From NCBI GenBank assembly GCA_017938885.1, contig JAGBAS010000028.1, positions 909 through 64,908 of the forward strand: DNA of 64,000 nt, read 5' to 3'. Origin of the DNA: Clostridia bacterium (GTDB lineage: Bacteria; Bacillota; Clostridia; Oscillospirales; CAG-272). This document shows, one piece after another, positions 1 through 64,000 of the stretch. Both the position numbers and the translations under genes were made by a program. The notes under the pieces are model-generated. The model saw nothing but the letters and a program-made list of their open reading frames with translations, searched no databases and had not been told where the DNA came from. How positions within the stretch are numbered: position 1 is the first letter of the stretch; each line of letters opens with the position of its first letter.

Positions 1-54
1 CCGAGAAAGAGGCGAGATCCGAAATCCGCCACAGAAAAGAAGGAGACAGTCATT

Positions 55-786
55 ATGGCCAAGGTGAAATTCGCGGGCCGTATCCATACGCCAATCCAGA
101 CCTTCCATCTTCATTCCCACCCCTTCTGGGAAGTGGTGTGCTACACCCAAGGGTCCGGCACGGTGGAGATCGACGGCACGCCCATCAGTTTTGAAACGGG
201 AGAGATCTTTTTTATTCCTCCCGGCAGTGTGCACTCCGACCACGCCGACGACGGCTTCAAGAACATCCACTACGAGTTTGAGGACATCTCCTTTCCCTAC
301 CAGTCTTGGATCAAATTCCGCGACACCGATGCGGGAGATTTTTTGTCGGTGATCACCAGGCTGTACAATGAATACCAGCTGAAGCGCAAGAACTATACCG
401 AGATCGTAGATAGTCTGCACGACGTCCTGTTGCATTATCTCACGGCCTTTTCGGATGAAGTGCCCCACCATCCCTGCGTGGATATGGCCATCAACCAGAT
501 CGTGACCAACTTCTCCGATCCCTTTTATGACTTGAGCCAGACCATGACGAGCATCCACATGAACCCCGATTATTTCCGCAAGCTCTTCAAAAAAGAAATG
601 GGGGTATCCCCCCTCAAATACCTTACCCAGATCCGTATCTCTCACGCAAAGCGTCTCCTGAGACTGAAGCATCGGTCGGGTATGTCGATTCAGGAGATCG
701 CCTGGCTTTCGGGCTTTCAGGACAGCCTGTACTTCTCCCGTGTGTTTAAGAAAGTTGCCGGCGTACCGCCTCAGGATTGGGAATGA
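55..786 (+). CDS. AraC-family transcriptional regulator (cupin-like sensor half plus AraC double HTH)
   Basis: 243-aa ORF with an RBS (agaaggagacagtcattATG). The N-terminal half is cupin-like (HSHPFWEVVCYTQGSG...FFIPPGSVHSD). The C-terminal half is AraC HTH-like (MNPDYFRKLFKKEMGVSPLKYLTQIRISHAKRLL...IAWLSGFQDSLYFSRVFKK). Confidence 0.85.
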   Translation: MAKVKFAGRIHTPIQTFHLHSHPFWEVVCYTQGSGTVEIDGTPISFETGEIFFIPPGSVHSDHADDGFKNIHYEFEDISFPYQSWIKFRDTDAGDFLSVITRLYNEYQLKRKNYTEIVDSLHDVLLHYLTAFSDEVPHHPCVDMAINQIVTNFSDPFYDLSQTMTSIHMNPDYFRKLFKKEMGVSPLKYLTQIRISHAKRLLRLKHRSGMSIQEIAWLSGFQDSLYFSRVFKKVAGVPPQDWE

Positions 787-987
787 CTTTTTTCGGTACC
801 GTTCCTCTTCATGGGAATCTTGCCGAAAACAACTCGCAAACGGAGGCGAAAGGAGACGGGGGACAATACGGTTAGAAATGCGGGGGAGAATTTGATGGAT
901 TGTCTTAACAGATTCTCAAAGGTAAGCGATAATCCAATACAGGTATCAGCCTGAATTGAACTCTTCCATTCAAGTTGGTTTTTCTTC

Positions 988-1027
988 ACAAAAAAGCAGG
1001 CGCGCAGCTCATATATGCTGCGCGCCT
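988..1027 (-). terminator. Rho-independent terminator candidate for the minus-strand GH95-like operon
   Basis: An 11-bp GC stem (aggcgcgcagc / gctgcgcgcct, 998..1008 and 1017..1027) is followed on the minus strand by TTTTTT (989..995). It lies about 190 nt downstream of the stop at 1215. Confidence 0.5.
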
Positions 1028-1214
1028 TTCATGATTCACTTTGACCGCGTATGATCCTTCGAAAGCGAAAGCTGAATCAATCAATGCCACGATTTCTCCG
1101 GTAACTTTCCTCCATAAGGGATAATAGATGTTATAAAACATACTGAAAAAGCATCATCATGATCGTCCCATATGCTGAACATTTTCTTGATAAGCCTTAG
1201 GTCTCGCCCATAAT

Positions 1215-3329
1215 TCAGTTCAAGATACATTCTGCCCGGATCCGTATGCGCTCACCCAGTTCCGTATCCACCGTAACAAAGCGCGTCTCAGAGGCAAGGA
1301 TCTGCCGTCCGTCGCCCATGATGAGGGTACACCCGCCCTCGGGCACCTCCAACGTCAGGGGCATCCCCCTTTCGCTCAGAATCTCGGCTTGGATCCTGCC
1401 GTTTTCCAGTTCGGCGTCGATGACGAAGGCGCCCTTCGCTCTGAGGCCGCTGAAGCGCGCGGACCGATTCTTGTCCCATACGGGGAACAGACGGATGATC
1501 CCCTCGTAGCTTTGCAAAAGCATCTCGTTGACGGTCGCGGGGATGGCCGCGCTGTTCTCCAGCCCGCCGCCCATGTAGCGGAACATACCGTTGGGCAGCC
1601 CGCGCTTCTCGATGGTCTCATGAATGTGAGCCACGATCTCATCGGGATGGTATTCCAGCCGTGCCGCCATGGGATAGTAGGAGCAGAACCGATTGTGGCT
1701 GTCCCAGATCGAAAGGCGCCTGTGGGTGTTTTGGGCCGCCTCGAATAGCTCGGGCGTGGTGTACTTCCCGATCTCGCCGATGGGATACATGTATTCCAAA
1801 GACAGCTCGCGAAGCTCCTCGCTTCCGTCGATCCCCCGCAGGATCGGCTCGCCGTTGCTCACAAACGTGTCGGCGGCGGGCAAATGATCCAGGATGTGCT
1901 GCCACTTGGGGATCTTCTCGGTATTCCGTCCCAGCGCTCCCGACAGGTCGATCATCAGCTTCATGAGCATACGGATCAGTCCCTTGGACACGATAGGGTT
2001 CTTGTCGTCGTGTCCGCTTGGCATATAATTTAAATCCGAATACCATCCGACCTCGTTGAGGGCGTCGTTGCAGATCTGGTAGGCGCCGTCCTCAAAGACC
2101 AGATAATTCTCCCAAAATTCGGCTGTTGACAGAAGATACTCGTAATACTCCCGCGCCGCAAATTCGGTATCTCTCGTGCCATACCAATGCATCATGGGAA
2201 TGACGGCCGCATAGGCGGCGTTGCTCTTCTGACCGTGGAACAGATGCCCGTGCTCCTTCGTGTAAGGATGGAAATCGGTCTCCAGCCCGTAAGGGCCGAT
2301 CCCGACGGGATAGTAGGCGCCGTCAATACCCAGAAAGTCCTTGGCGTACTGCTTGGCGATGGGCAAGAAATCGTTCAGCGGGGCGCTGTAGCACTCCAAG
2401 AGCTCGGTATGATTGGCCGTGGTGAGGGCGTAAAAGGGCGCCTCGTAGTTGTAATTCAAATGGTAATCCCCGAACCATCCCATGCAGTCCGCCGTAGAGT
2501 AGGCCCCCCAAAGGCCGGGTGGGAATTTTTTGTTCCGCGCACAGCACGCCACCGCATAGATACCGGCATACCAGTAGGTCTCCAGCCGTTCATCGGGAAG
2601 CTCCACACGGCTCTTGGACCAAAAGTTCTGCCACCACGCGCTGTGAGCGGCGAGAAGGCGCTTGCAGTCCTCCTCGTCCAAGACCCGCGCGCTTTCAATG
2701 GCCTGATGCCGGTAGGCGGCCGTATCGTGATTCGTGCTGACGCGGATGGCCCACAGGATCCGCTGTCTGCCGCCCGAGACGGTCCTCGAGACCTGCTTCA
2801 TGGCGCAAATGCCGTAGGTGGGGAATCGGCATGCGGGGGTATCAAAGCCACGTACCGTATAGGTCACGCCATGGGACTCTCCGCTTTGGACGATGGCCTC
2901 CGCCCCTTCAAGAGGGATCAGGGAGGCCGAAGCGGATACGGCAGGATGGGGAAGATCCAGCTGAAGGAGGACTGTGTTGGACTCGGCGCATACGGTGATC
3001 CTCAGATCCGCCGTAAGCTTTCCCAGGGTCAGCCTCAATCCGATATATGCTTCGTCCAGATCCTGGACCGCGCAGTAATCCGCATAGGCCAGATGGGGCA
3101 GAAGGATCTCCACCAGACCCAGAGGGGATATCCCTCCCCACTGCTCCATGCTTGCCCGCCCGTCAGCCTTCCAAAAATCAGCCTTGCCAATATAGATACG
3201 GATCCGATCTGCGCCGCCGGCCAGCATGGCCGTAACGTCACCGTTTCCCGTAATGGCCCCGTCAAGAAGGACCTGAGAGGGAGTTTCCTTGGCAGGCTGA
3301 AGGATGGTCAATCTATGCCGCTTCATCAT
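1215..3329 (-). CDS. Six-hairpin glycoside hydrolase, GH95-like (family call tentative)
   Basis: 704-aa ORF with an RBS (gaaaggggatcgctcATG). The N-terminal pattern ...LDGAITGNGDVTAMLAGGADRIRIYIGKADFW and the central ...GDYHLNYNYEAPFY... resemble GH95-type signatures. No signal peptide is visible. Confidence 0.65.
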   Translation of the reverse strand: MMKRHRLTILQPAKETPSQVLLDGAITGNGDVTAMLAGGADRIRIYIGKADFWKADGRASMEQWGGISPLGLVEILLPHLAYADYCAVQDLDEAYIGLRLTLGKLTADLRITVCAESNTVLLQLDLPHPAVSASASLIPLEGAEAIVQSGESHGVTYTVRGFDTPACRFPTYGICAMKQVSRTVSGGRQRILWAIRVSTNHDTAAYRHQAIESARVLDEEDCKRLLAAHSAWWQNFWSKSRVELPDERLETYWYAGIYAVACCARNKKFPPGLWGAYSTADCMGWFGDYHLNYNYEAPFYALTTANHTELLECYSAPLNDFLPIAKQYAKDFLGIDGAYYPVGIGPYGLETDFHPYTKEHGHLFHGQKSNAAYAAVIPMMHWYGTRDTEFAAREYYEYLLSTAEFWENYLVFEDGAYQICNDALNEVGWYSDLNYMPSGHDDKNPIVSKGLIRMLMKLMIDLSGALGRNTEKIPKWQHILDHLPAADTFVSNGEPILRGIDGSEELRELSLEYMYPIGEIGKYTTPELFEAAQNTHRRLSIWDSHNRFCSYYPMAARLEYHPDEIVAHIHETIEKRGLPNGMFRYMGGGLENSAAIPATVNEMLLQSYEGIIRLFPVWDKNRSARFSGLRAKGAFVIDAELENGRIQAEILSERGMPLTLEVPEGGCTLIMGDGRQILASETRFVTVDTELGERIRIRAECILN

Positions 3330-3407
3330 GAGCGATCCCCTTTCATACGCATTGCTTTGATCTTCATGGCTTCGTTCCTTTCCTTTTTAGGGTGTGTTTT
3401 TAGGGGA

Positions 3408-4469
3408 TCATGAGTAGTAGAACATATACCGTTCCATCGCATCCATCAAGGCGGCCACGTTCTTCAGCGGCACGCCGGGATACAGACCGTAGATCATACA
3501 AAGGCCGCCTTGGGGGGTAGCGAGCGTCGAGACCTCCTTGCGGATCAGGTCGTCGATATCAGCGGGGGTGCCGTAGGGAGTAATCCGTTGGCGGTCAATG
3601 TCCAGCTCCACGCAGATCTTTCCCTTGAAGCGGTTGGCGATCCAATCGATCCCGTTGACCAGATCCTGGAGATTGATGACCTCCACACCGCTGTCGATCA
3701 GGTCGTCTGCCAGGTCGCGGATGTCACCGTCCGAATGCATATGGATGGGGATCCCCGCCTCGCGGGCAGGCTACATGAGCCGCTTGTAGGCGGGCTTTAT
3801 GTACCGACGAAACATGGCGGGAGATAGCATGGGACCCAGCTGCATCCCCAGATCCTCGGGATAGGCCATGGAATCACAGCCGTTCTCCACGAATCGCTTG
3901 ACCAGGGCCAGATTGAACTCGGTCAGCTGATGGATCAGCTCGTCCAGGAGCGGCTCCCCGTCCCACATATCCTCCAGCAGATTCTCATAACCCCTCAGGT
4001 CGCAGAGCTGGAGGAAGGTATGGCCGTGGCGCAGACTCCCTCGGAAGACCCCGCCAGCTGTCTTCACGGCCTTCCACTGCGCCTCTTGCTCCACCCAGTC
4101 CACGGGCACGAGACCGTCGGTGTGGTCCGGGTCGGGGATATGCCAGGTAGTGCCAAAGGCACTCCAATCCTCCAGAGGATGCCCCAGCACCGTCCCCACG
4201 ATGCCGTCATCGGCCGTGTGCCAAACGCATCCCATGGGATCGGTATAGGATCTCGCGGCCATGGCGTTGGGACCGTAGGCCGGCTTCCAGTCCTCGCCCG
4301 GGCGGGTGAAGCCGGGAAACAGGCGGGGATGGGCTTCCATCAGATCGAAGAGCGCGTCCTTAGGGTAATGGTTCCAGCAGGCTGGGTTGATATGAAAGGT
4401 CATGGGAATGTAATCCGGCCCTTCAAATCGCGCAGCTCGGGTAAAATTGTCATTCATATGGTATACCAT
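3408..4469 (-). pseudogene. Uroporphyrinogen-decarboxylase (URO-D/MtaA-like) family gene interrupted by one in-frame TAG at 3771..3773
   Basis: ORFs 3771..4469 and 3408..3740 share one frame. The reading is ...IKPAYKRLM-TAG-PAREAGIPIHMHSDGDIRDLADDLI..., and the sequence is continuous and family-like across the stop. No other lesion is present. Confidence 0.7.
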
Positions 4470-4633
4470 CCTTCGATAAACGTGCTTTATCGAAAATTAC
4501 TTGAAAAACTTGACAGTTGTATGAGCCGTACAGCTGTCGGCATCCATTCCTCGTACGAAACCTCGGTTACAGGAGTGTCATTTCCTACCGCATCTTGCAC
4601 CGGGAACGCAAGAATCCCGATCTCCCATACGGG

Positions 4634-5650
4634 TCACCTCACCATGCCAAGCAGCCCCTTCATCACGGGCCATGCGTCATCGGCATAGAAGCGATGACCG
4701 CCTTCACCCACCACCAGGGCACAATGTCCCGAGGCATCCGAAGCGGCATACAGCTCTTCGATGATACCATAGGTCTTGTTGACGCCGCCGAGGGGGAAGA
4801 TCCCGTCCTCACGGCCGCATACGACGACCAGTTTTTTCGGAGCGATCATGACCGCCAGATCCCCCATATCGAAGGAACGGGCGATACCGGGTATATAGTT
4901 ACAGACGCAATGGTGCAGGCCCACGATGGAGTCGCGGTAGGTACAGACCGCACAGGAGGGCATGAAACCGTCAAAGCGGTGCTCCAGGCAGGCGGTGTAA
5001 TAGGTGGCGGTACCGCCTCCCGAATTGCCCATGAGAACTGAGCCCTTCATGGTGATCCACTCACCGAAATGAGCCTCCATGGCATCCACTACCCGCATGA
5101 CGTCCCAGACCCGCTCCCCAATGAGGGTGCGCCCCAGGAGCATGGCCGTCATGGCGGGGCGTTCACAGGCAGGCCCGTGCTCCGTACCGCCGCAAAGACC
5201 AAAGCCCCGCTGCTCAATGGCCAGGGCTGCGAAGCCTTCCTGCACGGCGCGCACACAAAAATCCCGATCTCCTCCCGCAATAGTGGCCTCGTCTCCCTCG
5301 TATTTGGGCGTTCCCAAGGATATATGGGAGCCTTTGGAGTGCCCTTGAAGGCAGACACAGAGAGGAAGCTTCCCTTCTGCCTCCTTAGGGAGGAGGAGAT
5401 CGCCTCGGGTATAGTATCCTTCCTCGGTCTGAAGGGTAAACTGAATATGCCGGCATCCGCAGAGCTCGCCCTCGGCGGTGATCTCGAACAATGGCTCACA
5501 GGGCATAAAGGTATGAAGCCCCAGAAGCTCCCGCAGCTTGGCGATACAGGTCTTTCGATGCTCCTCAATGGGTGTCGAGCCGTCCCAGCGGAGCGCAGGC
5601 CGAGCGTCTGCGGACAGTTGGATATGATGCAGCAGCGGTTGATGGTTCAT
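4634..5650 (-). CDS. Alpha/beta-hydrolase, putative carbohydrate esterase
   Basis: The ORF contains a nucleophile elbow, GNSGGG (G-x-S-x-G). I placed the start at the second ATG because it has an RBS (atGGAGGAaactATG). The gene lies in a sugar-active operon. Confidence 0.75.
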   Translation of the reverse strand: MNHQPLLHHIQLSADARPALRWDGSTPIEEHRKTCIAKLRELLGLHTFMPCEPLFEITAEGELCGCRHIQFTLQTEEGYYTRGDLLLPKEAEGKLPLCVCLQGHSKGSHISLGTPKYEGDEATIAGGDRDFCVRAVQEGFAALAIEQRGFGLCGGTEHGPACERPAMTAMLLGRTLIGERVWDVMRVVDAMEAHFGEWITMKGSVLMGNSGGGTATYYTACLEHRFDGFMPSCAVCTYRDSIVGLHHCVCNYIPGIARSFDMGDLAVMIAPKKLVVVCGREDGIFPLGGVNKTYGIIEELYAASDASGHCALVVGEGGHRFYADDAWPVMKGLLGMVR

Positions 5651-5686
5651 AGTTTCCTCCATTTTTATTATTTCATGTTGCCTGTT

Positions 5687-6262
5687 TCAAGGTATCCGAT
5701 CAGACGGGAGGGTATCGTTTTGATATAAATAACAGTCCTTATCGTGTGCATATATCACGCCGATCGCTTGCAGATAGGAATAGATGGTAACCGAACCGAC
5801 GAACGTCATGCCTCTGCTTTTCAGATCTTTTGAAATCGCATCAGACAAGCCGTTGGTTGTCCGATCTGTCTCGTATACGGTTACATCCCGCGTAAAGGTT
5901 CTCAAATAATCGTGAAAAGAACCGAACTCATCGACAATTGTCTTGAAAACCCTGCTGTTTCGAATACTGGCCATGATTTTTTGCTGATTGCGGATGATAT
6001 GCGGATTTCCAAGCAGATCACGCACCTTGTTTTCCTCGTATGAAATGACCTTGTCGATCCGAAAACCATCATATGCTTCCCGGAAGTATTCCCTTTTATT
6101 CAGCACGCATTCCCAGGACAGTCCGGCTTGAAAGCATTCCAGGATCAGCATTTCGTACAAATACGCTTCATCGAAATTCGGTTTGCCCCACTCTTCGTCG
6201 TGATAGGCCACGTATCGGGGGTTTTTCAAATTGCACCATTTGCATCGCTTCTTGCCATCCAT
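5687..6262 (-). CDS. tag: DNA-3-methyladenine glycosylase I
   Basis: KRCKWCNLKNPRYVAYHDEEWGKPNFDEAYLYEMLILECFQAGLSWECVLNKRE matches the Tag signature (Cys/His zinc site, YHD-EWG). The start at MDGKK is chosen by length comparison with E. coli Tag. The gene is visibly AT-richer than its neighbours. Confidence 0.85.
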   Translation of the reverse strand: MDGKKRCKWCNLKNPRYVAYHDEEWGKPNFDEAYLYEMLILECFQAGLSWECVLNKREYFREAYDGFRIDKVISYEENKVRDLLGNPHIIRNQQKIMASIRNSRVFKTIVDEFGSFHDYLRTFTRDVTVYETDRTTNGLSDAISKDLKSRGMTFVGSVTIYSYLQAIGVIYAHDKDCYLYQNDTLPSDRIP

Positions 6263-6409
6263 TTTGGTTTGACCTCGCATCGTTTCAATATGCAACAATT
6301 GCATTATACCATATTTTTTACCAAAAGTAAATAGGGCGGCATCGTTTTACGTTCCGTTTTTGTAGGGCGTTCATTGAGCTCCCGCAGGCGATCAACAGCC
6401 TCCTTCCGC

Positions 6410-6441
6410 AAAACAACAAAGCTCCCACCGTAGTGAGAGCC
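6410..6441 (-). terminator. Rho-independent terminator after rpsI
   Basis: Minus-strand hairpin GCTCTCAC-tacg-GTGGGAGC (6421..6440) followed by a T-rich run, tttgttgttttg. Confidence 0.6.
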
Positions 6442-6460
6442 TTGTGTATACAATATAAAA

Positions 6461-6862
6461 TTATCTCTTGGAGAACTGAGGAGCGCGACGAGCGGCCTTG
6501 AGACCGTACTTCTTTCTCTCCTTCATACGAGGGTCGCGGGTCAGGAAGCCGGCGGCCTTCAGGGCGGGACGGTACTCAGCGTCGGCGGTCAGCAGAGCGC
6601 GGGCGACACCGTGACGGATGGCGCCGGCCTGGCCGGAGATACCGCCGCCGGTGACGTTAGCGACGATGTCGAACTTACCGGTGGTACCGGTAACGCCGAA
6701 GGGCTGATTGACGATGAGCTTCAGGGTCTCGAGACCGAAGTAATCATCGATGGAACGGCCGTTGATGGTGATCTCACCGCTGCCGGGGTACAGGCGAACG
6801 CGGGCGACGGACTTCTTTCTGCGGCCGGTGCCGTAGAAGTAGGGCTTTGCACTGGTATACAT
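6461..6862 (-). CDS. rpsI: 30S ribosomal protein S9
   Basis: [18 protein letters not shown]...[25 protein letters not shown]. The alternative upstream ATG at 6868 has poorer RBS spacing. Confidence 0.95.
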
Positions 6863-6886
6863 ATTCATTGACCTTCCTTTCTTAGA

Positions 6887-7315
6887 TTAGCACTCGTAAG
6901 TCTCGGGCTTCTGAGCCTCGTGCTTATGAGCGGCGCCGGCATAGACCTTCAGACGAGTGAAAGCCTTGCGGCCCAGATGGTTGTGGGGGAGCATACCCTT
7001 GATGGCGAGCTCCATGGCGCGCTCGGGCTTGGTGGCCATCATGGTCTTGGCCTGGACAGCCTTCAGACCGCCAATGTAGCCGGAGTGGCTGTAGTAGTAC
7101 TTCTGCTCCATCTTGCGGCCGGTCAGTACAGCCTTCTCGGCGTTGATGACGATGACGAAGTTACCGCAATCGGCATGGGGGGTGAAGGTGGGATCGTTCT
7201 TACCGCGCAACAGATCTGCAACGGCAACAGCAGTTCTACCCATGGGCTTGTCAGCGGCGTCAACGACGTACCACTTACGGACCACGGTCTCGTTCTTCTG
7301 CATGTAAGTAGACAT
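6887..7315 (-). CDS. rplM: 50S ribosomal protein L13
   Basis: [49 protein letters not shown]... RBS aaaaggagaaagaaacaATG. Confidence 0.95.
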
Positions 7316-7395
7316 TGTTTCTTTCTCCTTTTAGAATCTTCCACGCCGGATCAACCGATGAGCGGCAAATGGGCATGGGTCGTTTTTTACTCACG
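7316..7395 (-). promoter_or_regulatory. rplM 5' leader (possible L13 autoregulatory leader)
   Basis: An ~80-nt untranslated leader lies between the predicted TSS and the rplM RBS. It contains complementary segments cgccg...cggcg. The class assignment rests on position only. Confidence 0.3.
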
Positions 7396-7401
7396 GCGCA
7401 T

Positions 7402-7430
7402 ATTATAACATACTTCACTGTACTTGTCAA
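7402..7430 (-). promoter_or_regulatory. SigA-type promoter of rplM-rpsI
   Basis: On the minus strand: TTGACA (7430..7425), a 17-nt spacer, then TATAAT (7407..7402). Confidence 0.65.
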
Positions 7431-7676
7431 GTACTTTTTGAAAAATTTTTGATTTTTTTAATTTAGGCCTTGTCAATCTCCCGTTTTCTCGCGTTTTTGC
7501 CTGTTTTGCTCCTTCACACTTTCGTGTCATCACATTTTCGGTACAGTTTCCCTTCTCCGTACTTCCCTGCTTTTGTGCAGAATCCACAAGCCCAAGCACG
7601 TCGGGGTCTATCCTCCCCGGGTGCTGCATAGAATGGAGCAGACGGGGCAAGACCCCAAAAGAAAGGATACAAGCCC

Positions 7677-8669
7677 ATGGAATTTTCTGCTGCATATCTG
7701 CCCGAGGGTCAACTCCTCACCACCGCCCGCAACCGCGAATATACCGCCACACTGCAAGGCCTGGAAAAGGCCATGGAGACGGGAGCCATCATCGAAGGAA
7801 CGGTCATCCTCTGCGATGCCAACATGGATCTGCACGTGGACTTTCCTGCTCTTTCGGGGGTACGGGGGATCATCCCCCGCTGCGAGGCGGTATGGAGCCG
7901 CGACGGAGAACCGCCCAAGGACATTGCCATTCTGACCCGTGTGGGAAAGGCTGTGGCCTGCAAGGTGACGGGCGTGGAATACAATGAAGAAACCGGCACG
8001 ACGGTCTATCTGTCCCGCCGTCTCGCTCAGGCCGAATGCGCGGCGAATTACCTGGACGGGCTGTGCCCGGGGGATGTTTTGCGGGCCAAGGTGACTCATC
8101 TGGAGAGCTTCGGTGCCTTCGTGGATCTGGGATGCGGGGTTCCTTCCCTGCTCTCGGTGGACGGCATCTCCATCTCCCGCATCTCCCATCCGCGGGACAG
8201 ACTCTATAACGGTCAGCTCATCTGGTGCGTGGTCAAAAGCATCGACCGTGAGACGGGGCGCATCTTCGTTTCCACGCGGGAGCTGCTGGGCACCTGGGAG
8301 CAGAACGCCGCGCGGTTTACCCCGGGGCAGACCGTAGCGGGGATCGTGCGGAGCGTGGAGGATTACGGAGTCTTTGTGGAGCTGGCTCCCAATCTGGCGG
8401 GGCTGGCTGAGGTGCGGGACTGCGACCGTGAGGCAGTCCACTCCCTCGTGGGGCGGACGGCGGCGGTGTTCATCAAGAGCATCATCCCCGAGCGCATGAA
8501 GGTCAAGCTGGTGCTGATCGATGCCTACAAGGGGGAGCCGGTTCCCCTGCCTCGGCTCCACTACTTCATTCGTGGAGACGAGGTGAGTCACATCGACCGA
8601 TGGGTCTATTCTCCTTCGGGTGCGAAAAAACGGGTGGAAACGGTGTTTGGGGAGAATGAGAAATGCTAA
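7677..8669 (+). CDS. S1 RNA-binding domain protein (about three S1-like repeats)
   Basis: GDVLRAKVTHLESFGAFVDLGCGVPSLL and GQTVAGIVRSVEDYGVFVELAPNLAGLAEV are S1-fold signatures. RBS gaaaggatacaagcccATG. The last codons and the stop lie inside repeat element A. Confidence 0.8.
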   Translation: MEFSAAYLPEGQLLTTARNREYTATLQGLEKAMETGAIIEGTVILCDANMDLHVDFPALSGVRGIIPRCEAVWSRDGEPPKDIAILTRVGKAVACKVTGVEYNEETGTTVYLSRRLAQAECAANYLDGLCPGDVLRAKVTHLESFGAFVDLGCGVPSLLSVDGISISRISHPRDRLYNGQLIWCVVKSIDRETGRIFVSTRELLGTWEQNAARFTPGQTVAGIVRSVEDYGVFVELAPNLAGLAEVRDCDREAVHSLVGRTAAVFIKSIIPERMKVKLVLIDAYKGEPVPLPRLHYFIRGDEVSHIDRWVYSPSGAKKRVETVFGENEKC

Positions 8670-8819
8670 ATTGGGTTTTATCGGGCCGAAGCCCGACAAA
8701 CTGCAAGTGAAGTACTCCCTTTGATCGAGTGAAAAGCGGCAGAGCCGTTCACTCGCCGCTTGCGGCGTACTTCTCTTGGGTTTAGCGCGCAGCAATAAAC
8801 CCAATTTTTAGCATCGCCT
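8654..8819. repeat. Palindromic intergenic element A (TTGGGTTTATCG-type terminal inverted repeats)
   Basis: The left end aaatgctaaattgggttttatcg matches the reverse complement of the right end, gcgatgctaaaaattgggtttattg. The same termini occur at 40852..41097 and 45791..45987. The inside holds short GC hairpins (cgggc-cgaa-gcccg; gagtgaa/ttcactc; aagcggc/gccgctt). Confidence 0.75.
8776..8809 (+). terminator. Terminator candidate formed by the right end of element A
   Basis: Stem ttgggttta (8776..8784) / taaacccaa (8796..8804) with an 11-nt loop, followed by TTTTT. Confidence 0.5.
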
Positions 8820-8830
8820 CCCCACCGAGA

Positions 8831-8862
8831 ACGCGCCCCCGTCCGAATGGACGGGGGCGCGT
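8831..8862. other. Strong GC hairpin between convergent genes (no U-tract)
   Basis: acgcgcccccgtcc-gaat-ggacgggggcgcgt forms a 14-bp stem. No T-run follows it on either strand. Confidence 0.4.
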
Positions 8863-8876
8863 TGCTGTCGGGGATC

Positions 8877-11042
8877 TTACTCCGCAGGCTTGATGAGCAT
8901 GATGATGGCGTAGGGTTTTTCGGGCACCGTCACGGGAATGCCGCTCTCCATGAGGGTCTTTCCGTTGGCGGTGACGTCCACCAGGCCGTCGAAGTCGGTG
9001 ATACGATACGACTTTTCGGGGTCAAGTCCCTTGAGCTTGACCGTGGTGGACAGGCTCTTGGTATCCTGGTGGCAGAACACCGAGGCGTAGCCCGAGGACG
9101 TGGCGGGATCGTAGAATTCCCAGGCATTCCAGCGGTCGCGGTCGGCTGTCCATTCCACGAGGGGGTAGTAGTCGGCGTAGAAGTAATCGCGGATCTGCTC
9201 GAATTCGGCATAGCCCTGCTTATTGAGCGTCCAGTCTGCGTTCTTATCCAGAACGGGGCCGAAGTTCATGAGAGACAGGGGGGCGTAGTTCATACGCACC
9301 TTGTACATATTGTCGGTATCATAGATCTCATTCTTGAAGTAGGGGAACCAGGCAAAGAGGCTCTGGGTCTTACGGCCCTTCATGTCGTAGTCCTCGTGGT
9401 TCCCGTCGAACCAGTCGGTATAATGGAGGGGAACGCCCCGCTTCATGGTCTCCAGGTCGTTGCGGCCTCCGCCCGAGGCGCAGGAATCCATGTAGATGCC
9501 GGGATATCGCTCGATCAGCTTATCCCACAGGGATAGGTATCCTTGGACGTAGAGATTCTCGGTCATACCCTTGCGGTCGGGGTACTTCCAATCCATGGCG
9601 GCCCAGGAGGAGGCCGGATCGCAGTTGAAGTCTGAGCGGAAGCCCGTAGCGCCTGCATCGTCGATGACCTTACAGATCTTATGGAAGACCCACTCCACGC
9701 ACTCGGGATCGGTGAGATTCATGATATATCCCTCCAGCCAGGAGCCCTGCATGGCCTTGGGCAGGAACCATTCCTCCTTGAAGCCCTCTTGTCCGGCCAG
9801 GAATGCATCCTTGTCCAAGCGGATACTCTCGGGCTCAAACCAGATCATCATGCGCATATCGTGATCCTTACAGAACTGGCCGATATTCGCCATGCGGTCA
9901 GGGAAGCGGTTGGTATCCATATCCATGGAGCCTGTCTGAGGCCAGGAAACCGATTCGCCGTTGGCACCGAAGTACCAGCCGGCATCCAGCCACAAAAACT
10001 CGGGCTCCACACCTGCGTCGTAGTAGGAGTTGAGGATGGTCAGAAGGCGGTTCGTGGTATTGCCGGTACAGCCCTGGCTGACGCCCGTATAGATGGGGTA
10101 CAGCTCGCCGTCGATCTTACGCAAAACGTCGTTGATGAAATAATGCCGCCAGGCGTTGGTCTGCTCATCCGGAGTCATCTCCTCGTAGTCCACGAAGCCC
10201 ATCAGGGGGGTTCGGATGGTCTCACCGGGCTCCAGATAGGTATTCAGAACGTTCTGGCCCGCCTCCAGCGTGGTGATCTTTCGGGACTTGGAGTAATTGA
10301 AGCGCGCTGCCCAGTTTCCCGGCCAGCCAATGGCGATGAAGGTACCGCCGTTCCCGTAGGAAAGGTTATAGTAAGGGAACACGCCATGGGAGGGGCGGCC
10401 TGTGGTACAGACGTCGCTGTATCGGGATCGTTGACTCAGGTCGTGGACATAGGGGTCGTAATTCTTGCCCTGCGCATCTCCCTTGATACCGCTGATGACG
10501 GGGTCTGCGCCCTCGAATTGCAGATTGAACCAGAGCCGGGTGAACTTACCCGTATTGGTTTCTCCATCGTTTGTAATGTAGACCACGTACTCGTATGCGG
10601 TCTCTGCGGGGTATACGGTGGCCTCCAGGCAAAACAGCGCGGGGATCTCGGGATGGCGGAGGTTCATCGTGGTCTTGATGCCGCGCTCGATTTCCTCGTG
10701 GGTTTCAGATTCCAGGGTGAAGCCTGCAAAGCCCGCGTATTCCTTGTCGTCGTATTCAAAGGAAATGGGAAAATGGTCCAGATCCGACAGTGCGGCGTCG
10801 TAGCGGGGAACCGAGAAGGTCGGATCGGGCAGGAAGGGCTCGGTTTCGGCCTCGGCGGTCTCTTCCTCCGAGGGGACTTCGGTCAGGGTTTCGTCAGGAG
10901 CCTCGGTATCCGTGTCGGCGGGGGCATTGGTATCCGTGTCGGCGGTAGGCTGATCTCCCACGCAGGCGGTGAAGCCCGCCCCGAAAAGACAGAGGAGCAG
11001 AAAGGACGTAAGCGCAGTAAACAGCAGTTTATTCGGTTTCAT
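8877..11042 (-). CDS. Surface lipoprotein, GH36-like (clan-D alpha-galactosidase-like) glycoside hydrolase, paralogue 1
   Basis: Lipobox LLLCLFGAGFTAC followed by an acidic T/D/E/P linker. Catalytic-region motifs are LWLDAGWY, FRSDFNCD and DSCASGGGRND (a C-x-SGGGR-type GH36 signature). RBS aaaggagatcttcATG. Confidence 0.75.
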   Translation of the reverse strand: MKPNKLLFTALTSFLLLCLFGAGFTACVGDQPTADTDTNAPADTDTEAPDETLTEVPSEEETAEAETEPFLPDPTFSVPRYDAALSDLDHFPISFEYDDKEYAGFAGFTLESETHEEIERGIKTTMNLRHPEIPALFCLEATVYPAETAYEYVVYITNDGETNTGKFTRLWFNLQFEGADPVISGIKGDAQGKNYDPYVHDLSQRSRYSDVCTTGRPSHGVFPYYNLSYGNGGTFIAIGWPGNWAARFNYSKSRKITTLEAGQNVLNTYLEPGETIRTPLMGFVDYEEMTPDEQTNAWRHYFINDVLRKIDGELYPIYTGVSQGCTGNTTNRLLTILNSYYDAGVEPEFLWLDAGWYFGANGESVSWPQTGSMDMDTNRFPDRMANIGQFCKDHDMRMMIWFEPESIRLDKDAFLAGQEGFKEEWFLPKAMQGSWLEGYIMNLTDPECVEWVFHKICKVIDDAGATGFRSDFNCDPASSWAAMDWKYPDRKGMTENLYVQGYLSLWDKLIERYPGIYMDSCASGGGRNDLETMKRGVPLHYTDWFDGNHEDYDMKGRKTQSLFAWFPYFKNEIYDTDNMYKVRMNYAPLSLMNFGPVLDKNADWTLNKQGYAEFEQIRDYFYADYYPLVEWTADRDRWNAWEFYDPATSSGYASVFCHQDTKSLSTTVKLKGLDPEKSYRITDFDGLVDVTANGKTLMESGIPVTVPEKPYAIIMLIKPAE

Positions 11043-11071
11043 GAAGATCTCCTTTCGGGTGAAATCGGAAA

Positions 11072-13213
11072 TTACTTGGCTTCCCGGATGAGGAGGATCA
11101 CGGCGTAAGGCTGCTCGGGCACCGTAACTGTGATGCCCTGCTCCATGAGCTGAGCACCGTCGGCGGTGATCTCCACCAGACCGTCAAAATCCTTGATATG
11201 ATACTGCTTTTCGGGGTCAAGTCCCTTCAGGCACACCGTATTTGTCTTGGAGTTCGCCGCCTGCTGGCAGGCGATGAAGGCAAATCCCTCTCCGCTTTCG
11301 GGGACGTAGAACATACGGGCATCCCAGCGGTTGGCGTTGTTACTCCACTCGGTGAGGGCGTAGAAGTCACCGTAGAAATAGTCGCGGATGAGGTCGTACT
11401 CGGCGTAGGCCTGCCGCATGAGAGCCCAGTCGTTGTCCTTGTTGAGGGCACTGGGGAGCTTGAGGAGGCAGAAGGGGGCGTAGTTCATGCGAAGCTTATA
11501 AAGGCTGATCTGGTAGGATTCGTTCTTGAAGTAGGGGAACCAGGCAAAGAGAGCCTGGGTCATCTTGCCCTTCATGTCGTAATCCTCGTTGTTGCCGTCG
11601 AACCAGTCGGTGTAGTGGAGGGGGACGCCGCGCTTCATGGATTCCAGGTCGTTGCGGCCGCCGCCCGAGGCGCAGGAGTCGATGAAAATGCCGTACTTCT
11701 CGATGATGGCATCCCACAGAGCCAGGTAGCCCTGGACGTACTGATTCTCGGTCATGCCCTTCCGTCCCGACGTCTTACGGTCGTTTTCCTCCCAGGCAGG
11801 AGCGGGATCGTTGTTGAAGTCCTGGCGATAGCCGGTGGCTCCCGTGGTGTCTATAACCTTACAGATCTTGTTGAATATCCACTCACGGCACTCGGGGTTG
11901 CCCAGATCCATCAGAAGCCCCTCCAGGAACCCGCCGGGCTTGCCCAGTAGCCATTCCTCCTTGAAGTCGGGCTGACCGGCCAGGAAGGCGGCCTTATCCA
12001 GACGCATATTCTCGGGCTCAAACCAGAGCAGATACATGGCGTTGGTCTTTTTGGCGTAATCACCGATGTCCGCCATACCGTCGGGGAAGCGGTTATAGTC
12101 GATATCCAGCGATCCCGTAGACGTCCAGGGCACCGATTCACCGTTTGCGCCCGTATACCAGCCTGCGTCCATCCAGATCACGTCGGGGGTGACGCCGTTT
12201 GCGCGGTAGGCTTGGAGCATGAGCAGCTCCTTCTTGGTGGTCATGCCCGCCGACATATTGCCGATCCCTCGGTAGGTGGGCGTCAGCTCGCCGTCGATCT
12301 TGCGCATGACGTCGTGGATGTAGTAATGCCGCCAGGCGTTGGTCTGCTCGTCGGGTGTCAGTCCCTCATACTCCACAAAGCCCATAAGGGGGGTGCGGAG
12401 GGTCTCGCCGGGCGCTATGTAGGTCGCGACGTTGCCCTGCCCCGTGCGGAGGGTCGTGATCTTTTCACTCTTTTTATAGGTAAACTGGGCGTACCAGGTC
12501 CCCGGCCAACCGATGGCTATGAAGGTGCCGCCGTCTCCGTAGGAGAGATTGTAGTAGGGGAACGTGCCGTGGGAGGGTCGTCCCGAGGTGGAGGTATCGC
12601 TGTATCGGGAGCGGCCTGTCAGATCGTGCTCATAGGGGGTATAGTTCTGGCCGCCCGCATCGCCCTTGATACCGCTGATGAGGGGGTCATCGCCCACAAA
12701 GGAAATATCGAAGGAGAGGTCGGAGAAAATCTCGGTGTTCTCTTGCCCGTCGTTGACGATGTAGACCACGTACTCATAGGCGGACTCCTGCGGGTAGACG
12801 GTGGCCTCCAGGCGGAAGGCGGCGGGAATCTCGGGATGGCGGAAGATCCGGGTGGTCTTCACGCCGCGATCCACGTCCTCATAATGCTCAGACTCCAGAG
12901 CAAAGCCCGCAAAGCCGTTATACTCGGTCTTTCCGTACTTGAAGTACAGGGGGAAGGTATCGGGGTTGCTCATCAGCTCGTCGTACCTGGGCACGGCGCG
13001 CTCGGGATCGGGGGGGAAAGGCTCCGTCTCGGGCTCAGCGATGGTCGTTTCATCGGTCATGGTGGTGTCCTCCTCGGCAGGCTCTTGGGTTTCCGACGGG
13101 GAAGCCGTCGTCTCGGGAGTAGGATCGGGGGTGTCGGTACAGGCCGCCATCCCACCCATAAGGCACAGGAGCAAAAGCCCTGCGGTCAACAGAAACAGGT
13201 ATGATCTGCGCAT
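11072..13213 (-). CDS. Surface lipoprotein, GH36-like glycoside hydrolase, paralogue 2 (tandem duplicate)
   Basis: Lipobox LCLMGGMAAC plus an acidic linker. It is colinear with paralogue 1 over the full length, and by eye well over half the residues are identical. It carries the same IWMDAGWY, YRQDFNND and DSCASGGGRND motifs. Confidence 0.75.
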   Translation of the reverse strand: MRRSYLFLLTAGLLLLCLMGGMAACTDTPDPTPETTASPSETQEPAEEDTTMTDETTIAEPETEPFPPDPERAVPRYDELMSNPDTFPLYFKYGKTEYNGFAGFALESEHYEDVDRGVKTTRIFRHPEIPAAFRLEATVYPQESAYEYVVYIVNDGQENTEIFSDLSFDISFVGDDPLISGIKGDAGGQNYTPYEHDLTGRSRYSDTSTSGRPSHGTFPYYNLSYGDGGTFIAIGWPGTWYAQFTYKKSEKITTLRTGQGNVATYIAPGETLRTPLMGFVEYEGLTPDEQTNAWRHYYIHDVMRKIDGELTPTYRGIGNMSAGMTTKKELLMLQAYRANGVTPDVIWMDAGWYTGANGESVPWTSTGSLDIDYNRFPDGMADIGDYAKKTNAMYLLWFEPENMRLDKAAFLAGQPDFKEEWLLGKPGGFLEGLLMDLGNPECREWIFNKICKVIDTTGATGYRQDFNNDPAPAWEENDRKTSGRKGMTENQYVQGYLALWDAIIEKYGIFIDSCASGGGRNDLESMKRGVPLHYTDWFDGNNEDYDMKGKMTQALFAWFPYFKNESYQISLYKLRMNYAPFCLLKLPSALNKDNDWALMRQAYAEYDLIRDYFYGDFYALTEWSNNANRWDARMFYVPESGEGFAFIACQQAANSKTNTVCLKGLDPEKQYHIKDFDGLVEITADGAQLMEQGITVTVPEQPYAVILLIREAK

Positions 13214-13215
13214 GG

Positions 13216-14625
13216 TTAGTCCTCCTTCTTCTTACTCAGCATGGGGATCGCCACCAAAGCCGCCGCCGCGCAGCCGGGCAAAAGCACCGCGCCGCAGCCC
13301 TTCTTGACGGCTTCGGTTTCGGTGGAGGGCTCGGAGACGGCGGTATTCTCGGGCTCAGCAGGAGCCCGGGTCCCCTCCTCGGTGACGGGATCGGTGACCG
13401 GTTCGGTAGAGGGTTCGGTTTCGGGTTCGGTTTCGGGCTCGGTTTCGGGTTCGGTAGAGGGCTCGGTAGAGGGCTCGGTTTCGGGCGGGGTGATGATCTC
13501 ATCAAAGGACAGATCCGAGAAGAGCATATCCTCGGTGATGCTTCCGCTCTTGGAGATCACCGCGCCGCCGTAGGTTCCCCACGCGCCGCTGATACCGGGT
13601 GCGCCCGCCACGGCAAGGCGGAGGATCTTGACCCCCGTGATATCGCACTCCATGGGCTTCATGTCCTCGCCAAACGTCATGGTGCCGCTCTCCCAGAGCT
13701 TGACACCGTCGCCGAATACGGCGAATTTGATCTTGGCCATGGAAATATCGTGGGAGGTCAGGGTCTCGCAGACGCCGTAGTAGGCGGCCAGCTTGGTAAA
13801 GCCCAGGCCCTCGACGTTGACATCCACGTAGGCGTCGTAGCTCCCCGACACGGCGTGGAAGCCAACTCCCTTACGGAAGAACTTACCGTCGTTTGAGATG
13901 ATGATCTCGTTGGCGGTGTTGCAGTCGCGGCCCACCACGTTTCCCGTGTAGGTCGCGTTATCCAGCCAGTAGAGATCACTGACGTAGGCATAGTCGCCGC
14001 TGACCAGCTCGGCGGGCTGGAGCTTATCGGTTTTATCGGGATTAAACACGGGCGTGACCTCCACTTTATCATCTGCCATGGGTTCCTCGTTCATCAGTCG
14101 GGCATTGCCCCACACGCCCGCGTCGCAGGCGTGGCCGTTCTCGTTCTTCTGCACCAGGCGCAGGGTCTTGACCCCCTCCACCGAGCAGGACAGGAAGTAG
14201 GGCTCGTCTCCCCATACCCGCATGGGCGTGGAGGCGAGAAGCTTGCCATCCCCGTAAACGTGGAAGGAGATGCTTCCCCACTCGATGAAATAGCCTGCCT
14301 CCTTGAGAACCCCCACCGAGGCGGCGAAATATTTCAGGCCAAGCGAGGAGATATCGAATTCACAGTAAGCATCCTTATCGGGGAGGCAATGGAAGCCCAG
14401 ACCCTTGTCAAAGCGTTGAGAGCCGATGGTGATGGGCTCGCCCGAATGGGCGGTGTTCCAGCCAAAGCCGTCCAGACTGTCGCGCCCGAGGAACAGATCC
14501 TCCCGATCGCCGAGGTAGACGGTGTCCTCTGCGGCGGACGCAGGAAAGGCGGCTGACAGGGACATCCCCGACATCATCAGAAGGGCAAGTGCCAGAGTGA
14601 GGATGCGAAAATGCTTGATTTTCAT
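13216..14625 (-). CDS. Non-catalytic surface glycan-binding protein: signal peptide, two NPCBM-like modules, TEP-repeat stalk, C-terminal KKGC membrane anchor
   Basis: Sec signal peptide ...SLSAAFPASA/AED. There are two repeats of the NPCBM-type pattern (YLGD...GWNTAHSGEPITIGSQRFDKGLGFH and YVSDLYWLDNATYTGNVVGRDCNTANEIIISNDGKFFRKGVGFHA). The C-terminus reads TEPSTEPSTEPETEPETEPETEPSTEP...KKGCGAVLLPGCAAAALVAIPMLSKKKED. Confidence 0.75.
   Translation of the reverse strand: MKIKHFRILTLALALLMMSGMSLSAAFPASAAEDTVYLGDREDLFLGRDSLDGFGWNTAHSGEPITIGSQRFDKGLGFHCLPDKDAYCEFDISSLGLKYFAASVGVLKEAGYFIEWGSISFHVYGDGKLLASTPMRVWGDEPYFLSCSVEGVKTLRLVQKNENGHACDAGVWGNARLMNEEPMADDKVEVTPVFNPDKTDKLQPAELVSGDYAYVSDLYWLDNATYTGNVVGRDCNTANEIIISNDGKFFRKGVGFHAVSGSYDAYVDVNVEGLGFTKLAAYYGVCETLTSHDISMAKIKFAVFGDGVKLWESGTMTFGEDMKPMECDITGVKILRLAVAGAPGISGAWGTYGGAVISKSGSITEDMLFSDLSFDEIITPPETEPSTEPSTEPETEPETEPETEPSTEPVTDPVTEEGTRAPAEPENTAVSEPSTETEAVKKGCGAVLLPGCAAAALVAIPMLSKKKED
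13398..13489 (-). repeat. In-frame 12-nt tandem repeat encoding the (T-E-P-S/E)n stalk
   Basis: Units of ACCGAGCCCTCT / ACCGAACCCGAA are repeated about 7 times on the coding strand. Confidence 0.8.
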
Positions 14626-14688
14626 GGTAATTCCTCCTTACAAAGCGTTTTCTTACAGAAAATCTGCCATTTTGTTTGGTTTATTTGT

Positions 14689-14717
14689 ATTATACTATTG
14701 ATTTTTCTATTTGTCAA
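14689..14717 (-). promoter_or_regulatory. SigA-type promoter of the NPCBM / GH36 / GH36 operon
   Basis: On the minus strand: TTGACA (14717..14712), 17 nt, TATAAT (14694..14689). It overlaps the divergent promoter. Confidence 0.6.
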
Positions 14718-14726
14718 TGGTATAAT
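14698..14726 (+). promoter_or_regulatory. SigA-type extended -10 promoter of the ArsR-like regulator
   Basis: TTGATT (14698..14703), 17 nt, then TGgTATAAT (-10 at 14721..14726). It interdigitates with the minus-strand promoter. Confidence 0.6.
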
Positions 14727-14792
14727 ATAGTGAAAATCGTTACAAATTTCCCACAAACCGCTACAGTATTTCTGCACCAAACGGAGGTTATT

Positions 14793-15755
14793 ATGAAACA
14801 ACGCGGACTGGATCTTCCCTTCATGCAGTACACTCACTCTTGTTTCAACGAAGGGGACACCGAGGCAATCGTGGCCAAATGCCGCGCCCTGTCCTCTCCC
14901 GAGCGGGTCAAGATCATTCGAATGCTTCACAGTAATTCCATGACGGTCACCGAGGTGGCCAAGGCTCTCTATATGTCGGTCTCCACCGCTACCTTCCATC
15001 TCCATATCCTACGGGATACGGGGCTCATTGACATTGTTTTGATGCCCGGAAAGCGGGGCCTCGTCCAGCTCTGCCAGCTTCACTTTTCCTCTCTGTACAT
15101 CACAGCACTCCCAAACGAGCGAACCGCCAGCGATGCCATCGTGATCCAGGAGATCCCCGTAGGGCTTTACACAGGAGCGGGGATGGAGTTTGTGGCAGGG
15201 TTCTGCACCGCCGATGAGCAGATCATGTTTGACGACGGCAATTATTTCACCCCCCGCCGCGCTGATGCTCAGCTGCTCTGGGCCAGCGGAGGCTTTGTGG
15301 AGTATGCCGTCTCCAACACCCGCAAGGATGCACGCCTGAACCGTCTCTCCCTGTCTCTTGAAATTTGTTCCGAGACTCTGAACTATCAGCTGGGCTGGAA
15401 AAGTGACATCACCTTTTGGCTGTGCGGCCGAGAGTTATGTACCTTCACCTCCCCCTCAGATTTTGGAGGACGCCGGGGTAAGCTGAACCCCTCCTGGTGG
15501 CAGGATACGGCGACCCAATTCGGGGAGCTGAAGGAGATCACGATCACCGATGCGGGATGCTTTCTGGGGGGAATTCCCTGCGGCGGAGAGCATTCTCCCG
15601 TCATCTCGGATTTCGACGGTACCGACACCTTCGTATTCCGTATCGGCAACAAGCCCAACGCAAAGTATAAAGGCGGATTCAACATTTTCGGGCGGGGCTT
15701 CGGTGATCATTTGCAGGATATTCGGGTGGAGGCGGAGTACGAAACCGCGCGGTGA
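14793..15755 (+). CDS. ArsR-family winged-HTH regulator with a ~230-aa uncharacterised C-terminal domain
   Basis: RBS acGGAGGttattATG. HTH segment: ALSSPERVKIIRMLHSNSMTVTEVAKALYMSVSTATFHLHILRDTGLI. I do not recognise the C-terminal domain. Confidence 0.75.
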   Translation: MKQRGLDLPFMQYTHSCFNEGDTEAIVAKCRALSSPERVKIIRMLHSNSMTVTEVAKALYMSVSTATFHLHILRDTGLIDIVLMPGKRGLVQLCQLHFSSLYITALPNERTASDAIVIQEIPVGLYTGAGMEFVAGFCTADEQIMFDDGNYFTPRRADAQLLWASGGFVEYAVSNTRKDARLNRLSLSLEICSETLNYQLGWKSDITFWLCGRELCTFTSPSDFGGRRGKLNPSWWQDTATQFGELKEITITDAGCFLGGIPCGGEHSPVISDFDGTDTFVFRIGNKPNAKYKGGFNIFGRGFGDHLQDIRVEAEYETAR

Positions 15756-15892
15756 GAACGACGGAAACGGACCGTTACCATCAGATCAGCATTCCTATCC
15801 TCTTGCCATACCCCGCCTTTCGTGCTGACAGAATATGGGTATGCCGATCTCACAGCCCCTTGGAATACGCCTATCACAGAATAACCGCGTTC

Positions 15893-15925
15893 AGACGGCT
15901 CACAAGCTGTGGGCTGTCTTTTTTG
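15893..15925 (+). terminator. Rho-independent terminator after the ArsR-like gene
   Basis: A 12-bp stem, AGACGGCTCACA-agc-TGTGGGCTGTCT (two G-U pairs), followed by TTTTTT. Confidence 0.7.
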
Positions 15926-15961
15926 AATCGTTAACATTCGGTGAAATTTCGCCAAATACGG

Positions 15962-15990
15962 TTTACTTTTCCACCCTTTTGTGTTATAAT
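15962..15990 (+). promoter_or_regulatory. Extended -10 promoter of the DUF951 gene
   Basis: TTTACT (15962..15967), 17 nt, then TGtTATAAT (-10 at 15985..15990). Confidence 0.5.
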
Positions 15991-16023
15991 AATGGGGAAT
16001 ATATGCAAAAAGGAGGACAGGCC

Positions 16024-16236
16024 GTGCAGATCATCCGCATGAGGGTCGGAGACACCCTGGAGCTGAAAAAGCCCCATCCCTGCGGGGAGAAGAAATTCCG
16101 CGTGATGCGGGTCGGGAGCGAGGTTCGCATTGTCTGTATCGGTTGCGGACGGGACATGGTACTGGATCGGGTCAAGCTGGAAAAAGCCATCCGCAAGCTC
16201 ATCCCCGCCGAGGAGCCTCCCGCTGACAAGGAATAG
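16024..16236 (+). CDS. DUF951-family small protein
   Basis: MRVGDTLELKKPHPCGEKKFRVMRVGSEVRIVCIGCGRDMVLDRVKLEKAIRKL is the typical DUF951 core with CxxC. I chose the GTG start at 16024 because AGGAGG lies 7 nt upstream, and because the longer ORF runs through a terminator and a promoter. Confidence 0.7.
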   Translation: MQIIRMRVGDTLELKKPHPCGEKKFRVMRVGSEVRIVCIGCGRDMVLDRVKLEKAIRKLIPAEEPPADKE

Positions 16237-16289
16237 TCCCCTCTCAAGACCCTCTCCGCTCTACTTTTCCCATAGAAAGGCTACATGAA

Positions 16290-19200
16290 ATGGATTCCAC
16301 CAACCAGATCCCTACGACTTCGCCAGAAATCCCCGCTATCCTGAAAAACGGGATGCTGAAAAAACAGCCCCGCTGGAAGACCTTCTTGCAAAACACCTTC
16401 GGGGAGTATGGCTATCTTCTCTTTGCCGCCCTCATCCCCATGGTGCTGTTCTACCTCATCTACCTCATCACCCAACAGCTCTACCCCTTCGGAGACGGTA
16501 CCGTGCTGGTGCTGGATCTGAACGGTCAGTACGTCTCCTTCTACGAGGGACTGCACGACATCCTGCGGGGGGAGGCTGATCTGCTCTACTCCTTCTCACG
16601 GAATCTGGGCGGCGAATTTTTGGGTATTTACGACTACTACGTCGCCTCTCCCTTTGCTATGCTCCTGGCACTCTTCCCCGAGCGCTTCATGCTGGAGGCT
16701 CTGCTCATCCTGTTCCTCATCAAAGCCGGGCTTTGCGGACTCTTCATGGGCATCTACCTCCACAAGCATTCTGCGGGAGAGCCCAATCGCTTGACGGTGG
16801 TGACCTTCGCGGTCATGTACGCCATGTCTGCCTACTGCGTGGTTCAGCAGCACAACTCCATGTGGATCGACGCGGTGATGTGGTTGCCGCTGCTGTGTCT
16901 GGGTATTGAATCCCTCATTAAGTACGGCCACTTCCGCCTGTACGTCTTTACTCTGGCCATCACCCTCCATTCCAACTTCTACATCGGCTACATGGTGGTG
17001 ATCTTCACGGTGGCCTACTGCTTCTACTACTACTTCGCCCACAACCGAAACAACGAGAACAATCCCCTCGGAGAAAAGGCTCACTTCATCAAGTCGGTGG
17101 GCCGTGTGGCGGTGTGGTCGGTGCTGGCGGTGGGGATCGCCGCTCTGGCCATCCTGTCGGCGCGCTACGCATTGAGCTTCGGTAAGGACGAGTTCTCCAA
17201 CCCCAACTGGGAGATTACCCAAAAGTTCGATCTCTTCGAATTCTTCTACAAGTTCCTCCCCTCCTCCTACGATACCGTCCGTCCCCAGGGTCTTCCCTTC
17301 GTGTACTGCGGTGTGCTGACCCTCATTACGGTTCCCGCCTTCTTCATGAACAAGAAGTTTTCCATGCGGGAAAAGGTTGCGGCAGGACTTTTGATCCTGT
17401 TCTTCGTGGGATCCTTTGCCACCAGCTCCATCGACCTCATCTGGCACGGCTTCCAGAAGCCCAACTGGCTCAACTACCGCTACAGCTTCATGCTGTGCTT
17501 CTTCCTGATCGCGCTGGGCTACCGCGCCTTCGACCGCATCCTGTACACCTCCCGCAAGGCCCTCATGGGCGTGGTCATCGGCATCGGTGCCTACGTGGTC
17601 ATCCTCCAGAAATTCACAGATATTCTGGTGGAGGAGGAGGAAAAGCTGGTCATTCGCCCATTCGCGACCATCTGGCTGTCGCTTGGCTGTCTCTTCGCTT
17701 ACTTCGTGCTGGTTTCTCTGTATGGCAAGGTCAAGGAGCGGCAGAAGGAAACCGTATCCATGGTACTGCTCTTCGTGGTCTGCATTGAGGTGTTCCTCTC
17801 GGGCTCCTCGGATATGCACCAGCTGGATGAGGACGTGACCTTCTCCAAGTATTCCCGCTACAACAACATGATCGATACCGTCCGCCCCATCACCGACACC
17901 ATTCACGAATACGACAGCGGCTTCTACCGCATGGAAAAGACCTACTTCCGCAAGACCAACGATAACTTCGCCCTGGGCATCAAGGGTCTTTCCTGCTCCA
18001 CCTCCACCCTCAACCGCGATACCATCGATTTCCTCCGAAGCATGGGCTACGCCTCCCGCTCCCACTGGTCGAGATACCTGGGCGGCACCCCTGTCAACGA
18101 TTCCCTCCTGGGCATCAAGTACCTCATCTCCAACGAGGACGAGACCGACTATTACGGCCCCGCTCTGTTCACCCGTGAGGACTATGGCTACGACGAGGAT
18201 TTTGAGCCCAACGGCAACTACGACGTCTACTTCAACGAGTTCGCTCTGTCCTTCGCCTACGGCGTAGCCGACGGCTGGCTGGCCTTTGACTACGAGAAAT
18301 ACGACAATCCCTACGACCGGCTCAACGCCATGATTACCGTCATGCTGGGTGAGAGCGAGACTGTGGAGGTCTTCAAGCCCGCCATCCAGAACGGGGAACC
18401 CGAGGTCGTCAACCTCAACACGGGCACAGCAGACGGGCATCATTCCTACAAGGTGGACGACAAGACCAAGGCCGGTCTGCTCTACTACCACTACACGGTT
18501 CCCGCCGACACCGAGCTCTACTTCTTCTACCCCAACCGCTACCTGCGCGAGGTCTCCTTGAACGTGGCCACCGTGGATAATGGTGACCAGACCAACTACA
18601 CGGGCAAGGGCACCTTCGGCGGCGGCGAGACCAACCGCATCGTCTCTCTGGGCGAGTCCTCGACCGGAGAGCTTTACCTCAAGGTCGAGGTCAAGAACGA
18701 CTCCAACAACCTCTACGTCATCCCCAAGGACTCCTACGTCTACTACATCGACATGGAAGTCTTCAAGGACGCCTTCTCCCGTCTGGGGCGGACCCAGTTC
18801 ATCATAGACGATTCCTCCACCGACAGCCATCTGACGGGCACTGTTACCACAAGCAGCGACCGCCAGCTCATGTTCACCTCCAGTCCCTACGACGAGGGTT
18901 GGAATATCTATGTGGACGGCGAAAAGGTCGAGATCTACGAGGCCAACAATTCTCTCGTCTCCTTCTACGTGGAAGGCGCGGGCGAGCACGAGATCGAAAT
19001 GAAATATATGCCCGCCACGGTTGCGCTGGGCATGACCGTTTCGGTAACCTGCTTGATCGTCTTCCTGGGGATCCTTGTGATCTATCCCTTCGTCAAGAAG
19101 ATCCCCTACCTCCGCCGCCTGGTTCTGATCGAGGGCAAGGAGCTGCCTGAGCTGGCAACGGCTGAGTACCGCGCCGAGATCAGCGAGGGAGACATCGGGG

Positions 19201-19382
19201 CTCCTGAACGGGAAAAGACCCCCGAAGAGCTCATCGCCGAGACCGAAGCCGCACTGTACGGTCGGGTTCGGCTTGCGGCCAAGGAAGCCGCTCCCCGGAA
19301 GTCTGACGAGCAAAAGCAGCCTCCCAAGGAGAAAAAGCCTCAGAACAGCCGCACCGATCACCGCAAGGGCGGTAAAAAGTAA
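16290..19382 (+). CDS. YfhO-family polytopic membrane protein (glycosyltransferase-like) with a basic C-terminal extension
   Basis: 1030 aa. The architecture is many N-terminal TM helices, a large extracytoplasmic domain, one late TM, then a Lys/Glu-rich tail (...KEKKPQNSRTDHRKGGKK). This layout and the sequence feel match the YfhO family. Confidence 0.75.
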   Translation: MDSTNQIPTTSPEIPAILKNGMLKKQPRWKTFLQNTFGEYGYLLFAALIPMVLFYLIYLITQQLYPFGDGTVLVLDLNGQYVSFYEGLHDILRGEADLLYSFSRNLGGEFLGIYDYYVASPFAMLLALFPERFMLEALLILFLIKAGLCGLFMGIYLHKHSAGEPNRLTVVTFAVMYAMSAYCVVQQHNSMWIDAVMWLPLLCLGIESLIKYGHFRLYVFTLAITLHSNFYIGYMVVIFTVAYCFYYYFAHNRNNENNPLGEKAHFIKSVGRVAVWSVLAVGIAALAILSARYALSFGKDEFSNPNWEITQKFDLFEFFYKFLPSSYDTVRPQGLPFVYCGVLTLITVPAFFMNKKFSMREKVAAGLLILFFVGSFATSSIDLIWHGFQKPNWLNYRYSFMLCFFLIALGYRAFDRILYTSRKALMGVVIGIGAYVVILQKFTDILVEEEEKLVIRPFATIWLSLGCLFAYFVLVSLYGKVKERQKETVSMVLLFVVCIEVFLSGSSDMHQLDEDVTFSKYSRYNNMIDTVRPITDTIHEYDSGFYRMEKTYFRKTNDNFALGIKGLSCSTSTLNRDTIDFLRSMGYASRSHWSRYLGGTPVNDSLLGIKYLISNEDETDYYGPALFTREDYGYDEDFEPNGNYDVYFNEFALSFAYGVADGWLAFDYEKYDNPYDRLNAMITVMLGESETVEVFKPAIQNGEPEVVNLNTGTADGHHSYKVDDKTKAGLLYYHYTVPADTELYFFYPNRYLREVSLNVATVDNGDQTNYTGKGTFGGGETNRIVSLGESSTGELYLKVEVKNDSNNLYVIPKDSYVYYIDMEVFKDAFSRLGRTQFIIDDSSTDSHLTGTVTTSSDRQLMFTSSPYDEGWNIYVDGEKVEIYEANNSLVSFYVEGAGEHEIEMKYMPATVALGMTVSVTCLIVFLGILVIYPFVKKIPYLRRLVLIEGKELPELATAEYRAEISEGDIGAPEREKTPEELIAETEAALYGRVRLAAKEAAPRKSDEQKQPPKEKKPQNSRTDHRKGGKK

Positions 19383-19404
19383 CCGCCGCCCACCATAATC
19401 CGTC

Positions 19405-19441
19405 CAGGGGCCGTTTCTTCCATCGTCACGGCCCCTGTTTT
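19405..19441 (+). terminator. Terminator after the YfhO-family gene
   Basis: Stem caggggccg / cggcccctg (9 bp, 15-nt loop) followed by TTTT. Confidence 0.6.
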
Positions 19442-19455
19442 CACAAGGAGTTTCT

Positions 19456-20088
19456 ATGTATTACTACATCAAAGGCGAGCTGGTCGCCGCTACCCTCAAT
19501 ATGGCCGTGGTGGACGCGGGGGGCGTTGGCTACAAAATGTCGGTCAGCGAGAATACCTACCGAGCCCTCCCCAGACGCGGAGACAAGAATCCCGTTGTTA
19601 CCCTGTACACCTACCTCTCGGTTCGCGAGGACGGTATAGAATTATTCGGATTTGCCAATGAACGGGAGCTTTCTTCCTTTAAGATGCTTCTGTCGGTGTC
19701 AGGCGTCGGCCCCAAGGCGGCTATGGCGATTTTGTCCCTGCTGACCCCCGAAAAATTCGCTCTGGCAGTCTGCACCGAAGATAAGAAGACCATTTCCAAG
19801 GCCACGGGCGTGGGCCCCAAGACCGCCGCCCGCATCATTCTGGAGCTGCGGGACAAGCTCATGAAGGAGACCTCCATCGACGAGGATCTGTCCACCGCCG
19901 TGCTGGATCATTCCGCCGAGGCGGCCGGAGCACCTGCCAGAGGCAAGTTGAGCGAGGCCATGGACGCCCTGATCGTGCTGGGCTACACCCGCGCCGAGGC
20001 GCAAAACGTACTCAAGGGCATTGACACCCAGGCACTCTCCATCGAAGACATCATAAAAGAAGCTTTGAAAAAGCTCATGAAGAATTAA
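19456..20088 (+). CDS. ruvA: Holliday junction DNA helicase RuvA
   Basis: [10 protein letters not shown]...GVGYKMSVS...[17 protein letters not shown]...[19 protein letters not shown] (HhH motifs). RBS aaggagtttctATG. Confidence 0.95.
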
Positions 20089-20098
20089 GGTACGGAAT

Positions 20099-21208
20099 AT
20101 GAAGGATTTTGAAGTTGATTTTGATTTTTCAGACGAACGCGGCGACACCGATTACGAAAACCGCATCGTGACTCCCTCTTACGAGGCGGGGGATGAGACG
20201 GAGGTGTCTCTCCGTCCCCGCCGCATGGAGGAATACATCGGCCAGGACAAGGCCAAGGAAAACCTGACTGTCTACATTGAGGCCGCCAGGATGCGGGGAG
20301 ATTCCCTGGATCACGTTCTGCTCTACGGCCCTCCCGGTCTGGGTAAGACCACCCTGTCGGGCATCATCGCCGCCGAGATGGGGGTGAATCTGCGGGTGAC
20401 CTCGGGCCCTGCCATTGAAAAGCAGGGGGATCTGGCGGCTCTGCTGACCAACCTCAACGCGGGGGACGTTCTCTTCATTGACGAGATCCACCGTCTGCCC
20501 CGCATGGTGGAGGAGATCCTGTACCCCGCCATGGAGGATTTCGCCCTGGATATCATCATCGGTAAAGGCCCCGCCGCCCGCTCCATCCGCATCGATCTGC
20601 CCAAATTCACCCTGATCGGCGCTACCACCCGCGCAGGTCAGCTCACTACCCCGCTCCGCGACCGCTTCGGCGTACTGCTCAAGCTGGAGCTGTACACCCC
20701 CGAGCAGCTTTCCGAGATCGTCAAGCGCAGTGCCTCCATTCTGGGTATTCCCATCACCGAGGATGGTGCTCTGGAGATCGCTTCCCGCTCCCGCGGTACC
20801 CCCCGTATCGCCAACCGACTGCTCAAGCGAGTCCGCGACTTCGCCATGGTGCAGGGCAAGACCGAGATCGACGAGGAGGCCGCCATGTACGCCCTGGATC
20901 GGCTGGAGATCGACGAGCTGGGTCTGGACAACACTGACCGCCGCATGATGGAAGCCATTATCAGCTTCTACGGCGGAGGCCCCGTGGGTTTGGACACTCT
21001 GGCCGCCACCATTGGCGAGGAGGCCATCACCATCGAGGACGTCTATGAGCCCTACCTGATGCAGCTGGGCTTCATCCAGCGCACCCCCAGAGGCCGTTGT
21101 GTGACCCGGCTGGCCTACGAGCACCTGGGGCTCAAGCCGCCCGTATCGAGGCAGGCGAAAGAGGCGCAGGATCAGCTCAAGCTCTTTGAGGATGGTGAGG
21201 ATGCGTGA
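20099..21208 (+). CDS. ruvB: Holliday junction DNA helicase RuvB
   Basis: [19 protein letters not shown], Walker [10 protein letters not shown], Walker [10 protein letters not shown], and sensor [18 protein letters not shown]. Confidence 0.97.
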
Positions 21209-21221
21209 ATTCATCCACAGC

Positions 21222-21262
21222 AAAAGCCCCATCGGGATGGTTTTCCGATGGGGCTTTTGGTT
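21222..21262. terminator. Bidirectional terminator between the convergent ruvB and EEP genes
   Basis: aaaagccccatcgg-gatggttttc-cgatggggctttt. The stem is flanked by an A-run and a T-run. Confidence 0.7.
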
Positions 21263-21273
21263 TGATCGGCCGA

Positions 21274-21984
21274 TCAGAGGAGGGTGAATCGGCACCACAG
21301 CAAATTGTGATCCGAGGCATCGCCCTCGATCATGCCGGAGGAGGCGGGTATCATGCACCCCTCGCGGTAGACGATATTGTCGATCGCAACGGGGTTTCCT
21401 CGGAAGGTCTTGTACTCGTGGGAGGTATGATTGACCAGGGCATAGCCCCGACTCGTCACGGGGGTAAAGGCGTCGAAGTCCTCGGTGTTGAAGTCACCCG
21501 TGAGGACGGCGGGGACGCCGTCCGGGATATGCGCCTTCATCCAATCTGCCAGGATACGGAACTGGATATCCTGCTGGTCCCGGGACTCCACCGAGAGATG
21601 GGTATTGAGCAGAGCCAAGGCATTTCCGTCCCCAAGCTCTGCCGTGATCCAGCCAAAGGCGCGGGGCTCGTACTGCGCCGAGGAAAGCGGGAGGACACCG
21701 CTTGCCACGATAGGGTAGCGGGAAAGGATGGCGGTGCCGTACTGCCCGCCGTCGTAGTCCATGGCAGGAATAAAGAGAGCATGGGGCATCCCCGTGGCGC
21801 GAGTCAGCTCGGTGACGGTATCCAGTCCGCCCGTGCGGTTGGTGAACATATCAATCTCCTGAAAGCCCACAAGATCGGCACCTGCTTCGCGGATCAAAGA
21901 GGCGATCTTGTCCCAGTCGTAGCCCGCGTAGTGGCCATGGCAGATGTTATAGGTGGCAATGGTGATCTGTTTCATAGCTTTCAT
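21274..21984 (-). CDS. Endonuclease/exonuclease/phosphatase (EEP) family protein
   Basis: ITIATYNICHG...GFQEID...LTGDFNTEDF...DASDHNLLW. These are canonical EEP motifs. The start could instead be 21975. Confidence 0.8.
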   Translation of the reverse strand: MKAMKQITIATYNICHGHYAGYDWDKIASLIREAGADLVGFQEIDMFTNRTGGLDTVTELTRATGMPHALFIPAMDYDGGQYGTAILSRYPIVASGVLPLSSAQYEPRAFGWITAELGDGNALALLNTHLSVESRDQQDIQFRILADWMKAHIPDGVPAVLTGDFNTEDFDAFTPVTSRGYALVNHTSHEYKTFRGNPVAIDNIVYREGCMIPASSGMIEGDASDHNLLWCRFTLL

Positions 21985-21987
21985 GCT

Positions 21988-22016
21988 CGGGCGGGGATGG
22001 TTCCCCGCCCTTTTTT
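21988..22016 (+). other. GC hairpin plus T6 oriented for plus-strand termination, located between two minus-strand genes
   Basis: gggcgggga-tggt-tccccgccc followed by tttttt on the plus strand. On the minus strand the run precedes the hairpin. Confidence 0.4.
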
Positions 22017-22020
22017 CGTA

Positions 22021-25000
22021 TCAGTTCAGCATATCGCGGTCGAGGATATCGAAGGTGACGCCGCCCACGTGAGGCATGCTCTTGCGGTTGGCTCTGCCGC
22101 CGTCGTAGTAGACGAAGCCGGCATTCTCATATTGCAGGGTACCGCGCAGATTCTCCAGCTTGACGTTCTCCATGGAGCCGTCGCCTGCCTCGGTGTGGAA
22201 GGTGACCTTGACCTCCAGGTCGTCGTCGTAGAGCTGGTTGGAGAAGGCATAGCGGTAGGGGGTCATGGTCTCGGTCAGCTCGTAGGTGGTCACAGAGTTA
22301 TTCAGGAGGCAACCGTTGTGCCAGACCTCGATGGTGACCCATGCTCTTGCCTCACCCACCTTAGCGGCGGTGAAGGTGATCTCGACCTGGTCGGAATTCT
22401 TGATGGTATCCAGCTTGCCTGTAGTGAAGACATTCTGCGTGCCCTCGACGGGGGCGTTCAGGGACTCCAGGGCTGAGGCCGTGATCTTGGTGTGGAAGGG
22501 TACCAGATAGACGGTGCCTTCCCACTTACCCTCGGTATCGATGGATTTCAAGAGGCCGGTGCTCTCGCCGTTGGCACCCTGGCCGATCTGGACGATGTTG
22601 TACTGCTTATCGCCGCTTTGAATGCTGACCGAGCCGGTGGTACCGCCCGTGTAGCCGGGTCTGGGAAGATTATCCTCCGTCAGCTTATCGATAGCATACT
22701 GCTCGTAGGTTTCAAATTCGCCGCCAAAGGTCATCTGGTGAACGTAACGGACACCCTGATCCCACATCATCTTGAGCTGTCTGTAGGTAGCGTTATTGTC
22801 CTTGGTCATGGCACCATACTCGCCCAGGGTAATGTTGCTGTGGCCGATCACGTTGGCGTTGTATGCGATGTTGTTGCGCTGGCTGAGAGCGCCGTAGCGG
22901 GTTCCGCCGTATGCGGTACCGCAGGTCAGAACCACGTCAATGGGGGTCAAACGGGTATCGGCATCCCCCAGGAAGCCCGAAACAGCCTCACCCTCGGGGA
23001 TCTGGTGAGCGGTAATGGACTCGGGAGGATAACCGGCCAGCAGAGCCTCGCGGTAAGCCTCCATGATGCGCTTGGAGACGATATAACGGTTGTACATGGC
23101 CCACTCGGTGAAGTAGTCGCCCTTGTACTTATCCCAGTTGCCGCGGCCGTTGTCACGGGGCGGATCGATGGCAGTGCGGTCAGCGAAGCTTGTACCGAAA
23201 ATGCTGTTGATGTTCTCAACCGATCCGTAACGATCCAGCATATAGCCGCGGAAGCCCTCAATCATGTAGGTGTTGTAATCGCCCACGGATCCGGGAACGT
23301 TGATCTCGTGCTCATGGACGGGGGACATACCGACCATATGCTCGGGATTACCGTTCACGCCTCGGAAGGCCTCGGCGGTGGCGATCAGGAAGGAACGCAG
23401 GGGGTAGAGACGGAGCTTGGCCAGATCCAGAATACCGTCGGCATAGGTGCCGTTGTGGTAGGAGTTACCCATCTCCAGGTAATTCTTGTACTCGCCCGAC
23501 TTACCGATGGCGACGTAGGAGGAATCGCCCGTGTAGACGTCGGTATAATTGGAGAGATTGTTGGTAGCGGGGATGACGTTCCAGCGGTGGGTGAAGCAGG
23601 GCTCCAGCATAAGGTATTCGGTAGCAAGGCGGTCTACGTACTGCTGATTTGCCGAGAAGGTATAGTCTGCGTAGGTGGACGTATCAAACACGGCATTTAT
23701 TTCAGCGGAAGTAGGAGCCCTACCCAAGCCGTTCATAACGTTATTGGACAGGTCGGTACGGATATGGCAGAAGTCGCCCTTGGAGACGTACTTGTCGTCG
23801 TTGTAGGCGGCCGCCATATTGGAGAAGAAGCGGTTCTCGCGGAAGCCCACGTCCAGGGTAGAGCCCTCGGCGGCATTTTCGTCGTACACAGTCAAGAAGG
23901 ACAGATTCTCCTGACCCTCACGAACGGGCAGAGAAACGATATACTTCTGTCCCGTGACGTTGGAGGCACTGACACCGATGGCATCAGCGGGGAGGGTGAT
24001 GCCTGCATTGGCAAACTCAGCCTTCTGGGCGTTGCCCTCAAAGACGGCCTGAACCGAGTGGAAGTAGAGGATCACGCTGTCAGCCTCGCCGCTGTTGCGG
24101 ACGGAGAGGGCGACGTTGACCCCTGCATTCTCGGTATTCAAGGCGAAGGAGCAATCCAGGGTATGCTCGGATATGACCGAGCCGTCGGAGAGATTGATGA
24201 TGGCGTAGCGCAATTCACCCTTGTCGTTGGTGGTCTGGGAGGCGACCAGAAGCACCTCGTCCGTAACCCCCTCGGCAAAGTGACCCGTCACGATGTAGTG
24301 GGGGCCGGGAATGACCTCGCGGACATTGACGGTCATGCGGATCATGCCGAAGCTATCGAAGATACGGATATCGCCGTCCTTACCGTCGTGGGAGGCGAAG
24401 GGAGCGGTGGCGATCAGTACCTCCTCGCCCACCTTGGCGGCGGCTACCTGAACGCCGCCCTTTACCGTGGCATCAAAGGCCAAAAACTGGGTGATGCAGG
24501 CGTTCTGATTATTGTAGACGCGCACGGTGGTGAAGTTGTCCTTGTGCATACCCTCGCCCGCGACCAGGGCAGGCGCGGTCTTCAGGCTGTTCATCTGACC
24601 CATCTGGGCGTAATAGATGGAGGTCTGGATACCCAGATTCAGGTCGGGAGCGGTGTAGAAAATGGTATTATTGACGTCGTTGGAGATGCGGGAGGGGAGA
24701 TCGATGAAGGCGTTGACGATCTCGGTCTCGGCGGCATCGGTCATGTAGAGGTACATGGCCTCGTAGGTGTAGAGATCCTCGTAGGTGTGAAGAGGCTCGG
24801 CACCCTCGTAGAACAGCACCAGCTTGTGGTCGTAGACGGCAACGCCCATACCCAAAGCCTTGGCGACCTCGTCGGGGGTGGTGGCGGTGAGGTCGGTCTT
24901 ACCGGCCAGCGCGCCCAGCTTGGCGGCGTCCAGGGTCACAGTACCGTCAGCGTTCACCGTGACGATGCCGTCGCCGCCGGCCTTCAGCTCGCCGTTGGCA

Positions 25001-25311
25001 TAGTATTTGGTACCGCCTGCGGTGACGGCCAGGGTCTTGCGGCTACCCAGGACCTCCTTGATGCGGTTAGCGGTGGCGTACTTGGCATAGTCGGGGAGCT
25101 TGGAAGCGGGGAAGCTCACCGACGATACGGTGGGAACGGGATCGGTCTCGGGCTCGCCGGTGGTACTGTCGGGAGCGACGGTATCAATGGTGTCGGGGGG
25201 AGTGGTTCCTTCGTCGGGCGGGTCACTCTGCTTGCAAGCGATGGCAGTCAGAAGCAGCGTCAGCAAGAGCAGGGAGGCGGCAAGGAGGCGAATGATCTGG
25301 ATTCGTTTCAT
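22021..25311 (-). CDS. Large surface lipoprotein of unknown function (possible glycoside hydrolase)
   Basis: 1096 aa. Lipobox LLLTAIAC followed by an acidic P/T/D/E linker. RBS aaaggaaaaccatgtcATG. I recognise no catalytic family by eye. Confidence 0.7.
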   Translation of the reverse strand: MKRIQIIRLLAASLLLLTLLLTAIACKQSDPPDEGTTPPDTIDTVAPDSTTGEPETDPVPTVSSVSFPASKLPDYAKYATANRIKEVLGSRKTLAVTAGGTKYYANGELKAGGDGIVTVNADGTVTLDAAKLGALAGKTDLTATTPDEVAKALGMGVAVYDHKLVLFYEGAEPLHTYEDLYTYEAMYLYMTDAAETEIVNAFIDLPSRISNDVNNTIFYTAPDLNLGIQTSIYYAQMGQMNSLKTAPALVAGEGMHKDNFTTVRVYNNQNACITQFLAFDATVKGGVQVAAAKVGEEVLIATAPFASHDGKDGDIRIFDSFGMIRMTVNVREVIPGPHYIVTGHFAEGVTDEVLLVASQTTNDKGELRYAIINLSDGSVISEHTLDCSFALNTENAGVNVALSVRNSGEADSVILYFHSVQAVFEGNAQKAEFANAGITLPADAIGVSASNVTGQKYIVSLPVREGQENLSFLTVYDENAAEGSTLDVGFRENRFFSNMAAAYNDDKYVSKGDFCHIRTDLSNNVMNGLGRAPTSAEINAVFDTSTYADYTFSANQQYVDRLATEYLMLEPCFTHRWNVIPATNNLSNYTDVYTGDSSYVAIGKSGEYKNYLEMGNSYHNGTYADGILDLAKLRLYPLRSFLIATAEAFRGVNGNPEHMVGMSPVHEHEINVPGSVGDYNTYMIEGFRGYMLDRYGSVENINSIFGTSFADRTAIDPPRDNGRGNWDKYKGDYFTEWAMYNRYIVSKRIMEAYREALLAGYPPESITAHQIPEGEAVSGFLGDADTRLTPIDVVLTCGTAYGGTRYGALSQRNNIAYNANVIGHSNITLGEYGAMTKDNNATYRQLKMMWDQGVRYVHQMTFGGEFETYEQYAIDKLTEDNLPRPGYTGGTTGSVSIQSGDKQYNIVQIGQGANGESTGLLKSIDTEGKWEGTVYLVPFHTKITASALESLNAPVEGTQNVFTTGKLDTIKNSDQVEITFTAAKVGEARAWVTIEVWHNGCLLNNSVTTYELTETMTPYRYAFSNQLYDDDLEVKVTFHTEAGDGSMENVKLENLRGTLQYENAGFVYYDGGRANRKSMPHVGGVTFDILDRDMLN

Positions 25312-25363
25312 GACATGGTTTTCCTTTCTTTAGAGGATGGGGGTAATTTTGGGGGAGCGGGGA

Positions 25364-25981
25364 TCACGGGAGGGCGCGGAGGTAGGCTTGGGTATCGAAG
25401 AACTCAAGAGGGGTGTCACTCTTAAGGTACAACGGGTGGTGAGGGTGTCCCTTGACCGACAGGGGGCCCGCGTGGTACCAGACGGCACCGGCGCGGTCAG
25501 CAAGCTCGGTCATATCGCGGACACAGTCGGCGAGGTAGAGTCGCTTTTCAATGATAGCTCCCCAGGCCGCCCAGACGGCGGGCTTCTCCCCCGCGATGGA
25601 GAGGAGATACTCAAAGGCCTTCATGTTCTCGGTGTGGAGCCACTCGTTGCGCTCACGCTCCATATCGTCGGGGCGGGTGGCGCGCTGGGCGTAGACGTTG
25701 AACATGAGGAAGGAGTCATAGCCGTTGGCATGGGCGATGCGCTGGGCGGACTTGAGGGTGGGGTCAAGGTTATTGGGAGCGGCGGTGGAGGGGTTGATGC
25801 CCACGCAGATGACGGGGCGCTTCCCTCTCGTGCCCAGTATGTATCGGTACTCGTCGTAGCGGTTGGGGACGTAGAGCCAGTCGTTCACTTCATAGTCAGG
25901 GTGGGGGAGGAGGGCTTGGGTGAGGGCGTCCTCAAAGGGGAGGACGTCGATGTAGGTGGTGGGGGAGGTGGGGATGTGCAT
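25364..25981 (-). CDS. DUF1643-like protein
   Basis: ...ICVGINPSTAAPNNLDPTLKSAQRIAHANGYDSFLMFNVYAQRAT... resembles the DUF1643 core. I moved the start to MHIPT (RBS gaaaggagtgccctATG) because the upstream extension is encoded by heptad repeat D. Confidence 0.6.
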   Translation of the reverse strand: MHIPTSPTTYIDVLPFEDALTQALLPHPDYEVNDWLYVPNRYDEYRYILGTRGKRPVICVGINPSTAAPNNLDPTLKSAQRIAHANGYDSFLMFNVYAQRATRPDDMERERNEWLHTENMKAFEYLLSIAGEKPAVWAAWGAIIEKRLYLADCVRDMTELADRAGAVWYHAGPLSVKGHPHHPLYLKSDTPLEFFDTQAYLRALP

Positions 25982-26000
25982 AGGGCACTCCTTTCGTGGT

Positions 26001-26116
26001 AAGATACGAGATACGCGCCGAGCAAGCTCGGCAGATACAAGATACAAGATAAAAAAGAGAGGCAGTGCGAAAGTCCAACGTATATCTTGTATCTTTGTAT
26101 CTTGTATCTTTGTATC
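26001..26116. repeat. Heptad-armed palindromic element D, (GATACAA)n / (TTGTATC)n
   Basis: Sequence: aaGATACGAGATACG-cgccgagcaagctcggca-GATACAAGATACAAGATAaaa...loop...atatcTTGTATCTTTGTATCTTGTATCTTTGTATC. It abuts the polC stop codon (26117..26119). Confidence 0.85.
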
Positions 26117-29100
26117 CTAAAATTGCATGGTCATCTGATCCGTCTCATTCACCCCATCCAGCACGTGATTCTGCCGCAGGATCTCCACCACGGCGGAGGT
26201 AAGCTTGGCTCTCGTTTTCATATCCTCTACCGAGAAGAAGGGTTCCTCGTCGCGGGCGGCCACGATGTTGGCGGCGGCGTTCTCGCCCAGACCGGCGAGG
26301 GAGGCGAAGGGAAGGCGGATCTTGTCGTTCTCGGGGACGTACTCGTCGGCGGTAGACTTTTCCAGGTCCACGGGGAGGAAGCCGATGCCGCGGGCGTAGG
26401 CCTCGTTGACCAGCTGGAGGACGGGGAGGCTCTGGGTCTCCTTGGGGGAGGCCTCGTTCTTCTGAGAGCGGGTCTCGATATCCTTGATGTAGTCGGCCAC
26501 CGCCTTCTTTCCCTTCATGACCAGAGCGCCGTCAAAGCCCAGGGGCTGGACCGTGAACATGGCACAGTAAAAGGCCAGGGGGATATGCACCTTATACCAG
26601 CCCAAACGGATAGCTGACATATCGTAAGCGGCGGCATGGGCCTTGGGGAACATGTACTTGATCTTCTTACAGGAGGCGATGTACCAGTCGGGCACGCCCA
26701 CCTCCCGCATTTCGGCCTCGTACTCGGGGGTCAGTCCCTTGCCCTTACGCACCATTTCCATGATCTTGAAGGCGTGGGATTTCTCCACTCCGTAGCGGAT
26801 GAGAGCCAGCATGATATCGTCTCTCGTTCCGATAACCTGGGAAATGTTGCAGGTTCCGTTGGCGATGAGCTCCTGGGCATTGCCCGTCCAGACGTCGGTG
26901 CCGTGGGATAGACCCGAAATTTGCAGAAGGTCGGAGAAGGTTTGGGGCTTACATTCCTCCAGCATCTTGATGACGAAGCGGGTACCCAGCTCGGGCAGAC
27001 CCAACGTGCCGAGAGTACAGCCGATCTCCTCGGGGGATGCCCCCAGGGGCTTGGTTCCCAGGAACAGCTCATAGATGGAGCGGTCGTTCATAGGCACATC
27101 CAGCACCGAGGTATCGGAATACTTTTCCAGGTACTTATATTTGGTCGGCATATCGTGGCCCAGCTCGTCCAGCTTGAGGAGGGTATCGTGGAGGTACTCG
27201 AAGGTAAAGTGGGTGGTGACGATATCCGAATTGGGATCGTCGGCGGGGTGCTGAACGGGGCAGAAATCGTAGATCTCCAGATGCTTGGGGACCACCACAA
27301 TGCCGCCGGGGTGCTGACCCGTGGTGCGCTTGACACCCACGCAGTGGGCAGTGAGGCGGTTGGCCTCGGCGCGGTTGACGCTGATCTTCTTGTCCTCCAG
27401 GTACTTCATGACGAAACCGTAGGCAGTCTTGTCTGCCAGAGCACCGATGGTCCCCGCACGGAAAACGTTCTCGGCACCGAACAGCTCCTCGGTGTACTTG
27501 TGGACCTTGCCCTGGACCTCGCCCGAGAAGTTCAAATCAATATCGGGGGATTTGTCTCCGTAGAAGCCGAGGAAGGTCTCGAAGGGGATATCGTGGCCGT
27601 CGTAGTTGAGCTTACGTCCGCAGTTGGGACAGATCTTGTCGGGGAGGTCGAAGCCCGAGAAAACCCCGATCTTTTTGGCGGTCTCAAAGTCGGAATACTT
27701 ACAATCGGGGCACCAGTAGTGGGGGGGCAAGGGATTCACCTCGGATATGCCCGCCAGATTGGCGACGACGGATGAGCCCACAGAGCCTCGGGAGCCCACG
27801 AGGTAGCCTTGAGACTCGGAATAGGCCACCAGCTTTTGGGCGATCATGTACAGCACCGCGAAGCCGTTTTTAATAATGGAAGGAAGCTCCCTCTCCAATC
27901 TGTCCTTGACGATCTCGGGGAGGGGGTCACCATAGCGAGACTTGGCGGTCTCGTAGCAGATGCGCTCCAGGTCCTCGTTAGCGCCCTCCATCTCGGGGTT
28001 GAAGGTACCCTTGGGGAAGGGGCGGATGCCGTCCTCGATCATGTCGGCAATCATGTTGGTGTTGGTAACCACCACCTCGAAGGCCTTTTCCTCGCCGAGG
28101 TAGGCGAATTCCTCCAGCATTTCCTCGGTGGTGCGGAGGTAGAGTCCGCTGTCCTTGTCGAAGTCCTTGAACTTCATGCCCGCCTGGAGAATCTTGCGGT
28201 AGACGTCGTCCTCGGGGTTGAGGAAGTGGGCGTCGCAGGTGGCCACCACGGGCTTGCCGTACTGCTCGCCCAGGGCGACCACGCGGCGGTTGAGGTTGCG
28301 GAGCTCCTCCTCGTCCTTGAACTTGCCTTCATCGATCAGAAAGCGGTTATTGCAAATCGGCTGGATCTCCAGGTAGTCGTAGAACTTGACGATCTCGGCG
28401 ATATCCGCATCGGGGCGGTTGTCGATGATAGCCCGCATGAGCTCGCCCGCCTCGCAGGCAGAGCCCACCAGCAATCCTTCCCTGTGCTTTTCCAGCTCGG
28501 TCTTGGGAATGCGGGGGTTGCGGCGGTAGTATTTAAGGTAGCTGTAGGAGACCAGCTTGTAGAGGTTCTTCAGTCCCTCCTTGTTCTTGACCAAAAGCAC
28601 CTGGTGGTAGGGGCGAAGCTTGAGGGGGTCGGTCTTTTCGGCCATCTCGCTTACCAGCTTATCGTAGGTGCGGACGTCCTGCTCGTCCAGATCGCGGAGC
28701 ATACAGAAATAGATTTCGGCCAGCATAGCGGCGTCGTCGCAGGCACGGTGGTGGTTGAAGTCGCCGAGCTCGTAGTGACCTGCCACGGTATCCAGCTTGT
28801 GATTTTTCAGGTCGGGGAGCAGAAAGCGAGCCAGGGCCAAGGTATCCAGGTAGGGGTTCTTGAACTCGTACCCGCAGCGCACCGAGGCGGCGCGGATGAA
28901 GCCGGTATCGAAGTCGGCGTTGTGGGCAATGAGGAGGACTTCCCCACCCGTGTCGGATCGTTTGCCCACGAAGTCGAAGAAGGCTTTCAGGGCCTCGGCC
29001 TCGGAGGGAGCATCCTTGACCATATCGTCGGTGATGCCCGTGAGCTTGACAATCTCCTCGGGGATGGGCATCTCGGGGTTGACGAAGGTGTTGAAGTTAT

Positions 29101-30577
29101 CCAGGACTTGTCCGTCTCGGATCTTCACCGCGCCGATCTCGGTCATGCGGCAGTTCTGGACAGAAAGGCCCGTGGTCTCGATATCGAAGACCACCGCTTC
29201 CCCGTTCATGTGACCGGGGCAGTCGCCGTAGAGGGCGGAGGCGGTGTTGTTGACGAAGTAGGCCTCCATGCCCCAGATGACCTTCTGGCCAATCTTCTCG
29301 GCGGTGAGCATGGCTTCCTGGTAGGCCTGGACGTTGCCGTGGTCGGTGATGGCGATGGCGGAGTGCCCCCACTTGTTCGCCTGCTTGACCAGGTCAGAGG
29401 GAGGAATGATGGCGTCCATGGAGGACATCTGGGTATGGACGTGGAGCTCCACCCGCTTCATGTCGGCCTTATCCTTGCGGGCGGCACGGCTGATCTTAGC
29501 AATAGCGTTGTGGTAGAAGAGCAGGTCCGGGCCTTCGGTCTTGTCCCGCCGCATTTCACGCTTGGTGTAACCCCGCAGGGCCAGCACCGCGCCGTTGGAG
29601 ACCACCGAGCAGATGGCGTCGGCATCCTCGGGCAAAACGCCGTTCGCCCGCACCTCGATAGAGGCGGAATTGTCGGTGAGGTCGAAGGTGATATTGAACT
29701 TATCGCCCTGCCTGGTGGGTTCCTTGGTGAAGCCGAACACCTCACCCAGAATGACGATGTTGCGCATGGGCTTGTCCACCGCCGACAGGGGAGTGGGAAC
29801 CATATCGAACTGACCGCCCACGGCGTATTCGGGGGAGGAGATATCGAAGTCCATAAAGCCGATCCTCACCCGCCCGTTCTCGATGACGGGGGTCTGCACC
29901 GCGCCGCTTCCCTCCCCAAAAAGGGTCTGGACGCGGGGAAGAATTTCGGCTTCCTCAGCGGGCTTGGAATTCTGCTGTCCCTGCTCGGCGGCTCTGCGCT
30001 CGGTTTGAGACATGGAATACTGACGGTCGGCCTCGGCGATCTGACGGTCCATGGCGGCCAGCCGCTCGGCCTGGCTCTCATACATCATGTCGTCGTTGAA
30101 ATCCTCGGCGATCTCGATACTTACGTGGATCTCCAGGCCAAATTCACTATGTAAGATACGCCCCATGATGTCGGGGGTATGGGCGTCTCGGATGAGTCGG
30201 ATGCCCGCCTCGGAAAAGGGGATACGGATGGTGAGGATATCCTCCTTCAGCTCATAGCGATAGTTGCGGAAAAAGCCTTTGGCCACGATGCCCACCCGCT
30301 CTGTCTCCTTGAGAAGCTCGGGGACGTAGGCGGCGGTGAACAGCTCGGAGGGGTAGTGAGGGAGGAATTTGACATAATTCAGCTCGTAGGTCTTGGCGAC
30401 CTCCTCCTCAATGCGGTAGAGCTCGTCCTTCTCCACAAGGCGATCGAAGGACAGCTCCATCTGGAGAGCGCGGTTTTCCTTATCGGCGCGGGTCACGGGG
30501 TTTTGTGCCCTCTCCAGTATAGCGCGGGCGGTGGAATCGGGGGTATAGCGGTTGAGTATTTCCGGTACGGTTTTCAT
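26117..30577 (-). CDS. polC: DNA polymerase III PolC-type (Gram-positive replicative polymerase)
   Basis: 1486 aa. PHP motif VELHVHTQMS, inserted 3'-5' exonuclease VVFDIETTGLS...HNADFD...HRACDDA, and the polymerase core. Confidence 0.97.
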   Translation of the reverse strand: MKTVPEILNRYTPDSTARAILERAQNPVTRADKENRALQMELSFDRLVEKDELYRIEEEVAKTYELNYVKFLPHYPSELFTAAYVPELLKETERVGIVAKGFFRNYRYELKEDILTIRIPFSEAGIRLIRDAHTPDIMGRILHSEFGLEIHVSIEIAEDFNDDMMYESQAERLAAMDRQIAEADRQYSMSQTERRAAEQGQQNSKPAEEAEILPRVQTLFGEGSGAVQTPVIENGRVRIGFMDFDISSPEYAVGGQFDMVPTPLSAVDKPMRNIVILGEVFGFTKEPTRQGDKFNITFDLTDNSASIEVRANGVLPEDADAICSVVSNGAVLALRGYTKREMRRDKTEGPDLLFYHNAIAKISRAARKDKADMKRVELHVHTQMSSMDAIIPPSDLVKQANKWGHSAIAITDHGNVQAYQEAMLTAEKIGQKVIWGMEAYFVNNTASALYGDCPGHMNGEAVVFDIETTGLSVQNCRMTEIGAVKIRDGQVLDNFNTFVNPEMPIPEEIVKLTGITDDMVKDAPSEAEALKAFFDFVGKRSDTGGEVLLIAHNADFDTGFIRAASVRCGYEFKNPYLDTLALARFLLPDLKNHKLDTVAGHYELGDFNHHRACDDAAMLAEIYFCMLRDLDEQDVRTYDKLVSEMAEKTDPLKLRPYHQVLLVKNKEGLKNLYKLVSYSYLKYYRRNPRIPKTELEKHREGLLVGSACEAGELMRAIIDNRPDADIAEIVKFYDYLEIQPICNNRFLIDEGKFKDEEELRNLNRRVVALGEQYGKPVVATCDAHFLNPEDDVYRKILQAGMKFKDFDKDSGLYLRTTEEMLEEFAYLGEEKAFEVVVTNTNMIADMIEDGIRPFPKGTFNPEMEGANEDLERICYETAKSRYGDPLPEIVKDRLERELPSIIKNGFAVLYMIAQKLVAYSESQGYLVGSRGSVGSSVVANLAGISEVNPLPPHYWCPDCKYSDFETAKKIGVFSGFDLPDKICPNCGRKLNYDGHDIPFETFLGFYGDKSPDIDLNFSGEVQGKVHKYTEELFGAENVFRAGTIGALADKTAYGFVMKYLEDKKISVNRAEANRLTAHCVGVKRTTGQHPGGIVVVPKHLEIYDFCPVQHPADDPNSDIVTTHFTFEYLHDTLLKLDELGHDMPTKYKYLEKYSDTSVLDVPMNDRSIYELFLGTKPLGASPEEIGCTLGTLGLPELGTRFVIKMLEECKPQTFSDLLQISGLSHGTDVWTGNAQELIANGTCNISQVIGTRDDIMLALIRYGVEKSHAFKIMEMVRKGKGLTPEYEAEMREVGVPDWYIASCKKIKYMFPKAHAAAYDMSAIRLGWYKVHIPLAFYCAMFTVQPLGFDGALVMKGKKAVADYIKDIETRSQKNEASPKETQSLPVLQLVNEAYARGIGFLPVDLEKSTADEYVPENDKIRLPFASLAGLGENAAANIVAARDEEPFFSVEDMKTRAKLTSAVVEILRQNHVLDGVNETDQMTMQF

Positions 30578-30666
30578 GGTCTGTTTTCACTTTCTTGTTG
30601 CGGGGGGTGGCGTCCCGCTGTTATGTTTTAAATAATGTTCATAATGCGCCTTCAGCGCGAGATTCT

Positions 30667-31749
30667 TTACCGTTTGAACTCTTTCAGCTTTTCAATCAAA
30701 GTCGGGATCACGGCCTCCTCGGAGATCTTCCCCAGGATCTCCCCCTTGGCAAAGAGCAACGCTTCCCCCTTGCCCCCCGCGATACCGATATCGGCTTCAC
30801 GGGCTTCCCCGGGGCCGTTGACGATACAGCCCATGAGAGCAACCTTCACGGGGAGGGTATCCAGCCCTTCGGCGCGGACGGCGGCTTCAAAGCGGGCATG
30901 AAGATCAATGAGGTCGATCTTGGTGCGGCCGCAGGTGGGACAGGAGACGATCTGAAGGCCGCACTGGCCTTCAATTTCAAGGGCGTTGAGGATCTTGCGG
31001 GCGGCGGCGATCTCGGCTACGGGGTCGGCGGTGAGGGACACACGGAAGGTATCTCCGATGCCGTCACAGAGGAGGGCCCCGATGCCCGCGGCGGACTTCA
31101 CCAGTCCCATCTCGGCGCCTCCCGCCTCGGTGACACCCAGATGGAGAGGGTAGGGGCAGGACTTGGCCAGCAGGCGGTTGGCGGCGATCATATTCGGCAC
31201 CGTAGAGGCCTTGATGGAGATGACGATATTTCTGTAGTCGTACTTCTCCAGCAGGGCGGCGTGGTACAGACCGCTCTCGCAGAGGGCCTTGGGGGTGGGG
31301 GAGCCGTATTTGGCCAGGATATGCTTTTCCAGGGAGCCGCTGTTGACCCCGATGCGGATGGGGATATTCTTCGCCTTACAGGCGTCCACCACGGCCTTGA
31401 CCTTATCGTCATCCCCGATGTTGCCGGGGTTGATGCGGATCTTGTCCACGCCGTACTCGGCGCATTTGAGGGCGACCTTATAGTCGAAGTGAATATCCGC
31501 CACGATGGGGGTGGTGATGCCCTCCTCCTTGATGGCGAGGATGGTCCCCGCCGCCTCCACGTCGGGTACGGTGATGCGGACGATATCGCACCCCGCCGAG
31601 GCCAGTGCTTTGATCTGGGCGATGGTGGCCTCTGCGTCGTGGGTGTCGGTATTGGTCATGGACTGGATAGCGATGGGGTTCTGACCGCCAATGGTGACTT
31701 TGCCGATCCTCACCTCGGGGGTAGGACGGCGGATGGCGTTATAATTCAT
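30667..31749 (-). CDS. ispG: 4-hydroxy-3-methylbut-2-en-1-yl diphosphate synthase
   Basis: VRIGKVTIGGQNPIAIQSMTNTDTHD...VRITVPD...SCPTCGRT...MGCIVNGPGE. Confidence 0.95.
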   Translation of the reverse strand: MNYNAIRRPTPEVRIGKVTIGGQNPIAIQSMTNTDTHDAEATIAQIKALASAGCDIVRITVPDVEAAGTILAIKEEGITTPIVADIHFDYKVALKCAEYGVDKIRINPGNIGDDDKVKAVVDACKAKNIPIRIGVNSGSLEKHILAKYGSPTPKALCESGLYHAALLEKYDYRNIVISIKASTVPNMIAANRLLAKSCPYPLHLGVTEAGGAEMGLVKSAAGIGALLCDGIGDTFRVSLTADPVAEIAAARKILNALEIEGQCGLQIVSCPTCGRTKIDLIDLHARFEAAVRAEGLDTLPVKVALMGCIVNGPGEAREADIGIAGGKGEALLFAKGEILGKISEEAVIPTLIEKLKEFKR

Positions 31750-31762
31750 GGAAAAACCTCCG

Positions 31763-32836
31763 TCAGAAGATCATGAAAAGGTCCTTAAACGCGATCACGG
31801 CGGTGAGCATGAGCAGAAGCGTCATCCCCAGCCCGTGTACCGTAGCCTCAAATTTTGGGTTGACGGGCTTACCGAAGCGCAGAATCTCGATGAGGCGGAA
31901 GAACACGCGGCCGCCGTCCAGAGCCGGCAGGGGGAGCATATTCATGACGCCGAGATTCATGGCGATGAGGGCGAAAAGGTAGAGGATATTCCACACCGCC
32001 ATGGGCTGGGAGGCTACCTCGGCCACCGCCGAGGACACGCCGATGGGGCCGGACATGGAGGCCAGCGTAAAGCGTCCTGAGATAATTCCCTTAATGGAGT
32101 CGAAGACCATCTTGACCGAGGATACCGAACGGTAAAATGTGGTTTTCAGCACGTTACCGACGGTGGTCTCACCGGCCAGGACGTAGAAGTCCATGCTCCC
32201 CAGCTCGATGCCGTCCTCGATGCCCGAGGGGAACACCACCTGAGGGATCAAAATCTCCTGCCCGTCCCGCTCCACCACCACGTCCACGGGCTTGTAGCCG
32301 TTGAACATGATCTCGTAGGAGAGGTCGTAGCCCGTGTGGACCTTGACGCCGTCCACGCGAAGGATGCGATCCCCCTCCTCCAGGCCCGTAACGTAGCTGG
32401 ATGCACCGGGGGTGAACTCGGCCACGGTGGTGGAGGGGAGCTTATAGCCCGCCAGAGTCATGCCACTCACCAGGATCAGCATGGCGAGAGCACCCGTCAG
32501 AACGTTCATAGCGGCACCCGCCACCAGAATGAGGAGGCGTTGCCAGGGATTCTTTTTGTTGAAGGCGTTGGGGTCGTTCTCTTCCCCCTCCTTGTCCTCA
32601 TCCTCCCCCGCCATGGAGACGTAGCCGCCGATGGGGAACAGACGGAGGGAGTATTGGATGCCCGTCTTTTTGGACGTAAAGCCTGCGAGGCGTTTGCCCA
32701 TGCCGAGGGAAAACTCGTAGATGGTAACGCGGCAGGCGCGGGCGGTGAGGTAGTGACCCAGCTCGTGGACAAAGATGAGGATGCCCATAAGGAACAGGGT
32801 CAGAGCGAGATAGAGCAAGGCGCGCAGAATAGCCAT
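31763..32836 (-). CDS. rseP: RIP site-2 metalloprotease RseP/RasP family
   Basis: HELGHY zinc motif, an internal PDZ-like segment and the distal NLLPLPALDGG motif. Confidence 0.9.
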   Translation of the reverse strand: MAILRALLYLALTLFLMGILIFVHELGHYLTARACRVTIYEFSLGMGKRLAGFTSKKTGIQYSLRLFPIGGYVSMAGEDEDKEGEENDPNAFNKKNPWQRLLILVAGAAMNVLTGALAMLILVSGMTLAGYKLPSTTVAEFTPGASSYVTGLEEGDRILRVDGVKVHTGYDLSYEIMFNGYKPVDVVVERDGQEILIPQVVFPSGIEDGIELGSMDFYVLAGETTVGNVLKTTFYRSVSSVKMVFDSIKGIISGRFTLASMSGPIGVSSAVAEVASQPMAVWNILYLFALIAMNLGVMNMLPLPALDGGRVFFRLIEILRFGKPVNPKFEATVHGLGMTLLLMLTAVIAFKDLFMIF

Positions 32837-32879
32837 AAGGAATGTGATTACCTCCGAAAGGATACTGAAAAGCAGAAAT

Positions 32880-34067
32880 TTAGCGGTTCAAAAGCCGGCG
32901 GGCGGTCTCACGGGCCAGGGTATCGGCCTCCATAAGGCGGTCGTAGCTGTGCCATGCGGCCGTGTAAGACAGGTCATGGACCGTGCGGCTCACCAGCTCG
33001 GGGATCTGACAGAAGCGGATGGAATCATCCAAGAACGCGGCCACCACGATTTCGTTGGCGGCGTTGAGAACGCAGGGGAGGGCACCTCCCTTTGCAATAC
33101 AGTCGCGGGCTAAAGCCAGGAGGGGGAAAACCTCGGTGTCGGGTCTGCCGAAGGTGAGCTTTCCGAGAGCGAAAAGGTCGGCTTGCTTGAGGGTCCCCTC
33201 GGCGGGGAGACGGCGGGGATGGGTGAGGGCGTACTGGACACAATGGCGCATATCCGGCACCGACATCTGAGCGATGATGCTATGGTCAATATATTCCACC
33301 ATGGAATGGATCATGCTCTCGCGGTGAACGATGACCTCCACCTTTTCGGGAGCTACGCCGAACAGATGCACTGCCTCGATGACCTCGAAGCCCTTGTTCA
33401 TGAGGGTGGCGGAGTCCACCGTGATCTTGGCCCCCATCTTCCAGGTGGGGTGGGCCAGGGTCATGGCCTTGGTGACGGATTGCAGCTGCTCCCCCGTGTA
33501 GCCGTAGAAGGGGCCGCCCGAGGCGGTCAGAAGGATGCGGTTGATCTCGTCGTGATGCCCCGCGCGGAGGCACTGGAAGATGGCGCAATGCTCGGAGTCC
33601 ACGGGGAGGATAGTGGTTCCCTTCTCGCGGGCCAGGGACATGACCAACTCGCCACCCACCACCAGGGATTCCTTATTGGCCAGGGCCAGCTTATGGCCCG
33701 CCTTCAGGGTCTCCAGGGTGGGGAGGAGGCCCGCCTCGCCCAAGATGGAGTTCTCGACAGTGATGCCCAGGGGGTTGTCGGTCTTGACGGCATGGAGCAT
33801 TTCGGTGATGCCCTCAAAGCCCGCCAGCACACGGGTGGAGGTATCCGCCACTCGGGCGCGGAGGTCGGAGGCGGCGGTCTCGTCGGTCATGACCGCGAAG
33901 TCGGGGTGGAATTCTCTGACCTGGGCCTCCACCGTCGCCACGCTTCTGTGGGCGGTGACGGCGCGGACGGGGATACGGTGGGCGCGGGCTACGTCCATCG
34001 CCTGCTCGCCCACCGAGCCGGTGGAGCCGAGGACTATGAGGTCGGGATAATGGGAATCGTACTTCAT
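32880..34067 (-). CDS. dxr: 1-deoxy-D-xylulose 5-phosphate reductoisomerase
   Basis: LGSTGSVGEQA...LANKESLV...PVDSEHCAIFQC...LTASGGPF. The ATG start at 34067 has GGAG 8 nt upstream. Confidence 0.95.
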   Translation of the reverse strand: MKYDSHYPDLIVLGSTGSVGEQAMDVARAHRIPVRAVTAHRSVATVEAQVREFHPDFAVMTDETAASDLRARVADTSTRVLAGFEGITEMLHAVKTDNPLGITVENSILGEAGLLPTLETLKAGHKLALANKESLVVGGELVMSLAREKGTTILPVDSEHCAIFQCLRAGHHDEINRILLTASGGPFYGYTGEQLQSVTKAMTLAHPTWKMGAKITVDSATLMNKGFEVIEAVHLFGVAPEKVEVIVHRESMIHSMVEYIDHSIIAQMSVPDMRHCVQYALTHPRRLPAEGTLKQADLFALGKLTFGRPDTEVFPLLALARDCIAKGGALPCVLNAANEIVVAAFLDDSIRFCQIPELVSRTVHDLSYTAAWHSYDRLMEADTLARETARRLLNR

Positions 34068-34079
34068 GAACACACTCCG

Positions 34080-34913
34080 TCAGATGCCCAGAGCGGTAAA
34101 CACCAAAAAGGACACCGTCAAAATAATGGATACGGCCAGTACCGAGTCGAAGCGATCCAACACACCGCCGTGGCCGGGGAAGATCTTGCCAAAGTCCTTG
34201 ATGCCGTACTTGCGCTTGAGCAAAGACAGGGAGAGATCGCCAACCTGGGAAACGACGGAAACCAAGAATCCCACCACGGCCATAGCCACGATCGACAATA
34301 CTCTGCCGTTCGCCCAGAAATGATTGTACAGGAATGCGTAGCCCACGAAGGCTAAGGTGCAGAACACCACACCGCCGACGGCTCCCTCTACGGTCTTCTT
34401 GGGACTGACATCCGGAATGAGCTTGTGTCTGCCCAGAAGCATCCCCGTAAAGTAGGCAAAGGTATCGGTGACCCAGGCTCCGATGAAGGCCAAAAGATAG
34501 AGATATTTACCCCCGGGGATGGCATCGTGAATCATCATGATGCCGGCAAAGCCGATAAGGGTATACAGCCAAAGCATAAAGGAGGTACTGACGTCGCGGA
34601 TATCGGCCTTCCCATGGGAAAAGACGGCGACTGCCAACAGATACAGGAGCAACACGCAGAGTGCCAGCGGCAGGATCACGATACTCGGAATCGGGATGAA
34701 ACGAAGCCCGAAGGGGAGTGCCGCCGACACAAGATACAGGGGAATGGATACCCATAGATTCCTATGTAGCCCAACGCAGTGCAACACCTCGTAGGCGGCG
34801 AGGATACCGACCAGCGCGATGGCAATGGGAAGAACCACCGTATCGGCAAAAAAGAGAACGGGTACTAAAACAAAGCAGAATGCAATCACACCGGTCAAGA
34901 TGCGTTTCAACAT
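34080..34913 (-). CDS. cdsA: Phosphatidate cytidylyltransferase
   Basis: Polytopic membrane protein with the C-terminal CDS signature SLLKRKYGIKDFGKIFPGHGGVLDRFDS. Confidence 0.9.
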   Translation of the reverse strand: MLKRILTGVIAFCFVLVPVLFFADTVVLPIAIALVGILAAYEVLHCVGLHRNLWVSIPLYLVSAALPFGLRFIPIPSIVILPLALCVLLLYLLAVAVFSHGKADIRDVSTSFMLWLYTLIGFAGIMMIHDAIPGGKYLYLLAFIGAWVTDTFAYFTGMLLGRHKLIPDVSPKKTVEGAVGGVVFCTLAFVGYAFLYNHFWANGRVLSIVAMAVVGFLVSVVSQVGDLSLSLLKRKYGIKDFGKIFPGHGGVLDRFDSVLAVSIILTVSFLVFTALGI

Positions 34914-34949
34914 GGTATTCTACCTGACTTTCTATGAATTATGCAAGGG

Positions 34950-35681
34950 TCAAAGCCCCCCGTAACGGCGTTTGCGGGAGTAGAAATCGCGGACCATCTC
35001 ATCCACGTCAGCAGGGGTGAGGTCGGGCCAGAGCTTGTCGGTGAAGTAGAGCTCGGCGTAAGCCGCCTGCCAGAGCAGGAAGTTGGAAATGCGGAGGTCG
35101 CCCCCCGTGCGCACGATCATGTCGGGGTCCCCCGAATCCACCGTGTAGAGGGCGTTTGAGATATCCTCCTCGGTGACGGTAGCTTTGCCCTCTGCCGCGA
35201 GGGTGTTGAAGGCGTGGGTGATCTCGGCGCGGCCGCCGTAGTTGAGGGCTATGTTGAGAATCTGGTCGTATTCCTGATTCAAGGTTTCCACGTAAGTAAT
35301 CTTTTCACGGAGGGCGGGGGTCAGCACCGACAGGTCTCCGATGAATTTGAAGCGGTTATGGTACTGCTTGTAGTCCCGCTTCAGCTCCTCCAGGTAGCTG
35401 TCCAGGATGGCCATGATGGCGTCCACCTCGGCCTTGGGACGTTTCCAATTCTCGGTGGAGAAGGCGTAGACCGTGACGGCCTTGAAGCCCACGTCACAGC
35501 AGTAGATACAGATCTTCTTGAAGGTGGAGGAGCCAACCTTATGGCCGTACTCGCGGGGCATTCCCCGCTTCTTGGCCCAGCGGCCGTTGCCGTCCATAAT
35601 GAAGGCGATATGCTTGAAATGCTCGTCGAGCTTGGGAGCCTCGGGAGCAGCGATTTTGGGGTCTTTATTGAAAAGAGGCAT
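34950..35681 (-). CDS. uppS: Isoprenyl (undecaprenyl) diphosphate synthase
   Basis: HIAFIMDGNGRWAKKRGMPR...FSTENWKRP...RTGGDLRISNFLLWQAAYAELYF. The start at MPLFNK has an RBS (aaaggatcgctcATG). Confidence 0.93.
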   Translation of the reverse strand: MPLFNKDPKIAAPEAPKLDEHFKHIAFIMDGNGRWAKKRGMPREYGHKVGSSTFKKICIYCCDVGFKAVTVYAFSTENWKRPKAEVDAIMAILDSYLEELKRDYKQYHNRFKFIGDLSVLTPALREKITYVETLNQEYDQILNIALNYGGRAEITHAFNTLAAEGKATVTEEDISNALYTVDSGDPDMIVRTGGDLRISNFLLWQAAYAELYFTDKLWPDLTPADVDEMVRDFYSRKRRYGGL

Positions 35682-35788
35682 GAGCGATCCTTTCTTGGGA
35701 AGATTGACATAAAGGGCGGGCAATGTCGCCCGCCCCTCGCGTGTAGTATGCTCCTGTTTGGGTGAAGCCCGACCTTAGATGGCCGCCA

Positions 35789-36343
35789 TTAAATGGCCAT
35801 GAGCTCCTTCTCCTTGGCGGCGGTCAGCACATCCACCTTCTTGATGTACTTATCGGTGACGTCCTGGATGGCCTTCTCGGCGTCCTTGACCTCGTCCTCG
35901 GTCATGGTGCTGTCCTTCTTGGCCTTCTTGGTCTCGTCCATGGCATCGCGGCGGATGTTGCGGAGTGCCACCTTGGCCTCCTCGCCCATGCCCTTGACCT
36001 GCTTAGCCAGAGCCTTACGGCGCTCCTCGGTGAGCTGGGGGAAGATCATGCGGAGCACGGTACCGTCGTTCTGGGGGTTGATGCCGATGTCGGACATCTG
36101 GATGGCCTTCTCCATGGCCTTCAGGGTGGACTTGTCGTAGGGAGTGATGACCAGGGTGCGGGCATCCGACAGGGAGATGGCGGCCATATCCTTAATGGGG
36201 GTGGCGGCGCCGTAGTAGTCGAAGGTCACGCGGTTGAGCACGCCTGCGTTGGCCTGGCTGGCGCGGACGTCGGCGAGGTTGTTCTCGTAGGCGGTGATGG
36301 CCTTGTCCATTCTTCCCTCAAGGGGTTTGGTGTTGTACTTCAT
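35789..36343 (-). CDS. frr: Ribosome recycling factor
   Basis: 184 aa, ...VRASQANAGVLNRVTFDYYGAATPIKDMAAISLSDARTLVITPYDKS... Confidence 0.95.
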   Translation of the reverse strand: MKYNTKPLEGRMDKAITAYENNLADVRASQANAGVLNRVTFDYYGAATPIKDMAAISLSDARTLVITPYDKSTLKAMEKAIQMSDIGINPQNDGTVLRMIFPQLTEERRKALAKQVKGMGEEAKVALRNIRRDAMDETKKAKKDSTMTEDEVKDAEKAIQDVTDKYIKKVDVLTAAKEKELMAI

Positions 36344-36405
36344 GGCGGTGTTTCCTTTCTATGTTCCTGTGTATGGTTGTTTTGGTTTTGCGGCAATGGG
36401 GAGAC

Positions 36406-37125
36406 TCAATTGTGCATCCGCGTGCCCACGGGCTCGCCCATGACGGCGCGGTAGATGTTCTCGGGGTCGGCAAGGCCGAAGCCGTAGGCTTCAATGTCAT
36501 TATCCTTGCAAAAGATGACGGCGGACATATCGAAGGCGCGGAGATTCTTGTCCAGGATCTCGGTATAGGTCACGTCGTAGATGGGGGTGGCGGTGGGGTC
36601 CTTGCGGGGGTCGGCGGTGTAGAGGTAGTCGATGTTCTTGGCCATGAGGATGGCGTCGGCGCCGATCTCGGCGGCGCGGAGGGCGGCTCCTGTGTCGGTG
36701 GAGAAGTAGGGGGAGCCCGTACCGCCCGCGAAGATGCAGATCTTGCCCTCCTTCAAGAGGCGGTCAGCGTGGCGGGAGGTGTAGTGGTCAGCGTAGGTGT
36801 CCATCTCCACGGCGGACATGACCACGGTATCCATGCCGCCCCGGATGAAGGCATCCGACAGAGCGATGGCGTTCATGGTGGTGGCCAGCATACCCATGTG
36901 ATCGGCACGCGCTCTCTGCATTTTGACCGAGCCCGTAGCACCGCGCCAGATATTACCTGCGCCCACGACGATGCCGATCTCAACCCCCGCAGCCAAGCAC
37001 TTCTTCAGTACGGCGGCGATTCGGTCGATGAAGGTAAAATCCAGGATGGCGTCCTTCTGACCGTTGGCCAGGGCTTCACCCGAGAGCTTGAGGAGAATTC
37101 TGTGATATTTCGGCTGCTGATTCAT
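36406..37125 (-). CDS. pyrH: UMP kinase
   Basis: YHRILLKLSGEAL...VVGAGNIWRG... Confidence 0.95.
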   Translation of the reverse strand: MNQQPKYHRILLKLSGEALANGQKDAILDFTFIDRIAAVLKKCLAAGVEIGIVVGAGNIWRGATGSVKMQRARADHMGMLATTMNAIALSDAFIRGGMDTVVMSAVEMDTYADHYTSRHADRLLKEGKICIFAGGTGSPYFSTDTGAALRAAEIGADAILMAKNIDYLYTADPRKDPTATPIYDVTYTEILDKNLRAFDMSAVIFCKDNDIEAYGFGLADPENIYRAVMGEPVGTRMHN

Positions 37126-37230
37126 GGAAGATCACCTCGTCTGTATAGATTCATACTATTATACTATATTTCACAGCAAATGTATACAGTTTTTTTGTGA
37201 ACATTCCGTAATTTTGGGATTTTTTTCACA

Positions 37231-38868
37231 TTATTCGATAATCGTAAAGGTTACGTCAAAGCTGTGAGCCCCCAGGCGCAGGGTAACCTTGCCGCTTCCC
37301 TGCTTGCCCGTGGGGAGAACGTTGCCGTCGGGCTTGATCTCAAAGAGATCCGGTGTGTAGTTTTCATAGACCACGCCATCGTTGCCGCAGACCTCAAACC
37401 AAGTCTTGTCGGCATAGACTGCCAGGCCGCGGAGTTGCTTCATCTCCCTCTTGGCGAGGGAGGCGGTATACTCGGTGATGAGGGGGGTGAAGGAGATGTC
37501 GGCCTTTTCGGGGTGGGGCTTCCAGTCGGGATCCACGTGGGGTTGGGCATTGTCCACGTAGGCGAGGAACTCGCAGAGCAGACCCTTGTAGGCGGCGCGG
37601 ACGTAGGTGTAGCCCTCGGAGATGCCCGTGGCCTTGCCGTTCTCAATGGAGAGGATGGCGGGATCGTAATCGTAGAAGGTTACCTCTCCCTCAACGGGAC
37701 GCATGGAATAGGTGACGTTGCCCGTCATCATGGGGATCTCCAGGGTCTCCCCCACGGCGAGGCGGCGGAAGTGGGGCTTTCTCAAGTAGAGCATGGAGGG
37801 GCTGAACTCGGCGGGATCGTCGATCTTCTCGATCTCGTGGTGGACGTTCTCCAGCCCCGATTCATCGTAGAAGTCCTCCTCCATGGCCTCGAAGACGTAA
37901 TCGTGGAGGCGGGTACCCCAGCAGCCCCACTTGTTGCCGTAGGCGTAGGCCAAAAGCAGAGTGTCCCCCGACTTGATGTGGTGCTGTGCGTCGCCGGAAA
38001 TGCCGCAGTTGTGGCACATCCAGCCCGTATTCACCTTGATGCTGTTCACACGGGTAAAGCGCAGGCCGTCGTCGGATTCATAGACCGCCAGAACGCTGTT
38101 CTCCGAGAAGCGGTTGTCGGTGGAGAGGGCGATGAATTTGTTCAAATCCTCGCAGTAGACCACGTCGTAGGAGTCGTTCCCCCCACCCGTTCTCTTGGAG
38201 GCCATACCGTGGTAGGTGAGCTTACCGGGCCAGTTCTCGTCGGTGATATCGGCGGTGGCCACGCGGGTCTCGCCGATGGGCTTGCCGTCTCTGTCCTTGG
38301 AGGTCCAGGTGTAGTAGATGTAGATGGTTTCACCCTTGATGACAAAGGAGAATTCCCCCGCGCCCCAGTTGTGCCAATCCTCGTCGTAGTAGATGACGGG
38401 GGAAGGCTTGCCCTGCCAATGGAGGGTGCCGTTGGCCGTCTCGCGGTGCTCGCCCCAGCCGTTTCCGCACCACCGCTCGAAGGGGCCTGTGGGGGACTTG
38501 GAGCGGCCGATGAAGCCGTTGTTGCAGACACCGCCGCCGTTGGCGAAGACGGTGGAGGTATAGCCGATGTAGTAGTACTCGCCGTACTTGATGACGGCGG
38601 GATCGCAGACCGAGAACCAGTCCATGGAGTCGGGGACGGGGTACATGACCACCTTTTCGTCCGTCCAGGTCTTACCACCGTCCTCGGAGCGGCGGTAGGT
38701 GAACCAGTCGGCCTCGTAGGCATCGCCGGGGGAGGCGAACCAGGCGTGGCAGACGCCGTCCTCCACCATGATGGTGGGGCCGTAGCGGTAGCCCCAGGAC
38801 TGGGATTTGCGGGGCATATAGATGTCGCGGCCGGAGTCGGTGAGAACTAATTTGAAGTGCTTGGTCAT
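37231..38868 (-). CDS. Beta-propeller glycoside-hydrolase-like protein with an Asp-box and C-terminal Ig-like domains (cytoplasmic, no signal peptide)
   Basis: Asp-box SEDGGKTW. The GH43/32-style DPAVIKYGEYYYIGYTS is present. The C-terminal region looks Big_2-like. The start at MTKHF has an RBS (gaaaggcaggtacataccATG). Confidence 0.6.
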   Translation of the reverse strand: MTKHFKLVLTDSGRDIYMPRKSQSWGYRYGPTIMVEDGVCHAWFASPGDAYEADWFTYRRSEDGGKTWTDEKVVMYPVPDSMDWFSVCDPAVIKYGEYYYIGYTSTVFANGGGVCNNGFIGRSKSPTGPFERWCGNGWGEHRETANGTLHWQGKPSPVIYYDEDWHNWGAGEFSFVIKGETIYIYYTWTSKDRDGKPIGETRVATADITDENWPGKLTYHGMASKRTGGGNDSYDVVYCEDLNKFIALSTDNRFSENSVLAVYESDDGLRFTRVNSIKVNTGWMCHNCGISGDAQHHIKSGDTLLLAYAYGNKWGCWGTRLHDYVFEAMEEDFYDESGLENVHHEIEKIDDPAEFSPSMLYLRKPHFRRLAVGETLEIPMMTGNVTYSMRPVEGEVTFYDYDPAILSIENGKATGISEGYTYVRAAYKGLLCEFLAYVDNAQPHVDPDWKPHPEKADISFTPLITEYTASLAKREMKQLRGLAVYADKTWFEVCGNDGVVYENYTPDLFEIKPDGNVLPTGKQGSGKVTLRLGAHSFDVTFTIIE

Positions 38869-38890
38869 GGTATGTACCTGCCTTTCTTGA

Positions 38891-38925
38891 ATGCAAAATG
38901 CGAAATGCAAAATGCAAAATGAATT
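38891..38925. repeat. Tandem heptad array (ATGCAAA)n
   Basis: ATGCAAA-ATGCGAA-ATGCAAA-ATGCAAA-ATGAATT lies immediately upstream (coding-strand sense: CATTTTG units) of the RBS of the 37231..38868 gene. The same TTGCAAAATG motif occurs in the outer arms of element C and near 55561..55578. Confidence 0.8.
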
Positions 38926-38939
38926 TTGTGGTTTCCTTG

Positions 38940-39365
38940 TTATTCCGTAGGGACGGCCTCGCAGATCTTGGTATGGGGATAGTAGCGGATTCGGTAGGTC
39001 TTTCCAATTTCCACGTTTGCGGCGTTCAAAATCACATATTCATCCTTTTCGGGTATGTAGAATTTCGGCCGTGAATAGTAAGGGTCGGGCTCAAACTCGT
39101 CGCGGTATACACGGGTAAAACATACGACCACGGCAGTTTCCTCCAAATACTCTCCGGACGTTGCCATTTCGTAATCCCGTATGGTTGGTATAAACATATA
39201 GGTGCTGAGAATAGCAAGAAATGACAAGGCTACACAAAAGCCTATGAAATACGGCTTATTTAACTTCTTTTTTACGAACAAGCAAGTACATAGCACGGCA
39301 AAAACGCCAGCGGAAGCCAAGCCCGTTACCGAAAGCGCAAATAGTAACCGGTATTCAGTCAGCAT
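38940..39365 (-). CDS. Hypothetical 2-TM membrane protein (AT-rich gene)
   Basis: Two hydrophobic helices are followed by a ~75-aa soluble tail. RBS aggagaatgtgcatATG. The composition is much AT-richer than the flanks. Confidence 0.5.
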   Translation of the reverse strand: MLTEYRLLFALSVTGLASAGVFAVLCTCLFVKKKLNKPYFIGFCVALSFLAILSTYMFIPTIRDYEMATSGEYLEETAVVVCFTRVYRDEFEPDPYYSRPKFYIPEKDEYVILNAANVEIGKTYRIRYYPHTKICEAVPTE

Positions 39366-39387
39366 ATGCACATTCTCCTATATGCGA

Positions 39388-40044
39388 TCATTCGTCCTTC
39401 CACACAAAATGATAATTGATGGACTCCCCTCCATCCACAAGGATGCTTTGTCCCGTGCAAAAGGTATTGGTGACCGTCAAAAAATACGCCCAATCCGCCA
39501 TTTCCTCGGGGGTGGCCCACTTTTTTAGGGGGGTCTCGTTCATGATCTGCGCCCAGAGGTCGGGGTCGTTCATGACACATTCGTTGAGGGGGGTGAGGAC
39601 GCCGCCGGGGTCCAGGCTGTTGCAGGTAGCGCCGTAGGGGGCGACCCGCATGGCCACGTTCTTGGTGTAGGCCAGGACACCGCCCTTGGAGGCGCAGTAG
39701 AGGGGGAATTCCGCCCCCGTGTGGGCGCTGGCCGAGCCGATGTGGAGGATGGACTTGATGGCGGGCTGGATACCGTAGGTCTCGGTCATGTGGATGAGGG
39801 CCTTGAGGTTTATATCAATGTCGGCCTCGTTCTGGGTGCCCGCGTTGTTGATGAGGATCTCGATGCCGTCGAGGGCGGGGAGCGCGTTGTAGTCGCGGAT
39901 ATCGCAAACGTAGTGGAGGTAGGCGGGATGGCCGATGCTTCCCTCTTTGCGGTCGATGCCCATGACAGTATGGCCTTCAGCCAGAAACTTCACTGCAATG
40001 GCGCGGCCGATGCCCTGTGCGGTGCCTGTGATGAGAACTTTCAT
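39388..40044 (-). CDS. Short-chain dehydrogenase/reductase (SDR)
   Basis: MKVLITGTAQGIGRAIA (TGxxxGIG)...YCASKGG (YxxxK). The start overlaps the upstream stop (ATGA). Confidence 0.8.
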   Translation of the reverse strand: MKVLITGTAQGIGRAIAVKFLAEGHTVMGIDRKEGSIGHPAYLHYVCDIRDYNALPALDGIEILINNAGTQNEADIDINLKALIHMTETYGIQPAIKSILHIGSASAHTGAEFPLYCASKGGVLAYTKNVAMRVAPYGATCNSLDPGGVLTPLNECVMNDPDLWAQIMNETPLKKWATPEEMADWAYFLTVTNTFCTGQSILVDGGESINYHFVWKDE

Positions 40045-40787
40045 GAACGGCTCCTTTCTTTATGCTCCAGATACTCGCGGCCCACGTTCTGTTGCTTCCA
40101 CTTTTGGGTCATGCGGTAGCCGATGGGGGAGAAGAGGATCTCCATGACCAGCTCCGCCACGGCTCCCGTAAGGGCGCACATGGCGCATTGGAGCACCGTC
40201 CAGCGGAAGCCGTCCCAAAAGATGGGGGCGAAAACGGTAAAAACGATGATGGAGAACAGGAAATTGTCGAAAAACTGGCCGATGAAGGTGGAGACGTAGG
40301 CTCGCATGGCGTAGGCCAGCTTGCCATCGGGATTTTTTCGGAAGGCCTTGCCGATCAGCCAGTTGAGGGTGTTGTTCAGCAGGGCCGAGGCGAGGAAGGC
40401 CACGGTACTGCCCAACAGGATGAACCAGGTTCCGCCAAATATGCCGTCGAAGGCGGTGTAATCCCCCGCGTTCGAGGGGATGGCGGCGGCGATGAAGAAG
40501 ATGGCGCAGGTCAGGAGGTTGATGCCGCAGGCCAAAACCGAGATGCGATTGGAGGCCCCAGGGCCGAAGTGCTTGGTGATGACATCCATGCACATGAAGG
40601 ACAGCCAGGAGATGAGGATTCCGCCGTCCAGGGCGATCCAGGGGAGCTGGAGGAGGGTCTTGTTGGCCAACAGGTTCATGCAGATGACCGAGACCACGAA
40701 GAGGGTCACCACCGTGGCGGGGATGGAGCGCAGGAGGATCCCCGTGTCGGTGTATTCACGGCGGAGCCATGAGAAGAGTGATTTCAT
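40041..40787 (-). CDS. YhhQ/VUT-family membrane protein (queuosine-precursor transporter family)
   Basis: Polytopic, with ...NLLANKTLLQLPWIALDGGILISWLSFMCMDVITKHFG... and ...YVSTFIGQFFDNFLFS..., typical of DUF165/YhhQ. Confidence 0.7.
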   Translation of the reverse strand: MKSLFSWLRREYTDTGILLRSIPATVVTLFVVSVICMNLLANKTLLQLPWIALDGGILISWLSFMCMDVITKHFGPGASNRISVLACGINLLTCAIFFIAAAIPSNAGDYTAFDGIFGGTWFILLGSTVAFLASALLNNTLNWLIGKAFRKNPDGKLAYAMRAYVSTFIGQFFDNFLFSIIVFTVFAPIFWDGFRWTVLQCAMCALTGAVAELVMEILFSPIGYRMTQKWKQQNVGREYLEHKERSRS

Positions 40788-40851
40788 GAGGAGATTTCCT
40801 TACTTTATGTAGATGTGACCGCGAGGGAAAGGGGGATTCCCGGCGGTCGGG

Positions 40852-41097
40852 TTTTCAAATTTGGGTTTATCGAACTGTTTGTTTGTGCCTTGCCCGCGTT
40901 ATTTGCCCTCTCACCGCTGCGCGGAGCTCCCCAAAAGGGGGAGCCTTGGGACGACGGAAAACACTTGTTGGGAAATGGGATTTTTGGAATTTGTCACGAA
41001 AGGCTCCCCCTCTGGGGGAGCTCCCGCCGTAGGCGGGTGAGAGGGCAAAACGCGAAGGCCAGCACTACCAAACGAACCGATAAACCCCAATTTTCAC
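40852..41097. repeat. Palindromic intergenic element B (TTGGGTTTATCG-type termini plus an inner GGAGCTCCCC/GGGGGAGCC palindrome)
   Basis: The left end ttttcaaatttgggtttatcgaac matches the right-end reverse complement, gtgaaaattggggtttatcggttc. The inner palindrome 40903..41048 is ttgccctctcacc...ggagctccccaaaagggggagcc // ggctccccctctgggggagctcc...ggtgagagggcaa. The right terminus contains the sigG stop codon. Confidence 0.8.
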
Positions 41098-41873
41098 AGC
41101 TGCTTCCGCAGCTTCTCCAGTGCCGCCTTCTCCACTCTGGACACCTGGGCCTGGGAGATGCCGATCTCGGCGGCGATCTCCATCTGGGTCTTGTCCTTGT
41201 AGTAGCGCAGGGATATGATCTTCTGCTCACGGGGGGTCAGGGTCTTGACTGCCTCGCGGAGGGCGATGTTCTCCAGCCAGGACTCGTCGGTGGAATCGCG
41301 GGAGGTGTCGGAGAGCTGGTCGATGACGTAGAGGGAGTCTCCGTTCTCCGAAAAGACGGGCTCGTAGAGGGATATGGGCTCCACGATGGCCTCCATGGCG
41401 GAGACCACCTGCTCGCGGGTAGCACCGATGCGGTCGGCGATCTCTTCGGGGGTGGGGTCGCGGTCCAATTCAGCGGAGAGCTCATCCCGTGCCCGGAGAG
41501 CGCGGTAAGCCGTATCCCGCACCGAGCGGCTGACCCGCACCGAAGCGGAATCCCGCATATAGCGGCGCATTTCCCCGATAATCATGGGGACGGCGTAGGT
41601 GGAGAACATGACCTCCTTGTCCACGTCGAAGTTGTCTACCGCCTTGACAAGGCCGATACAGCCCACCTGAAACAAGTCGTCAGGATTCTCCTTGCGCCCC
41701 GCAAAGCGTTGCACCAGGGAAAGAACCAGGCGCAGGTTTCCGCAGATCATGTCCCGACGGGCTTCCTCGTCCCCCTCCCGCACCCGCTTCATAAGAGCGC
41801 GCTTTTCCTCCTCAGTCAACACGGTCAGCGCTGAGGTATTGACACCGCATAGGATAACTTTACTGTGATACAT
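41094..41873 (-). CDS. sigG: Sporulation sigma factor SigG (forespore late)
   Basis: SKVILCGVNTSALTVLTEEE...NLRLVLSLVQRFAGRKENPDDLFQVGCIGLVKAVDNFD...FSTYAVPMIIGEMRRYMRD...QMEIAAEIGISQAQVSRVEKAAL is colinear with B. subtilis SigG. The upstream 47 codons of the ORF lack support. Confidence 0.85.
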   Translation of the reverse strand: MYHSKVILCGVNTSALTVLTEEEKRALMKRVREGDEEARRDMICGNLRLVLSLVQRFAGRKENPDDLFQVGCIGLVKAVDNFDVDKEVMFSTYAVPMIIGEMRRYMRDSASVRVSRSVRDTAYRALRARDELSAELDRDPTPEEIADRIGATREQVVSAMEAIVEPISLYEPVFSENGDSLYVIDQLSDTSRDSTDESWLENIALREAVKTLTPREQKIISLRYYKDKTQMEIAAEIGISQAQVSRVEKAALEKLRKQL

Positions 41874-41904
41874 GGCAAATCTCCCGTTTTTTTGAGATAG
41901 GAGA

Positions 41905-41934
41905 AGTATTTGCCGATTTGCGGGGGTGTTATAC
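41905..41934 (-). promoter_or_regulatory. Forespore-type (SigF/SigG-like) promoter candidate for sigG
   Basis: On the minus strand: GTATA (41934..41930), a 15-nt spacer, then GGCAAATACT (41914..41905). This fits my recollection of the GTATA-N15-GGnnAnAnT SigF-type pattern. Confidence 0.4.
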
Positions 41935-41960
41935 GGGGGGAGACTTGGGAGAAACTGGGC

Positions 41961-42026
41961 GAAACAAAAGCGCACCTGCGGCGTCCGCTCAGCAAGGAGC
42001 CTTCGGGCGCACACGCAGGTGCGCCC
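41961..42026 (-). terminator. nagB terminator with competing alternative hairpin
   Basis: On the minus strand GCGCACCTGC pairs either with nearby GTGCGCCC (a short hairpin) or with distal GCAGGTGCGC, which is followed by TTTTGTTT (terminator form). Confidence 0.45.
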
Positions 42027-42054
42027 CTACGGGTGTGATTTGAATTGGACGCGA

Positions 42055-42777
42055 TCAGCCGTTATAGGCGGCTTCGTCGCAGATAACGGTTACGTCCGCA
42101 TGGAGATTCAGCATGGAGGCAGGGCAGGAGGTGTCCAGCTTGCCCTCCAGCATCTTGGCAACGGCTTCATGCTTGGCGATACCGTTGGCCAGAATGATGA
42201 TCTTCCTGGCATTCAGGATGGTACCGATACCCATGGTCAGAGCCTTGGTGGGGACATCGGATTCGGAGGCGAAGAAGCGGGCGTTGGCCTTGATGGTGGA
42301 CTCGGTCAGACCCGTGACGTGGGTCTTGACCTCCAGGGCGGTATCGGGCTCGTTGAAGCCGATGTGGCCATTCTGACCGATGCCCAGAACCTGAACGGCG
42401 GCGGGGCCCACCTTGGCTACGATCTCCTCGTAGGCCTCGCAGGCAGCATCGGGATCGGCGGCCATGCCGTCGGGGACGTAGGTGCGGGTCTTGTCGATAT
42501 TGACGTGGTTGAAGAGGTTCTCGTTCATGAAGTAGCGGTAGGACTGGTCGTTTTCGGGGGAAATGGGGTAGTACTCGTCCAGGTTGACCGTGGTGACCGA
42601 GGAGAAATCGATCTCCCCCGCCCGGTTCATCTCAATGAGCTTTCTGTACATCCCCACAGGGGTGGAGCCGGTAGCCAGACCCAGCACGCAGGCGGGATCG
42701 GCCTTCATGGCCTCGGCCACGATGCTTGCGGCGGCGGCGGACATTTCTTCGTAGTTCTCGCAGACAATCAGTTTCAT
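42055..42777 (-). CDS. nagB: Glucosamine-6-phosphate deaminase
   Basis: MKLIVCENYEEMS...LGLATGSTPVGMY...NLDEY...LGIGQNGHIGFNEP... RBS agaaaggaaaccactATG. Confidence 0.92.
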   Translation of the reverse strand: MKLIVCENYEEMSAAAASIVAEAMKADPACVLGLATGSTPVGMYRKLIEMNRAGEIDFSSVTTVNLDEYYPISPENDQSYRYFMNENLFNHVNIDKTRTYVPDGMAADPDAACEAYEEIVAKVGPAAVQVLGIGQNGHIGFNEPDTALEVKTHVTGLTESTIKANARFFASESDVPTKALTMGIGTILNARKIIILANGIAKHEAVAKMLEGKLDTSCPASMLNLHADVTVICDEAAYNG

Positions 42778-42854
42778 AGTGGTTTCCTTTCTATCGGCAG
42801 ATGGGCAGATGGTATGAAATAGTATATCCAAGGCAGACGGTCGCTATGACCCCA

Positions 42855-44039
42855 TCACAGAATGTCGCTCTCGTCGTCGGGGATGGCCTCCTTCATGGCA
42901 GCGATGGCGCACTCGATCATGCTGTCGTCGGGTTCCAGGACGGTAATGCGCTGGAACCACAGGCCGGGGGCGGCGATGATACGGGTCAGGAGGTTGTCGT
43001 GGCGGCCGCAGAATTTAATGAGCTCATAGCCAATACCCATGACCAGAGGCATGATGGCCAGCTTGATCGCGGTCAGCAGCCACTTATTGAGGGTAGCGGG
43101 GATAAAGAAACCGATGAGAATGCTGACAAGCAGCATCAGCACCAAAAAGGAAGTGCCGCATCGGGGATGAAAGCGACGCTCCTCGCGGATATTCTCCACA
43201 GTCAGCTCCTTGCCATGCTCGTAGCAGAAGATGGTCTTATGCTCGGCACCGTGGAACTGGAAGGTGCGGCGGATATCCTTCATGAGAAGCATGAGGGACA
43301 TATAGCCGACGAGGAGGATCAAGCGGATGGAGGTGGTGCAAAGGGACTGTAAAAAGCGGTTATTCTGAGGGAAATTCGGGATGTGGGCCTCCATGACGTC
43401 CTTGTAGAGGAAGGAGGGCAGGAAGAAGAACAGGCCGATCATGATGGCTACGGCAAACAGCACCGAGATCACCATGATGAGGTTCATCATGGCCGAGGAT
43501 TCCTTCTTTTCCTTCTGGGCAGGCGCGGGCGCGGACTCGGCGGCAGGAGTCTCCGCTGTCTCTGCGGAGGGGGTAACCACCGTCTCGGCCGGGGATTCGG
43601 CGGACTCGACCACTTCGGGGGCGGGCTCTACCGCCTCAGAGGCAGGGACCTCCACGGCTACGGGCAGGGTCTCACCATTCTTGGCGGCCTTTTTGGCGGC
43701 TTTCTCGGCCTTCTTGGCGGCCTTCTTATCGGCCTTTTCCTTTTCCATCTCGGCTTCGAGCTCCTCCAGCCCCGAGATCTCGGCGGAGCGCATGAGGCAC
43801 TTGTAGCCGAAGGTCATGGAATCAACAAAGCCAATAACACCGCGGATGATGGGCCAGCGGCAGATGGCGGGGCGTTTCTTACCCACGGTGGGGAAGGTCT
43901 CCAGGACGATCTCCCCTTGGGGATTGCGGACGGCCATGGCGGTGGTCTTGGGGCCGCGCATCATGATGCCCTCCATGAGTGCCTGGCCGCCGATGGAGGT
44001 CTTGCGGAGAGGACAGGCATTGTTTGTATGCTTACTCAT
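42855..44039 (-). CDS. DUF1385-family membrane protein with a ~95-aa low-complexity insertion
   Basis: IGGQALMEGIMMRGP...FHGAEHKTI...RCGTSFL are DUF1385 hallmarks. The insertion reads EKEKADKKAAKKAEKAAKKAAKNGE...PAPEVVESAESPAETVVTPSAETAETPAAESAPAPAQKEKKE. Confidence 0.8.
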   Translation of the reverse strand: MSKHTNNACPLRKTSIGGQALMEGIMMRGPKTTAMAVRNPQGEIVLETFPTVGKKRPAICRWPIIRGVIGFVDSMTFGYKCLMRSAEISGLEELEAEMEKEKADKKAAKKAEKAAKKAAKNGETLPVAVEVPASEAVEPAPEVVESAESPAETVVTPSAETAETPAAESAPAPAQKEKKESSAMMNLIMVISVLFAVAIMIGLFFFLPSFLYKDVMEAHIPNFPQNNRFLQSLCTTSIRLILLVGYMSLMLLMKDIRRTFQFHGAEHKTIFCYEHGKELTVENIREERRFHPRCGTSFLVLMLLVSILIGFFIPATLNKWLLTAIKLAIMPLVMGIGYELIKFCGRHDNLLTRIIAAPGLWFQRITVLEPDDSMIECAIAAMKEAIPDDESDIL

Positions 44040-44227
44040 AGGTAGTTCCTTTCACGGTTCATAGGGGATACACACTTTATCACGATATTGTACCACGAAG
44101 ATATGAACTCCATGTGAATGGGAGGGGATGAAAAAGTTTTTTTGGGTGCGGGAAATTTCGACGGAGTTTGCGGGGGGATGCGGGTATAATGGGGGAAGAA
44201 ATTCACTCACCAGAAAGGATATCATCC

Positions 44228-44758
44228 ATGCAATGCGAACGATGTAACAAGAAGAAGGCAACGGTGTTTTACCGGGAGAATATCGGAGGGAAAATCAGAG
44301 CACTGCGGCTGTGCGGGGAGTGCGCTGAGCTTTTGGAGCGGGCGGGGGAGCTGGAGGATATGAGCACGGCTCTGTCGGGGGTGTTCTCTCCTCTTCTGCG
44401 GGAGGACGAGGGAGTCTGTTTCCCGCCCTTTGGTGTCGCTCCCTCTCCCGTTCCCCGGAACGCCGCCCGCAAATGTCCTGCCTGCGGAGCCCTGCTCTCC
44501 GAGATCGCCGCTACGGGCCGGGTGGGGTGCGCCGCCTGCTACACCGCCTTTGAGGCAGAGCTGCGGGATCTTCTGATCGGCATACACGGGCGGGTCTTTC
44601 ATCGGGGGCGGGTATCGGCGGGATACCGCGCTCGAAAGGAGCGGTTGGAGCGGATGGAGGATTTACGGCAGCAGCTGCGGATTGCGGTAGAAGCAGAGGA
44701 ATACGAGCGGGCGGCCGGACTTCGGGACGAGATCCGAGGTCTGGAAGCCGCGCTGTAA
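44228..44758 (+). CDS. mcsA: McsA-like protein (UvrB/C-motif, zinc-finger activator of McsB)
   Basis: Four CxxC pairs (CERC, CGEC, CPAC, CAAC) and a C-terminal UVR motif, [17 protein letters not shown]. It lies directly upstream of mcsB. Confidence 0.8.
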   Translation: MQCERCNKKKATVFYRENIGGKIRALRLCGECAELLERAGELEDMSTALSGVFSPLLREDEGVCFPPFGVAPSPVPRNAARKCPACGALLSEIAATGRVGCAACYTAFEAELRDLLIGIHGRVFHRGRVSAGYRARKERLERMEDLRQQLRIAVEAEEYERAAGLRDEIRGLEAAL

Positions 44759-44770
44759 GGAGGACGGATC

Positions 44771-45790
44771 ATGTCGTGGTATCATATTCCCGGGAATCAG
44801 CAGGACGTGGCGGTATTTACCCGCATCACCATTGCCCGCAATCTTTCGGGGCATCCCTTTCCCTCCCGCTTGGACGCGGCAGGCGCGCGGGCCGTTTTAG
44901 AAGCGGTGGGCGGCGTATTTGAACGGAACGGCTTTACCCGCACCGACCCGGGCACGTTGTCCCGCACGGCCGCAGAGGCTCTGGCAGAGAAGCGGTACGT
45001 CAGCCCCCGCTTTATCGCCGAAAGTCTTCCCCACGCGCTGTTTCTCAACGAGCCCTGCAACCTGGCCGTTACGGTCTGCGAGGACGACCACATCCGCATC
45101 CGCTGTATCCTGTCGGGACTGGCCTTGAAGGATGCTTACGAAGGGGCAGGGCGGGTGGAGACTCTGCTGGACAGCGCGCTTGAGCTGGCCTTTGACGAAA
45201 AGCTGGGGTATCTCACGGCCAACCCGACTGAATTGGGCACGGCTCTGCGAGGAAGCGTTACGGTCTGCCTTCCCATGCTGGGCGGAGCGGGACGGGTAGA
45301 AGCCCTGTCCCGCAGTCTGGAGCAAACGGGGCTTTGCCTGCGGGGGAGCACCGTCGATCCCGTGGCCGCAGGATGGCTCTACCGCATCTATAACCGCACC
45401 ACCCTGGGGCAGACTGAGGAGGAGGTGCTGAATGCCCTGGAGGGAACAGTCCAGCACTTGATCGAAGCGGAACGGCAGGCCCGTGAGGGGATCTCGGGGA
45501 CGGAGCGGGAAAAGCTGACAGACCGCATCCTCCGCGCCGAGGGGATCCTCCGCCACGCCCACATGATCCCCATTTCCGAGCTCCCTTCCCTGCTGGGGCT
45601 GATGCGGCTCGGCGCGGCTATGGGGCTGACTCCTGCCGTCAAGGTCGAGGCTTTGACCGCCCTGCTCGTCGAGGCCATGCCCGCGACCCTGACCTTGGGA
45701 GCCGAGCCCCCGCCAGTGACCGATGCCCAGCGGGAGCTTTTGCGGGCAAAGGTCGTGCGGGACAGGCTCTTCGGAGCCGAATACGGATAA
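44771..45790 (+). CDS. mcsB: Protein arginine kinase McsB (ATP:guanido phosphotransferase family)
   Basis: ITIARNLSGHPFP...CEDDHIRIRC...LGYLTANPTELGTALRGSV...YRIYNRTTLGQTEEE. RBS taaggaggacggatcATG. Confidence 0.9.
   Translation: MSWYHIPGNQQDVAVFTRITIARNLSGHPFPSRLDAAGARAVLEAVGGVFERNGFTRTDPGTLSRTAAEALAEKRYVSPRFIAESLPHALFLNEPCNLAVTVCEDDHIRIRCILSGLALKDAYEGAGRVETLLDSALELAFDEKLGYLTANPTELGTALRGSVTVCLPMLGGAGRVEALSRSLEQTGLCLRGSTVDPVAAGWLYRIYNRTTLGQTEEEVLNALEGTVQHLIEAERQAREGISGTEREKLTDRILRAEGILRHAHMIPISELPSLLGLMRLGAAMGLTPAVKVEALTALLVEAMPATLTLGAEPPPVTDAQRELLRAKVVRDRLFGAEYG
45779..45790 (+). repeat. Left copy of the 12-bp direct repeat GAATACGGATAA (putative target-site duplication)
   Basis: An identical 12-mer lies at 45988..45999. 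The left copy encodes the last three codons and the stop of mcsB (E-Y-G-stop). Confidence 0.8.
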
Positions 45791-45987
45791 GAGCCAATTG
45801 CAAAATGCTCAAATTTGGGTTTATCGAACAGATACAAGATACGGAGATACAAGATACGGAGATACAAGATACAAGATATAGAACGGCTGTTGCCTCAAGG
45901 TTATTTCATATCTTGTATCTTTGTATCTTGTATCTTGTATCTTGTATCTCACCGAAAAACCCCAATTTTACATTTTGCAATCGCCTA
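45791..45987. mobile_element. Composite nested palindromic element C (MITE-like): outer TTGCAAAATG/TTGGGTTTATCG arms enclosing (GATACAA)n / (TTGTATC)n arms
   Basis: The left end gagccaattgcaaaatgctcaaatttgggtttatcgaac matches the right-end reverse complement, taggcgattgcaaaatgtaaaattggggtttttcggtg. The inner arms are 45831..45881 (GATACAA/GATACGGA units) and 45908..45948 (TTGTATC units). A perfect 12-bp direct repeat flanks the element. Confidence 0.8.
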
Positions 45988-45999
45988 GAATACGGATAA
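45988..45999 (+). repeat. Right copy of the 12-bp direct repeat GAATACGGATAA
   Basis: Identical to 45779..45790. It sits just upstream of the clpC RBS (aaataaaggaggaatctcATG). Confidence 0.8.
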
Positions 46000-46015
46000 A
46001 TAAAGGAGGAATCTC

Positions 46016-48538
46016 ATGACCAACCGTTTCACAGGCCGCGCCCAGAGCGCGCTCAACGGAGCCTTGCGGGAGGCGCAGGCCCTGGGGCATACCTACGTCG
46101 GCTCGGAGCATTTATTGCTGGGTCTACTCACCGAAAGCGAATGCATCGCCGCCAAGCTCATGCGAGCCAGGGGAGCCGATCCCGATAAGTACCGAGCCGC
46201 CATGATCGAGCTATCGGGAGAGGGGGCTCAGAGTCGGGTATCCCCTTCGGATATGACGCCGCGTGTTCGTCGGATCATCCAGGATTCCGCCAACGAGGCG
46301 GGGCGGTCGGGGCAGTCCTACGTGGGGACCGAGCATCTGCTCCTGGCCCTGCTGGATCAACCCGACTGCGTAGCGGTGCGCCTTCTGGAATCGGTCTCCG
46401 TCTCTCCGGACGAGCTGCGGCGGGACGTGGTGGGCTTTCTGGCCGCCTCTCCCTCGGCCTCCGGGGGCATGGAGCCTTCGGTCAAGGCACGGAGCGAGGA
46501 GCGCAATCCCCGTTCCCGGGAGGAACTGCGTGAAGGACATCGGGAGCGGGGGAGCACGGAAAATGGCCATACCCGTATTCCGGGAGCACCCACGCTATCC
46601 AAATACGGCCGCGATCTCACCTCCCGCGCGCGGGAGGGCAAGCTGGATCCCATCATCGGGCGGGAAGCCGAGACCGAGCGCGTCATCCGCATCCTGTCCC
46701 GTCGTCAGAAGAATAATCCCTGTCTGATCGGTGAGCCCGGAGTGGGAAAAACCGCCGTGATCGAGGGGCTGTGTCAGCGCATTGCAGACGGGAGCGTCCC
46801 CGAGACTCTGAAGGGGAAAAGCATCATTACGCTGGATATTCCCGCCATGATCGCCGGGGCGAAATACCGCGGGGAATTTGAGGATCGGCTCAAGGGTATT
46901 ATGGCCGAGGTGCGCGGGGAGCCTGACCTGATCCTGTTCATTGATGAGCTTCACACCATTGTGGGAGCGGGCGCGGCTGAGGGTGCAGTGGATGCCGCCA
47001 ACATCCTCAAGCCTGCCCTGGCGCGGGGGGAGATCCGCATCATCGGAGCGACCACGGCGGAGGAATACCGGCTCCACGTAGAAAAGGATTCTGCCCTGGA
47101 ACGGCGGTTCCAGGCGGTTATAGTCGGCGAGCCGAGCGAGGAGGAAGCCCTGCGCATCCTAACGGGTCTGCGGCCCCGCTACGAGGCTCACCACAAATTG
47201 AAGATCACCGACGAGGCGTTGCGGGCGGCGGTTGAGCTGTCGGTCAAATACATTCCCGACCGCTTTCTCCCCGACAAGGCCATCGACCTCATGGATGAGG
47301 CGGCGGCGGCTCTCCGCATCTCCTGCATGACCGCGCCCCCCGATCTCAAGCGCATGGAGGCAGAGCTCTCCACCCTGTCCCGCGAGAAGGAGGAGGCCAT
47401 CAAGGCGCAGGAATTCGAGCGGGCGGCCGGGCTTCGGGATCGGGAACGACTTTTGCAGGAGTCCTACGACTCCGCCCGCAACGCCTGGTCAGAGGATCCG
47501 AGCCGCCGCCAATCAGAGGAGACCGTCACCCCCGCCGCCATCGCCGATGTAGTCACCGAATGGACGGGCATCCCCGTGGCGCGTCTGCTGGAAAGCGAGG
47601 GAGAACGGCTTCTGAGTCTGGAAAAAACGCTTCAAGAGCGGGTGATCGGCCAGAGCAAGGCGGTCTCTGCCGTGGCGGGCGCTATCCGCAGAGGTCGGCT
47701 GGGGCTGAGCGACCCCCGCCGTCCCATTGGCTCCTTCATCTTTCTGGGGCAGACGGGCGTAGGAAAGACCGAGCTGGCGCGGGCTCTGGCGGCGGCTTTG
47801 TTCGGGAGTGAAAAAGCCTTGATCCGCTTTGATATGTCGGAATATATGGAGAAGCACAGTGTTTCCCGCCTCATCGGTTCTCCCCCCGGGTATATCGGCC
47901 ACGAAGAGGGGGGACAGCTTACGGAGCGGGTGCGGCGAAAGCCCTACGCAGTGGTGCTCTTTGACGAGCTGGAGAAGGCGCATCCCGATATTTACAATAT
48001 TCTGCTTCAGGTCATGGACGACGGTTCCCTCACCGACTCAGCCGGACGGCGGGTGGATTTCCGTCACACCGTCCTCATCATGACCTCCAACCTGGGAGCT
48101 GAAGAAAGCCGCCAACCCTCGGTGGGCTTTACGGGCGGAGACCGAAAGGAACGCGGACACGAGCGCATGACCGAAGCACTCAAGCGAGCCTTTCGCCCCG
48201 AATTTCTGGGGCGGATCGACGAGGTCGTGGTCTTCGATACCCTGGGGATAGAAGAAGTCAGCCAAATCGCCGTCCAACATCTGGAGGCTCTCCGCACCCG
48301 GGTCGGTTCGCTGGGGATCCGACTGGAATGGACCAAGAATTGCGTATCCCTGCTGGCCGAGGAGGGGCTTGACCCCAGATACGGTGCCCGTCCCCTGCGC
48401 CGCGCGGCTGTACGGCTGATCGAGGAGCCCTTGGCGGAGGCGATCCTGCGGGGAGGTATCCTCGAAGGGGACAGGGTTACGGTGGAGGCAGAGGATGGGA
48501 AATGCGTATTTCGTATAGAGGGAAATCAGCAGAGGTGA
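46016..48538 (+). CDS. clpC: ATP-dependent Clp protease ATP-binding subunit ClpC
   Basis: Two Clp-N repeats, Walker [10 protein letters not shown] and GQTGVGKTE, a UVR-like motif [17 protein letters not shown], and the ClpB_D2-small tail. Confidence 0.95.
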
Positions 48539-48563
48539 TGGATCAACCGCTCCCTCCAACCAA

Positions 48564-48610
48564 GGAACATCTGTCCGTGCGCAGAAAACGTATTGACAGA
48601 TGTTCCTTTT
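48564..48610 (+). terminator. clpC terminator candidate overlapping the next promoter
   Basis: A perfect 12-bp inverted repeat, ggaacatctgtc (48564..48575) / gacagatgttcc (48595..48606), is followed by TTTT. The right arm contains the -35 TTGACA of the downstream gene. Confidence 0.5.
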
Positions 48611-48621
48611 CGTGCTATAAT
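48593..48621 (+). promoter_or_regulatory. SigA extended -10 promoter of the GH43-like lipoprotein gene
   Basis: TTGACA (48593..48598), 17 nt, then TGcTATAAT (-10 at 48616..48621). Confidence 0.65.
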
Positions 48622-48653
48622 GGTAAGAAATAGACCGAAAGGAAAAATCGACC

Positions 48654-50126
48654 GTGCAACACAAAGGTTTTCCGTTTTTTTCGATCCTTCTCCTGTTGAG
48701 TGTGGTACTCCTGCTTGGCTCCTGTGACCGTGCCCCCGCGCCTCCTGCCGAAACCGTCACCGAATTCGCTACCGAGAGCATCGCCGGGGAGATCACGGAG
48801 GAAGCCACAGAGGATGAGACCGAGCCCGCCCTCCTGGAGATCATCAAGGCAGGTCAACGCCGTGCCACCTACCGTGTTGTCTATGACAAGGACGCGAACC
48901 GCGAAACCGTTCAGGCCATGGAAATGCTCTGCGCCATGATACGGAATTACACGGGCTGCGAGATCCATGCGCAAGACGCAAGTAAGAATCCCGGTAAGGA
49001 GATCGTATTCAATGCTGACACCCGAGACGGGATCGCCGAAATGAAAGCGGATCTGTCCAAGGGTGAGTACGCCATTCGGGTCAAGCCCAACGCAAACGGC
49101 GACGGAGGCGACCTGCTCATCGCCGTCACTACCTACCGCTCAGCCTATGCCTGCGCGGAATATCTGCTGGAGACCTTTACCACCGACGAGGGGGCCTTGC
49201 TGGTTCCCATGAACCTGGATGTAAAGGGCTCGGAAAAGGAGTATACCATGATTACATCGGCCATCAGCCAGCTGAGAGACCCCTGCATCCTGGTGGAGGA
49301 CGGCGTGTATTACGCCTACGGCACGGGCTGGCATTGCTATAAGAATACGAGCGGCAGCTTAGAAGGCGCCTGGACGGATCTGGGCGTAGTGGCCTCTGTC
49401 GCCAACAAGGACAACGACGGCGGCGACCACTGGGCTCCCGAGGTACACAAGTACAACGGCTCGTACTATATGTTCACCACCTACAAAAGCAAGCTCACGA
49501 ATCGCCACGGGTGTATCATTCTGAAATCGGATTCCCCCGAGGGGCCCTTCGCGGAGATCACGAACGGGCATATTACCCCCGCAGACTGGGACGCCATCGA
49601 CGGCACCTTTTACGTTGATCCCGACGGACAGCCCTGGATGGTCTTCGTCCACGAATGGATCAGTATGCCCGGGGGCGTCGGCTCCTTTGCCGCCGCTAAG
49701 CTTTCGGAGGATCTGACTCATTTCATCTCCGAGCCCATAGAGCTGTTCAAGGCTGACGAGCCCGACTGGGCTGTGGCCGGAGTCACCGATGGCTGTTGGA
49801 TGTACACCACCCGGGAGGGAGAGCTCTTGATGGTCTGGTCGAATTTCGACGTGCACGGCTACGTCGTTGCCGTTGCCCGCAGCTCCAACGGTCGGCTGGA
49901 CGGGGAATGGATCCACGAAGAAAAGCTTTTGTACTCCAAGTACATGACAGGTCTGTACGACGGCGGCCACGGCATGATCTTTACCGATACCGACGGGCAG
50001 ACGTACCTTTCCTTCCACTCCCCCAACAGTGCCGTAGGCAGCCGCGTGGAAAAGCCCGTATTCTTGGCGATTGAAGAAGAGGACGGAAAGCTGATCTGGG
50101 CGAAGTCCGAGCGGGAGAAAGGATGA
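48654..50126 (+). CDS. Surface lipoprotein with an N-terminal alpha/beta module and a GH43-like five-bladed propeller
   Basis: GTG start with an RBS (gaaaggaaaaatcgaccGTG). Lipobox LLLGSC plus an acidic linker. GH43-style motifs are LRDPCILVEDGVYYAYGT, HWAPEVHKYNGSYYMFTTY and DGTFYVDPDGQPWMVF. Confidence 0.75.
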   Translation: MQHKGFPFFSILLLLSVVLLLGSCDRAPAPPAETVTEFATESIAGEITEEATEDETEPALLEIIKAGQRRATYRVVYDKDANRETVQAMEMLCAMIRNYTGCEIHAQDASKNPGKEIVFNADTRDGIAEMKADLSKGEYAIRVKPNANGDGGDLLIAVTTYRSAYACAEYLLETFTTDEGALLVPMNLDVKGSEKEYTMITSAISQLRDPCILVEDGVYYAYGTGWHCYKNTSGSLEGAWTDLGVVASVANKDNDGGDHWAPEVHKYNGSYYMFTTYKSKLTNRHGCIILKSDSPEGPFAEITNGHITPADWDAIDGTFYVDPDGQPWMVFVHEWISMPGGVGSFAAAKLSEDLTHFISEPIELFKADEPDWAVAGVTDGCWMYTTREGELLMVWSNFDVHGYVVAVARSSNGRLDGEWIHEEKLLYSKYMTGLYDGGHGMIFTDTDGQTYLSFHSPNSAVGSRVEKPVFLAIEEEDGKLIWAKSEREKG

Positions 50127-50160
50127 TCCGAAGCCCTCGCGGGCGAATGAATCCCGAACA

Positions 50161-50191
50161 GGGGCGCGTGCAACGGCGCGTCCCTTTTTTC
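50161..50191 (+). terminator. Rho-independent terminator
   Basis: ggggcgcg-tgcaacgg-cgcgtccc followed by TTTTTT. Confidence 0.7.
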
Positions 50192-50245
50192 ATGGACAGG
50201 CCATAAAAAAACAGTCCGATGCCGTCATTTTTTCCAAAAAATGTA

Positions 50246-50274
50246 TTGAAAAATTGAATGGACTGTGCTATAAT
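50246..50274 (+). promoter_or_regulatory. SigA extended -10 promoter of rhaA
   Basis: TTGAAA (50246..50251), 17 nt, then TGcTATAAT (-10 at 50269..50274). Confidence 0.65.
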
Positions 50275-50314
50275 ACCGTTAAATACAATACTTACTCAAG
50301 AAAGGAAACCTACT

Positions 50315-51574
50315 ATGAATCAGGACAGAATCATCAAAGCCTACGAATGCGCCCGCGACGAGTACGCCGAGTACGGTGTCAACACCGACAAGGTGCTGGA
50401 GCAGTTCGACGACATCTCCATGTCCCTCCACTGCTGGCAGGGCGACGACGTGGTGGGTCTCGAGGGTCTGGGCGATGTGGAATCCCAGAACCTGGTCACG
50501 GGCAGTTACCCCTATGCCGCCAAGACCGGAGACGAGCTGAGATCCGACATCAAGATGGCCTTCTCCCTCTCCCCCTTCAAGCACAAGGTCAATCTCCACA
50601 GTATGTACGCCGAGCGCCGTAATCCCAGAAACGACCTGACCATCGAGGACTTCCGCAACTGGGTGGACTTCGCCAAGGAGAACGGCTACGGCTTGGACTA
50701 TAACGCCTCCTTCTTCACCCACCCCATGATGAACAACGGCTTTTCCCTGGCTTGTCTCGACAAGTCTACAAGAGACTACTGGATCGAGGCGGGCATCGAC
50801 AGCCGCGAAATCTCCCTGGCCATGGGTAAAGAGCTGGGTCAGAAGTGCTTCAACAACATCTGGATCCCCGACGGTCTCAAGGACGTCCCCGTGAACCGCT
50901 ACCGCTACCGCGAGCTGCTGATCGAGTCCCTGGACAAGATTCTGGGCAACCCCTACACCGAGGAGGAGCACAAGTACGCCGCCGACGTGCTGGAGGGTAA
51001 GGTCTTCGGTATCGGTACCGAGGCATTTGTCGTCGGCTCTCACGAGTTCTACCTGGGCTACGCCGCCACCCACAACTGCGGTGTCACCCTCGACACGGGC
51101 CACTTCAACCCCACCGAGAACATCCCCGACAAGCTCTCGGCCTACCGCCCCTTCGTCCGCGACCTCATGCTCCATATTTCCCGCGGCCTGCACTGGGACT
51201 CCGACCACGTCCTCATCCAGGACGACTGCCTCATGACCATCATGCACGAAATGCGTATGGGCAACCTCTACGGCGACGTGGCCATGGGTCTGGATTTCTT
51301 CGATGCCTCCATCAACCGCGTGGCCTGCTGGTCCATCGGTCTCCGCGCCGCCGCCAAGGCCGTGCTGGCTTCCCTGCTGGAGCCCGTGAATCTCACCGAT
51401 CCCGCCGAGGTCGCAGGGGACTTCACCTCCCGCCTCATGCTCATGGACGAGGCCAAGAACCTCCCCATGAATGCCGTTTGGGAATATATGCTCATGAAGA
51501 AGGACATCGCCATCGGCCAGGACGCCTTGAAGGCCATCAAGACCTACGAAAAGGACGTCATGGCGACCCGCTGA
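50315..51574 (+). CDS. rhaA: L-rhamnose isomerase
   Basis: ...QFDDISMSLHCWQGDDVVGLE... is colinear with E. coli RhaA (VSMHCWQGDDVSGFE). The length of 419 aa fits. RBS aaaggaaacctactATG. Confidence 0.9.
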   Translation: MNQDRIIKAYECARDEYAEYGVNTDKVLEQFDDISMSLHCWQGDDVVGLEGLGDVESQNLVTGSYPYAAKTGDELRSDIKMAFSLSPFKHKVNLHSMYAERRNPRNDLTIEDFRNWVDFAKENGYGLDYNASFFTHPMMNNGFSLACLDKSTRDYWIEAGIDSREISLAMGKELGQKCFNNIWIPDGLKDVPVNRYRYRELLIESLDKILGNPYTEEEHKYAADVLEGKVFGIGTEAFVVGSHEFYLGYAATHNCGVTLDTGHFNPTENIPDKLSAYRPFVRDLMLHISRGLHWDSDHVLIQDDCLMTIMHEMRMGNLYGDVAMGLDFFDASINRVACWSIGLRAAAKAVLASLLEPVNLTDPAEVAGDFTSRLMLMDEAKNLPMNAVWEYMLMKKDIAIGQDALKAIKTYEKDVMATR

Positions 51575-51592
51575 GCGGCTCCTTGGCTACAG

Positions 51593-51626
51593 AAAGGCTC
51601 ACCCCGAAAGAGGTGAGCCTTTTGTT
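51593..51626. terminator. Bidirectional terminator between rhaA and the convergent membrane-protein gene
   Basis: aaaggctcacc-ccgaaaga-ggtgagccttttgtt. Confidence 0.7.
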
Positions 51627-51686
51627 ATGGGAGAACGGGTCACGCTGACCCACATGAAACCATACCATCCTGTTGTGAGCTTGGAA

Positions 51687-52301
51687 TCAGCCTTCGGTTT
51701 GAGGATGACTTTCCTTCATGGGCTCCGTCGGAGACGATTCTGCGTAGTTGCGCCACGCATCCAGGAATCGGCGGATCCCCCGCATACGGGCGGGATCCAA
51801 CAGGACGGTATCGGTCACCTGCTTGCCGAAAAGCTCGCTCCGATAGCGGATCATCACCAGCGGAGAGCGGGAGCGTTTTCCCCGTTTTCCGCTCTGCCAT
51901 TCCACAGAGAGTACCCTTTCGTAGGCAAGGAAATATTCCTTACCGCTGGCGGCGCGGATATAGAGACCCTCGTCATTGTAGCGGAGCTGTGTACCCGACG
52001 TCCGAAACAGAACCGCGCCGATATACAGACAGCAGCCCAACAGCAGGGGCAGGGTGTGCGGCTGTATGATCCCCAGCGCTATCCGCCACAGGCAGGGCAG
52101 AATCGCGGCTATGGCCGGAAGCAGAGCCAGCATGACGGTAAGGCGGTCGTATTCCACGGTGTCCTGTGTCCATTCCCGCTCCCGTACCGCCACCCTCCCC
52201 GCGCATAGGCGGGGAATGAGGCGGGTCAGGTAGCCGACCGCCCACAGCAGAAACAGACCGAGTACGGTGTATTCCAAAAGGGTCGCGATACGGTCTGTCA
52301 T
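51687..52301 (-). CDS. Hypothetical 3-TM membrane protein with a basic cytoplasmic C-terminal domain
   Basis: RBS gaaaggagacggattccATG. Three hydrophobic helices are followed by ...YNDEGLYIRAASGKEYFLAYERVLSVEWQSGKRGKRSRSPLVMIRYRSELFG... (looks PH-like). It starts 42 nt after the stop of the anchored hydrolase gene. Confidence 0.55.
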   Translation of the reverse strand: MTDRIATLLEYTVLGLFLLWAVGYLTRLIPRLCAGRVAVREREWTQDTVEYDRLTVMLALLPAIAAILPCLWRIALGIIQPHTLPLLLGCCLYIGAVLFRTSGTQLRYNDEGLYIRAASGKEYFLAYERVLSVEWQSGKRGKRSRSPLVMIRYRSELFGKQVTDTVLLDPARMRGIRRFLDAWRNYAESSPTEPMKESHPQTEG

Positions 52302-52343
52302 GGAATCCGTCTCCTTTCGGGTCGAATTTGAGATGAGAAAGGC

Positions 52344-55300
52344 TCATTCCTTTCCCTTATACAGAGCAACGGAGGCGGCGGCAGCAGCCAGGATCATCGT
52401 AGCCGACAGAACGGCAGACTGACAGCCCTTCTTCTCACCCGTAGGCTCGGACGCGGACTCGTCGGGGGCCTCGGTAGCGGGGGTGTCGGTGACAGGCTCG
52501 GCAGGAGCCGTTTCCTCGGCGGTGGTTTCCTCGGTCTGCCCGGACAGCCCGCTGTTTTCGGGGGTAGAGATATAGGAGAACTTGAAGCGGCCGCCGGGAG
52601 CTACATCGCCCGAGGTATAGAAGTCCAGAATATCGCCCGAGAAGGTTGCGTAGACGGTGGTATTGCCCTCGCCCTCGCCCTTGTCAGCCACGTCGTGGAC
52701 GTTATCCGTCCAGGCGAAGTTGACGGTGTAGGTCTCGCCTTGAATACCCAGAGCCGATTTGGGGATCTTGACCGTCATGTAGCGGCCGTCCACCTTGTAT
52801 TCCACGTCGGCCACCTTTTCAGAGGTGTAGCCGTCGGTGAACTTCTCCAGAACGGCGGCAGTCTCGGTGGGGGCGGTCTTGTTGACCACGAAGTCAAAGC
52901 TGTTCCAGCCAGCGTTATTGGCATCCACATCAATGTAGAGGTTCATCCAAAGCTTGTCGGTATAGGGAGTGATGTTCTCGGCGCACTCCACAAGGAACCA
53001 GAGGTTCTCGCTGTCGCGGGCGATCTGGGCGCCAATGATGTCGTTTCGGCCGGAATAGTCCTTGTACTCGATGCCGCCGTAGCCCAGGGCGTCGCGGTCA
53101 CCCGTGTTGCCGATGTAGGCGGCGTAGTAAGGCTCTACGGTCTGCCATTGATCGTAGCCTGCGGTCAAATCGATGGTGGCGGACTTGGAGGGAGTGGGGA
53201 TGGGATTCGCGCCCTTATAGCGGCGGACGTAGTTGACCAGCTGGTAGTAGTAGTGGTCGGCCAGGTCGCCTCGGGAGGGCTCCAGGTCGCGGGAGAACTC
53301 GTTGTTGAACTGGTCGGGGAAGGCGTTCTCCACCACCGAGTTGCCCCCATTGGGCCACGACGCATAGCGGCTGGCGCACCACTCGTTCCAGCCCGTGATG
53401 AAGATCATCTTGGGATCCTGCTCGATGGCAAACTCGAACTGCTCGGAGAAGTTGTAACCCCACTTGGAGGCCTCGTCGCCCTCCTTGTCGTAACGGTCGC
53501 GGTAATTCTTGGTATAGGAGCGGCCCATGATGTTGTGTCCGCTCATGGCGGCCAGCTCCTGGTTGACATAGTTGGCGTTCTGGGCCACGCCTACGGTGAT
53601 CTGCTCCACGATCTTTTCCTTGCGCTCCTCGGCGTTTGCGAAATAGCGCGCCTGCTGATAGGTGGAGAGCCAACCCCATTCGCCATAGTTGCCGGACTTA
53701 GTGAAGTAGGAGGCAACGGGGGCGCGGAAGCTGAAGAACTCGGCGATCTGCTTGTCGATGGCCTCATTTTTCAGGCTGTTGACACCGTGGGCCATGATGA
53801 GGGGCTTGCCCTCCCAGTAGAACCACAGGGGACGGTACTTGCCGTCGTGATAGATGTTGGTGTACATCTCCAGGAGCTGAACGCGGGTGTCGTTCCCGGC
53901 TCCAAAGGGCATCAGATTACTGATTTTTGGGGTCTCCACGCCGTCCTGCATGGCTTTCGTCCACGTTTCATATATGACGGGGTAGGCATCACCCCAGGTC
54001 AGGGTGGCGTTGGAATTGTCTGTGAAAATGACGTCCACGCCTGCGGCGGTAAGCAGCTCGGCCTGCTTGCGGATGACCCAGGCGTCGTCCGAGCGGTAGT
54101 AGCCGTAGATGGGCTCGTCCCAGAAATACTGAACCGAATTGTCCTTGGCCAGCCAGCCCGCATGGTCGTAGTCGTAGAGGTAATCCTCCAGAGGAATACC
54201 TGCGGCGGTCTGCTCGTCGATGTACTTCTGGACGTTAAAGGGGGTGCGGATCTTACCGAAGGTGGCGTGCCAGTTCCAGAAGAACATGGCCACATTCTTG
54301 CCGTCGCGGGGGTCACCCACCTCGGCATTGGTCAGGGAGACCCGACCCAGACCGTCGGTGAAGACCCAGGTATCGGGCATGACGGTTGCGGCGGGATAGC
54401 GGCTGGCGGCGGGCAGCTTATAGTCCGCGAGGTCCTTTTGGGATTCGGTAATTTCTTCAAACACGGGTGTTTCCTCCAGATTTGCGCTGATACTGCCCAG
54501 AGGGGTGGAGGTGGAGCCGAAATACTGCACCTCACAGCGGGCGGCGTTGGGGATTGCCACGCCGTTCTGGTAATTGCGGATAGTCTCGGGGGCACTCGGA
54601 GAGGTCCAGACACCCACCTGCTCGGCGGCATCCTCCGAGATGTTGGTCATGAGCAGGACGTACTCGCCCAGAGGCATATTCTCGGCGAATTCCAACTTGA
54701 GGGTGGCGTTGTCGTTGAAGTCAATGAAGTCCTGGGAGGCCAGAGCCTCACCTGCCACGGTCTTGTCGTAGTTCTCGTTCCACTTGAACAGCTCGAAGCG
54801 GAGAGAGCCCTTATTGTTGTTGTAGCTGGGACAGCCCACGGCGATGTAGCTCCACGGCACCGTCATGTTGAACTGGATGGCGTAGGTCTGACTGATTTTC
54901 ACGGGGGTACTGCTGTCGGCGTTACAGAGAGAGGTCTTGCTACCCTCGGCTACGATGTCCTCCCCTGCCGGCGCGAACTTGATGGCGTAGACGTTGGGGC
55001 CGTCGGTGTGGAATACAATGGTGATCTCATGCTCGCCCTCGGGCAGTTCTACCGTGGCGGGGGTAGTATCCAGCCAGCTCCGCCATCCCGCGCCCCCCAC
55101 CTGGTTGACGATCTTGGAGGCCTCGGTGCCGTCGATCATGAGGGTGAAGGTACCGTGACCCGCACCGGAGGCCCAGCCCGTGACCATGCCCCAGCTGTAG
55201 GTGCCGCCCTTGGCGACGTTCACACGGAAGGTGAGGCTATCGCCCTTGCGGACGCGGTCGAAGTAGGGCTCGCCCAAAGTCGTTTCCAGGTAGATGGTCT

Positions 55301-55472
55301 CGCCTACGGGTGCGATCTTCTCATAGGCATCGGCCAGAACGATACGGGTCGTACCCGAAGCCTTGATAGCGGTTGGTTCCTTGGCGGCCATGACCGGCAT
55401 GGCAGGCAGGAGCGAGAGCAGCATAACGGCTGTCATAATCAATGTTACAAAACGAATAGTCGGTTTCTTCAT
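52344..55472 (-). CDS. Secreted CBM-containing putative glycoside hydrolase with a C-terminal KKGC membrane anchor
   Basis: Sec signal ...LPAMPVMA/AKE. The N-terminal module is CBM6/35-like (GDSLTFRVNVAKGGTYSW...EGEHEITIVFHTDGPNVYAIKFAP). A central TIM-barrel-like region follows (FFWNWHATFG..., VDVIFTDNSN). An acidic T/E/A/P stalk then leads to ...GEKKGCQSAVLSATMILAAAAASVALYKGKE. Confidence 0.7.
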   Translation of the reverse strand: MKKPTIRFVTLIMTAVMLLSLLPAMPVMAAKEPTAIKASGTTRIVLADAYEKIAPVGETIYLETTLGEPYFDRVRKGDSLTFRVNVAKGGTYSWGMVTGWASGAGHGTFTLMIDGTEASKIVNQVGGAGWRSWLDTTPATVELPEGEHEITIVFHTDGPNVYAIKFAPAGEDIVAEGSKTSLCNADSSTPVKISQTYAIQFNMTVPWSYIAVGCPSYNNNKGSLRFELFKWNENYDKTVAGEALASQDFIDFNDNATLKLEFAENMPLGEYVLLMTNISEDAAEQVGVWTSPSAPETIRNYQNGVAIPNAARCEVQYFGSTSTPLGSISANLEETPVFEEITESQKDLADYKLPAASRYPAATVMPDTWVFTDGLGRVSLTNAEVGDPRDGKNVAMFFWNWHATFGKIRTPFNVQKYIDEQTAAGIPLEDYLYDYDHAGWLAKDNSVQYFWDEPIYGYYRSDDAWVIRKQAELLTAAGVDVIFTDNSNATLTWGDAYPVIYETWTKAMQDGVETPKISNLMPFGAGNDTRVQLLEMYTNIYHDGKYRPLWFYWEGKPLIMAHGVNSLKNEAIDKQIAEFFSFRAPVASYFTKSGNYGEWGWLSTYQQARYFANAEERKEKIVEQITVGVAQNANYVNQELAAMSGHNIMGRSYTKNYRDRYDKEGDEASKWGYNFSEQFEFAIEQDPKMIFITGWNEWCASRYASWPNGGNSVVENAFPDQFNNEFSRDLEPSRGDLADHYYYQLVNYVRRYKGANPIPTPSKSATIDLTAGYDQWQTVEPYYAAYIGNTGDRDALGYGGIEYKDYSGRNDIIGAQIARDSENLWFLVECAENITPYTDKLWMNLYIDVDANNAGWNSFDFVVNKTAPTETAAVLEKFTDGYTSEKVADVEYKVDGRYMTVKIPKSALGIQGETYTVNFAWTDNVHDVADKGEGEGNTTVYATFSGDILDFYTSGDVAPGGRFKFSYISTPENSGLSGQTEETTAEETAPAEPVTDTPATEAPDESASEPTGEKKGCQSAVLSATMILAAAAASVALYKGKE

Positions 55473-55518
55473 AATAATACCTCCTGTCGGTTGACGGGAT
55501 GCTCCGCGTCTTGGGTAT

Positions 55519-55547
55519 ATTATACGGTAATTTCTTCAATTTGTCAA
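55519..55547 (-). promoter_or_regulatory. SigA promoter of the 52344..55472 gene
   Basis: On the minus strand: TTGACA (55547..55542), 17 nt, TATAAT (55524..55519). A doublet GCAAAATGCAAAAT lies just upstream (55561..55578). Confidence 0.65.
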
Positions 55548-55596
55548 CAATTTATAGGTAAAATTTTGCATTTTGCGGAGGAAATTTGTGAATCAC

Positions 55597-55632
55597 GCGA
55601 GAAGAAAGGGACACGTCTGCGGGGCGTGTCCC
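55597..55632 (-). terminator. Rho-independent terminator of the 2-TM coiled-coil gene
   Basis: On the minus strand: GGGACACG-ccccgcaga-CGTGTCCC followed by TTTCTTCTC. Confidence 0.65.
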
Positions 55633-55652
55633 TTGGGTATTCCACGTTTCGG

Positions 55653-56816
55653 TCAGTAGGTGCTTCCCGTCTCGCAATACTTGACGATCTTTTCGGCGTT
55701 TCGGTTGAGGGATTCGGTGGCGTATCGCTGGAGACGGCTCTCCTCCAGCACGCGGCGGTTGTTGTCGTCCATCTCGCTCTGCATCTTGGCCTGGCGTTCG
55801 GTCATGTAGTAGAGGTCGTTGCTCATGACCGAAACTTGGTTCTGGATGGAGTTGATGCGGTTGCCCAGATCCAGCATCAGGCCCGTCAGGTTCCCGAGGC
55901 TGTTGGCGATGGTCTGCAAGCCGCCCAGGACCGAGTTGCGGTATTCGGACAGCTCATACCGCTCAATGCCCTGGCGCACCGTGTCCACCAGATCGTTGCG
56001 GAAGGAGTGGTCGAGGAAGAAGGTACACTCGATGGTGCGGTAGTCCGTGGGGATGATATTGACGGAGTAGAATTTGGCGCGCTGGGCTTTTGCCTTTTCA
56101 ATGGCGTTCTCCATCTCACGGTACTGCTGATCGAGCATGGAGAGCAGGCGGTCATGCTCTGCTGTAGCGGCCAGTATCGTTTGCTCGTGAAGCTCCGCTC
56201 CTTTTCGGTTTTCCTCGTCGATCTCGGCATTGAGGCGGGGGAGAGTTTTGGTATTGTAGTTCTCTGCGGCGGCATTTTCGCGGCGGATCTTTTCGTTTTT
56301 CGAGGATATCTCACGGTGATGCGAAGCAATGATTTCTGCACGCTTACTTTCAGTCGAACTATTGCTGACGACCGCAACGATAATCGCAATGAACAATGTA
56401 ATCAGCAAGAAGATCCCCAACAGCTTTACACCCAAAAAAGTAAATTCATAGTCCTCTCTATTGCAGTATGCAAAAAAAGAGATAACCAGTGCAAGAACAG
56501 CCGAAACGACCGCTCCCACGCAACACGTCACAAAAAAATTAGCCCCTCCATCTTTTTCCGGCAATTTCAAAGAAGAAGTATTCTCCAAAACCTCGTTCTG
56601 TAAAGGTCTCTTTTCCAAATGCTGCTTTGGTACAAAGCTCCCCATCTCCTTTCGAATATTCCTGGAACGCTCCTTGAGGATCTTCTCTTTCAATTCATCC
56701 CGGCTCTTTTCCATGGTCAGAAGATCGAACTCCATCTCCGCCGCGTCATGCACGTAACTGCCTAACACAGCCTTGGACGGCAGATGATTCCCGTCCCGAA
56801 CAGTCAGCTCACTCAT
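55653..56816 (-). CDS. Hypothetical 2-TM protein with a long C-terminal coiled-coil domain (no recognisable family)
   Basis: The start at MSELT has a perfect RBS (gaaaaGGAGGaaaaaATG). TM helices are FFVTCCVGAVVSAVLALVISFFAY and LLGIFLLITLFIAIIVAVV. A Glu/Arg/Asn-rich heptad-like sequence follows. The gene is monocistronic with its own terminator. Confidence 0.6.
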   Translation of the reverse strand: MSELTVRDGNHLPSKAVLGSYVHDAAEMEFDLLTMEKSRDELKEKILKERSRNIRKEMGSFVPKQHLEKRPLQNEVLENTSSLKLPEKDGGANFFVTCCVGAVVSAVLALVISFFAYCNREDYEFTFLGVKLLGIFLLITLFIAIIVAVVSNSSTESKRAEIIASHHREISSKNEKIRRENAAAENYNTKTLPRLNAEIDEENRKGAELHEQTILAATAEHDRLLSMLDQQYREMENAIEKAKAQRAKFYSVNIIPTDYRTIECTFFLDHSFRNDLVDTVRQGIERYELSEYRNSVLGGLQTIANSLGNLTGLMLDLGNRINSIQNQVSVMSNDLYYMTERQAKMQSEMDDNNRRVLEESRLQRYATESLNRNAEKIVKYCETGSTY

Positions 56817-56935
56817 TTTTTCCTCCTTTTCGGCGCTTTGGCCCATTTATAGTCTATATTGTATCATATATAGCCCATTTTGTCAAGAGAAAAAGTCTAT
56901 AATAAGTCCATAAAATTTCATACAAGGAGAGTTTT

Positions 56936-57178
56936 ATGGATACCTATACCGCCGTCAAGAACCGTCTGCTTCGCCTGTGCGAGGAAAAGCGTATGTCCAT
57001 TCACAAGCTGGCCACCGAATCCGCCGTCCCCCCTTCCACCGTCAAGAATATCCTGTACGGGAAAAGCGTCAACCCCGGGGTGGTCACCATCAAGATGCTC
57101 TGCGACGGGCTGGGGATCTCCCTGACCGAGTTTTTCGACACCCCCGATTTCCAAAGCCTGGAGCAGGAGATCCGTTGA
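56936..57178 (+). CDS. XRE-family helix-turn-helix transcriptional regulator (80 aa)
   Basis: VKNRLLRLCEEKRMSIHKLATESAVPPSTVKNILYGKSVNPGVVTIKMLCDGLGISLTEFF. RBS caaggagagttttATG. It is divergent from 55653..56816. Confidence 0.8.
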   Translation: MDTYTAVKNRLLRLCEEKRMSIHKLATESAVPPSTVKNILYGKSVNPGVVTIKMLCDGLGISLTEFFDTPDFQSLEQEIR

Positions 57179-57195
57179 TCTCGCGGAAAATCTTC

Positions 57196-57224
57196 TTTAC
57201 TTTTTGGCCCGTTTATGCTATAAT
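57196..57224 (+). promoter_or_regulatory. Extended -10 promoter candidate for uxaC
   Basis: TTTACT (57196..57201), 17 nt, then TGcTATAAT (-10 at 57219..57224). It leaves a ~95-nt leader. Confidence 0.45.
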
Positions 57225-57323
57225 ATAGTCAGGAATCAGCCTTCACTTTGCATATGATGAACACTTCTTCCCGCGTATCGCCAATCATCCGCAAGGTGAA
57301 AGCCCTGAAAGGAGATCATACAC

Positions 57324-58655
57324 ATGAAAGAATTTTTCGGCCCTGACGTTCTGCTCCGCTCAGATGCGGCCAAGGCCCTCTATGCGACGGTCAAGGACCT
57401 GCCCATCATCGACTACCATTGCCACCTCAACGAGACGGAGATCGCGGCTGACCGCAGCTTCTCGGACCTGGGCGAGCTGTGGCTGGGAGGCGACCACTAC
57501 AAGTGGCGCGCCATGCGGATGTGCGGTATCGACGAGAAGTACGTAACCGGCGATGCCGACTTCTCCGAGAAGTACATGAGGTACGCCTCCATCTTCCCCC
57601 GACTGGCGGGCAATCCTCTGTACTACTGGACTCAGATGGAGCTGGGCTTGATCTTCGATATCCACGAGCCGCTTGGCCCCGACACCGCCGAGGACATCCG
57701 TGAGAAGGCCAACGCCAAGCTGGCAAATATCCGCGTCAGCGATCTTCTGAAGCAGTTCAAGGTGGAGTACATCGCCACCACCGACGATCCCGTGTCGGAG
57801 CTGGCGGCTCACGGTGTGTACGGCGACACCAAGGTCTCCCCCACCTTCCGCCCCGACCGCATGATCGGTCTGGACGAGACCGCGCTCTCCGAGCTGGCCG
57901 CCGTTTCGGGCATCGCCACCGATACGCTGGAGGGCTTGAAGGCCGCTCTGACCGCAAGACTGGACTACTTCGTGGCTCACGGCTGCCGCATCAGCGACCA
58001 CGGCATGGACTGGCTTCCCGCCGCCGATTGCGGTGAGACCGCCGCCGCCGAGCTGTACGACAAGCGGGGCAAGCTGGACACCGAGGACAAGTGGACTCTG
58101 ACCTCCCATCTTCTGCACTTCGTGGCCGCTCTGTACGCCGAGCGGGGCATGGTGATGCAGCTCCACTTCGCCACCTACCGAAACGTCAACACCGCCATGT
58201 TCGGGCGGGTCGGCCGAGATGCGGGCTTTGACATCATGCGCGGAGGCGTGGACACCGACAAGCTGGTAGTCTTCCTCGACACCCTGAACAAGGAAGGCAA
58301 GCTTCCCAAGACGGTTCTGTATACGCTGAATCCCGCCTGTGTGCCTGCCCTTTGCACCCTGTCGGGGGCGTTCCCGAACGTGAGAGTCGGCGCGGCTTGG
58401 TGGTTCAACGACAGCGTGGAGGGCATCCGCCGTCAGCTCAAGCTCACCGCCGAGTACGCCGCTCTGGGCACGAGTCTCGGTATGCTGACCGACTCCCGCT
58501 CCTTCGCCAGCTACGCGCGGTTCGATTTCTTCCGCCGGATCCTCTCCGATGTGGTCGGCGAGTGGGTGGAGAACGGCGAGTATGATATGAAACACGCGGA
58601 GAAGCTGATGTATGACGTTTGCTATGGGAACGTCAAGGAGTTCTTAGGAATCTAA
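57324..58655 (+). CDS. uxaC: Glucuronate (uronate) isomerase
   Basis: LPIIDYHCHL...GDHYKWRAMRMCGI...NPLYYWTQMEL... RBS gaaaggagatcatacacATG. Confidence 0.92.
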   Translation: MKEFFGPDVLLRSDAAKALYATVKDLPIIDYHCHLNETEIAADRSFSDLGELWLGGDHYKWRAMRMCGIDEKYVTGDADFSEKYMRYASIFPRLAGNPLYYWTQMELGLIFDIHEPLGPDTAEDIREKANAKLANIRVSDLLKQFKVEYIATTDDPVSELAAHGVYGDTKVSPTFRPDRMIGLDETALSELAAVSGIATDTLEGLKAALTARLDYFVAHGCRISDHGMDWLPAADCGETAAAELYDKRGKLDTEDKWTLTSHLLHFVAALYAERGMVMQLHFATYRNVNTAMFGRVGRDAGFDIMRGGVDTDKLVVFLDTLNKEGKLPKTVLYTLNPACVPALCTLSGAFPNVRVGAAWWFNDSVEGIRRQLKLTAEYAALGTSLGMLTDSRSFASYARFDFFRRILSDVVGEWVENGEYDMKHAEKLMYDVCYGNVKEFLGI

Positions 58656-58753
58656 AGATACAAGATACAAGATACGAGATACAAGATATGGCTCAACCGA
58701 GGGTTATCTTGTATCTTGTATCTGCCGAGCATTGCTCGGCGTGTATCTTGTAT
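58655..58753. repeat. Heptad-armed palindromic element E, (GATACAA)n / (TTGTATC)n
   Basis: Sequence: GATACAAGATACAAGATACGAGATACAAGATATGG-ctcaaccgagg-gTTATCTTGTATCTTGTATC-tgccgagcattgctcggcg-TGTATCTTGTATC. It begins at the last base of the uxaC stop codon. Confidence 0.85.
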
Positions 58754-58786
58754 CTCCAAACCAACTGAAAAAGTGAGGAGAACACT

Positions 58787-59869
58787 ATGCAAATGACCTT
58801 CCGCTGGTACGGCGAGGGAAACGACCGCATCTCGCTGTCCGATATCAAGCAGATCCCCGGTGTGACGGGGATCGTCTGGGCGCTCCACCACAAGATGCCC
58901 GGTGAGATCTGGGAGGAATCCGAGATCGCCGAGGTGAAGCGGCAGCTGGACAAGTACGGCTTCAACATGGACGTGGTGGAGTCGGTCAACGTCCACGACG
59001 ATATCAAGATCGGTCTGCCCACCAGAGATCAGTATATTGAAAACTACAAGACCACCATCCGCAACCTGTCGGGATTCGGGGTCAAGGTAATCTGCTACAA
59101 CTTCATGCCCATCTTTGACTGGACTCGCTCCAATCTGTTCCACCCCGTAGGCGACGGCTCCACCGCTCTGTTCTACGAGAAGAACATGATTCAAGATGAC
59201 TACAATGCCATGGCCAAGTACATTCTGGACTTCACCGAGAAGTACCATATGTCCTTTCCCGGCTGGGAGCCCGAGCGCATGGCCAAGTTGGATCAGCTCT
59301 TCAAGGCCTACGAGGGCATCGACCACGAAAAGCTCTGGGCGAATCTGAAATATTTCCTGGAGGCCATCATGCCCACCTGCGAGGAGTGCGGCATCAAGAT
59401 GGCCATCCACATGGACGATCCGCCGTGGGATATTTTCGGTCTGCCCCGTCTTTTGGTGGACGAGGCGAGCATTGACCGATTCCTCAAGATGGTGGATCAC
59501 CCCTGCAACTGCTTGACCCTTTGCTCGGGTAGCTTGGGCGCGAATCCCGACAATGACGTGGCGGCCATTGTCCGCAAGCATTGCGACCGCATCGCCTTTG
59601 CCCACATCCGCAACGTCAAGCACTTTGAGAACGGCGACTTCTCCGAGGCCAGCCACCGCGACTGCGACGGTGACACGGGGATCCTGGACATTCTGAAGGC
59701 CTACCACGACTGCGGCTTTGAGGGCTACATCCGCCCCGACCACGGCAGACACCTGTGGAGCGAGGGCCCCGGGACGGTAAGACCGGGTTACGGGCTGTAT
59801 GACCGCGCCATGGGCATCATGTATATGCTGGGCGTGTGGGATATGCTGAATAAATTGGAACAGAAATGA
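58787..59869 (+). CDS. uxuA: Mannonate dehydratase
   Basis: MQMTFRWYGEGNDRISLSDIKQIPGVTGIVWALH... RBS agtgaggagaacactATG. Confidence 0.93.
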   Translation: MQMTFRWYGEGNDRISLSDIKQIPGVTGIVWALHHKMPGEIWEESEIAEVKRQLDKYGFNMDVVESVNVHDDIKIGLPTRDQYIENYKTTIRNLSGFGVKVICYNFMPIFDWTRSNLFHPVGDGSTALFYEKNMIQDDYNAMAKYILDFTEKYHMSFPGWEPERMAKLDQLFKAYEGIDHEKLWANLKYFLEAIMPTCEECGIKMAIHMDDPPWDIFGLPRLLVDEASIDRFLKMVDHPCNCLTLCSGSLGANPDNDVAAIVRKHCDRIAFAHIRNVKHFENGDFSEASHRDCDGDTGILDILKAYHDCGFEGYIRPDHGRHLWSEGPGTVRPGYGLYDRAMGIMYMLGVWDMLNKLEQK

Positions 59870-59880
59870 GGTATACGAAT

Positions 59881-60714
59881 ATGAAGCTTCCCTTTCAGAT
59901 CGATCTGACCGATAAGATCGCCGTCATCACCGGCGCGGGCGGCGTGCTCATGAGTGAATTTGCCCGTGCGCTGGCGGCTTGCGGAGCTAAGGTCGCCCTG
60001 CTGGATATCAACGCCGAGGCCGCCGTGGCAGTGGCCGCTTCCATCGGTGAAAACGCGCTGGCCATCCCCACCGACTGCCTGGACAAGAGTGAGATTGCCC
60101 ATGCCGCCGAGGTGGTGCACGACAAGTGGGGCAAGGTGAATTTCCTCATCAACGGTGCGGGCGGTAACAATCCCCGCGCGACCTGCGACAACGAATACAT
60201 GACCCGCGATCTGTCCGACGATGTCAAGTCCTTTTTCCACCTGGAGGAGGACGGTCTGCGGTTCGTTTTCGACTTGAATATCACCTCGGCCTTCCTGGTC
60301 ACCCAGGTCTTCGCCGCCGATATGGTGGAGTCGGGGGGCAACATCCTCAACGTTTCCTCCATGAACGCCTACCATCCTCTGACCAAGATCCCCGCCTACT
60401 CAGCGGCCAAGGCAGGCATTTCCAACTTCACCGAGTGGCTGGCGGTGCATTTTGCTCCCTGCGGTATCCGTTGCAACGCCATCGCCCCCGGCTTCTTCGT
60501 CACCAACCAGAACCGCGCCCTGCTCTTCCGTGAGGACGGCACGCCTACCCCTCGGACGGGGAAAATTCTGGCGGCCACTCCCATGGGTCGCTTCGGTGAG
60601 GTTAGCGATCTCATCGGTACCCTCCTGTGGCTGTCCTCCGACGAGGCAAGCGGCTTTGTGACCGGCATCACGGTGCCCGTGGACGGCGGGTTCAACGCCT
60701 ACAGCGGAGTATAA
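59881..60714 (+). CDS. SDR-family oxidoreductase, probable D-mannonate/fructuronate reductase (short-chain UxuB type)
   Basis: ITGAGGVLMSEFA (TGxxGxxG)...PAYSAAKAGI (YxxxK). The location after uxaC-uxuA fits. The start at MKLPF has GAGG 9 nt upstream. Confidence 0.75.
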   Translation: MKLPFQIDLTDKIAVITGAGGVLMSEFARALAACGAKVALLDINAEAAVAVAASIGENALAIPTDCLDKSEIAHAAEVVHDKWGKVNFLINGAGGNNPRATCDNEYMTRDLSDDVKSFFHLEEDGLRFVFDLNITSAFLVTQVFAADMVESGGNILNVSSMNAYHPLTKIPAYSAAKAGISNFTEWLAVHFAPCGIRCNAIAPGFFVTNQNRALLFREDGTPTPRTGKILAATPMGRFGEVSDLIGTLLWLSSDEASGFVTGITVPVDGGFNAYSGV

Positions 60715-60861
60715 GGCATCGGCTGTTCCGGTGTTGACAGCTTTATTCCGTGCGCAGATGTCTTTTGCGGTTATTTTTAACAAATTTTGCATAGAAAAAT
60801 CGGGTTTTCTGTAGTATAATATGTACACCGTTCCAAAACACATCTCGAAAAGGAGAATTCT

Positions 60862-63204
60862 ATGAAAAAGAATCTGTTGCGACTCTGCGCCGCGGCTCTG
60901 TTGCTCTCCATGGCACTGACCGGATGTACCCCCGGCAGCGGGGTCACAGACACCACGGCAAACGACACCGAAGACACCAATCCCCCCGCCGCAGAGGAGA
61001 CCACCGAGACCCCCACCGAGGCGGAGACCGAGGCTCCCGACCTCTCCCTGAAGCTGGTGGCGGACGGTGCCTCCGATTATGTGATCGAATTCGATTCCGA
61101 TACCTCCAAGATCCCTGCCTACACCCTCCGCGAGGTGGTCAAGCAGACGACCGGCGTGGAACTGCGGATGGATACCTCCGATTACGGTACCCCCACGGGC
61201 TATGAGTTCGCTGTGAGCTTTGTCGATGGCGACGCCGAGGCTCTGGGCAACTACGGCTACGAGATCACGGCAAACGGCACGCATTTGACGGTGAAGGCTG
61301 CCACCCTGGCAGGCTTTGATATGGCCATCTCCCGCCTGATGGCTGACTGCGCCGCCGATCAGACCGTCAAGATCCCCGCTGACTACGCCGTTACCGAGCA
61401 ACTCAACTGGGCTTCCAACTACGTCCTGGAGGGCGACGACTACAAGCCCGCGTACAACGACGGTATGTTCTACAACGATAAGAACGACGCGGTAGCCTAC
61501 GTCTCCAACGCCATGTGGCATATGTTCGGTCTGGTTGACGATGGCCGGAACCTGGTCTACCGCTTCGGCAACGAGCCCACTTGGTACGAGTGGATGTCCG
61601 AGAAAATGGCCTGGAGCGGAGATGCGGGCTACATCAATGAGCTGAAGGGCAAGCTCCGCTCCTTCCCCCAGGTCTCCACGGGCTATATGTGGTCCTGGGG
61701 CTCCTTCCCCTACTGGCAGGTGGGTGACTGCTATTCCATCCACTACGACGGCACCTTCCGCTACATCGCCGCCGTGTACGACGTCATCTCCTGGGAAGGC
61801 AACACCGACTTTTTGTTCGACACCGACAACGACACCGCCGGCGGTCAGTACGCCTCGGTGGACGCCTCCAAGGGCCGCACCGTGCTGGACAAGACAGAGG
61901 CCTGCATGAGCTACATTCTGGAGTACCTCCACGGTAAGGACGGATACATTCTTCTGACCGAGGAATCCACCTACCTCAACGCAGATGGCTCCGAGCGCTT
62001 TGACTACGTCAAGGATACGGGCAAGTACTGCTGGAACAACACGGGCAAGGACGGCTCCAACGCCTCCAACTACTGGGATAACCTCTGCTTCGGCGGCTAT
62101 GACGGCTACTCCAACGCTCTGTTCTACAATGCTCTGGAGTCCATGGCAGGCATTTACCGTATGCTGGGCGGTGACTATATCGCCAAGGCTGAGGAGCTGG
62201 AGGCTCTGGCCGTAACGGTCAAGGATAAGTTCAACGAGACCTTCTGGTCTGAGGAGACCGGCCGCTACATCGCCTGCATCGACTCTGACGGCAGACGGGT
62301 AGACTTCGGTCTGACCTTCCACAACTTCGAGATCCTGAAGTACGGCCTGGCGGATGCAGAGCGGGCTAAGTCGGTCTTCGACTGGATCGACGGCGACCGC
62401 ATCATTGAGGGGGAGGAGCGCACCGGCGCGGATATCCTCTCCTACGGTCAATGCATCCAGAAGGCTCTTTCCCGCCGCAAGCTCAAGGATCTGGAGGATC
62501 GGGGGCTTCGCCTGGCGGCGGTGACCAACACCATCCCCATCAACAATGCAGAGAACAAGAAGCTGGGCGTGGCCTGGTGGCATGGCCCAGCCGGCATCAA
62601 CGTCTGGGGCAGTGCGGCTTACGGCCTCCACCTGGAGAACGGCGGCTACATCTTCTACCCCGTATTCTACGAGCTCATGGCCCGCACCGAGTACGAGGGT
62701 GCCCAGTCCACCATCGACCGTCTGGCGGATATCGCCCGGGTCTACGAGTACAATCGGCTGGTCTCCGACCTGGCCGCCAGCGGCTCCACCAACTGGCTGG
62801 AGGGTCTGAACGGCGAGTTCCCCGAGAGCGGTCTGGTTCCCTCCACCTACATCTACAGCCTGGTCGGTCTGACAGCCGAGCACGACGGCCTCCACCTCTC
62901 CCCCTCTTGGGGCGATGCTTACGAGTACATGGGTGTCCGCAAGGTCACCTATGGCGGTAAGAGCTACGACGTCAAGGTCAACCGCGACGCCTCCTGTACC
63001 ATCACGGCCACCAGCGGTGCCATGGATCTGACCCTCCACTATACGCCCGCTCGCTTTGGAAGCATGAGCTACACCGTTACGGTCATGACGGCAGACGGAG
63101 CCACCACTACCTCCACCGTGACCCCCGACGAAAGCGGTGTCATCCACGTGGAGCTGACCTACGACAGCGTCGCGAGCGTGACCATCGCACCCGTGATCGG
63201 TTGA
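60862..63204 (+). CDS. Surface lipoprotein, putative (alpha/alpha)6 six-hairpin glycoside hydrolase
   Basis: Lipobox LSMALTGC plus an acidic linker. An N-terminal alpha/beta module is shared with 48654.. and 63226... The central region GGYDGYSNALFYNALESMAGIYRMLGG...FWSEETGRYIACIDSDGRRVDFG is typical of six-hairpin enzymes. The family cannot be assigned by eye. Confidence 0.65.
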   Translation: MKKNLLRLCAAALLLSMALTGCTPGSGVTDTTANDTEDTNPPAAEETTETPTEAETEAPDLSLKLVADGASDYVIEFDSDTSKIPAYTLREVVKQTTGVELRMDTSDYGTPTGYEFAVSFVDGDAEALGNYGYEITANGTHLTVKAATLAGFDMAISRLMADCAADQTVKIPADYAVTEQLNWASNYVLEGDDYKPAYNDGMFYNDKNDAVAYVSNAMWHMFGLVDDGRNLVYRFGNEPTWYEWMSEKMAWSGDAGYINELKGKLRSFPQVSTGYMWSWGSFPYWQVGDCYSIHYDGTFRYIAAVYDVISWEGNTDFLFDTDNDTAGGQYASVDASKGRTVLDKTEACMSYILEYLHGKDGYILLTEESTYLNADGSERFDYVKDTGKYCWNNTGKDGSNASNYWDNLCFGGYDGYSNALFYNALESMAGIYRMLGGDYIAKAEELEALAVTVKDKFNETFWSEETGRYIACIDSDGRRVDFGLTFHNFEILKYGLADAERAKSVFDWIDGDRIIEGEERTGADILSYGQCIQKALSRRKLKDLEDRGLRLAAVTNTIPINNAENKKLGVAWWHGPAGINVWGSAAYGLHLENGGYIFYPVFYELMARTEYEGAQSTIDRLADIARVYEYNRLVSDLAASGSTNWLEGLNGEFPESGLVPSTYIYSLVGLTAEHDGLHLSPSWGDAYEYMGVRKVTYGGKSYDVKVNRDASCTITATSGAMDLTLHYTPARFGSMSYTVTVMTADGATTTSTVTPDESGVIHVELTYDSVASVTIAPVIG

Positions 63205-63225
63205 TCCGTGTACAGGAGAATCACC

Positions 63226-64000
63226 ATGAAGTATAGCCGTCTCATCCGCACCCTTTCCGTTGCAGCTCTGGCGTTGCTGGTGTTGGCGTCCTTAGCTGCC
63301 TGTACCGCCCCCCCCGACGGGCCGGTCGGAGCGGATACGAATCCCACGTCCCCCATCGCGACATCACCCGCTCCCTCTCCGGAGACCGATACCGATGCAC
63401 CGCCGGATACCCCTGCCGAGCCCGACGTCAGCCTGAACGCTGAGCAAGCCGTCATCGTTCTGTCCTCTTATGCCACCACCTGGGAATCTGACGCCGCTGA
63501 TTCCCTGGCCGCTGAGCTGGGGCTGACGGTGGTCTCCGACAAGAGCGCGCCCGCAGACAAAAGCCTGTTCGTCATCGGATACACCCGCTTGCACGACCGC
63601 TTCTCCACGGATCTCGATACGCTGGAGAACGGCTACGCCATCATCGCTGAGAACGGCTCCCTCCTGTTGGGAGCCAACAGCGAGGCAGGGATGGCCGAGG
63701 CTCTTGCGGTTCTGCGGGGTGTCATCACCGAAGATGGCACCATCCCCGCAGGCACCCATACCGTGGTCTCGGCTCTGTCCAACGACAACGAGCCCCCGGC
63801 CTACGAGGGTGACTGGGGGCAGAACATTGCCCATGCCGCCGATATTGCCAACGAAATCGGTTTACAGTTCATGGACGTCCGCCGTTCCGTATGGCGCATC
63901 TCCAACCGGGACGTGATCTTTACCTTTGAGATGAAGAAGGAGAACCAATTCACCTCCATCACAAACCCCGAGGGCTTCCCCTACATGACCCACACGGGTG
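63226..64000 (+). CDS. Surface lipoprotein (5' part only; runs off the window)
   Basis: RBS caggagaatcaccATG. The product starts MKYSRLIRTLSVAALALLVLASLAAC followed by a P/T/D/E linker. The frame is open to the end of the window. The ORF is absent from the ORF track because it has no stop. Confidence 0.65.
   Translation, partial: MKYSRLIRTLSVAALALLVLASLAACTAPPDGPVGADTNPTSPIATSPAPSPETDTDAPPDTPAEPDVSLNAEQAVIVLSSYATTWESDAADSLAAELGLTVVSDKSAPADKSLFVIGYTRLHDRFSTDLDTLENGYAIIAENGSLLLGANSEAGMAEALAVLRGVITEDGTIPAGTHTVVSALSNDNEPPAYEGDWGQNIAHAADIANEIGLQFMDVRRSVWRISNRDVIFTFEMKKENQFTSITNPEGFPYMTHTG

Follow-up and report, generated by a model that had tools for sequence, protein, structure and literature searches.

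The window considered here, that is, the whole stretch of 64,000 nucleotides of DNA that was analysed, belongs to the genome (G000; 3.0 Mb, 95% complete) of a Clostridia bacterium from an uncultured gut lineage. It encodes two secreted carbohydrate-binding proteins that end in the same kind of tail. The first, of 469 amino acids, contains two NPCBM domains (PF08305, E = 5.8e-44 in Pfam) and has the C-terminus ...TEAVKKGCGAVLLPGCAAAALVAIPMLSKKKED; the second, of 1042 amino acids, contains CBM_6 and CBM_35 domains (Pfam) and has the C-terminus ...PTGEKKGCQSAVLSATMILAAAAASVALYKGKE. The genes, linkers and tails are located as follows.

13216..14625, minus strand: NPCBM gene, predicted substrate with a Gly-Cys tail (469 amino acids, secreted; open reading frame and Pfam)
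13306..13470, minus strand: acidic Thr/Glu/Pro-rich linker of the NPCBM protein (residues 386-440)
13219..13305, minus strand: putative sorting tail of the NPCBM protein, KKGCGAVLLPGCAAAALVAIPMLSKKKED (open reading frame and tail HMM)
13294-13299, minus strand: Gly-Cys of this tail
13234-13293, minus strand: hydrophobic segment of this tail
13219-13233, minus strand: basic end of this tail
52344..55472, minus strand: CBM6/CBM35 gene, second predicted substrate in the window (1042 amino acids, secreted; open reading frame and Pfam)
52434..52538, minus strand: Thr/Glu/Pro/Ala-rich linker of the CBM6/CBM35 protein (residues 979-1013)
52347..52433, minus strand: putative sorting tail of the CBM6/CBM35 protein, KKGCQSAVLSATMILAAAAASVALYKGKE (open reading frame and tail HMM)
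52422-52427, minus strand: Gly-Cys of this tail
52359-52421, minus strand: hydrophobic segment of this tail
52347-52358, minus strand: basic end of this tail

A preliminary description of this DNA had assigned to both proteins a shared tripartite tail, cleavable Sec signals and an acidic stalk, and it holds well in these respects: the tails are present at 13219-13305 and 52347-52433, and each protein has a Sec-type signal peptide and a linker rich in Thr, Glu, Pro and Ala. The linker at 13306..13470 is probably a cell-wall-spanning stalk. The tail HMM scores the NPCBM protein at 25.7 bits and the CBM6/CBM35 protein at 28.5 bits, though the latter is absent from the HMM seed. The Gly-Cys tail is kept in 106 of 120 homologues of the NPCBM protein and in 112 of 120 homologues of the CBM6/CBM35 protein, with retention extending down to about 43% identity, which refutes a loss of the motif in orthologues. 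At the tail position of 13 homologues of the NPCBM protein there is a transmembrane helix with a basic end and no Cys.

A C-terminal Gly-Cys signal family

The preliminary description proposed a scan of the proteome, a comparison with the curated NCBIfam/TIGRFAM models and phylogenetic profiling, and it left room for the motif being limited to the two window proteins. The scan refutes that limitation, since over the whole genome the tail HMM finds Gly-Cys tails on 54 open reading frames (about 2% of the proteome), all C-terminal and scoring 21-48 bits, with 5.3 as the next C-terminal score and 16.3 as the best internal one. A pattern scan matches 53-55 large open reading frames, with an average of 0.15 for shuffled tails; the frequency of the tail is far above chance.

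The tail has the motif G-C-x-[SGA]-x-[LVIMF], in which +2 is small and +4 hydrophobic, an uncharged stretch of 18-23 residues and a short end biased towards Lys. This tripartite layout of motif, hydrophobic helix and basic cluster at the extreme C-terminus is found in 54/54 tails. The G at -1 and the C at 0 are invariant (the latter in both tail alignments, A1 and A2), position +2 is S, G or A in 54/54 and position +4 is L, V, I, M or F in 54/54, while the other positions drift, a pattern that argues for selection on the motif and not for a mere anchor. The KKGC motif reported as conserved therefore stands in its Gly-Cys part, which is invariant, and falls in its Lys-Lys part, KKGC being present in just 9/54 tails. 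Pro occurs anywhere in the hydrophobic segment in 13/54 tails, and a fixed second Cys is absent.

The 54 proteins fall into 21 unrelated passenger clusters, mostly glycan-binding and glycan-degrading surface proteins, and by a crude rule at least 46 of them have a signal peptide. The 40 residues before Gly-Cys contain, family-wide, 19% T, 18% E, 15% P, 12% A and 10% D. The tail is a discrete C-terminal signal family, conserved in homologues; with these members, passenger clusters and the cognate enzyme profile given below, its earlier assignment to the sorting domains of tripartite kind, with the Cys as a candidate lipidation or cleavage site, is supported.

Against the curated sorting-domain models of NCBIfam and Pfam, the two full proteins, their tails and 40 tails of the family give only weak, generic helix-plus-basic matches. 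The best specific model is TIGR04564 (Synerg-CTERM), with weak matches in 8 of the 40 tails and none to either window tail at E ≤ 10; when ten tails are scored singly, one is above the cut-off (24.9 versus 22.5 bits) and the four others that match have 11.8-15.3 bits. TIGR03382 (MYXO-CTERM) matches 5/40 tails (best E = 0.035), and the list of 25 families obtained for the 40 tails does not include TIGR03901, also MYXO-CTERM. LPXTG-anchor models weakly match the helix and basic part of the tails, from which an LPXTG-type motif is absent, as first noted. Current NCBIfam and Pfam annotation leaves the tails unnamed and calls the protease described below a generic "CPBP" and the transferase a plain Lgt. 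No curated model captures the tail family, none reaching its cut-off save for that one marginal tail of ten, and no publication describing a Gly-Cys tail system was found, in keeping with the initial suspicion that the motif is uncatalogued.

A CPBP protease subfamily and a divergent Lgt paralogue

The partner expected at the outset was a sortase-, rhombosortase- or archaeosortase-like enzyme. Sortase (PF04203), rhomboid and exosortase were not found in the 95%-complete genome and are rejected as the processing enzyme; rhombosortase and archaeosortase were not found in it either, nor was a secretin, which indicates that there is no T2SS channel. Profiling does find a cognate enzyme, of the CPBP/Rce1 type, encoded on contig C37 of the genome next to an Lgt homologue.

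C37:15581-16450: CPBP/Rce1-type protease gene (PF02517)
C37:16443-17336: divergent Lgt paralogue (PF01790)

Of 300 genomes sampled across the class, only G000, G174 and G251 have full-length tail matches, and the same three alone have strong matches to the C37-type CPBP (733, 290 and 137 bits, the remainder being at or below 55). Tail and C37-type CPBP coincide in 3/3 genomes, from three families, and neither was found in the roughly 297 others; G251 was predicted from its CPBP alone and its tails were then confirmed. Within the genus the tail is found in 18/18 genomes, and it was found in none of 12 other families of the order; a marginal match in one of these (G030, E = 0.009) was rejected, its sequences having no Gly-Cys. 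Among 50 further genomes, chosen for holding a relative of the C37 CPBP, tails are present in 40, including all those with at least 44% CPBP identity, and in 31 of the 33 that have the Lgt-like/CPBP gene pair. The 10 genomes with no tail match have distant CPBP relatives, and the two of them with the gene pair are Acholeplasmataceae MAGs; few lineages went into the training of the tail profile, which may therefore miss divergent tails. The tail co-occurs with the C37-type CPBP subfamily across genomes, the genomes being related, and so not independent, and the strong form of this claim resting on the three families of the random sample and the CPBP-chosen set.

The C37 CPBP scores 62.7 bits with PF02517 (Pfam cut-off 22.4), and its catalytic motifs EExxFR and FxxxH, together with a third His, are kept unchanged by all 31 orthologues (residues E151, E152, R156, F185, H189 and H233). 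In an AF2 model (pLDDT 91.6) the catalytic residues lie inside helices. Neither its profile nor this model gave a match in the PDB, the former at the sequence level and the latter by Foldseek, where nothing was significant (best E = 0.34) and the Rce1 structure was not recovered. Among named families the protease comes closest to MrtJ, Mrt_core and MrtC, at 18-30 bits versus Mrt cut-offs of 75-195. The myxosortase core model NF040914 (cut-off 100 bits) gives 18.4 bits for the C37 CPBP of G000 and 23.9 bits for the G251 orthologue, and the MrtS model NF040589 (cut-off 130 bits) does not match the C37 CPBP.

The three other CPBP paralogues of the genome, on contigs C63, C84 and C97, do not track the tail. 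The C63 CPBP looked like the obvious partner, sitting immediately upstream of a tail-bearing gene, but was rejected by the profile: it has no orthologue outside the genus, and its weak matches in 101/300 genomes are unrelated to tail presence. It scores 26.4 bits with NF040589 (cut-off 130). The C84 and C97 CPBPs were rejected on their occurrence in 2/8 and 0/8 tail-positive genomes.

Directly upstream of the CPBP gene, on the same strand, a C37-type Lgt homologue ends at the CPBP start in 49 of 70 CPBP loci in GTDB genomes. The overlap between the two genes is 8 nt long in G000, where the CPBP start codon overlaps the Lgt-like stop codon and a ribosome-binding site lies upstream. The CPBP is translationally coupled to the Lgt paralogue in these 49 of 70 loci. 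At 10 loci a homologous gene with a tail is the next one upstream; apart from local synteny, no further gene was found to be conserved beside the pair. The substrate gene on C37 is set off from the pair by a hairpin resembling a terminator and by a promoter-like site, for which reason a single three-gene operon was rejected. A tree groups the CPBP-adjacent Lgt-like proteins of Clostridia with weak basal support (63/97).

The C37 Lgt-like protein scores 97.9 bits with PF01790 (cut-off 24.9) and aligns to E. coli Lgt (PDB 5azb), and it has 74.6 bits with the equivalog model TIGR00544, below the cut-off of 118.9. Of the residues that matter in E. coli Lgt it retains Y26, R143, G154, Y235, R239 and E243, and the positions of N146 and E151 are both Cys in the CPBP-adjacent Lgt homologues (49/49 and 50/50). 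Asn146 is reportedly essential in E. coli Lgt, and N146C at this position makes the catalytic competence of the C37 Lgt-like protein uncertain. The pair N146C/E151C was rejected as a signature of the system, being common to the B-type Lgt paralogues of tail-negative genomes. An extra Lgt copy was also rejected as a mark of tail-positive genomes, since two or three Lgt paralogues are present in tail-negative genomes, against a single Lgt in the whole of G251; in G251 and G174, both tail-positive, the CPBP has no adjacent Lgt. The genome studied also encodes the ordinary lipoprotein pathway, with a canonical Lgt on contig C59, LspA and about 130 lipobox-like N-termini.

Proposed processing and alternative explanations

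Taken together, these results suggest a previously undescribed kind of C-terminal lipid anchoring by a tail, a protease and an Lgt-type transferase. On our reading, which we hold to be reasonably likely, the tail serves monoderm gut Clostridia as a tripartite sorting signal of the cysteine type, which undergoes Lgt-type lipidation and then cleavage by the CPBP. The tail protein would be exported by Sec and held in the membrane by its C-terminal helix, whose basic end would point into the cell and leave Gly-Cys on the outer face, where an Lgt-family transferase would place a diacylglycerol-type lipid on the Cys thiol; the candidate in this genome and in most related lineages is the dedicated divergent Lgt paralogue at C37:16443-17336. 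The dedicated CPBP/Rce1-type intramembrane glutamic protease (C37:15581-16450) would then cut just after the Cys, the helix would be discarded, and the protein would be kept at the surface by the lipidated C-terminal Cys that ends a long acidic stalk. That the Cys is lipidated, where the cut falls and which step comes first are what we infer.

A bolder form of this proposal, to which we give an even chance, is a mirror image of the lipoprotein pathway in monoderms, in which the dedicated Lgt paralogue S-lipidates the Cys before an N-out/C-in C-terminal helix, the coupled CPBP takes over the role of LspA and some 2% of the proteome is anchored through its lipidated C-terminus. If true, this would also name the lipid transferase class for all Cys-type signals (MYXO-, JDVT-, Synerg- and CGP-CTERM).

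The protease might instead cut at Gly-Cys with no lipidation, in a regulated shedding of the proteins to the medium or wall, or the Cys might be modified by something other than Lgt, with the Lgt-like protein having another job. The CPBP tracks the tail in all tested lineages and the dedicated Lgt-like protein does not, G174 and G251 being without it, and the Cys residues that replace Asn146 and Glu151 of canonical Lgt point the same way; yet the Lgt-CPBP coupling, kept across deep divergence in 49 of 70 loci, has no easy alternative explanation, Rce1-type enzymes typically act on a lipidated Cys (PMC11980579), and a long wall-spanning stalk fits a retained protein and not a released one, which makes this explanation rather unlikely. 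Less probable still is a simple tail anchor, that is, a type I membrane protein that keeps its helix, whose Gly-Cys is structural or reversibly acylated and which undergoes no proteolysis. The 13 Cys-less homologues of the NPCBM protein show that a plain anchor can do the job, but an anchor has no need for an invariant Gly-Cys, a small +2 and a hydrophobic +4 across 54 unrelated proteins, and would not co-occur with one intramembrane protease subfamily across three or more families.

It is very improbable that the system is an ordinary Synerg-CTERM/MrtS or MYXO-CTERM/myxosortase member that the models score poorly. TIGR04564 is the best specific model and the nearest named relatives of the CPBP belong to the Mrt group, but the window tails have no match at E ≤ 10, the CPBP stays far below every Mrt cut-off, the tails have neither the invariant Pro nor a fixed second Cys and end in a Lys-biased and not an Arg-rich cluster, a secretin was not found in the genome, and the host belongs to the Clostridia, which the Haft preprint (10.1101/2023.06.07.544157) does not mention. 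Equally slight is the chance that a transpeptidase-like enzyme attaches the proteins covalently to the wall or S-layer through the Cys, a sortase-like outcome reached by other means: the order of signal peptide, stalk, motif, helix and basic end is LPXTG-like, and the LPXTG-anchor models do respond to the helix and basic part, but sortase and exosortase were not found, and neither enzyme that co-occurs with the tail is a transpeptidase, one being a glutamic intramembrane protease and the other a homologue of lipid transferases.

The Gly-Cys signal appears to fix dozens of carbohydrate-binding and carbohydrate-degrading proteins on sortase-less, uncultured gut and rumen Clostridia, through an anchoring system that is invisible to current annotation. 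Such a system would provide a rule by which to predict which proteins of gut Clostridia are exposed at the surface, as well as a portable C-terminal lipid-anchoring tag.

Relation to known sorting systems

In layout and role the tails resemble LPXTG/sortase substrates, with the same overall protein architecture and surface display, and they appear to fill the sortase role in a sortase-less genome; they differ in having no LPXTG motif and no sortase gene, and in that the predicted product is lipid-anchored and not wall-linked. N-terminal lipoproteins (Lgt, then LspA; lipobox L-[AS]-[GA]-C) share an outer-face Cys flanked by small residues, a helix, a basic cytoplasmic end and a genetically linked Lgt-family enzyme, and an intramembrane protease would in both cases remove the helix after lipidation. 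Here, however, the topology is mirrored, with the Cys before a C-terminal helix, the protease is a CPBP and not LspA, and the Lgt paralogue falls below the equivalog cut-off and has N146C/E151C. In CAAX processing (prenyltransferase, then Rce1 or MmRce1, in eukaryotes and archaea), a separate enzyme lipidates a C-terminal Cys, as is proposed here, and a homologous CPBP-family protease cuts after it, but the part removed in the Clostridia would be about 25 residues including a membrane helix, and not three, the substrate is extracytoplasmic and the lipid enzyme would be Lgt-like and not a prenyltransferase.

Closer relatives are found among the bacterial Cys-type signals. The Synerg-CTERM/MrtS system (Synergistales; TIGR04564, NF040589) also has a short signal in which a Gly-rich cluster, closed by one invariant Cys, leads straight into the helix. 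The Leu-rich helix of Synerg-CTERM contains an invariant Pro (10.1101/2023.06.07.544157), unlike the tails described here, and the signal is tied to a divergent T2SS, of which there is none here; moreover, the C37 CPBP has no MrtS match and nine of the ten singly scored tails do not pass the cut-off.

The MYXO-CTERM/myxosortase MrtX system of Myxococcota (TIGR03901/TIGR03382, NF040914; Haft 2023 preprint 10.1101/2023.06.07.544157; PMC11980579) shares a tripartite signal whose invariant Cys caps the helix on its outer side, exported substrates that number dozens in each genome and are otherwise unrelated, a cognate CPBP/Rce1-type glutamic intramembrane protease and two predicted steps, Cys lipidation and then cleavage. 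The Clostridia system differs in its monoderm host with no secretin/T2SS step, in its G-C-x-[SGA]-x-hydrophobic motif with a single fixed Cys and a Lys-biased end in place of GCGC, in that the MYXO-CTERM models do not match these tails or the CPBP beyond the low scores given above, and in the usual coupling of the protease gene to a dedicated Lgt paralogue. Cleavage of MYXO-CTERM by MrtX depends on the Cys, and the authors of that work predict an Lgt-like lipid transferase, to which no enzyme has yet been assigned in Myxococcus (PMC11980579, mBio 2025); the coupled Lgt-CPBP loci turn this "Lgt-like" guess into a two-gene hypothesis. The best reading of the Clostridia Gly-Cys system is that of a Gram-positive counterpart, or monoderm relative, of the MYXO-CTERM and Synerg-CTERM signals.

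Gly-Cys tails in the window and in the source genome

The preliminary description had proposed that two proteins of the window share a C-terminal KKGC motif, a helix and a basic tail as a candidate sorting or anchoring signal, and it placed both tails exactly. The features concerned are the following.

8877-11042 (-) and 11072-13213 (-): two tandem paralogous GH36-type alpha-galactosidases (Melibiase and GH36 C-terminal domain), directly downstream of protein A
13216-14625 (-): protein A, 469 aa, signal peptide and two NPCBM domains (Pfam)
13219-13305 (-): tail at the C-terminal end of protein A, KKGCGAVLLPGCAAAALVAIPMLSKKKED
52344-55472 (-): protein B, 1042 aa, CBM6/CBM35 (Pfam)
52347-52433 (-): tail at the C-terminal end of protein B, KKGCQSAVLSATMILAAAAASVALYKGKE

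Thr/Glu/Pro/Ala-rich linkers precede both tails. The two alpha-galactosidases carry ordinary N-terminal lipoboxes (…GFTAC and …GMAAC), so that N-terminal lipoprotein anchors and a C-terminal Gly-Cys tail occur together in one glycan locus.

The tail is a genome-wide signal and no coincidence. In a six-frame scan of the source genome (G000; 3.03 Mb in 145 contigs, the window lying on contig C137; 57% G+C, 95% completeness), 53-55 large ORFs terminate in Gly-Cys followed by some 20 uncharged residues and a basic cluster, against a chance expectation of 0.15 on average from shuffled tails, and a strict form of the pattern occurs 32 times at the C-terminus versus 4 times internally. A tail HMM sets apart 54 ORFs (21-48 bits, Gly-Cys in all), as other C-terminal matches score at most 5.3 bits and internal ones at most 16.3 bits; protein B, outside the HMM seed, scores 28.5 bits. 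Sec-type signal peptides are present in at least 46 of the 54 by a crude rule, and T, E, P, A and D are enriched in the 40 residues preceding Gly-Cys. Without tail and linker, the proteins fall into 21 unrelated clusters, the sampled passengers bearing NPCBM, CBM6/35, ConA-like and CBM9-like modules, or, in several cases, no Pfam match. The proteome scan suggested in the preliminary description thus yields 54 tail-bearing ORFs across 21 passenger clusters. A tail-like sequence, SIVGVTCAGMILSGGVALSLRKRKN (C62:17565-18014, -; 16.3 bits), is not C-terminal but lies where a stop-to-stop frame begins; it may be a relic of a frameshifted tail-bearing gene.

Numbered from the Cys, Gly(-1) and Cys(0) are the sole invariant positions in the alignments, and KKGC occurs in 9 of 54 tails, so that the Gly-Cys core of the proposed motif stands and its full KKGC form does not. 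All 54 tails have S, G or A at +2 and L, V, I, M or F at +4, and +1 is small or basic; the basic cluster follows the Cys by 18-23 residues (median 21, 54 tails) and comprises about five residues, with K:R at 2:1. Any Pro within the helix is seen in 13/54 tails and any second Cys in 15/54. Read from helix to Cys, the tail loosely mirrors the N-terminal lipobox of this genome (L/F, then A/T/V, then A/S/G, then C).

Among homologues, Gly-Cys tails end 106 of 120 relatives of protein A and 112 of 120 of protein B, down to about 43-50% identity, and the remaining tail sequence varies freely. Thirteen protein A homologues (P0186-P0198) have a Cys-less membrane helix and basic end in its place, so the anchor module is exchangeable on one passenger. 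Restriction to two proteins and lack of conservation in orthologues had been named as findings that would speak against a sorting signal; given the census and the homologues, neither is observed.

A CPBP protease that tracks the tail

No sortase, rhomboid or exosortase was found in the source genome, which encodes four CPBP/Rce1-like genes. The tail is present in 18/18 genomes of the same genus (3-63 copies each). Twelve other families of the order yielded no tail; a marginal match in one of them, G030 (E = 0.009), was rejected, as the sequence lacks Gly-Cys. Among 300 genomes drawn from across the class, a genus-trained profile detected the tail only in G174, from a different family, which holds an orthologue, 50% identical, of the CPBP gene on contig C37; four genomes of the order without tails yielded none. 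Strong matches to the C37 CPBP among the 300 genomes were confined to G174 (290 bits) and G251 (137 bits), the next being at or below 55 bits. G251, first called tail-negative by the genus-trained profile and predicted tail-positive from its CPBP, proved on inspection to encode four giant ORFs, each with a clear Gly-Cys tail. With a broader profile, matches covering the Gly-Cys positions occur in the class sample only in G000, G174 and G251, eight other genomes having one or two weak helix-only matches. On this re-test, tail and C37-type CPBP therefore coincide in 3/3 genomes, which represent three families, and about 297 others yielded neither.

Fifty further GTDB genomes, picked for having a C37 CPBP relative, were searched for tails, and 40 gave matches at E <= 0.001, including all those with at least 44% CPBP identity; two actinobacterial outliers (29% identity) gave none. 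The three other CPBP paralogues (contigs C63, C84 and C97) were rejected as partners, since their distribution does not follow the tail. The C63 gene (1931-2974, +) directly adjoins, on its upstream side, a tail-bearing gene (2975-5176, +). Its orthologues are confined to the genus, its occurrence does not follow that of the tail, and it may be a lineage-specific accessory protease. The AF2 model of the C37 CPBP is confident (pLDDT 91.6), shows eight long helices and places the catalytic motifs within helices; neither profile search nor Foldseek returned a solved relative.

The proposed phylogenetic profiling thus finds a co-occurring enzyme, which is a CPBP and not the sortase-, rhombosortase- or archaeosortase-like protein that had been named. 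Together, census, homologue conservation and co-occurrence support, at the level of sequence, the reading as a processed C-terminal sorting domain, and, with good confidence, the tail is a genuine sorting signal that the C37-type CPBP recognises.

An Lgt paralogue beside the protease

Three Lgt homologues are encoded in G000: canonical on C59 (246 bits), one on C32 (141 bits) and a divergent one on C37 (98 bits), which lies in the following arrangement.

C37:17473-19068 (-): tail-bearing gene
C37:16443-17336 (-): Lgt-like gene, between the tail-bearing gene and the CPBP gene
C37:15581-16450 (-): CPBP/Rce1-like gene

The end of the Lgt-like gene and the beginning of the CPBP gene share 8 nt (cATGAATAAt), with a GGAGAG ribosome-binding site upstream; the substrate gene is set off from the pair by a hairpin resembling a terminator and by a promoter-like site. 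Seventy CPBP loci were compared in named GTDB genomes, all uncultured gut or rumen Clostridia and a few Acholeplasmataceae/Izemoplasma MAGs: at 49 a C37-type Lgt homologue ends at the CPBP start on the same strand, and at 10 a homologous tail-bearing gene is directly upstream. Tails occur in 31 of 33 searched genomes with the pair. At one locus (L072, 5870-7847, +, Oscillospiraceae MAG CP091718.1), the two overlap by about 440 nt, the Lgt-like open frame spanning 5870-7438 and the CPBP match 7001-7847, which could reflect gene fusion, long overlap or a frameshift. The pair is also seen in wall-less Mycoplasmatota-like MAGs (loci L090, L095 and L114; Acholeplasmataceae/Izemoplasma), whose genomes give 0-1 tail-profile matches and may hold substrates with a divergent tail.

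The C37 Lgt-like protein retains E. coli Lgt Y26, R143, G154, Y235, R239 and E243, and has Cys at 146 and 151. This Cys pair was rejected as a mark of the system, since tail-negative genomes carry both residues in their B-type paralogue: B-type Lgt (C32:18670-19383, -, and loci L047-L051) bears Cys at the E. coli Asn146/Glu151 positions and is widespread, also in tail-negative Clostridia. Tail-positive G251 has Cys/Cys-type Lgt only and no canonical Lgt. In the Lgt tree, canonical Lgt forms one clade (100/100) with the B type as its sister, and 46 CPBP-adjacent Clostridia proteins form a separate group whose basal support is weak (63/97). Lgt copy number does not track the tail and was discarded as a marker, and in G174 and G251 no Lgt adjoins the CPBP; the Lgt link is therefore strong, not universal. 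That an Lgt-family enzyme lipidates the tail Cys first is slightly favoured. The analysis adds a full tail census of G000, places its enzyme pair on C37, puts the CPBP link to a blind-prediction test and gives negative results for the other CPBP and Lgt paralogues.

Relation to catalogued sorting signals

Neither window tail matches NCBIfam release 20 or Pfam, even at E <= 10. Forty tails gave weak matches to many sorting-domain models through the common helix-plus-basic part; the best specific model, Synerg-CTERM, matches 8/40, and of ten tails scored singly, one is above its cut-off (24.9 vs 22.5 bits), four other matches scoring 11.8-15.3. The proposed comparison thus shows that no catalogued family captures the window tails. 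Four Cys-type signals have been described, MYXO-, JDVT-, Synerg- and CGP-CTERM, each with a cognate CPBP (MrtX/C/P, MrtJ, MrtS and MrtA, respectively), in hosts that are all diderm bacteria or archaea, with Firmicutes and Clostridia unmentioned (Haft preprint, 10.1101/2023.06.07.544157). MYXO-CTERM cleavage by MrtX is Cys-dependent, in E. coli too, and earlier lipidation by a still unidentified "Lgt-like" enzyme has been proposed (mBio 2025, PMC11980579).

LspA is present in G000. No secretin was found in this genome, nor any account of such a tail/protease system in Clostridia in literature searches, and the system is therefore assigned to no named family, its CPBP being most similar to the Mrt models yet scoring far under their cut-offs.

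Follow-up and report, generated by a model that had tools for sequence, protein, structure and literature searches.

Does a 12-bp repeat at the junction of two stress genes mark the arrival of a mobile element, and if so, of what kind? In the 64,000-nucleotide stretch of Clostridia DNA analysed here (the window), 225 nt separate mcsB from clpC. The initial annotation, made from the sequence alone, regarded this as a normally tight operon junction, and our comparison bears it out: in most of about 60 Clostridia loci the spacing is −8 to about +50 nt. The annotation ascribed the gap to a transposition-type insertion. We find the insertion to be real and fairly recent, and the inserted element to be non-autonomous and MITE-like.

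A palindromic insert bracketed by a 12-bp repeat

The repeat, GAATACGGATAA, is exact, as first annotated, and its copies at 45779–45790 and 45988–45999 are the sole matches in the window even when one mismatch is allowed. The left copy is flanked by GCC and GAG and the right copy by CTA and ATA; because the neighbouring bases differ at both copies, the repeat is exactly 12 bp long. Translation of the mcsB ORF confirmed that the left copy encodes the last three codons and the stop of McsB (Glu-Tyr-Gly-stop). Between the right copy and the clpC ATG at 46016 lie 16 nt. Both copies abut the ends of the nested palindrome, which they had been said to bracket precisely (Table 1).

The insert lies after the mcsB stop codon and before the clpC ribosome-binding site. 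It folds end to end as one hairpin (RNA MFE −92.4 kcal/mol, z = −15.3), and its GC content is 0.32–0.46 as compared with about 0.65 in the flanks. The terminal inverted repeats, which form the outer shell, are imperfect and about 36 bp long. Their outermost 17 nt, GAGCCAATTGCAAAATG and TAGGCGATTGCAAAATG, match at 14 of 17 positions, and the pairing goes on inward through module M2, a repeat of the AAATTGGGGTTTATCG type that comes after these 17 nt. Neither M1 nor M2 is palindromic on its own. Further copies of the element would be recognisable by the end TAGGCRATTGCAAAATG. The 12-mer has the string ATACGGA in common with the inner AGATACGGAGATA units. All ORFs within the insert are repeat artefacts, including one that terminates in the right 12-mer, and amount to no coding capacity. 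A consensus scan of 44000–46300 detected no promoter-like or terminator-like site; an intrinsic terminator would consist of a GC-rich stem followed by a T tract.

Table 1. Features of the mcsB–clpC junction and of related elements in the window
Feature	Coordinates	Strand	Basis
mcsB, protein arginine kinase, 339 aa	44771..45790	+	ORF; Pfam ATP-gua_Ptrans, McsB_C; homologues
Left 12-bp repeat copy GAATACGGATAA, target-site duplication	45779..45790	+	single copy in sister species
AT-rich nested palindrome, insert allele 1, 197 bp	45791..45987	.	absent from L091; hairpin fold; GC trough
Left terminal inverted repeat (shell): GAGCCAATTGCAAAATGCTC (module M1) then AAATTTGGGTTTATCGAAC (module M2)	45791..45829	+	
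Inner hairpin 5' arm, tandem AGATACA/AGATACGG units (module M3)	45830..45878	+	
Inner hairpin loop	45879..45908	+	
Inner hairpin 3' arm, (TATCTTG)n, complementary to 5' arm	45909..45950	+	
Right terminal inverted repeat (shell): ACCGAAAAACCCCAATTT (M2) then TACATTTTGCAATCGCCTA (M1)	45951..45987	+	
Right 12-bp repeat copy, matches original mcsB end	45988..45999	+	sequence
clpC ribosome-binding site AAGGAGG, left intact by insertion	46003..46009	+	motif also in empty site
clpC, 840 aa	46016..48538	+	ORF; Pfam Clp_N, AAA, others
M2-bounded palindromic element	8668..8808	+	absent from sister genome L181
Family copy A, (AGATACA)n hairpin with nested GCCGAGCTTGCTCGGC hairpin, polC stop codon to DUF1643 gene	26001..26116	-	
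Half shell: (AATGCAA)n array (M1-like) and AATTTTGTGGTTT (M2-like), between two minus-strand genes	38890..38939	-	
M2-bounded palindromic element, GC-rich interior, begins at sigma-factor gene stop codon	40857..41093	-	
Family copy C, architecture as copy A, directly after uxaC stop codon, ahead of uxuA	58656..58755	+	

Taken alone, the repeat is weak evidence, since such pairs are not rare here: about 10 exact direct-repeat pairs of at least 12 bp at 150–320 bp spacing arise, by chance or through composition, in this GC-rich window. The repeat stands above chance because the palindrome fits between its copies without a base to spare, and because a relative has a single-copy empty site.

An empty site in the sister species

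That relative is a sister species, GCA_054275655.1 (L091), whose McsB is 93% identical and whose flanking DNA is 83–91% identical to the window, with the same gene order (DUF1385, mcsA, mcsB, clpC, GH43). Its junction reads ...GGAGCC GAATACGGATAA AAAAGGAGG...ATG, an empty site with one 12-mer. In the string ...TTCGGAGCCGAATACGGATAAAAAAGGAGGATTTTCATG the EYG-stop end of McsB is kept and clpC follows 15 nt downstream. The filled and empty sites differ by exactly the element plus one 12-mer, which is what a search for empty sites had been predicted to find and which supports the proposed target-site duplication. The right copy corresponds to the original mcsB end, as the initial annotation had it. 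Among the relatives examined, none has two 12-mers with no element between them. The loci of sister genomes L091 and L181 (10.7 kb) contain zero family modules.

Relatives at about 68% McsB identity (L179, L180, and L001) all have palindromes of 147 to 256 nt at the mcsB–clpC junction, so that gain here, as opposed to precise loss in the sister, is the probable rather than the demonstrated direction of the event. The L179 palindrome ends ...AAACCTCAATTTGCGAAATAACGCAATCGG, similar to the right end of the shell, and the L001 palindrome starts ATTGCAGTTTATCGG. The junction might accordingly have been occupied since before the 68%-identity split, and the sister's empty site would then be a secondary, precise deletion between the 12-mers, stimulated by the palindrome; the repeat would still be a target-site duplication. 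A long palindrome between short direct repeats is a classic substrate of precise excision, as with Tn5 and Tn10. We nonetheless consider such a loss unlikely. The two copies are identical at 12 of 12 positions, whereas an old duplication would be expected to have decayed, and one strain already has a point change in the right copy, which in the third allele reads GAATACGGATTA. The elements of the distant relatives share neither repeat nor interior with the window, and the sister loci are free of family modules. Furthermore, McsB in these relatives ends FG(A/V/G)-stop and has no EYG tail, so the 12-mer was not the mcsB end in the ancestor shared with them. We therefore favour a gain in the window lineage.

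A constant shell around a changing interior

The insertion is present in all conspecific contigs, with the same repeat and the same terminal shell of about 33 bp. Of these, six span the full junction and match the window exactly, and four end within the element. Nine more contigs, drawn from different samples, contain alleles 2 and 3, again with this repeat and shell; the first ~32 nt of the left shell are conserved in both alleles. The interior takes at least three unrelated forms in strains whose flanks are 98–99.4% identical, namely the (AGATACA)n hairpin of the window and two GC-rich palindromes. The insert measures 197 bp in allele 1 and 280 bp in allele 2, and the strength of the hairpin at the junction ranges from −92 to −160 kcal/mol. 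Flank SNPs between strains occur about once per 150 nt and are evenly spread, with no cluster beside the element, and the interior has therefore evolved far faster than the flanks. The 12-bp duplication belongs to the outer shell of the composite only. Alleles 2 and 3 have flank SNPs in common and share an interior module, in keeping with a single insertion from which both descend.

Short-read contigs often break within the element, as would be seen if the junction were a fold-back chimera or a mis-join at repeats made during metagenome assembly. The chance of this is close to nil. Six assemblies, made independently, contain the same 300-nt junction, and for alleles 2 and 3 there are four or five samples each (ENA, Logan). 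Every time, a single contig runs from unique flank through the 36-bp shell into the interior, and the contig names (k141_...) point to a k-mer of 141, longer than the shell.

Other copies of the family

The initial annotation suspected the palindromic family of being mobile, and three further sites show this independently. The site after polC (copy A) is filled here and empty in L124–L129, with a duplication of at most 3 bp, and the site at the S1-domain gene is filled here and empty in L181. A site at uxuA has the opposite pattern, with the element present in L123 and missing from the window. For copy C, the exact empty site had no clean comparison, as relatives have an extra 213-aa gene between uxaC and uxuA. 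The S1-domain gene upstream of the 8668 element has its terminus (GENEKC-stop) within the outer inverted repeat of that element. M2-bounded elements elsewhere are those at 8668 and 40857, and in L123 and L001. In strain L176, copy A is one heptamer shorter and the half shell one unit shorter. The left flanks of the AGATACA hairpins differ from one another (TTTAG, TCTAA, CGAAC, and GCGGT).

A metagenome scan for the shell returned one further locus, L097, in which the right (M1) end ...CATTTTGCAATYGCCTA recurs. It shares the right shell end ...CATTTTGCAATTGCCTA with the window element, and its flank, AACTCAAATAAA, is unrelated to the 12-mer. The same end next to a different flank places the element boundary exactly where the repeat starts. 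Other copies had been named as a place to look for flanking duplications of 12 bp or another fixed length. None of those examined shows a clear one: at L097 and at 8668, 40857, and 26001 the repeat is absent or at most 3–5 bp long, and no comparable repeat flanks the three AAATTGGGGTTTATCG-bounded elements and two AGATACA hairpins of the window or the copies in related genomes. For the 8668 and L123 elements no duplication could be placed, the flanks being too diverged from the empty orthologous sites for boundaries to be drawn. The 12-bp length thus rests on one site.

Two other origins for the repeat can be weighed against these copies. The 12-mer could be the crossover core (attL/attR) of a site-specific recombination, with a small circle integrated by a tyrosine or serine recombinase acting in trans, and three family members could have entered the site independently to give the three alleles. 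Integration at a core would likewise yield a one-copy empty and a two-copy filled site, it would accommodate three alleles with identical repeat and shell and unrelated interiors, and the ATACGGA shared with the AGATACGGAGATA units fits a core. We hold this to be very unlikely, because neither the element interior nor the remainder of the window contains the 12-mer, because L097, the one other copy that has this end, lies beside the unrelated flank, and because no recombinase gene was found nearby. The repeat also adjoins inverted terminal repeats in the manner of a transposon, and the flank SNPs and interior module common to alleles 2 and 3 fit a single insertion.

The repeat could otherwise be a coincidence or the product of slippage, the palindrome having grown in place by heptamer expansion and fold-back synthesis. 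Heptamer arrays do vary by single units between strains, and the window has about 10 similar 12-bp repeats at this spacing. This origin is extremely improbable. Unrelated loci, and other genera too, contain both the shell sequences and hairpins with the AGATACA architecture, which hence were not locally made. In addition, the repeat brackets the element to the base, and the filled site minus the empty site is precisely the element and one 12-mer. Insertion of a mobile element remains our preferred reading.

Searches for a transposase and for related sequences

The initial annotation saw no transposase in the window, and the tests of window ORFs and the gene tables agree; these ORFs and tables gave no transposase or integrase in the window or the fetched contigs, and none of the window ORFs tested matched a Y1 transposase. 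The window, the metagenome scan, and the plasmid, phage, and viral collections yielded no autonomous element with matching ends, and blastn of the element against the plasmid and phage collections gave no match. Rfam 15 gave no match at the gathering threshold; below it, the matches were confined to plant microRNA precursors, hit on both strands as long hairpins of a generic kind. A literature search on the repeat sequence and on 12-bp duplications in bacterial MITEs found nothing relevant.

Several candidates were set aside. The AGATACA-repeat matches in IMG/VR (n = 16) are one-armed simple repeats in AT-rich viruses, none with the hairpin architecture, and the matches there to the M1/M2 ends are single occurrences, mostly coding in low-GC phages, with no inverted partner. 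Also in IMG/VR, L134 proved to be another, REP-like repeat and L162 to be coding sequence. At the right junction, CCTAGAATA is similar to the left arm of the Bacillus dif site, but the remainder of the 28-mer gives no match to a dif/Xer-like site. The element ends resemble the GG..TTGCAAA of IS6/IS26-like ends; this was set aside since IS6/IS26 family duplications are 8 bp long.

Proposed origin and significance

We think it probable that a MITE-type insertion took place in the mcsB–clpC spacer after the split from the sister species, with a 12-bp target duplication, and that the interior was later replaced. A small non-coding element would have entered the 15–16-nt spacer in the window lineage through a staggered cut 12 bp apart, gap repair then duplicating GAATACGGATAA. 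The left copy would preserve McsB, its last three codons and stop being duplicated, and the right copy would preserve the clpC leader and ribosome-binding site; with both kept intact, the insertion would be tolerated. The enzyme was presumably a DDE-type transposase whose gene lies elsewhere in the genome or has since been lost. The interior appears to have been swapped two or more times after insertion, with no change to the ~33-bp ends or the duplication. The most likely route is ectopic gene conversion with family members that share M2 arms, which breakage of the long palindrome may have triggered. As RNA, the element would form a very stable hairpin between mcsB and clpC and might uncouple the two genes through processing or stabilisation.

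The M2-bounded palindromes and heptamer hairpins may, at a stretch, form a clade-specific system of structure-directed mobile hairpins, although we doubt it. Heptamer hairpins of different units (AGATACA, AATGCAA, and ATGAATA) sit right at stop codons with essentially no duplication, and strains that differ by less than 2% have three unrelated cores at a single fixed site, an exchange that is symmetric and quick. Together, these two features would suggest a dedicated enzyme acting on extruded or single-stranded hairpins, which, if true, would take the place of classical cut-and-paste transposition and passive gene conversion.

The locus provides a clean comparison of filled and empty sites for a small mobile element from an uncultured lineage of gut Clostridia, a group where such elements are, to our knowledge, barely described. 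The duplication spanning a stop codon illustrates how an element can land in a tightly packed operon and leave both genes undamaged. Of most interest is the interior, a mosaic that changes fast: three unrelated palindromic cores at one site in near-identical strains offer a natural marker for strain typing, and the locus is a tractable case for how bacteria tolerate, break, and repair long palindromes. Lying in the mcsA–mcsB–clpC stress operon, the hairpin may shift how strongly the arginine kinase is expressed relative to the ClpC unfoldase.

Comparison with known element types

Well-known MITE families typically produce TA or 2–9 bp duplications, by comparison with which 12 bp is long. The REP elements of enterobacteria lack both a target duplication and long terminal repeats, and are associated with RAYT (Y1) transposases and a GTAG-type motif; REPs and REPINs are recognised as short imperfect palindromes with a conserved 5' tetranucleotide and a RAYT gene. 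The insert resembles BIMEs and REP mosaics in having intergenic palindromic modules, combined differently at each locus, between co-directional or convergent genes. It has none of REP's duplication-free ends, RAYT, or GTAG-type motif, and its duplication and its singly non-palindromic M1 and M2 modules place it outside the REP/REPIN group. Elements derived from IS200/IS605 have no terminal inverted repeats and no duplication and insert 3' of a fixed 4–5-nt target, whereas the outer element here has both terminal repeats and a 12-bp duplication, and the inner AGATACA hairpins have differing left flanks.

The length of the duplication is matched in the IS4 family, in which direct repeats measure 10–12 bp for IS231 and 10–13 bp for IS4, about one helical turn (PMC2266710, Table 1). 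IS231 elements, from which the mobile insertion cassettes MIC231 derive, are also modular, with variable passenger DNA between conserved ends, like the constant shell and variable interior of the insert. The ends differ, however: they read GAGCCAATTGCAAAATGCTC and TAGGCGATTGCAAAATGTAA (GAGCC.../TAGGC...) and do not fit the IS231 (CAT-------AA--TAA) or IS4 (-AATR--------WTW) signature. IS231 is, moreover, almost confined to the Bacillus cereus group, and no IS4-type transposase was found here. The BrickBuilt MITE of Porphyromonas gingivalis (PMC4596501) likewise contains an internal tandem array whose copy number varies, and is found in intergenic positions only, but its 23-nt units form one direct array, whereas the 7-nt units here form two complementary, pairing arrays.

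The closest likeness is to MITEs, which are less than 500 bp long, AT-rich, intergenic, and strongly folding, with direct repeats in young copies (PMC10969869). As in Correia/NEMIS, RUP, and ERIC, the insert is short, non-coding, and AT-rich, with terminal inverted repeats and a target duplication (PMC10969869); it lies in an intergenic spacer within an operon, its transcript is predicted to form a very stable hairpin, and no transposase is nearby. It differs in being a near end-to-end palindrome of nested modules with no known parent insertion sequence. With its small non-coding body, its terminal inverted repeats, and a target duplication checked against an empty site, the element is a further example of an already known kind of small transposable element, one whose core differs between strains.

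A 12-bp direct repeat brackets a palindrome at the mcsB–clpC junction

The 12-mer GAATACGGATAA occurs at 45779–45790 and 45988–45999, its only two matches in the 64-kb window with 1 mismatch permitted; the bases adjoining the two copies differ at either end, which limits the repeat to exactly 12 bp. A 339-aa ORF (44771–45790) encoding McsB (Pfam ATP-gua_Ptrans and McsB_C) takes its final three codons and TAA stop from the left copy. Between the end of the right copy and the ATG of the 840-aa ClpC at 46016 lie 16 nt, which include AAGGAGG. We thus confirmed both positions in the initial annotation, along with its description of a repeat that brackets a 197-bp palindrome, holds the mcsB end and stop, and stands 16 nt from the clpC start. 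Exact direct repeats of at least 12 bp at 150–320 bp spacing number about 10 in the window, so the 12-mer alone is not strong evidence; its weight rests on the precise fit to the palindrome ends. The junction measures 225 nt in the window, against a usual −8 to about +50 nt among the roughly 60 Clostridia loci surveyed. GAGCC stands directly before the left 12-mer (45774–45778) and also makes up the first five bases of the element (45791–45795), and the 12-mer and the inner AGATACGGAGATA units have ATACGGA in common; either could be coincidence or target preference.

The 197 bp between the 12-mers are AT-rich (GC 0.32–0.46 versus about 0.65 in the flanks) and have a computed fold consisting of a single end-to-end hairpin of −92.4 kcal/mol (shuffles −34 ± 3.8; z = −15.3). 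From the outside inward the element is layered as M1, M2 and M3, the first two forming the shell of terminal inverted repeats; when M1 is extended by six outer bases, GAGCCAATTGCAAAATG and TAGGCGATTGCAAAATG match at 14 of 17 positions. We found no promoter- or terminator-like consensus in 44000–46300 and no blastn match in plasmid and phage collections. A repeat arising by chance, or a palindrome grown in place, is very improbable given that the modules recur at other loci.

Modules of the element and related palindromes in the window and in loci fetched from other genomes (L handles; coordinates are those of the respective locus)
Feature	Position	Strand	Description
M1	45797–45807; complement 45971–45981		ATTGCAAAATG
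M2			AAATTTGGGTTTATCG pairing with CGAAAAACCCCAATTT
M3			hairpin with tandem-heptamer arms, (AGATACA/AGATACGG)n versus (TATCTTG)n; 30-nt loop
(AGATACA)n hairpin, no shell	26001–26116	minus	downstream of polC; starts at stop codon of upstream gene
(AGATACA)n hairpin, no shell	58656–58755		downstream of uxaC; starts at stop codon of upstream gene
M2-bounded palindrome, GC-rich core	40857–41093		237 bp, nested; starts at stop codon of minus-strand sporulation-type sigma factor gene
M2-bounded palindrome, GC-rich core	8668–8808		
Half shell	38890–38939		includes (AATGCAA)n array
L001 copy			upstream of mcsA; M2, M3 and GC hairpin
L123 copy			downstream of uxuA; M2-bounded element; window has just an 11-nt spacer there
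L097 copy			downstream of aroA-like gene; M2 on both sides, M1 on downstream side only
L179 junction palindrome	2515–2770		256 nt; arms of GGGGAGC/GCTCTCCC repeats; right end like M2–M1 shell
L180 junction palindrome	2515–2721		207 nt; arms (ATGAATA)n, starting within TGA stop

A sister species has the empty site

No McsB relative of 70–100% identity was found among cluster representatives; the 90% cluster of McsB includes P0123, a 93% identical protein from NCBI assembly GCA_054275655.1. Its contig (L091) keeps the gene order of the window (DUF1385, mcsA, mcsB, clpC, GH43), and its flanking DNA is 83–91% identical and therefore belongs to a sister species. Here the mcsB stop is followed after 15 nt by the clpC start, and the junction reads ...CTCTTCGGAGCC GAATACGGATAA AAAAGGAGGATTTTC ATGACCAACCG, with a single 12-mer, the same Glu-Tyr-Gly-stop McsB end and no element. 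Alignment with L091 shows that subtracting the 197-bp element and one 12-mer from the filled site leaves the empty site. An empty site with a single 12-mer was the check named in the initial annotation, and the outcome favours the target-site duplication proposed there.

Three relatives with 67–69% McsB identity (L179, L180 and L001) also have large palindromes at this junction, which would fit an older occupancy followed by precise loss in the sister species. We consider this unlikely, as McsB of those relatives ends in FG(A/V/G)-stop with no EYG tail, and a repeat still identical at 12/12 positions points to a recent event; even if it were so, the 12-mer would still be a target-site duplication. 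The EYG tail was seen only in the window species and its sister, and it may stem from read-through into a more ancient clpC leader. In L180, the clpC leader at about 2680–2705 (AAGAATACCACAAATCAAAGGAG) resembles window 45986–46010, which holds the right 12-mer and the ribosome-binding site (TAGAATACGGATAAATAAAGGAGG).

One insertion site carries three alternative cores

The insertion is present in all contigs encoding identical McsB: six match the window exactly across 300 nt of junction, and four short contigs end inside the heptamer arrays. Two McsB variants (1 or 2 residue differences) mark other strains with flanks 98.0–99.4% identical, and two further alleles were found at the site in conspecific strains. 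Allele 2, joined from left (L092–L096) and right (L118) contigs of the same sample over a 54-nt overlap, is complete at 280 bp; the 12-mer flanks it unchanged on either side, its shell departs by only 1–2 substitutions, and its core is an unrelated, GC-rich palindrome (−159.6 kcal/mol). Allele 3 (L121/L122 left, L119/L120 right) has a third unrelated core and a right 12-mer with one change, GAATACGGATTA. Alleles 2 and 3 have SNPs and one interior module, GTGAGCCTTCCCC, in common, and flank SNPs are evenly spread at about 1 per 150 nt with no clustering near the element. This is one insertion, with the duplication and a shell of roughly 33 bp at each end in common, whose core has been replaced at least two times within <2% divergence. 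Each allele recurs in 4–6 independent assemblies and each contig joins unique flank, shell and interior, an error of assembly therefore being unlikely; given so many independent assemblies, we regard an artefact as barely credible.

The fast, symmetric turnover of a palindrome core at a fixed site is of specialist interest. The simplest route would be ectopic gene conversion between family members sharing M2 arms, perhaps preceded by breakage of the palindrome.

Related palindromes are mobile and often abut stop codons

The L097 copy ends its M1 in ...CATTTTGCAATTGCCTA, and the adjoining flank is unrelated to the 12-mer; this copy places the element terminus exactly at the start of the right 12-mer of the window. 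Site-specific integration at a 12-bp core, in place of a staggered-cut duplication, would likewise leave two copies in the filled and one in the empty site, and would make the three alleles three separate integrations. We find it improbable, however, since the 12-mer is absent from the element interior, the L097 copy is flanked differently and no recombinase was seen. Staggered-cut duplication is our preferred reading.

The polC site is empty in six contigs of a related species (TTTTAAGGAGGCCGCTATG) and filled in the window between TTTTA(A/G) and GGAG, where any repeat is at most AAG. The S1-domain gene (7677–8669) has its final residues, GENEKC-stop, encoded by the outer inverted repeat of the adjacent element at 8668, while the S1 protein of relatives lacking this element ends in ...ETVF-stop or ...ETIFA-stop (the latter in the sister genome L181); the element therefore rewrote the protein C-terminus. 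The flanks at this site are too diverged from L181 for a duplication to be placed. Three independent filled/empty contrasts exist, and the family is therefore mobile, as initially suggested. Further 12-bp duplications, also raised there, were not detectable at the polC, S1-gene, 40857 or L097 copies; at the last two we looked for flanking repeats >5 bp and found none, with no clear repeat at 40857. Only the M1-terminated shell at mcsB–clpC has a documented 12-bp duplication, in keeping with duplications usually being visible at young insertions alone (PMC10969869). The shell and the inner hairpins may travel by separate routes.

The (AGATACA)n hairpins have an asymmetric architecture conserved across genera (both window copies and L001 1925–2042), with a 5' arm of heptamers, a loop that varies and an embedded GCCGAGCnnnGCTCGGC hairpin interrupting the 3' arm. 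All four copies are oriented alike relative to flanking genes and two begin on a stop codon; this clade-wide habit of placing heptamer-repeat hairpins directly on stop codons is a second point of interest. The conspecific strain L176 differs from the window by one heptamer each at the polC hairpin (26083–26116) and the 38890–38921 array, the remainder of 24.4 kb being 99.1% identical, and such single-heptamer differences are consistent with slippage. The window carries nothing but the AGATACA hairpin between uxaC and uxuA (58655–58787); relatives (L123, L130–L132) carry a 213-aa gene of unknown function there. An unrelated high-GC viral contig (L134, IMG/VR, GC 0.64) has tandem REP-like units, TTGGGTTTrTCGGGCACGGrGTGCCCGACCTACATTTA, at 860–990 that are only partly like M2.

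Proposed mechanism and comparison with known systems

The best-supported explanation is that a predicted transposase with a 12-bp target stagger mobilises this non-autonomous element in trans. The element boundaries, inverted ends, duplication and empty site are directly observed; the enzyme acting in trans we infer. Within the IS4 family, the IS231 and IS4 subgroups typically produce duplications of 10–13 bp, and the end signatures of these subgroups (CAT..., -AATR...) are absent from the element ends (PMC2266710, Table 1). Neither the window ORFs tested nor the gene tables of the fetched contigs showed a transposase or integrase domain, the initial annotation likewise having seen no transposase in the window. 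If the insertion affects the operon, it may do so through a hairpin in the RNA between the two genes, mcsB and clpC.

Among known classes, REP/REPIN membership is ruled out by the duplication, an IS200/IS605 derivative by the terminal repeats and duplication, and membership of an Rfam family by the lack of any Rfam match in the window. The element is a MITE by structure: it has the size, is non-coding, AT-rich and intergenic, and has inverted ends, a verified duplication and a strong fold. In its constant ends and variable core it resembles IS231/MIC231 cassettes and BIME-type mosaics, and in its internal tandem repeats it resembles BrickBuilt (PMC4596501).

Follow-up and report, generated by a model that had tools for sequence, protein, structure and literature searches.

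Heptad-armed palindromes in operon spacers of uncultured gut Clostridia and their association with PF05635 genes

The DNA analysed here, a 64,000-nucleotide stretch of a Clostridia bacterium genome referred to below as the window, contains three pairs of co-directional genes whose spacers are each filled by a palindrome with arms made of tandem GATAC(A/G)(A/G) heptads. The first element, E1 (26003-26116, minus strand), occupies the spacer that extends from the stop codon of polC (26117-26119) to the ribosome-binding site (RBS) and start (25981) of a DUF1643 gene. The heptad core of the second, E2 (45831-45948, plus strand), lies between mcsB and clpC, and the third, E3 (58657-58754, plus strand), lies between the stop codon of uxaC (58653-58655) and the RBS and start (58787) of uxuA. 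The identities of the host genes, encoding PolC, McsA, McsB, ClpC, UxaC, UxuA and the DUF1643 protein that follows PolC, were confirmed. All three copies are thus found between protein-coding genes and none in helix 25 or 45 of 23S rRNA, the window being devoid of rRNA. The original prediction of three such palindromes proved sound, as TRF detected period-7 arrays in both arms of E1, E2 and E3 (2.7-6.7 copies per arm), and all 14 copies of the motif GATACRRGATAC in the window belong to these elements, compared with 0.02 occurrences expected from shuffled sequences. The loops, predicted at 10-27 nt, measure 16-31 nt. An array of another heptad (AATGCAA, 4.6 copies; 38890-38921, minus strand), solo and without a pairing partner, is situated in the operon spacer of two minus-strand genes and probably belongs to the same general class. 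GC skew in the window tracks the gene strand and is uninformative on the orientation of replication.

E1 and E3 have a common layout, termed type A. Its 5' part reads A-(GATACAA/GATACAAA/GATACGA)x4-GATAT and is followed by a loop of variable length (16-31 nt), while the 3' part consists of TTATC-TTGTATC-TTGTATC, a GC mini-hairpin of the form GCCGAGC-N2-3-GCTCGGC, and G(C/T)GTATC-T(C/T)GTATC-T. Read in the minus (gene) direction, E1 comprises four heptads or octads, a 31-nt loop, two heptads, the mini-hairpin and two further heptads; E3 comprises five units, a 16-nt loop, two units, the mini-hairpin and two units. A 27-nt junction stretch is 100% identical between the two. The mini-hairpin (16-17 nt), which in both elements separates heptads 2 and 3 in one of the arms, is the sole strongly asymmetric feature of type A and can therefore serve as an orientation marker; it reads GCCGAGC-AA-GCTCGGC in E1 (26017-26032) and GCCGAGC-ATT-GCTCGGC in E3 (58724-58740), where it belongs to the 3' arm. 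The possibility that it constitutes an independent mini-element was considered and rejected, since both occurrences in the window and all 12 occurrences in 257 fetched loci are located inside heptad elements.

E2 represents a second layout, type B, which does not carry the GC mini-hairpin. Its core of seven units (GATACAA/GATACGGA), a 30-nt loop and six TTGTATC units is enclosed by two further layers of inverted repeats: the outer arms ctcaaatttgggtttatcgaaca (45808-45830, plus strand) and tcaccgaaaaaccccaatttt (45949-45969, plus strand), which are partners of each other, and the outermost repeats ccaattgcaaaatg (45794-45807, plus strand) and cattttgcaatcg (45971-45983, plus strand), likewise partners. 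The resulting composite of 197 nt is bordered on both sides by the 12-bp direct repeat GAATACGGATAA, the first copy (45779-45790, plus strand) spanning the final codons of mcsB with the TAA stop and the second (45988-45999, plus strand) lying directly 5' of the clpC RBS (46004-46009). This repeat is possibly a target-site duplication, in which case the mcsB-clpC spacer before insertion would have been 16 nt long.

The elements begin 0-4 nt past the upstream stop codon if the outer arms of E2 are included. In agreement with the original prediction, the first heptad directly adjoins the stop codon of polC in E1 and follows the uxaC TAA by 1 nt in E3, while the heptads of E2 start 40 nt past the mcsB TAA within a composite palindrome that itself starts 3-4 nt past it. 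At the other side, E1-E3 finish 8-30 nt upstream of the Shine-Dalgarno sequence that serves the following co-directional gene, which is left unpaired in the predicted folds. The anticipated hairpins of roughly 35-50 bp are borne out by folding predictions, which give near-continuous stems of that length with -45.1 kcal/mol for E1 (z -6.6), -67.8 kcal/mol for E2 (z -11.75) and -61.7 kcal/mol for E3 (z -10.6), and -96 kcal/mol (z -12.25) for E2 together with its outer arms; the complementary strands are predicted to fold about equally stably. This length of double-stranded RNA is well in excess of what RNase III requires. A transcribed stem of 35-50 bp would probably be cut by this enzyme and the polycistronic mRNA split, by analogy with known systems, so that an RNase III site at each long RNA hairpin is plausible. 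The polC, mcsB-clpC and uxaC-uxuA operons, which serve housekeeping or catabolic functions, would in this way carry inserts capable of forming long double-stranded RNA and likely to shape mRNA processing. An intrinsic (Rho-independent) terminator, which had been proposed among other functions, was rejected: no terminator-like site was found in the E2 region (45600-46200), and the sequences following E1 (ttaccacg) and E3 (tccaaacc) contain no U-tract.

Tandem short repeats are also typical of protein-binding arrays, and Streptomyces SARP regulators bind heptameric direct repeats, as the title of PMC5930380 states. The heptads might on these grounds be iteron-like binding sites in double-stranded DNA for a regulator or nucleoid protein. 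The location of the elements past stop codons instead of at promoters, the absence of a promoter consensus at the elements, the palindromic pairing of the arrays across long and variable loops and the functionally unrelated host operons make this hardly credible.

The heptad palindromes make up a true family of elements, dispersed among uncultured gut Clostridia. A scan for exact matches to the 18-mer GATACAAGATACAAGATA, with one genome per species, returned at least 115 loci, of which at least 33 are in at least 14 uncultured MAG species of Clostridia, Eubacteriales or Oscillospiraceae from animal and human guts, often with several loci per MAG. At least 27 palindromic copies occupy non-orthologous sites. 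The element DNA is 77-96% identical to that of the window and is the best-conserved DNA common to the window and the MAGs, the flanking genes hardly matching in blastn. The McsB of the window occurs in metagenome or MAG records only (NCBI "Clostridia bacterium", J6K29_), the next relatives being at most 70% identical. The type A layout, which includes GCCGAGCTTGCTCGGC, is near invariant among copies, and the outer arms and loop of type B are conserved as well, the left outer arm being kept in five loci (L030, L079, L132, L084 and L070). In most copies, a stop codon is followed by the element and then by an RBS, between co-directional housekeeping genes; the hosts in MAGs include hisS, dnaX, mreB, rpoB, purM, galE/galM, pmi and an ABC-F gene, among others. 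The genes flanking MAG copies are not orthologous to those in the window, and when the MAG loci were searched by tblastn with the proteins that flank the elements in the window, synteny was limited to a DUF1643 homologue in one locus (L089). This homologue has no polC upstream and provides no empty site for E1. An insertion located past the pmi gene is common to two species (L086 and L129), which indicates that some copies are old. Apparent additional conservation at E2 in another locus (L003) was set aside, as the mismatches are confined to the start of the locus, and a scan of viral contigs gave 18 scattered matches with no pattern.

This dispersal bears on the question of whether each array arose independently in situ through slippage of the polymerase and was not copied from site to site. 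Among long simple-sequence repeats in prokaryotes, heptamers are the most over-represented (as cited in PMC4679880 and PMC4692102), solo one-arm heptad arrays occur among the fetched loci as well as at position 38890 of the window, and unit number varies between copies, one of which (L123) has undergone an 11-mer expansion. Such an origin, which the original prediction had also argued against, is nevertheless largely refuted and very unlikely: non-repeat modules, namely the 16-nt GC mini-hairpin that is always placed between heptads 2 and 3, and the outer arms and loop of type B, recur at non-orthologous sites and in unrelated species, with at least 14 MAG species represented, the arrays of the palindromes are strictly paired, and they are associated with PF05635 genes, as described below.

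The original prediction had placed particular weight on polarity, all three copies presenting the GATACAA arm first when read in the direction of the upstream gene. This observation is uninformative, because an inverted repeat of the form GATACAA...TTGTATC reads identically on both strands. When the mini-hairpin was used as a marker in the 12 copies with directional flanking genes (E1, E3 and ten in MAG loci), it was found in the 3' arm relative to host transcription in four (E1, E3, L044b, L082) and in the 5' arm in eight (L044a, L065, L086, L095, L098, L104, L129, L140). Type B also occurs in both orientations, with E2 and L079 forward and L084 reverse. Strand preference was further assessed from G.U versus A.C content, since G.U wobbles are tolerated only in the folding strand, and no bias towards the transcribed strand was detected, the sense strand being the more stable in 12 elements and the antisense strand in 13 (Wilcoxon p = 0.54). 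The lack of any compensatory or G.U bias argues against selection on the structure of the host mRNA, and a constraint at the level of the DNA or of the element fits it equally well.

These results weigh against the elements being strand-specific cis-regulatory RNAs selected by the host, whether as 3'-UTR stabilisers, terminators or attenuators, or operon decouplers. Some features do speak for such a role, including the location within operons directly past stop codons, where the RBS stays unpaired, the great predicted stability of the hairpins and the retention by two species of the pmi insertion at orthologous positions. The elements run in either direction relative to transcription, though, with neither a sense-strand bias nor a U-tract or terminator consensus; no Rfam covariance model matches the elements, either at the gathering score or at E values of up to 5; and the host operons are functionally unrelated. 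Moreover, the mcsB-clpC spacer is empty and only 30 nt long in two relatives (L162 and L163) whose McsB proteins are 60-70% identical to that of the window. A host-designed regulatory function is distinctly unlikely, and the absence of both polarity and sense-strand bias argues against it. The placement just past stop codons is a habit of the whole family, as had been proposed for the three copies, yet the closeness to the stop codon is largely explained by the tiny size of the original spacers, as exemplified by the empty mcsB-clpC orthologue. The same spacer in other relatives of this level of McsB identity is instructive in a different respect. One locus (L161) contains a palindrome with arms of tandem AATGAAT/ATTCATT heptads and another (L160) a palindrome of GGGAGCG/CGCTCTCC 7-8-mers, so that, together with E2, the same architecture recurs with unrelated unit sequences.

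A multi-copy family that occurs in either orientation and at non-orthologous sites of many species, with arms of 77-96% identity, could also be a non-autonomous transposon resembling MITEs or REPINs, mobilised in trans either by a RAYT/IS200-IS605-type enzyme acting on single-stranded hairpins or by a DDE enzyme, with PF05635 as occasional cargo. The 12-bp direct repeat around the composite E2 would fit this explanation, as would the observation that the element's own canonical strand, defined by the mini-hairpin, was predicted to fold more stably than its complement in 9 of 12 copies, which is suggestive and not significant. Contigs break at the element, and short-read contigs terminate inside E2; heptad elements thus disrupt short-read assemblies right at gene ends. 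On the other hand, the transposase that the original prediction had suggested looking for, of RAYT/IS200-605-like or other type, was found neither among 40 flanking genes nor between the split arms of elements, and two ORFs between heptad sites in one locus (L071) have no Pfam match. Direct repeats like that of E2 are absent from the flanks of 14 type-A copies (E1, E3 and 12 others) and of four other type-B copies, and the GATACAA arms do not contain the conserved 5' GTAG motif that is the signature of REP-type elements, imperfect palindromes of about 20-40 nt. Unlike transposase-specific terminal inverted repeats, the tandem 7-mer arms differ in sequence between lineages while the architecture remains constant. 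Mobilisation of this kind is rather unlikely on balance.

The sole gene found between the arms of such elements is not a known transposase but a member of PF05635 (S23p, "four helix bundle protein"). This family has thousands of members, and we know of no function for it. In an Oscillospiraceae MAG (L125), GATACAA x4-GATAT and ATATC-(TTGTATC)x3 flank an ORF of 118 amino acids that belongs to PF05635 (Pfam, E 2.7e-30). The cassette is located between purH and purD, co-directional with both, and an ORF-less GATACAA palindrome is found on the same contig at a distance of 4 kb. At E <= 1e-10, 3877 homologues of the protein were found; those nearest to it, with 75-90% identity, come for the most part from very short contigs. 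All inspected close homologues are at the purH|purD site with GATAYRA arms (L144-L159 being among the relatives with an ORF), and the inner edges of these cassettes (GATAT and TTATC) are those of E1-E3. Several of them come from XIEF21-1 metagenomes, a project that is also the source of the window's genome. GATACAA-type arrays flank PF05635 genes in more distant bacteria as well, namely an Anaerolineales MAG (L041), a low-GC bacterium (L091), Dysgonomonas sp. 511 (L112) and a Bacteroidota MAG (L054), and a PF05635 gene from Nitrospirae (L042) has GATGCAN heptads on both sides. Decay intermediates are present between the arms, the gene being frameshifted in the Anaerolineales MAG and truncated to about 58 codons in the Bacteroidota MAG. 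In the window, no PF05635 homologue was detected and the loops of E1-E3 span only 16-31 nt. As ORF-less loops contain no recognisable remnant of such an intervening-sequence protein (IVP) gene, descent may have run either way, the ORF-less form being a deletion derivative or the hairpin having later gained an ORF. In principle, common heptad units could also have been homogenised by gene conversion instead of reflecting common descent.

The presence of heptad inverted arrays around PF05635 genes appears to be general. All eight of the inspected plasmid-borne four-helix-bundle genes are flanked by inverted tandem heptamers, with a unit that is specific to the lineage: TTAGGAA/TGAGGAG in Monoglobus, where the gene lies between hsdS and hsdR, CTCTCCG in Treponema, TTAGTGA (x12) in Bernardetia, AATTCGC (x4 on each side) in Nostoc, GATGAAG/TTCATAA in Chlorohelix, AATCCCC and AATCGTA in Planktothrix, and CTGGTCA (x13) in Euhalothece. 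In an unbiased sample of 80 PF05635 genes from metagenomes, analysed with a strict array detector for periods 5-10, tandem arrays were found in 46 flanks and every one had a period of 7. At least one flank carried an array at 36 of the 80 loci and both flanks did at 10, whereas any tandem repeat was seen in only 2 of 117 shifted controls. Likewise, the inverted-repeat score between upstream and downstream flanks was at least 20 at 51 of the 80 loci (median 21.75) and at none of the 117 controls (median 8). A prediction for Xanthomonas also held, in that GGGAATC-type heptads and the complementary array flank the XCC0516-type gene (PDB 2GSC), which is located between accB and accC. The dispersed heptamer without an ORF is therefore, in three lineages, identical to the unit that flanks the lineage's own PF05635 genes. 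PDB entries 2RLD and 2GSC, both members of the family, contain five chains each, and the Xanthomonas protein forms a pentameric toroid (PMC4990558). PF05635 ORFs are also present in rRNA insertions of candidate-phyla-radiation (CPR) bacteria.

On the basis of these data, E1, E2 and E3 are best explained as ORF-less (miniature) copies of a heptad-armed family whose GATACAA arms elsewhere flank PF05635 genes of the 23S intervening sequence (IVS) type, co-transcribed in operon spacers and probable substrates of RNase III, an explanation to which we give somewhat better than even chances. The copies fill the short gap from a stop codon to the following RBS in either orientation; they would be transcribed with the operon, and their arms would pair in the RNA to form a duplex of 35-50 bp that leaves the downstream RBS free. 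Cleavage of this duplex by RNase III, as in IVSs and as proposed for the NEMIS elements of Neisseria, may then separate the two cistrons. The elements would probably be tolerated selfish passengers rather than regulators designed by the host, and the number of heptads may drift via slippage. The picture of a heptad-armed hairpin cassette inside transcription units, with ORF-less copies populating operon spacers, is testable.

The IVSs of rRNA have for 30 years been described as selfish elements whose origin is unknown, and the data presented here tie that origin to two other puzzles, the unexplained excess of tandem heptanucleotide repeats in bacterial genomes and the function of PF05635. A broader proposal, which we regard as tentative and doubtful as it stands, is that heptad palindromes with or without a PF05635 gene are one phylum-spanning class of selfish cassettes in operons and rRNA, uniting 23S IVSs, the short tandemly repeated repetitive (STRR)-type repeats of cyanobacteria, the GGGAATC elements of Xanthomonas and the GATACAA elements, and accounting for much of the heptanucleotide excess. 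In its strongest form, the pentameric protein would recognise the heptad array of its own lineage, with about one subunit per unit, and help to maintain or spread the cassette, ORF-less copies riding along in the manner of MITEs. No literature linking heptamer arrays in mRNA spacers to PF05635 was found in a search of incomplete coverage, which is absence of evidence only, and searches by sequence string returned unrelated primers only.

Among known systems, the Correia/NEMIS, ERIC and REP/BIME/REPIN elements resemble E1-E3 in being small ORF-less palindromes that are co-transcribed with their neighbours and form long RNA stem-loops, and REP sits between the genes of operons as E1-E3 do. The RNA hairpins of NEMIS have been proposed as RNase III substrates (PMC2229807). 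None of these families has arms of tandem 7-mers, however. Correia elements have 24-bp terminal inverted repeats and duplicate a TA target site, and REPINs have GTAG together with a cognate RAYT transposase, an IS200/IS605-like Y1 enzyme often bordered by the repeats; none of this was found for the elements described here, the transposase search covering 40 flanking genes and the split arms. A different kind of likeness exists with the cyanobacterial STRR sequences, heptanucleotide repeats reportedly described by Mazel et al. in 1990, which are tandem head-to-tail 7-nt repeats in intergenic regions and operon spacers, as the period-7 arrays of E1-E3 are. Three heptanucleotides are mentioned for Calothrix PCC 7601 (PMC4692102), and Nostoc PCC 7120 has dispersed heptamers such as csR4 (ATTGCGAATTG) and an AATTGCG unit with 79 + 26 copies (PMC2408588). 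Units of the AATTCGC and CTGGTCA type flank four-helix-bundle genes on the plasmids of Nostoc and Euhalothece, respectively, yet the STRR sequences, which have other units and belong to another phylum, have been described as direct repeats or fingerprinting targets, without a function or cassette.

The GGGAATC heptamers of Xanthomonas come closer in architecture, being intergenic convergent inverted pairs that can form stem-loops, with 70-75 pairs per genome, positions conserved between species and variable repeat numbers (Rehm et al. 2015, PMC4692102). Like E1-E3, they are inverted tandem heptamers whose unit also flanks a PF05635 gene, in this case between accB and accC. They have been read as G-quadruplex formers, the link to PF05635 not being made (Rehm et al. 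2015, PMC4692102), whereas GATACAA cannot form a G-quadruplex and comes from a different phylum.

The closest described relative of E1-E3 is the 23S IVS of Coxiella burnetii, which has a decaying S23p (PF05635) ORF in its loop, a 28-bp terminal stem cut by RNase III at the first repeat, and three or four tandem GACAGAT heptamers in a number that varies between strains (PMC4990558). With the IVSs of Leptospira and Coxiella, E1-E3 have in common the terminal inverted repeats, predicted to form a long stem, and the tandem heptamers of variable number, and the sense-oriented PF05635 ORF in the loop and its decay are paralleled in the GATACAA-armed relatives rather than in E1-E3 themselves. Being an RNase III substrate is a feature of the IVS stem and would apply to E1-E3 by their stem length alone. 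E1-E3 differ from the IVSs in their location in mRNA operon spacers, their lack of an ORF, their unit sequence and their additional GC mini-hairpin or type-B outer arms. The statement that this class of elements had no formal description is accordingly correct in one part and not in the other: relatives have been described in the Coxiella IVS (PMC4990558), the Xanthomonas GGGAATC repeats (PMC4692102) and STRR, so that IVS-type, heptamer-paired stem-loops as such are already known, while E1-E3 are a new sequence family, distinguished by its site in mRNA spacers, its ORF-less form and its GC mini-hairpin.

In three lineages the spacer between mcsB and clpC carries palindromes whose 7-8-nt units are unrelated to one another: the heptad palindrome E2 (45831-45948) in the window, and those of the comparison loci L160 and L161. 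In a fourth lineage, that of L162, it is empty, at 30 nt. The spacer could be a hotspot, or the insertion in it could be ancient, with one repeat unit giving way to another over time. E2 also breaks assemblies: four independent short-read Logan contigs (L007-L010) all end at one identical base, 48 nt past the stop codon of mcsB, where the first heptads of the element lie.

Within the window, a further tandem heptad array with a unit unlike GATACAA, AATGCAA x4.6, lies at 38890-38921 between two minus-strand genes, the first of which has its stop codon at 38940 and the second its RBS/start at 38869. This array is solo, with no inverted partner. Other repeats in the window are two tandem paralogous minus-strand genes of ~715 aa (8877-13213), with a spacing of ~2183-2195 nt and a DNA identity of 71-87%, and a 12/24-nt tandem repeat, GGTTCGGTAGAGGGCTCGGTTTCG, at 13379-13486, which falls within a gene on the minus strand (13216-14625) and presumably is a coding repeat that keeps the reading frame.

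A Patescibacteria MAG holds an ORF-less, almost perfect palindrome of ~470 nt (L034:3232-3703), in the arms of which GATACAA x4 runs into a second heptad array, CCGACAT x5. At L123:6917-7078, the 11-mer AGCCTGAGCAG is tandemly expanded (~4 copies) where the GC mini-hairpin of type-A elements would sit. In a composite-like arrangement, L044:5123-6231 has a single xylose-isomerase-like TIM-barrel gene (5244-6140) between two type-A copies of opposite orientation. Directly upstream of a type-B element, which has extra outer arms, L079:253-2391 encodes a protein of 712 aa that contains an RNase III domain (PF00636, E 9e-16), an adjacency that is probably coincidental.

Heptad arms also accompany four-helix-bundle genes (PF05635, "23S rRNA intervening-sequence protein"). 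In Xanthomonas (L253-L256), the XCC0516-type gene is located between accB and accC with GGGAATC-type heptads on both sides (1125-1200 and 1531-1572), the downstream array reaching the accC start codon, where there is no obvious RBS. Heptad-armed genes of this family in Monoglobus, Chlorohelix and Planktothrix plasmids (L165, L170, L171) lie within restriction-modification or helicase-methylase operons, inserted between hsdS and hsdR or between helicase and N6-methylase.
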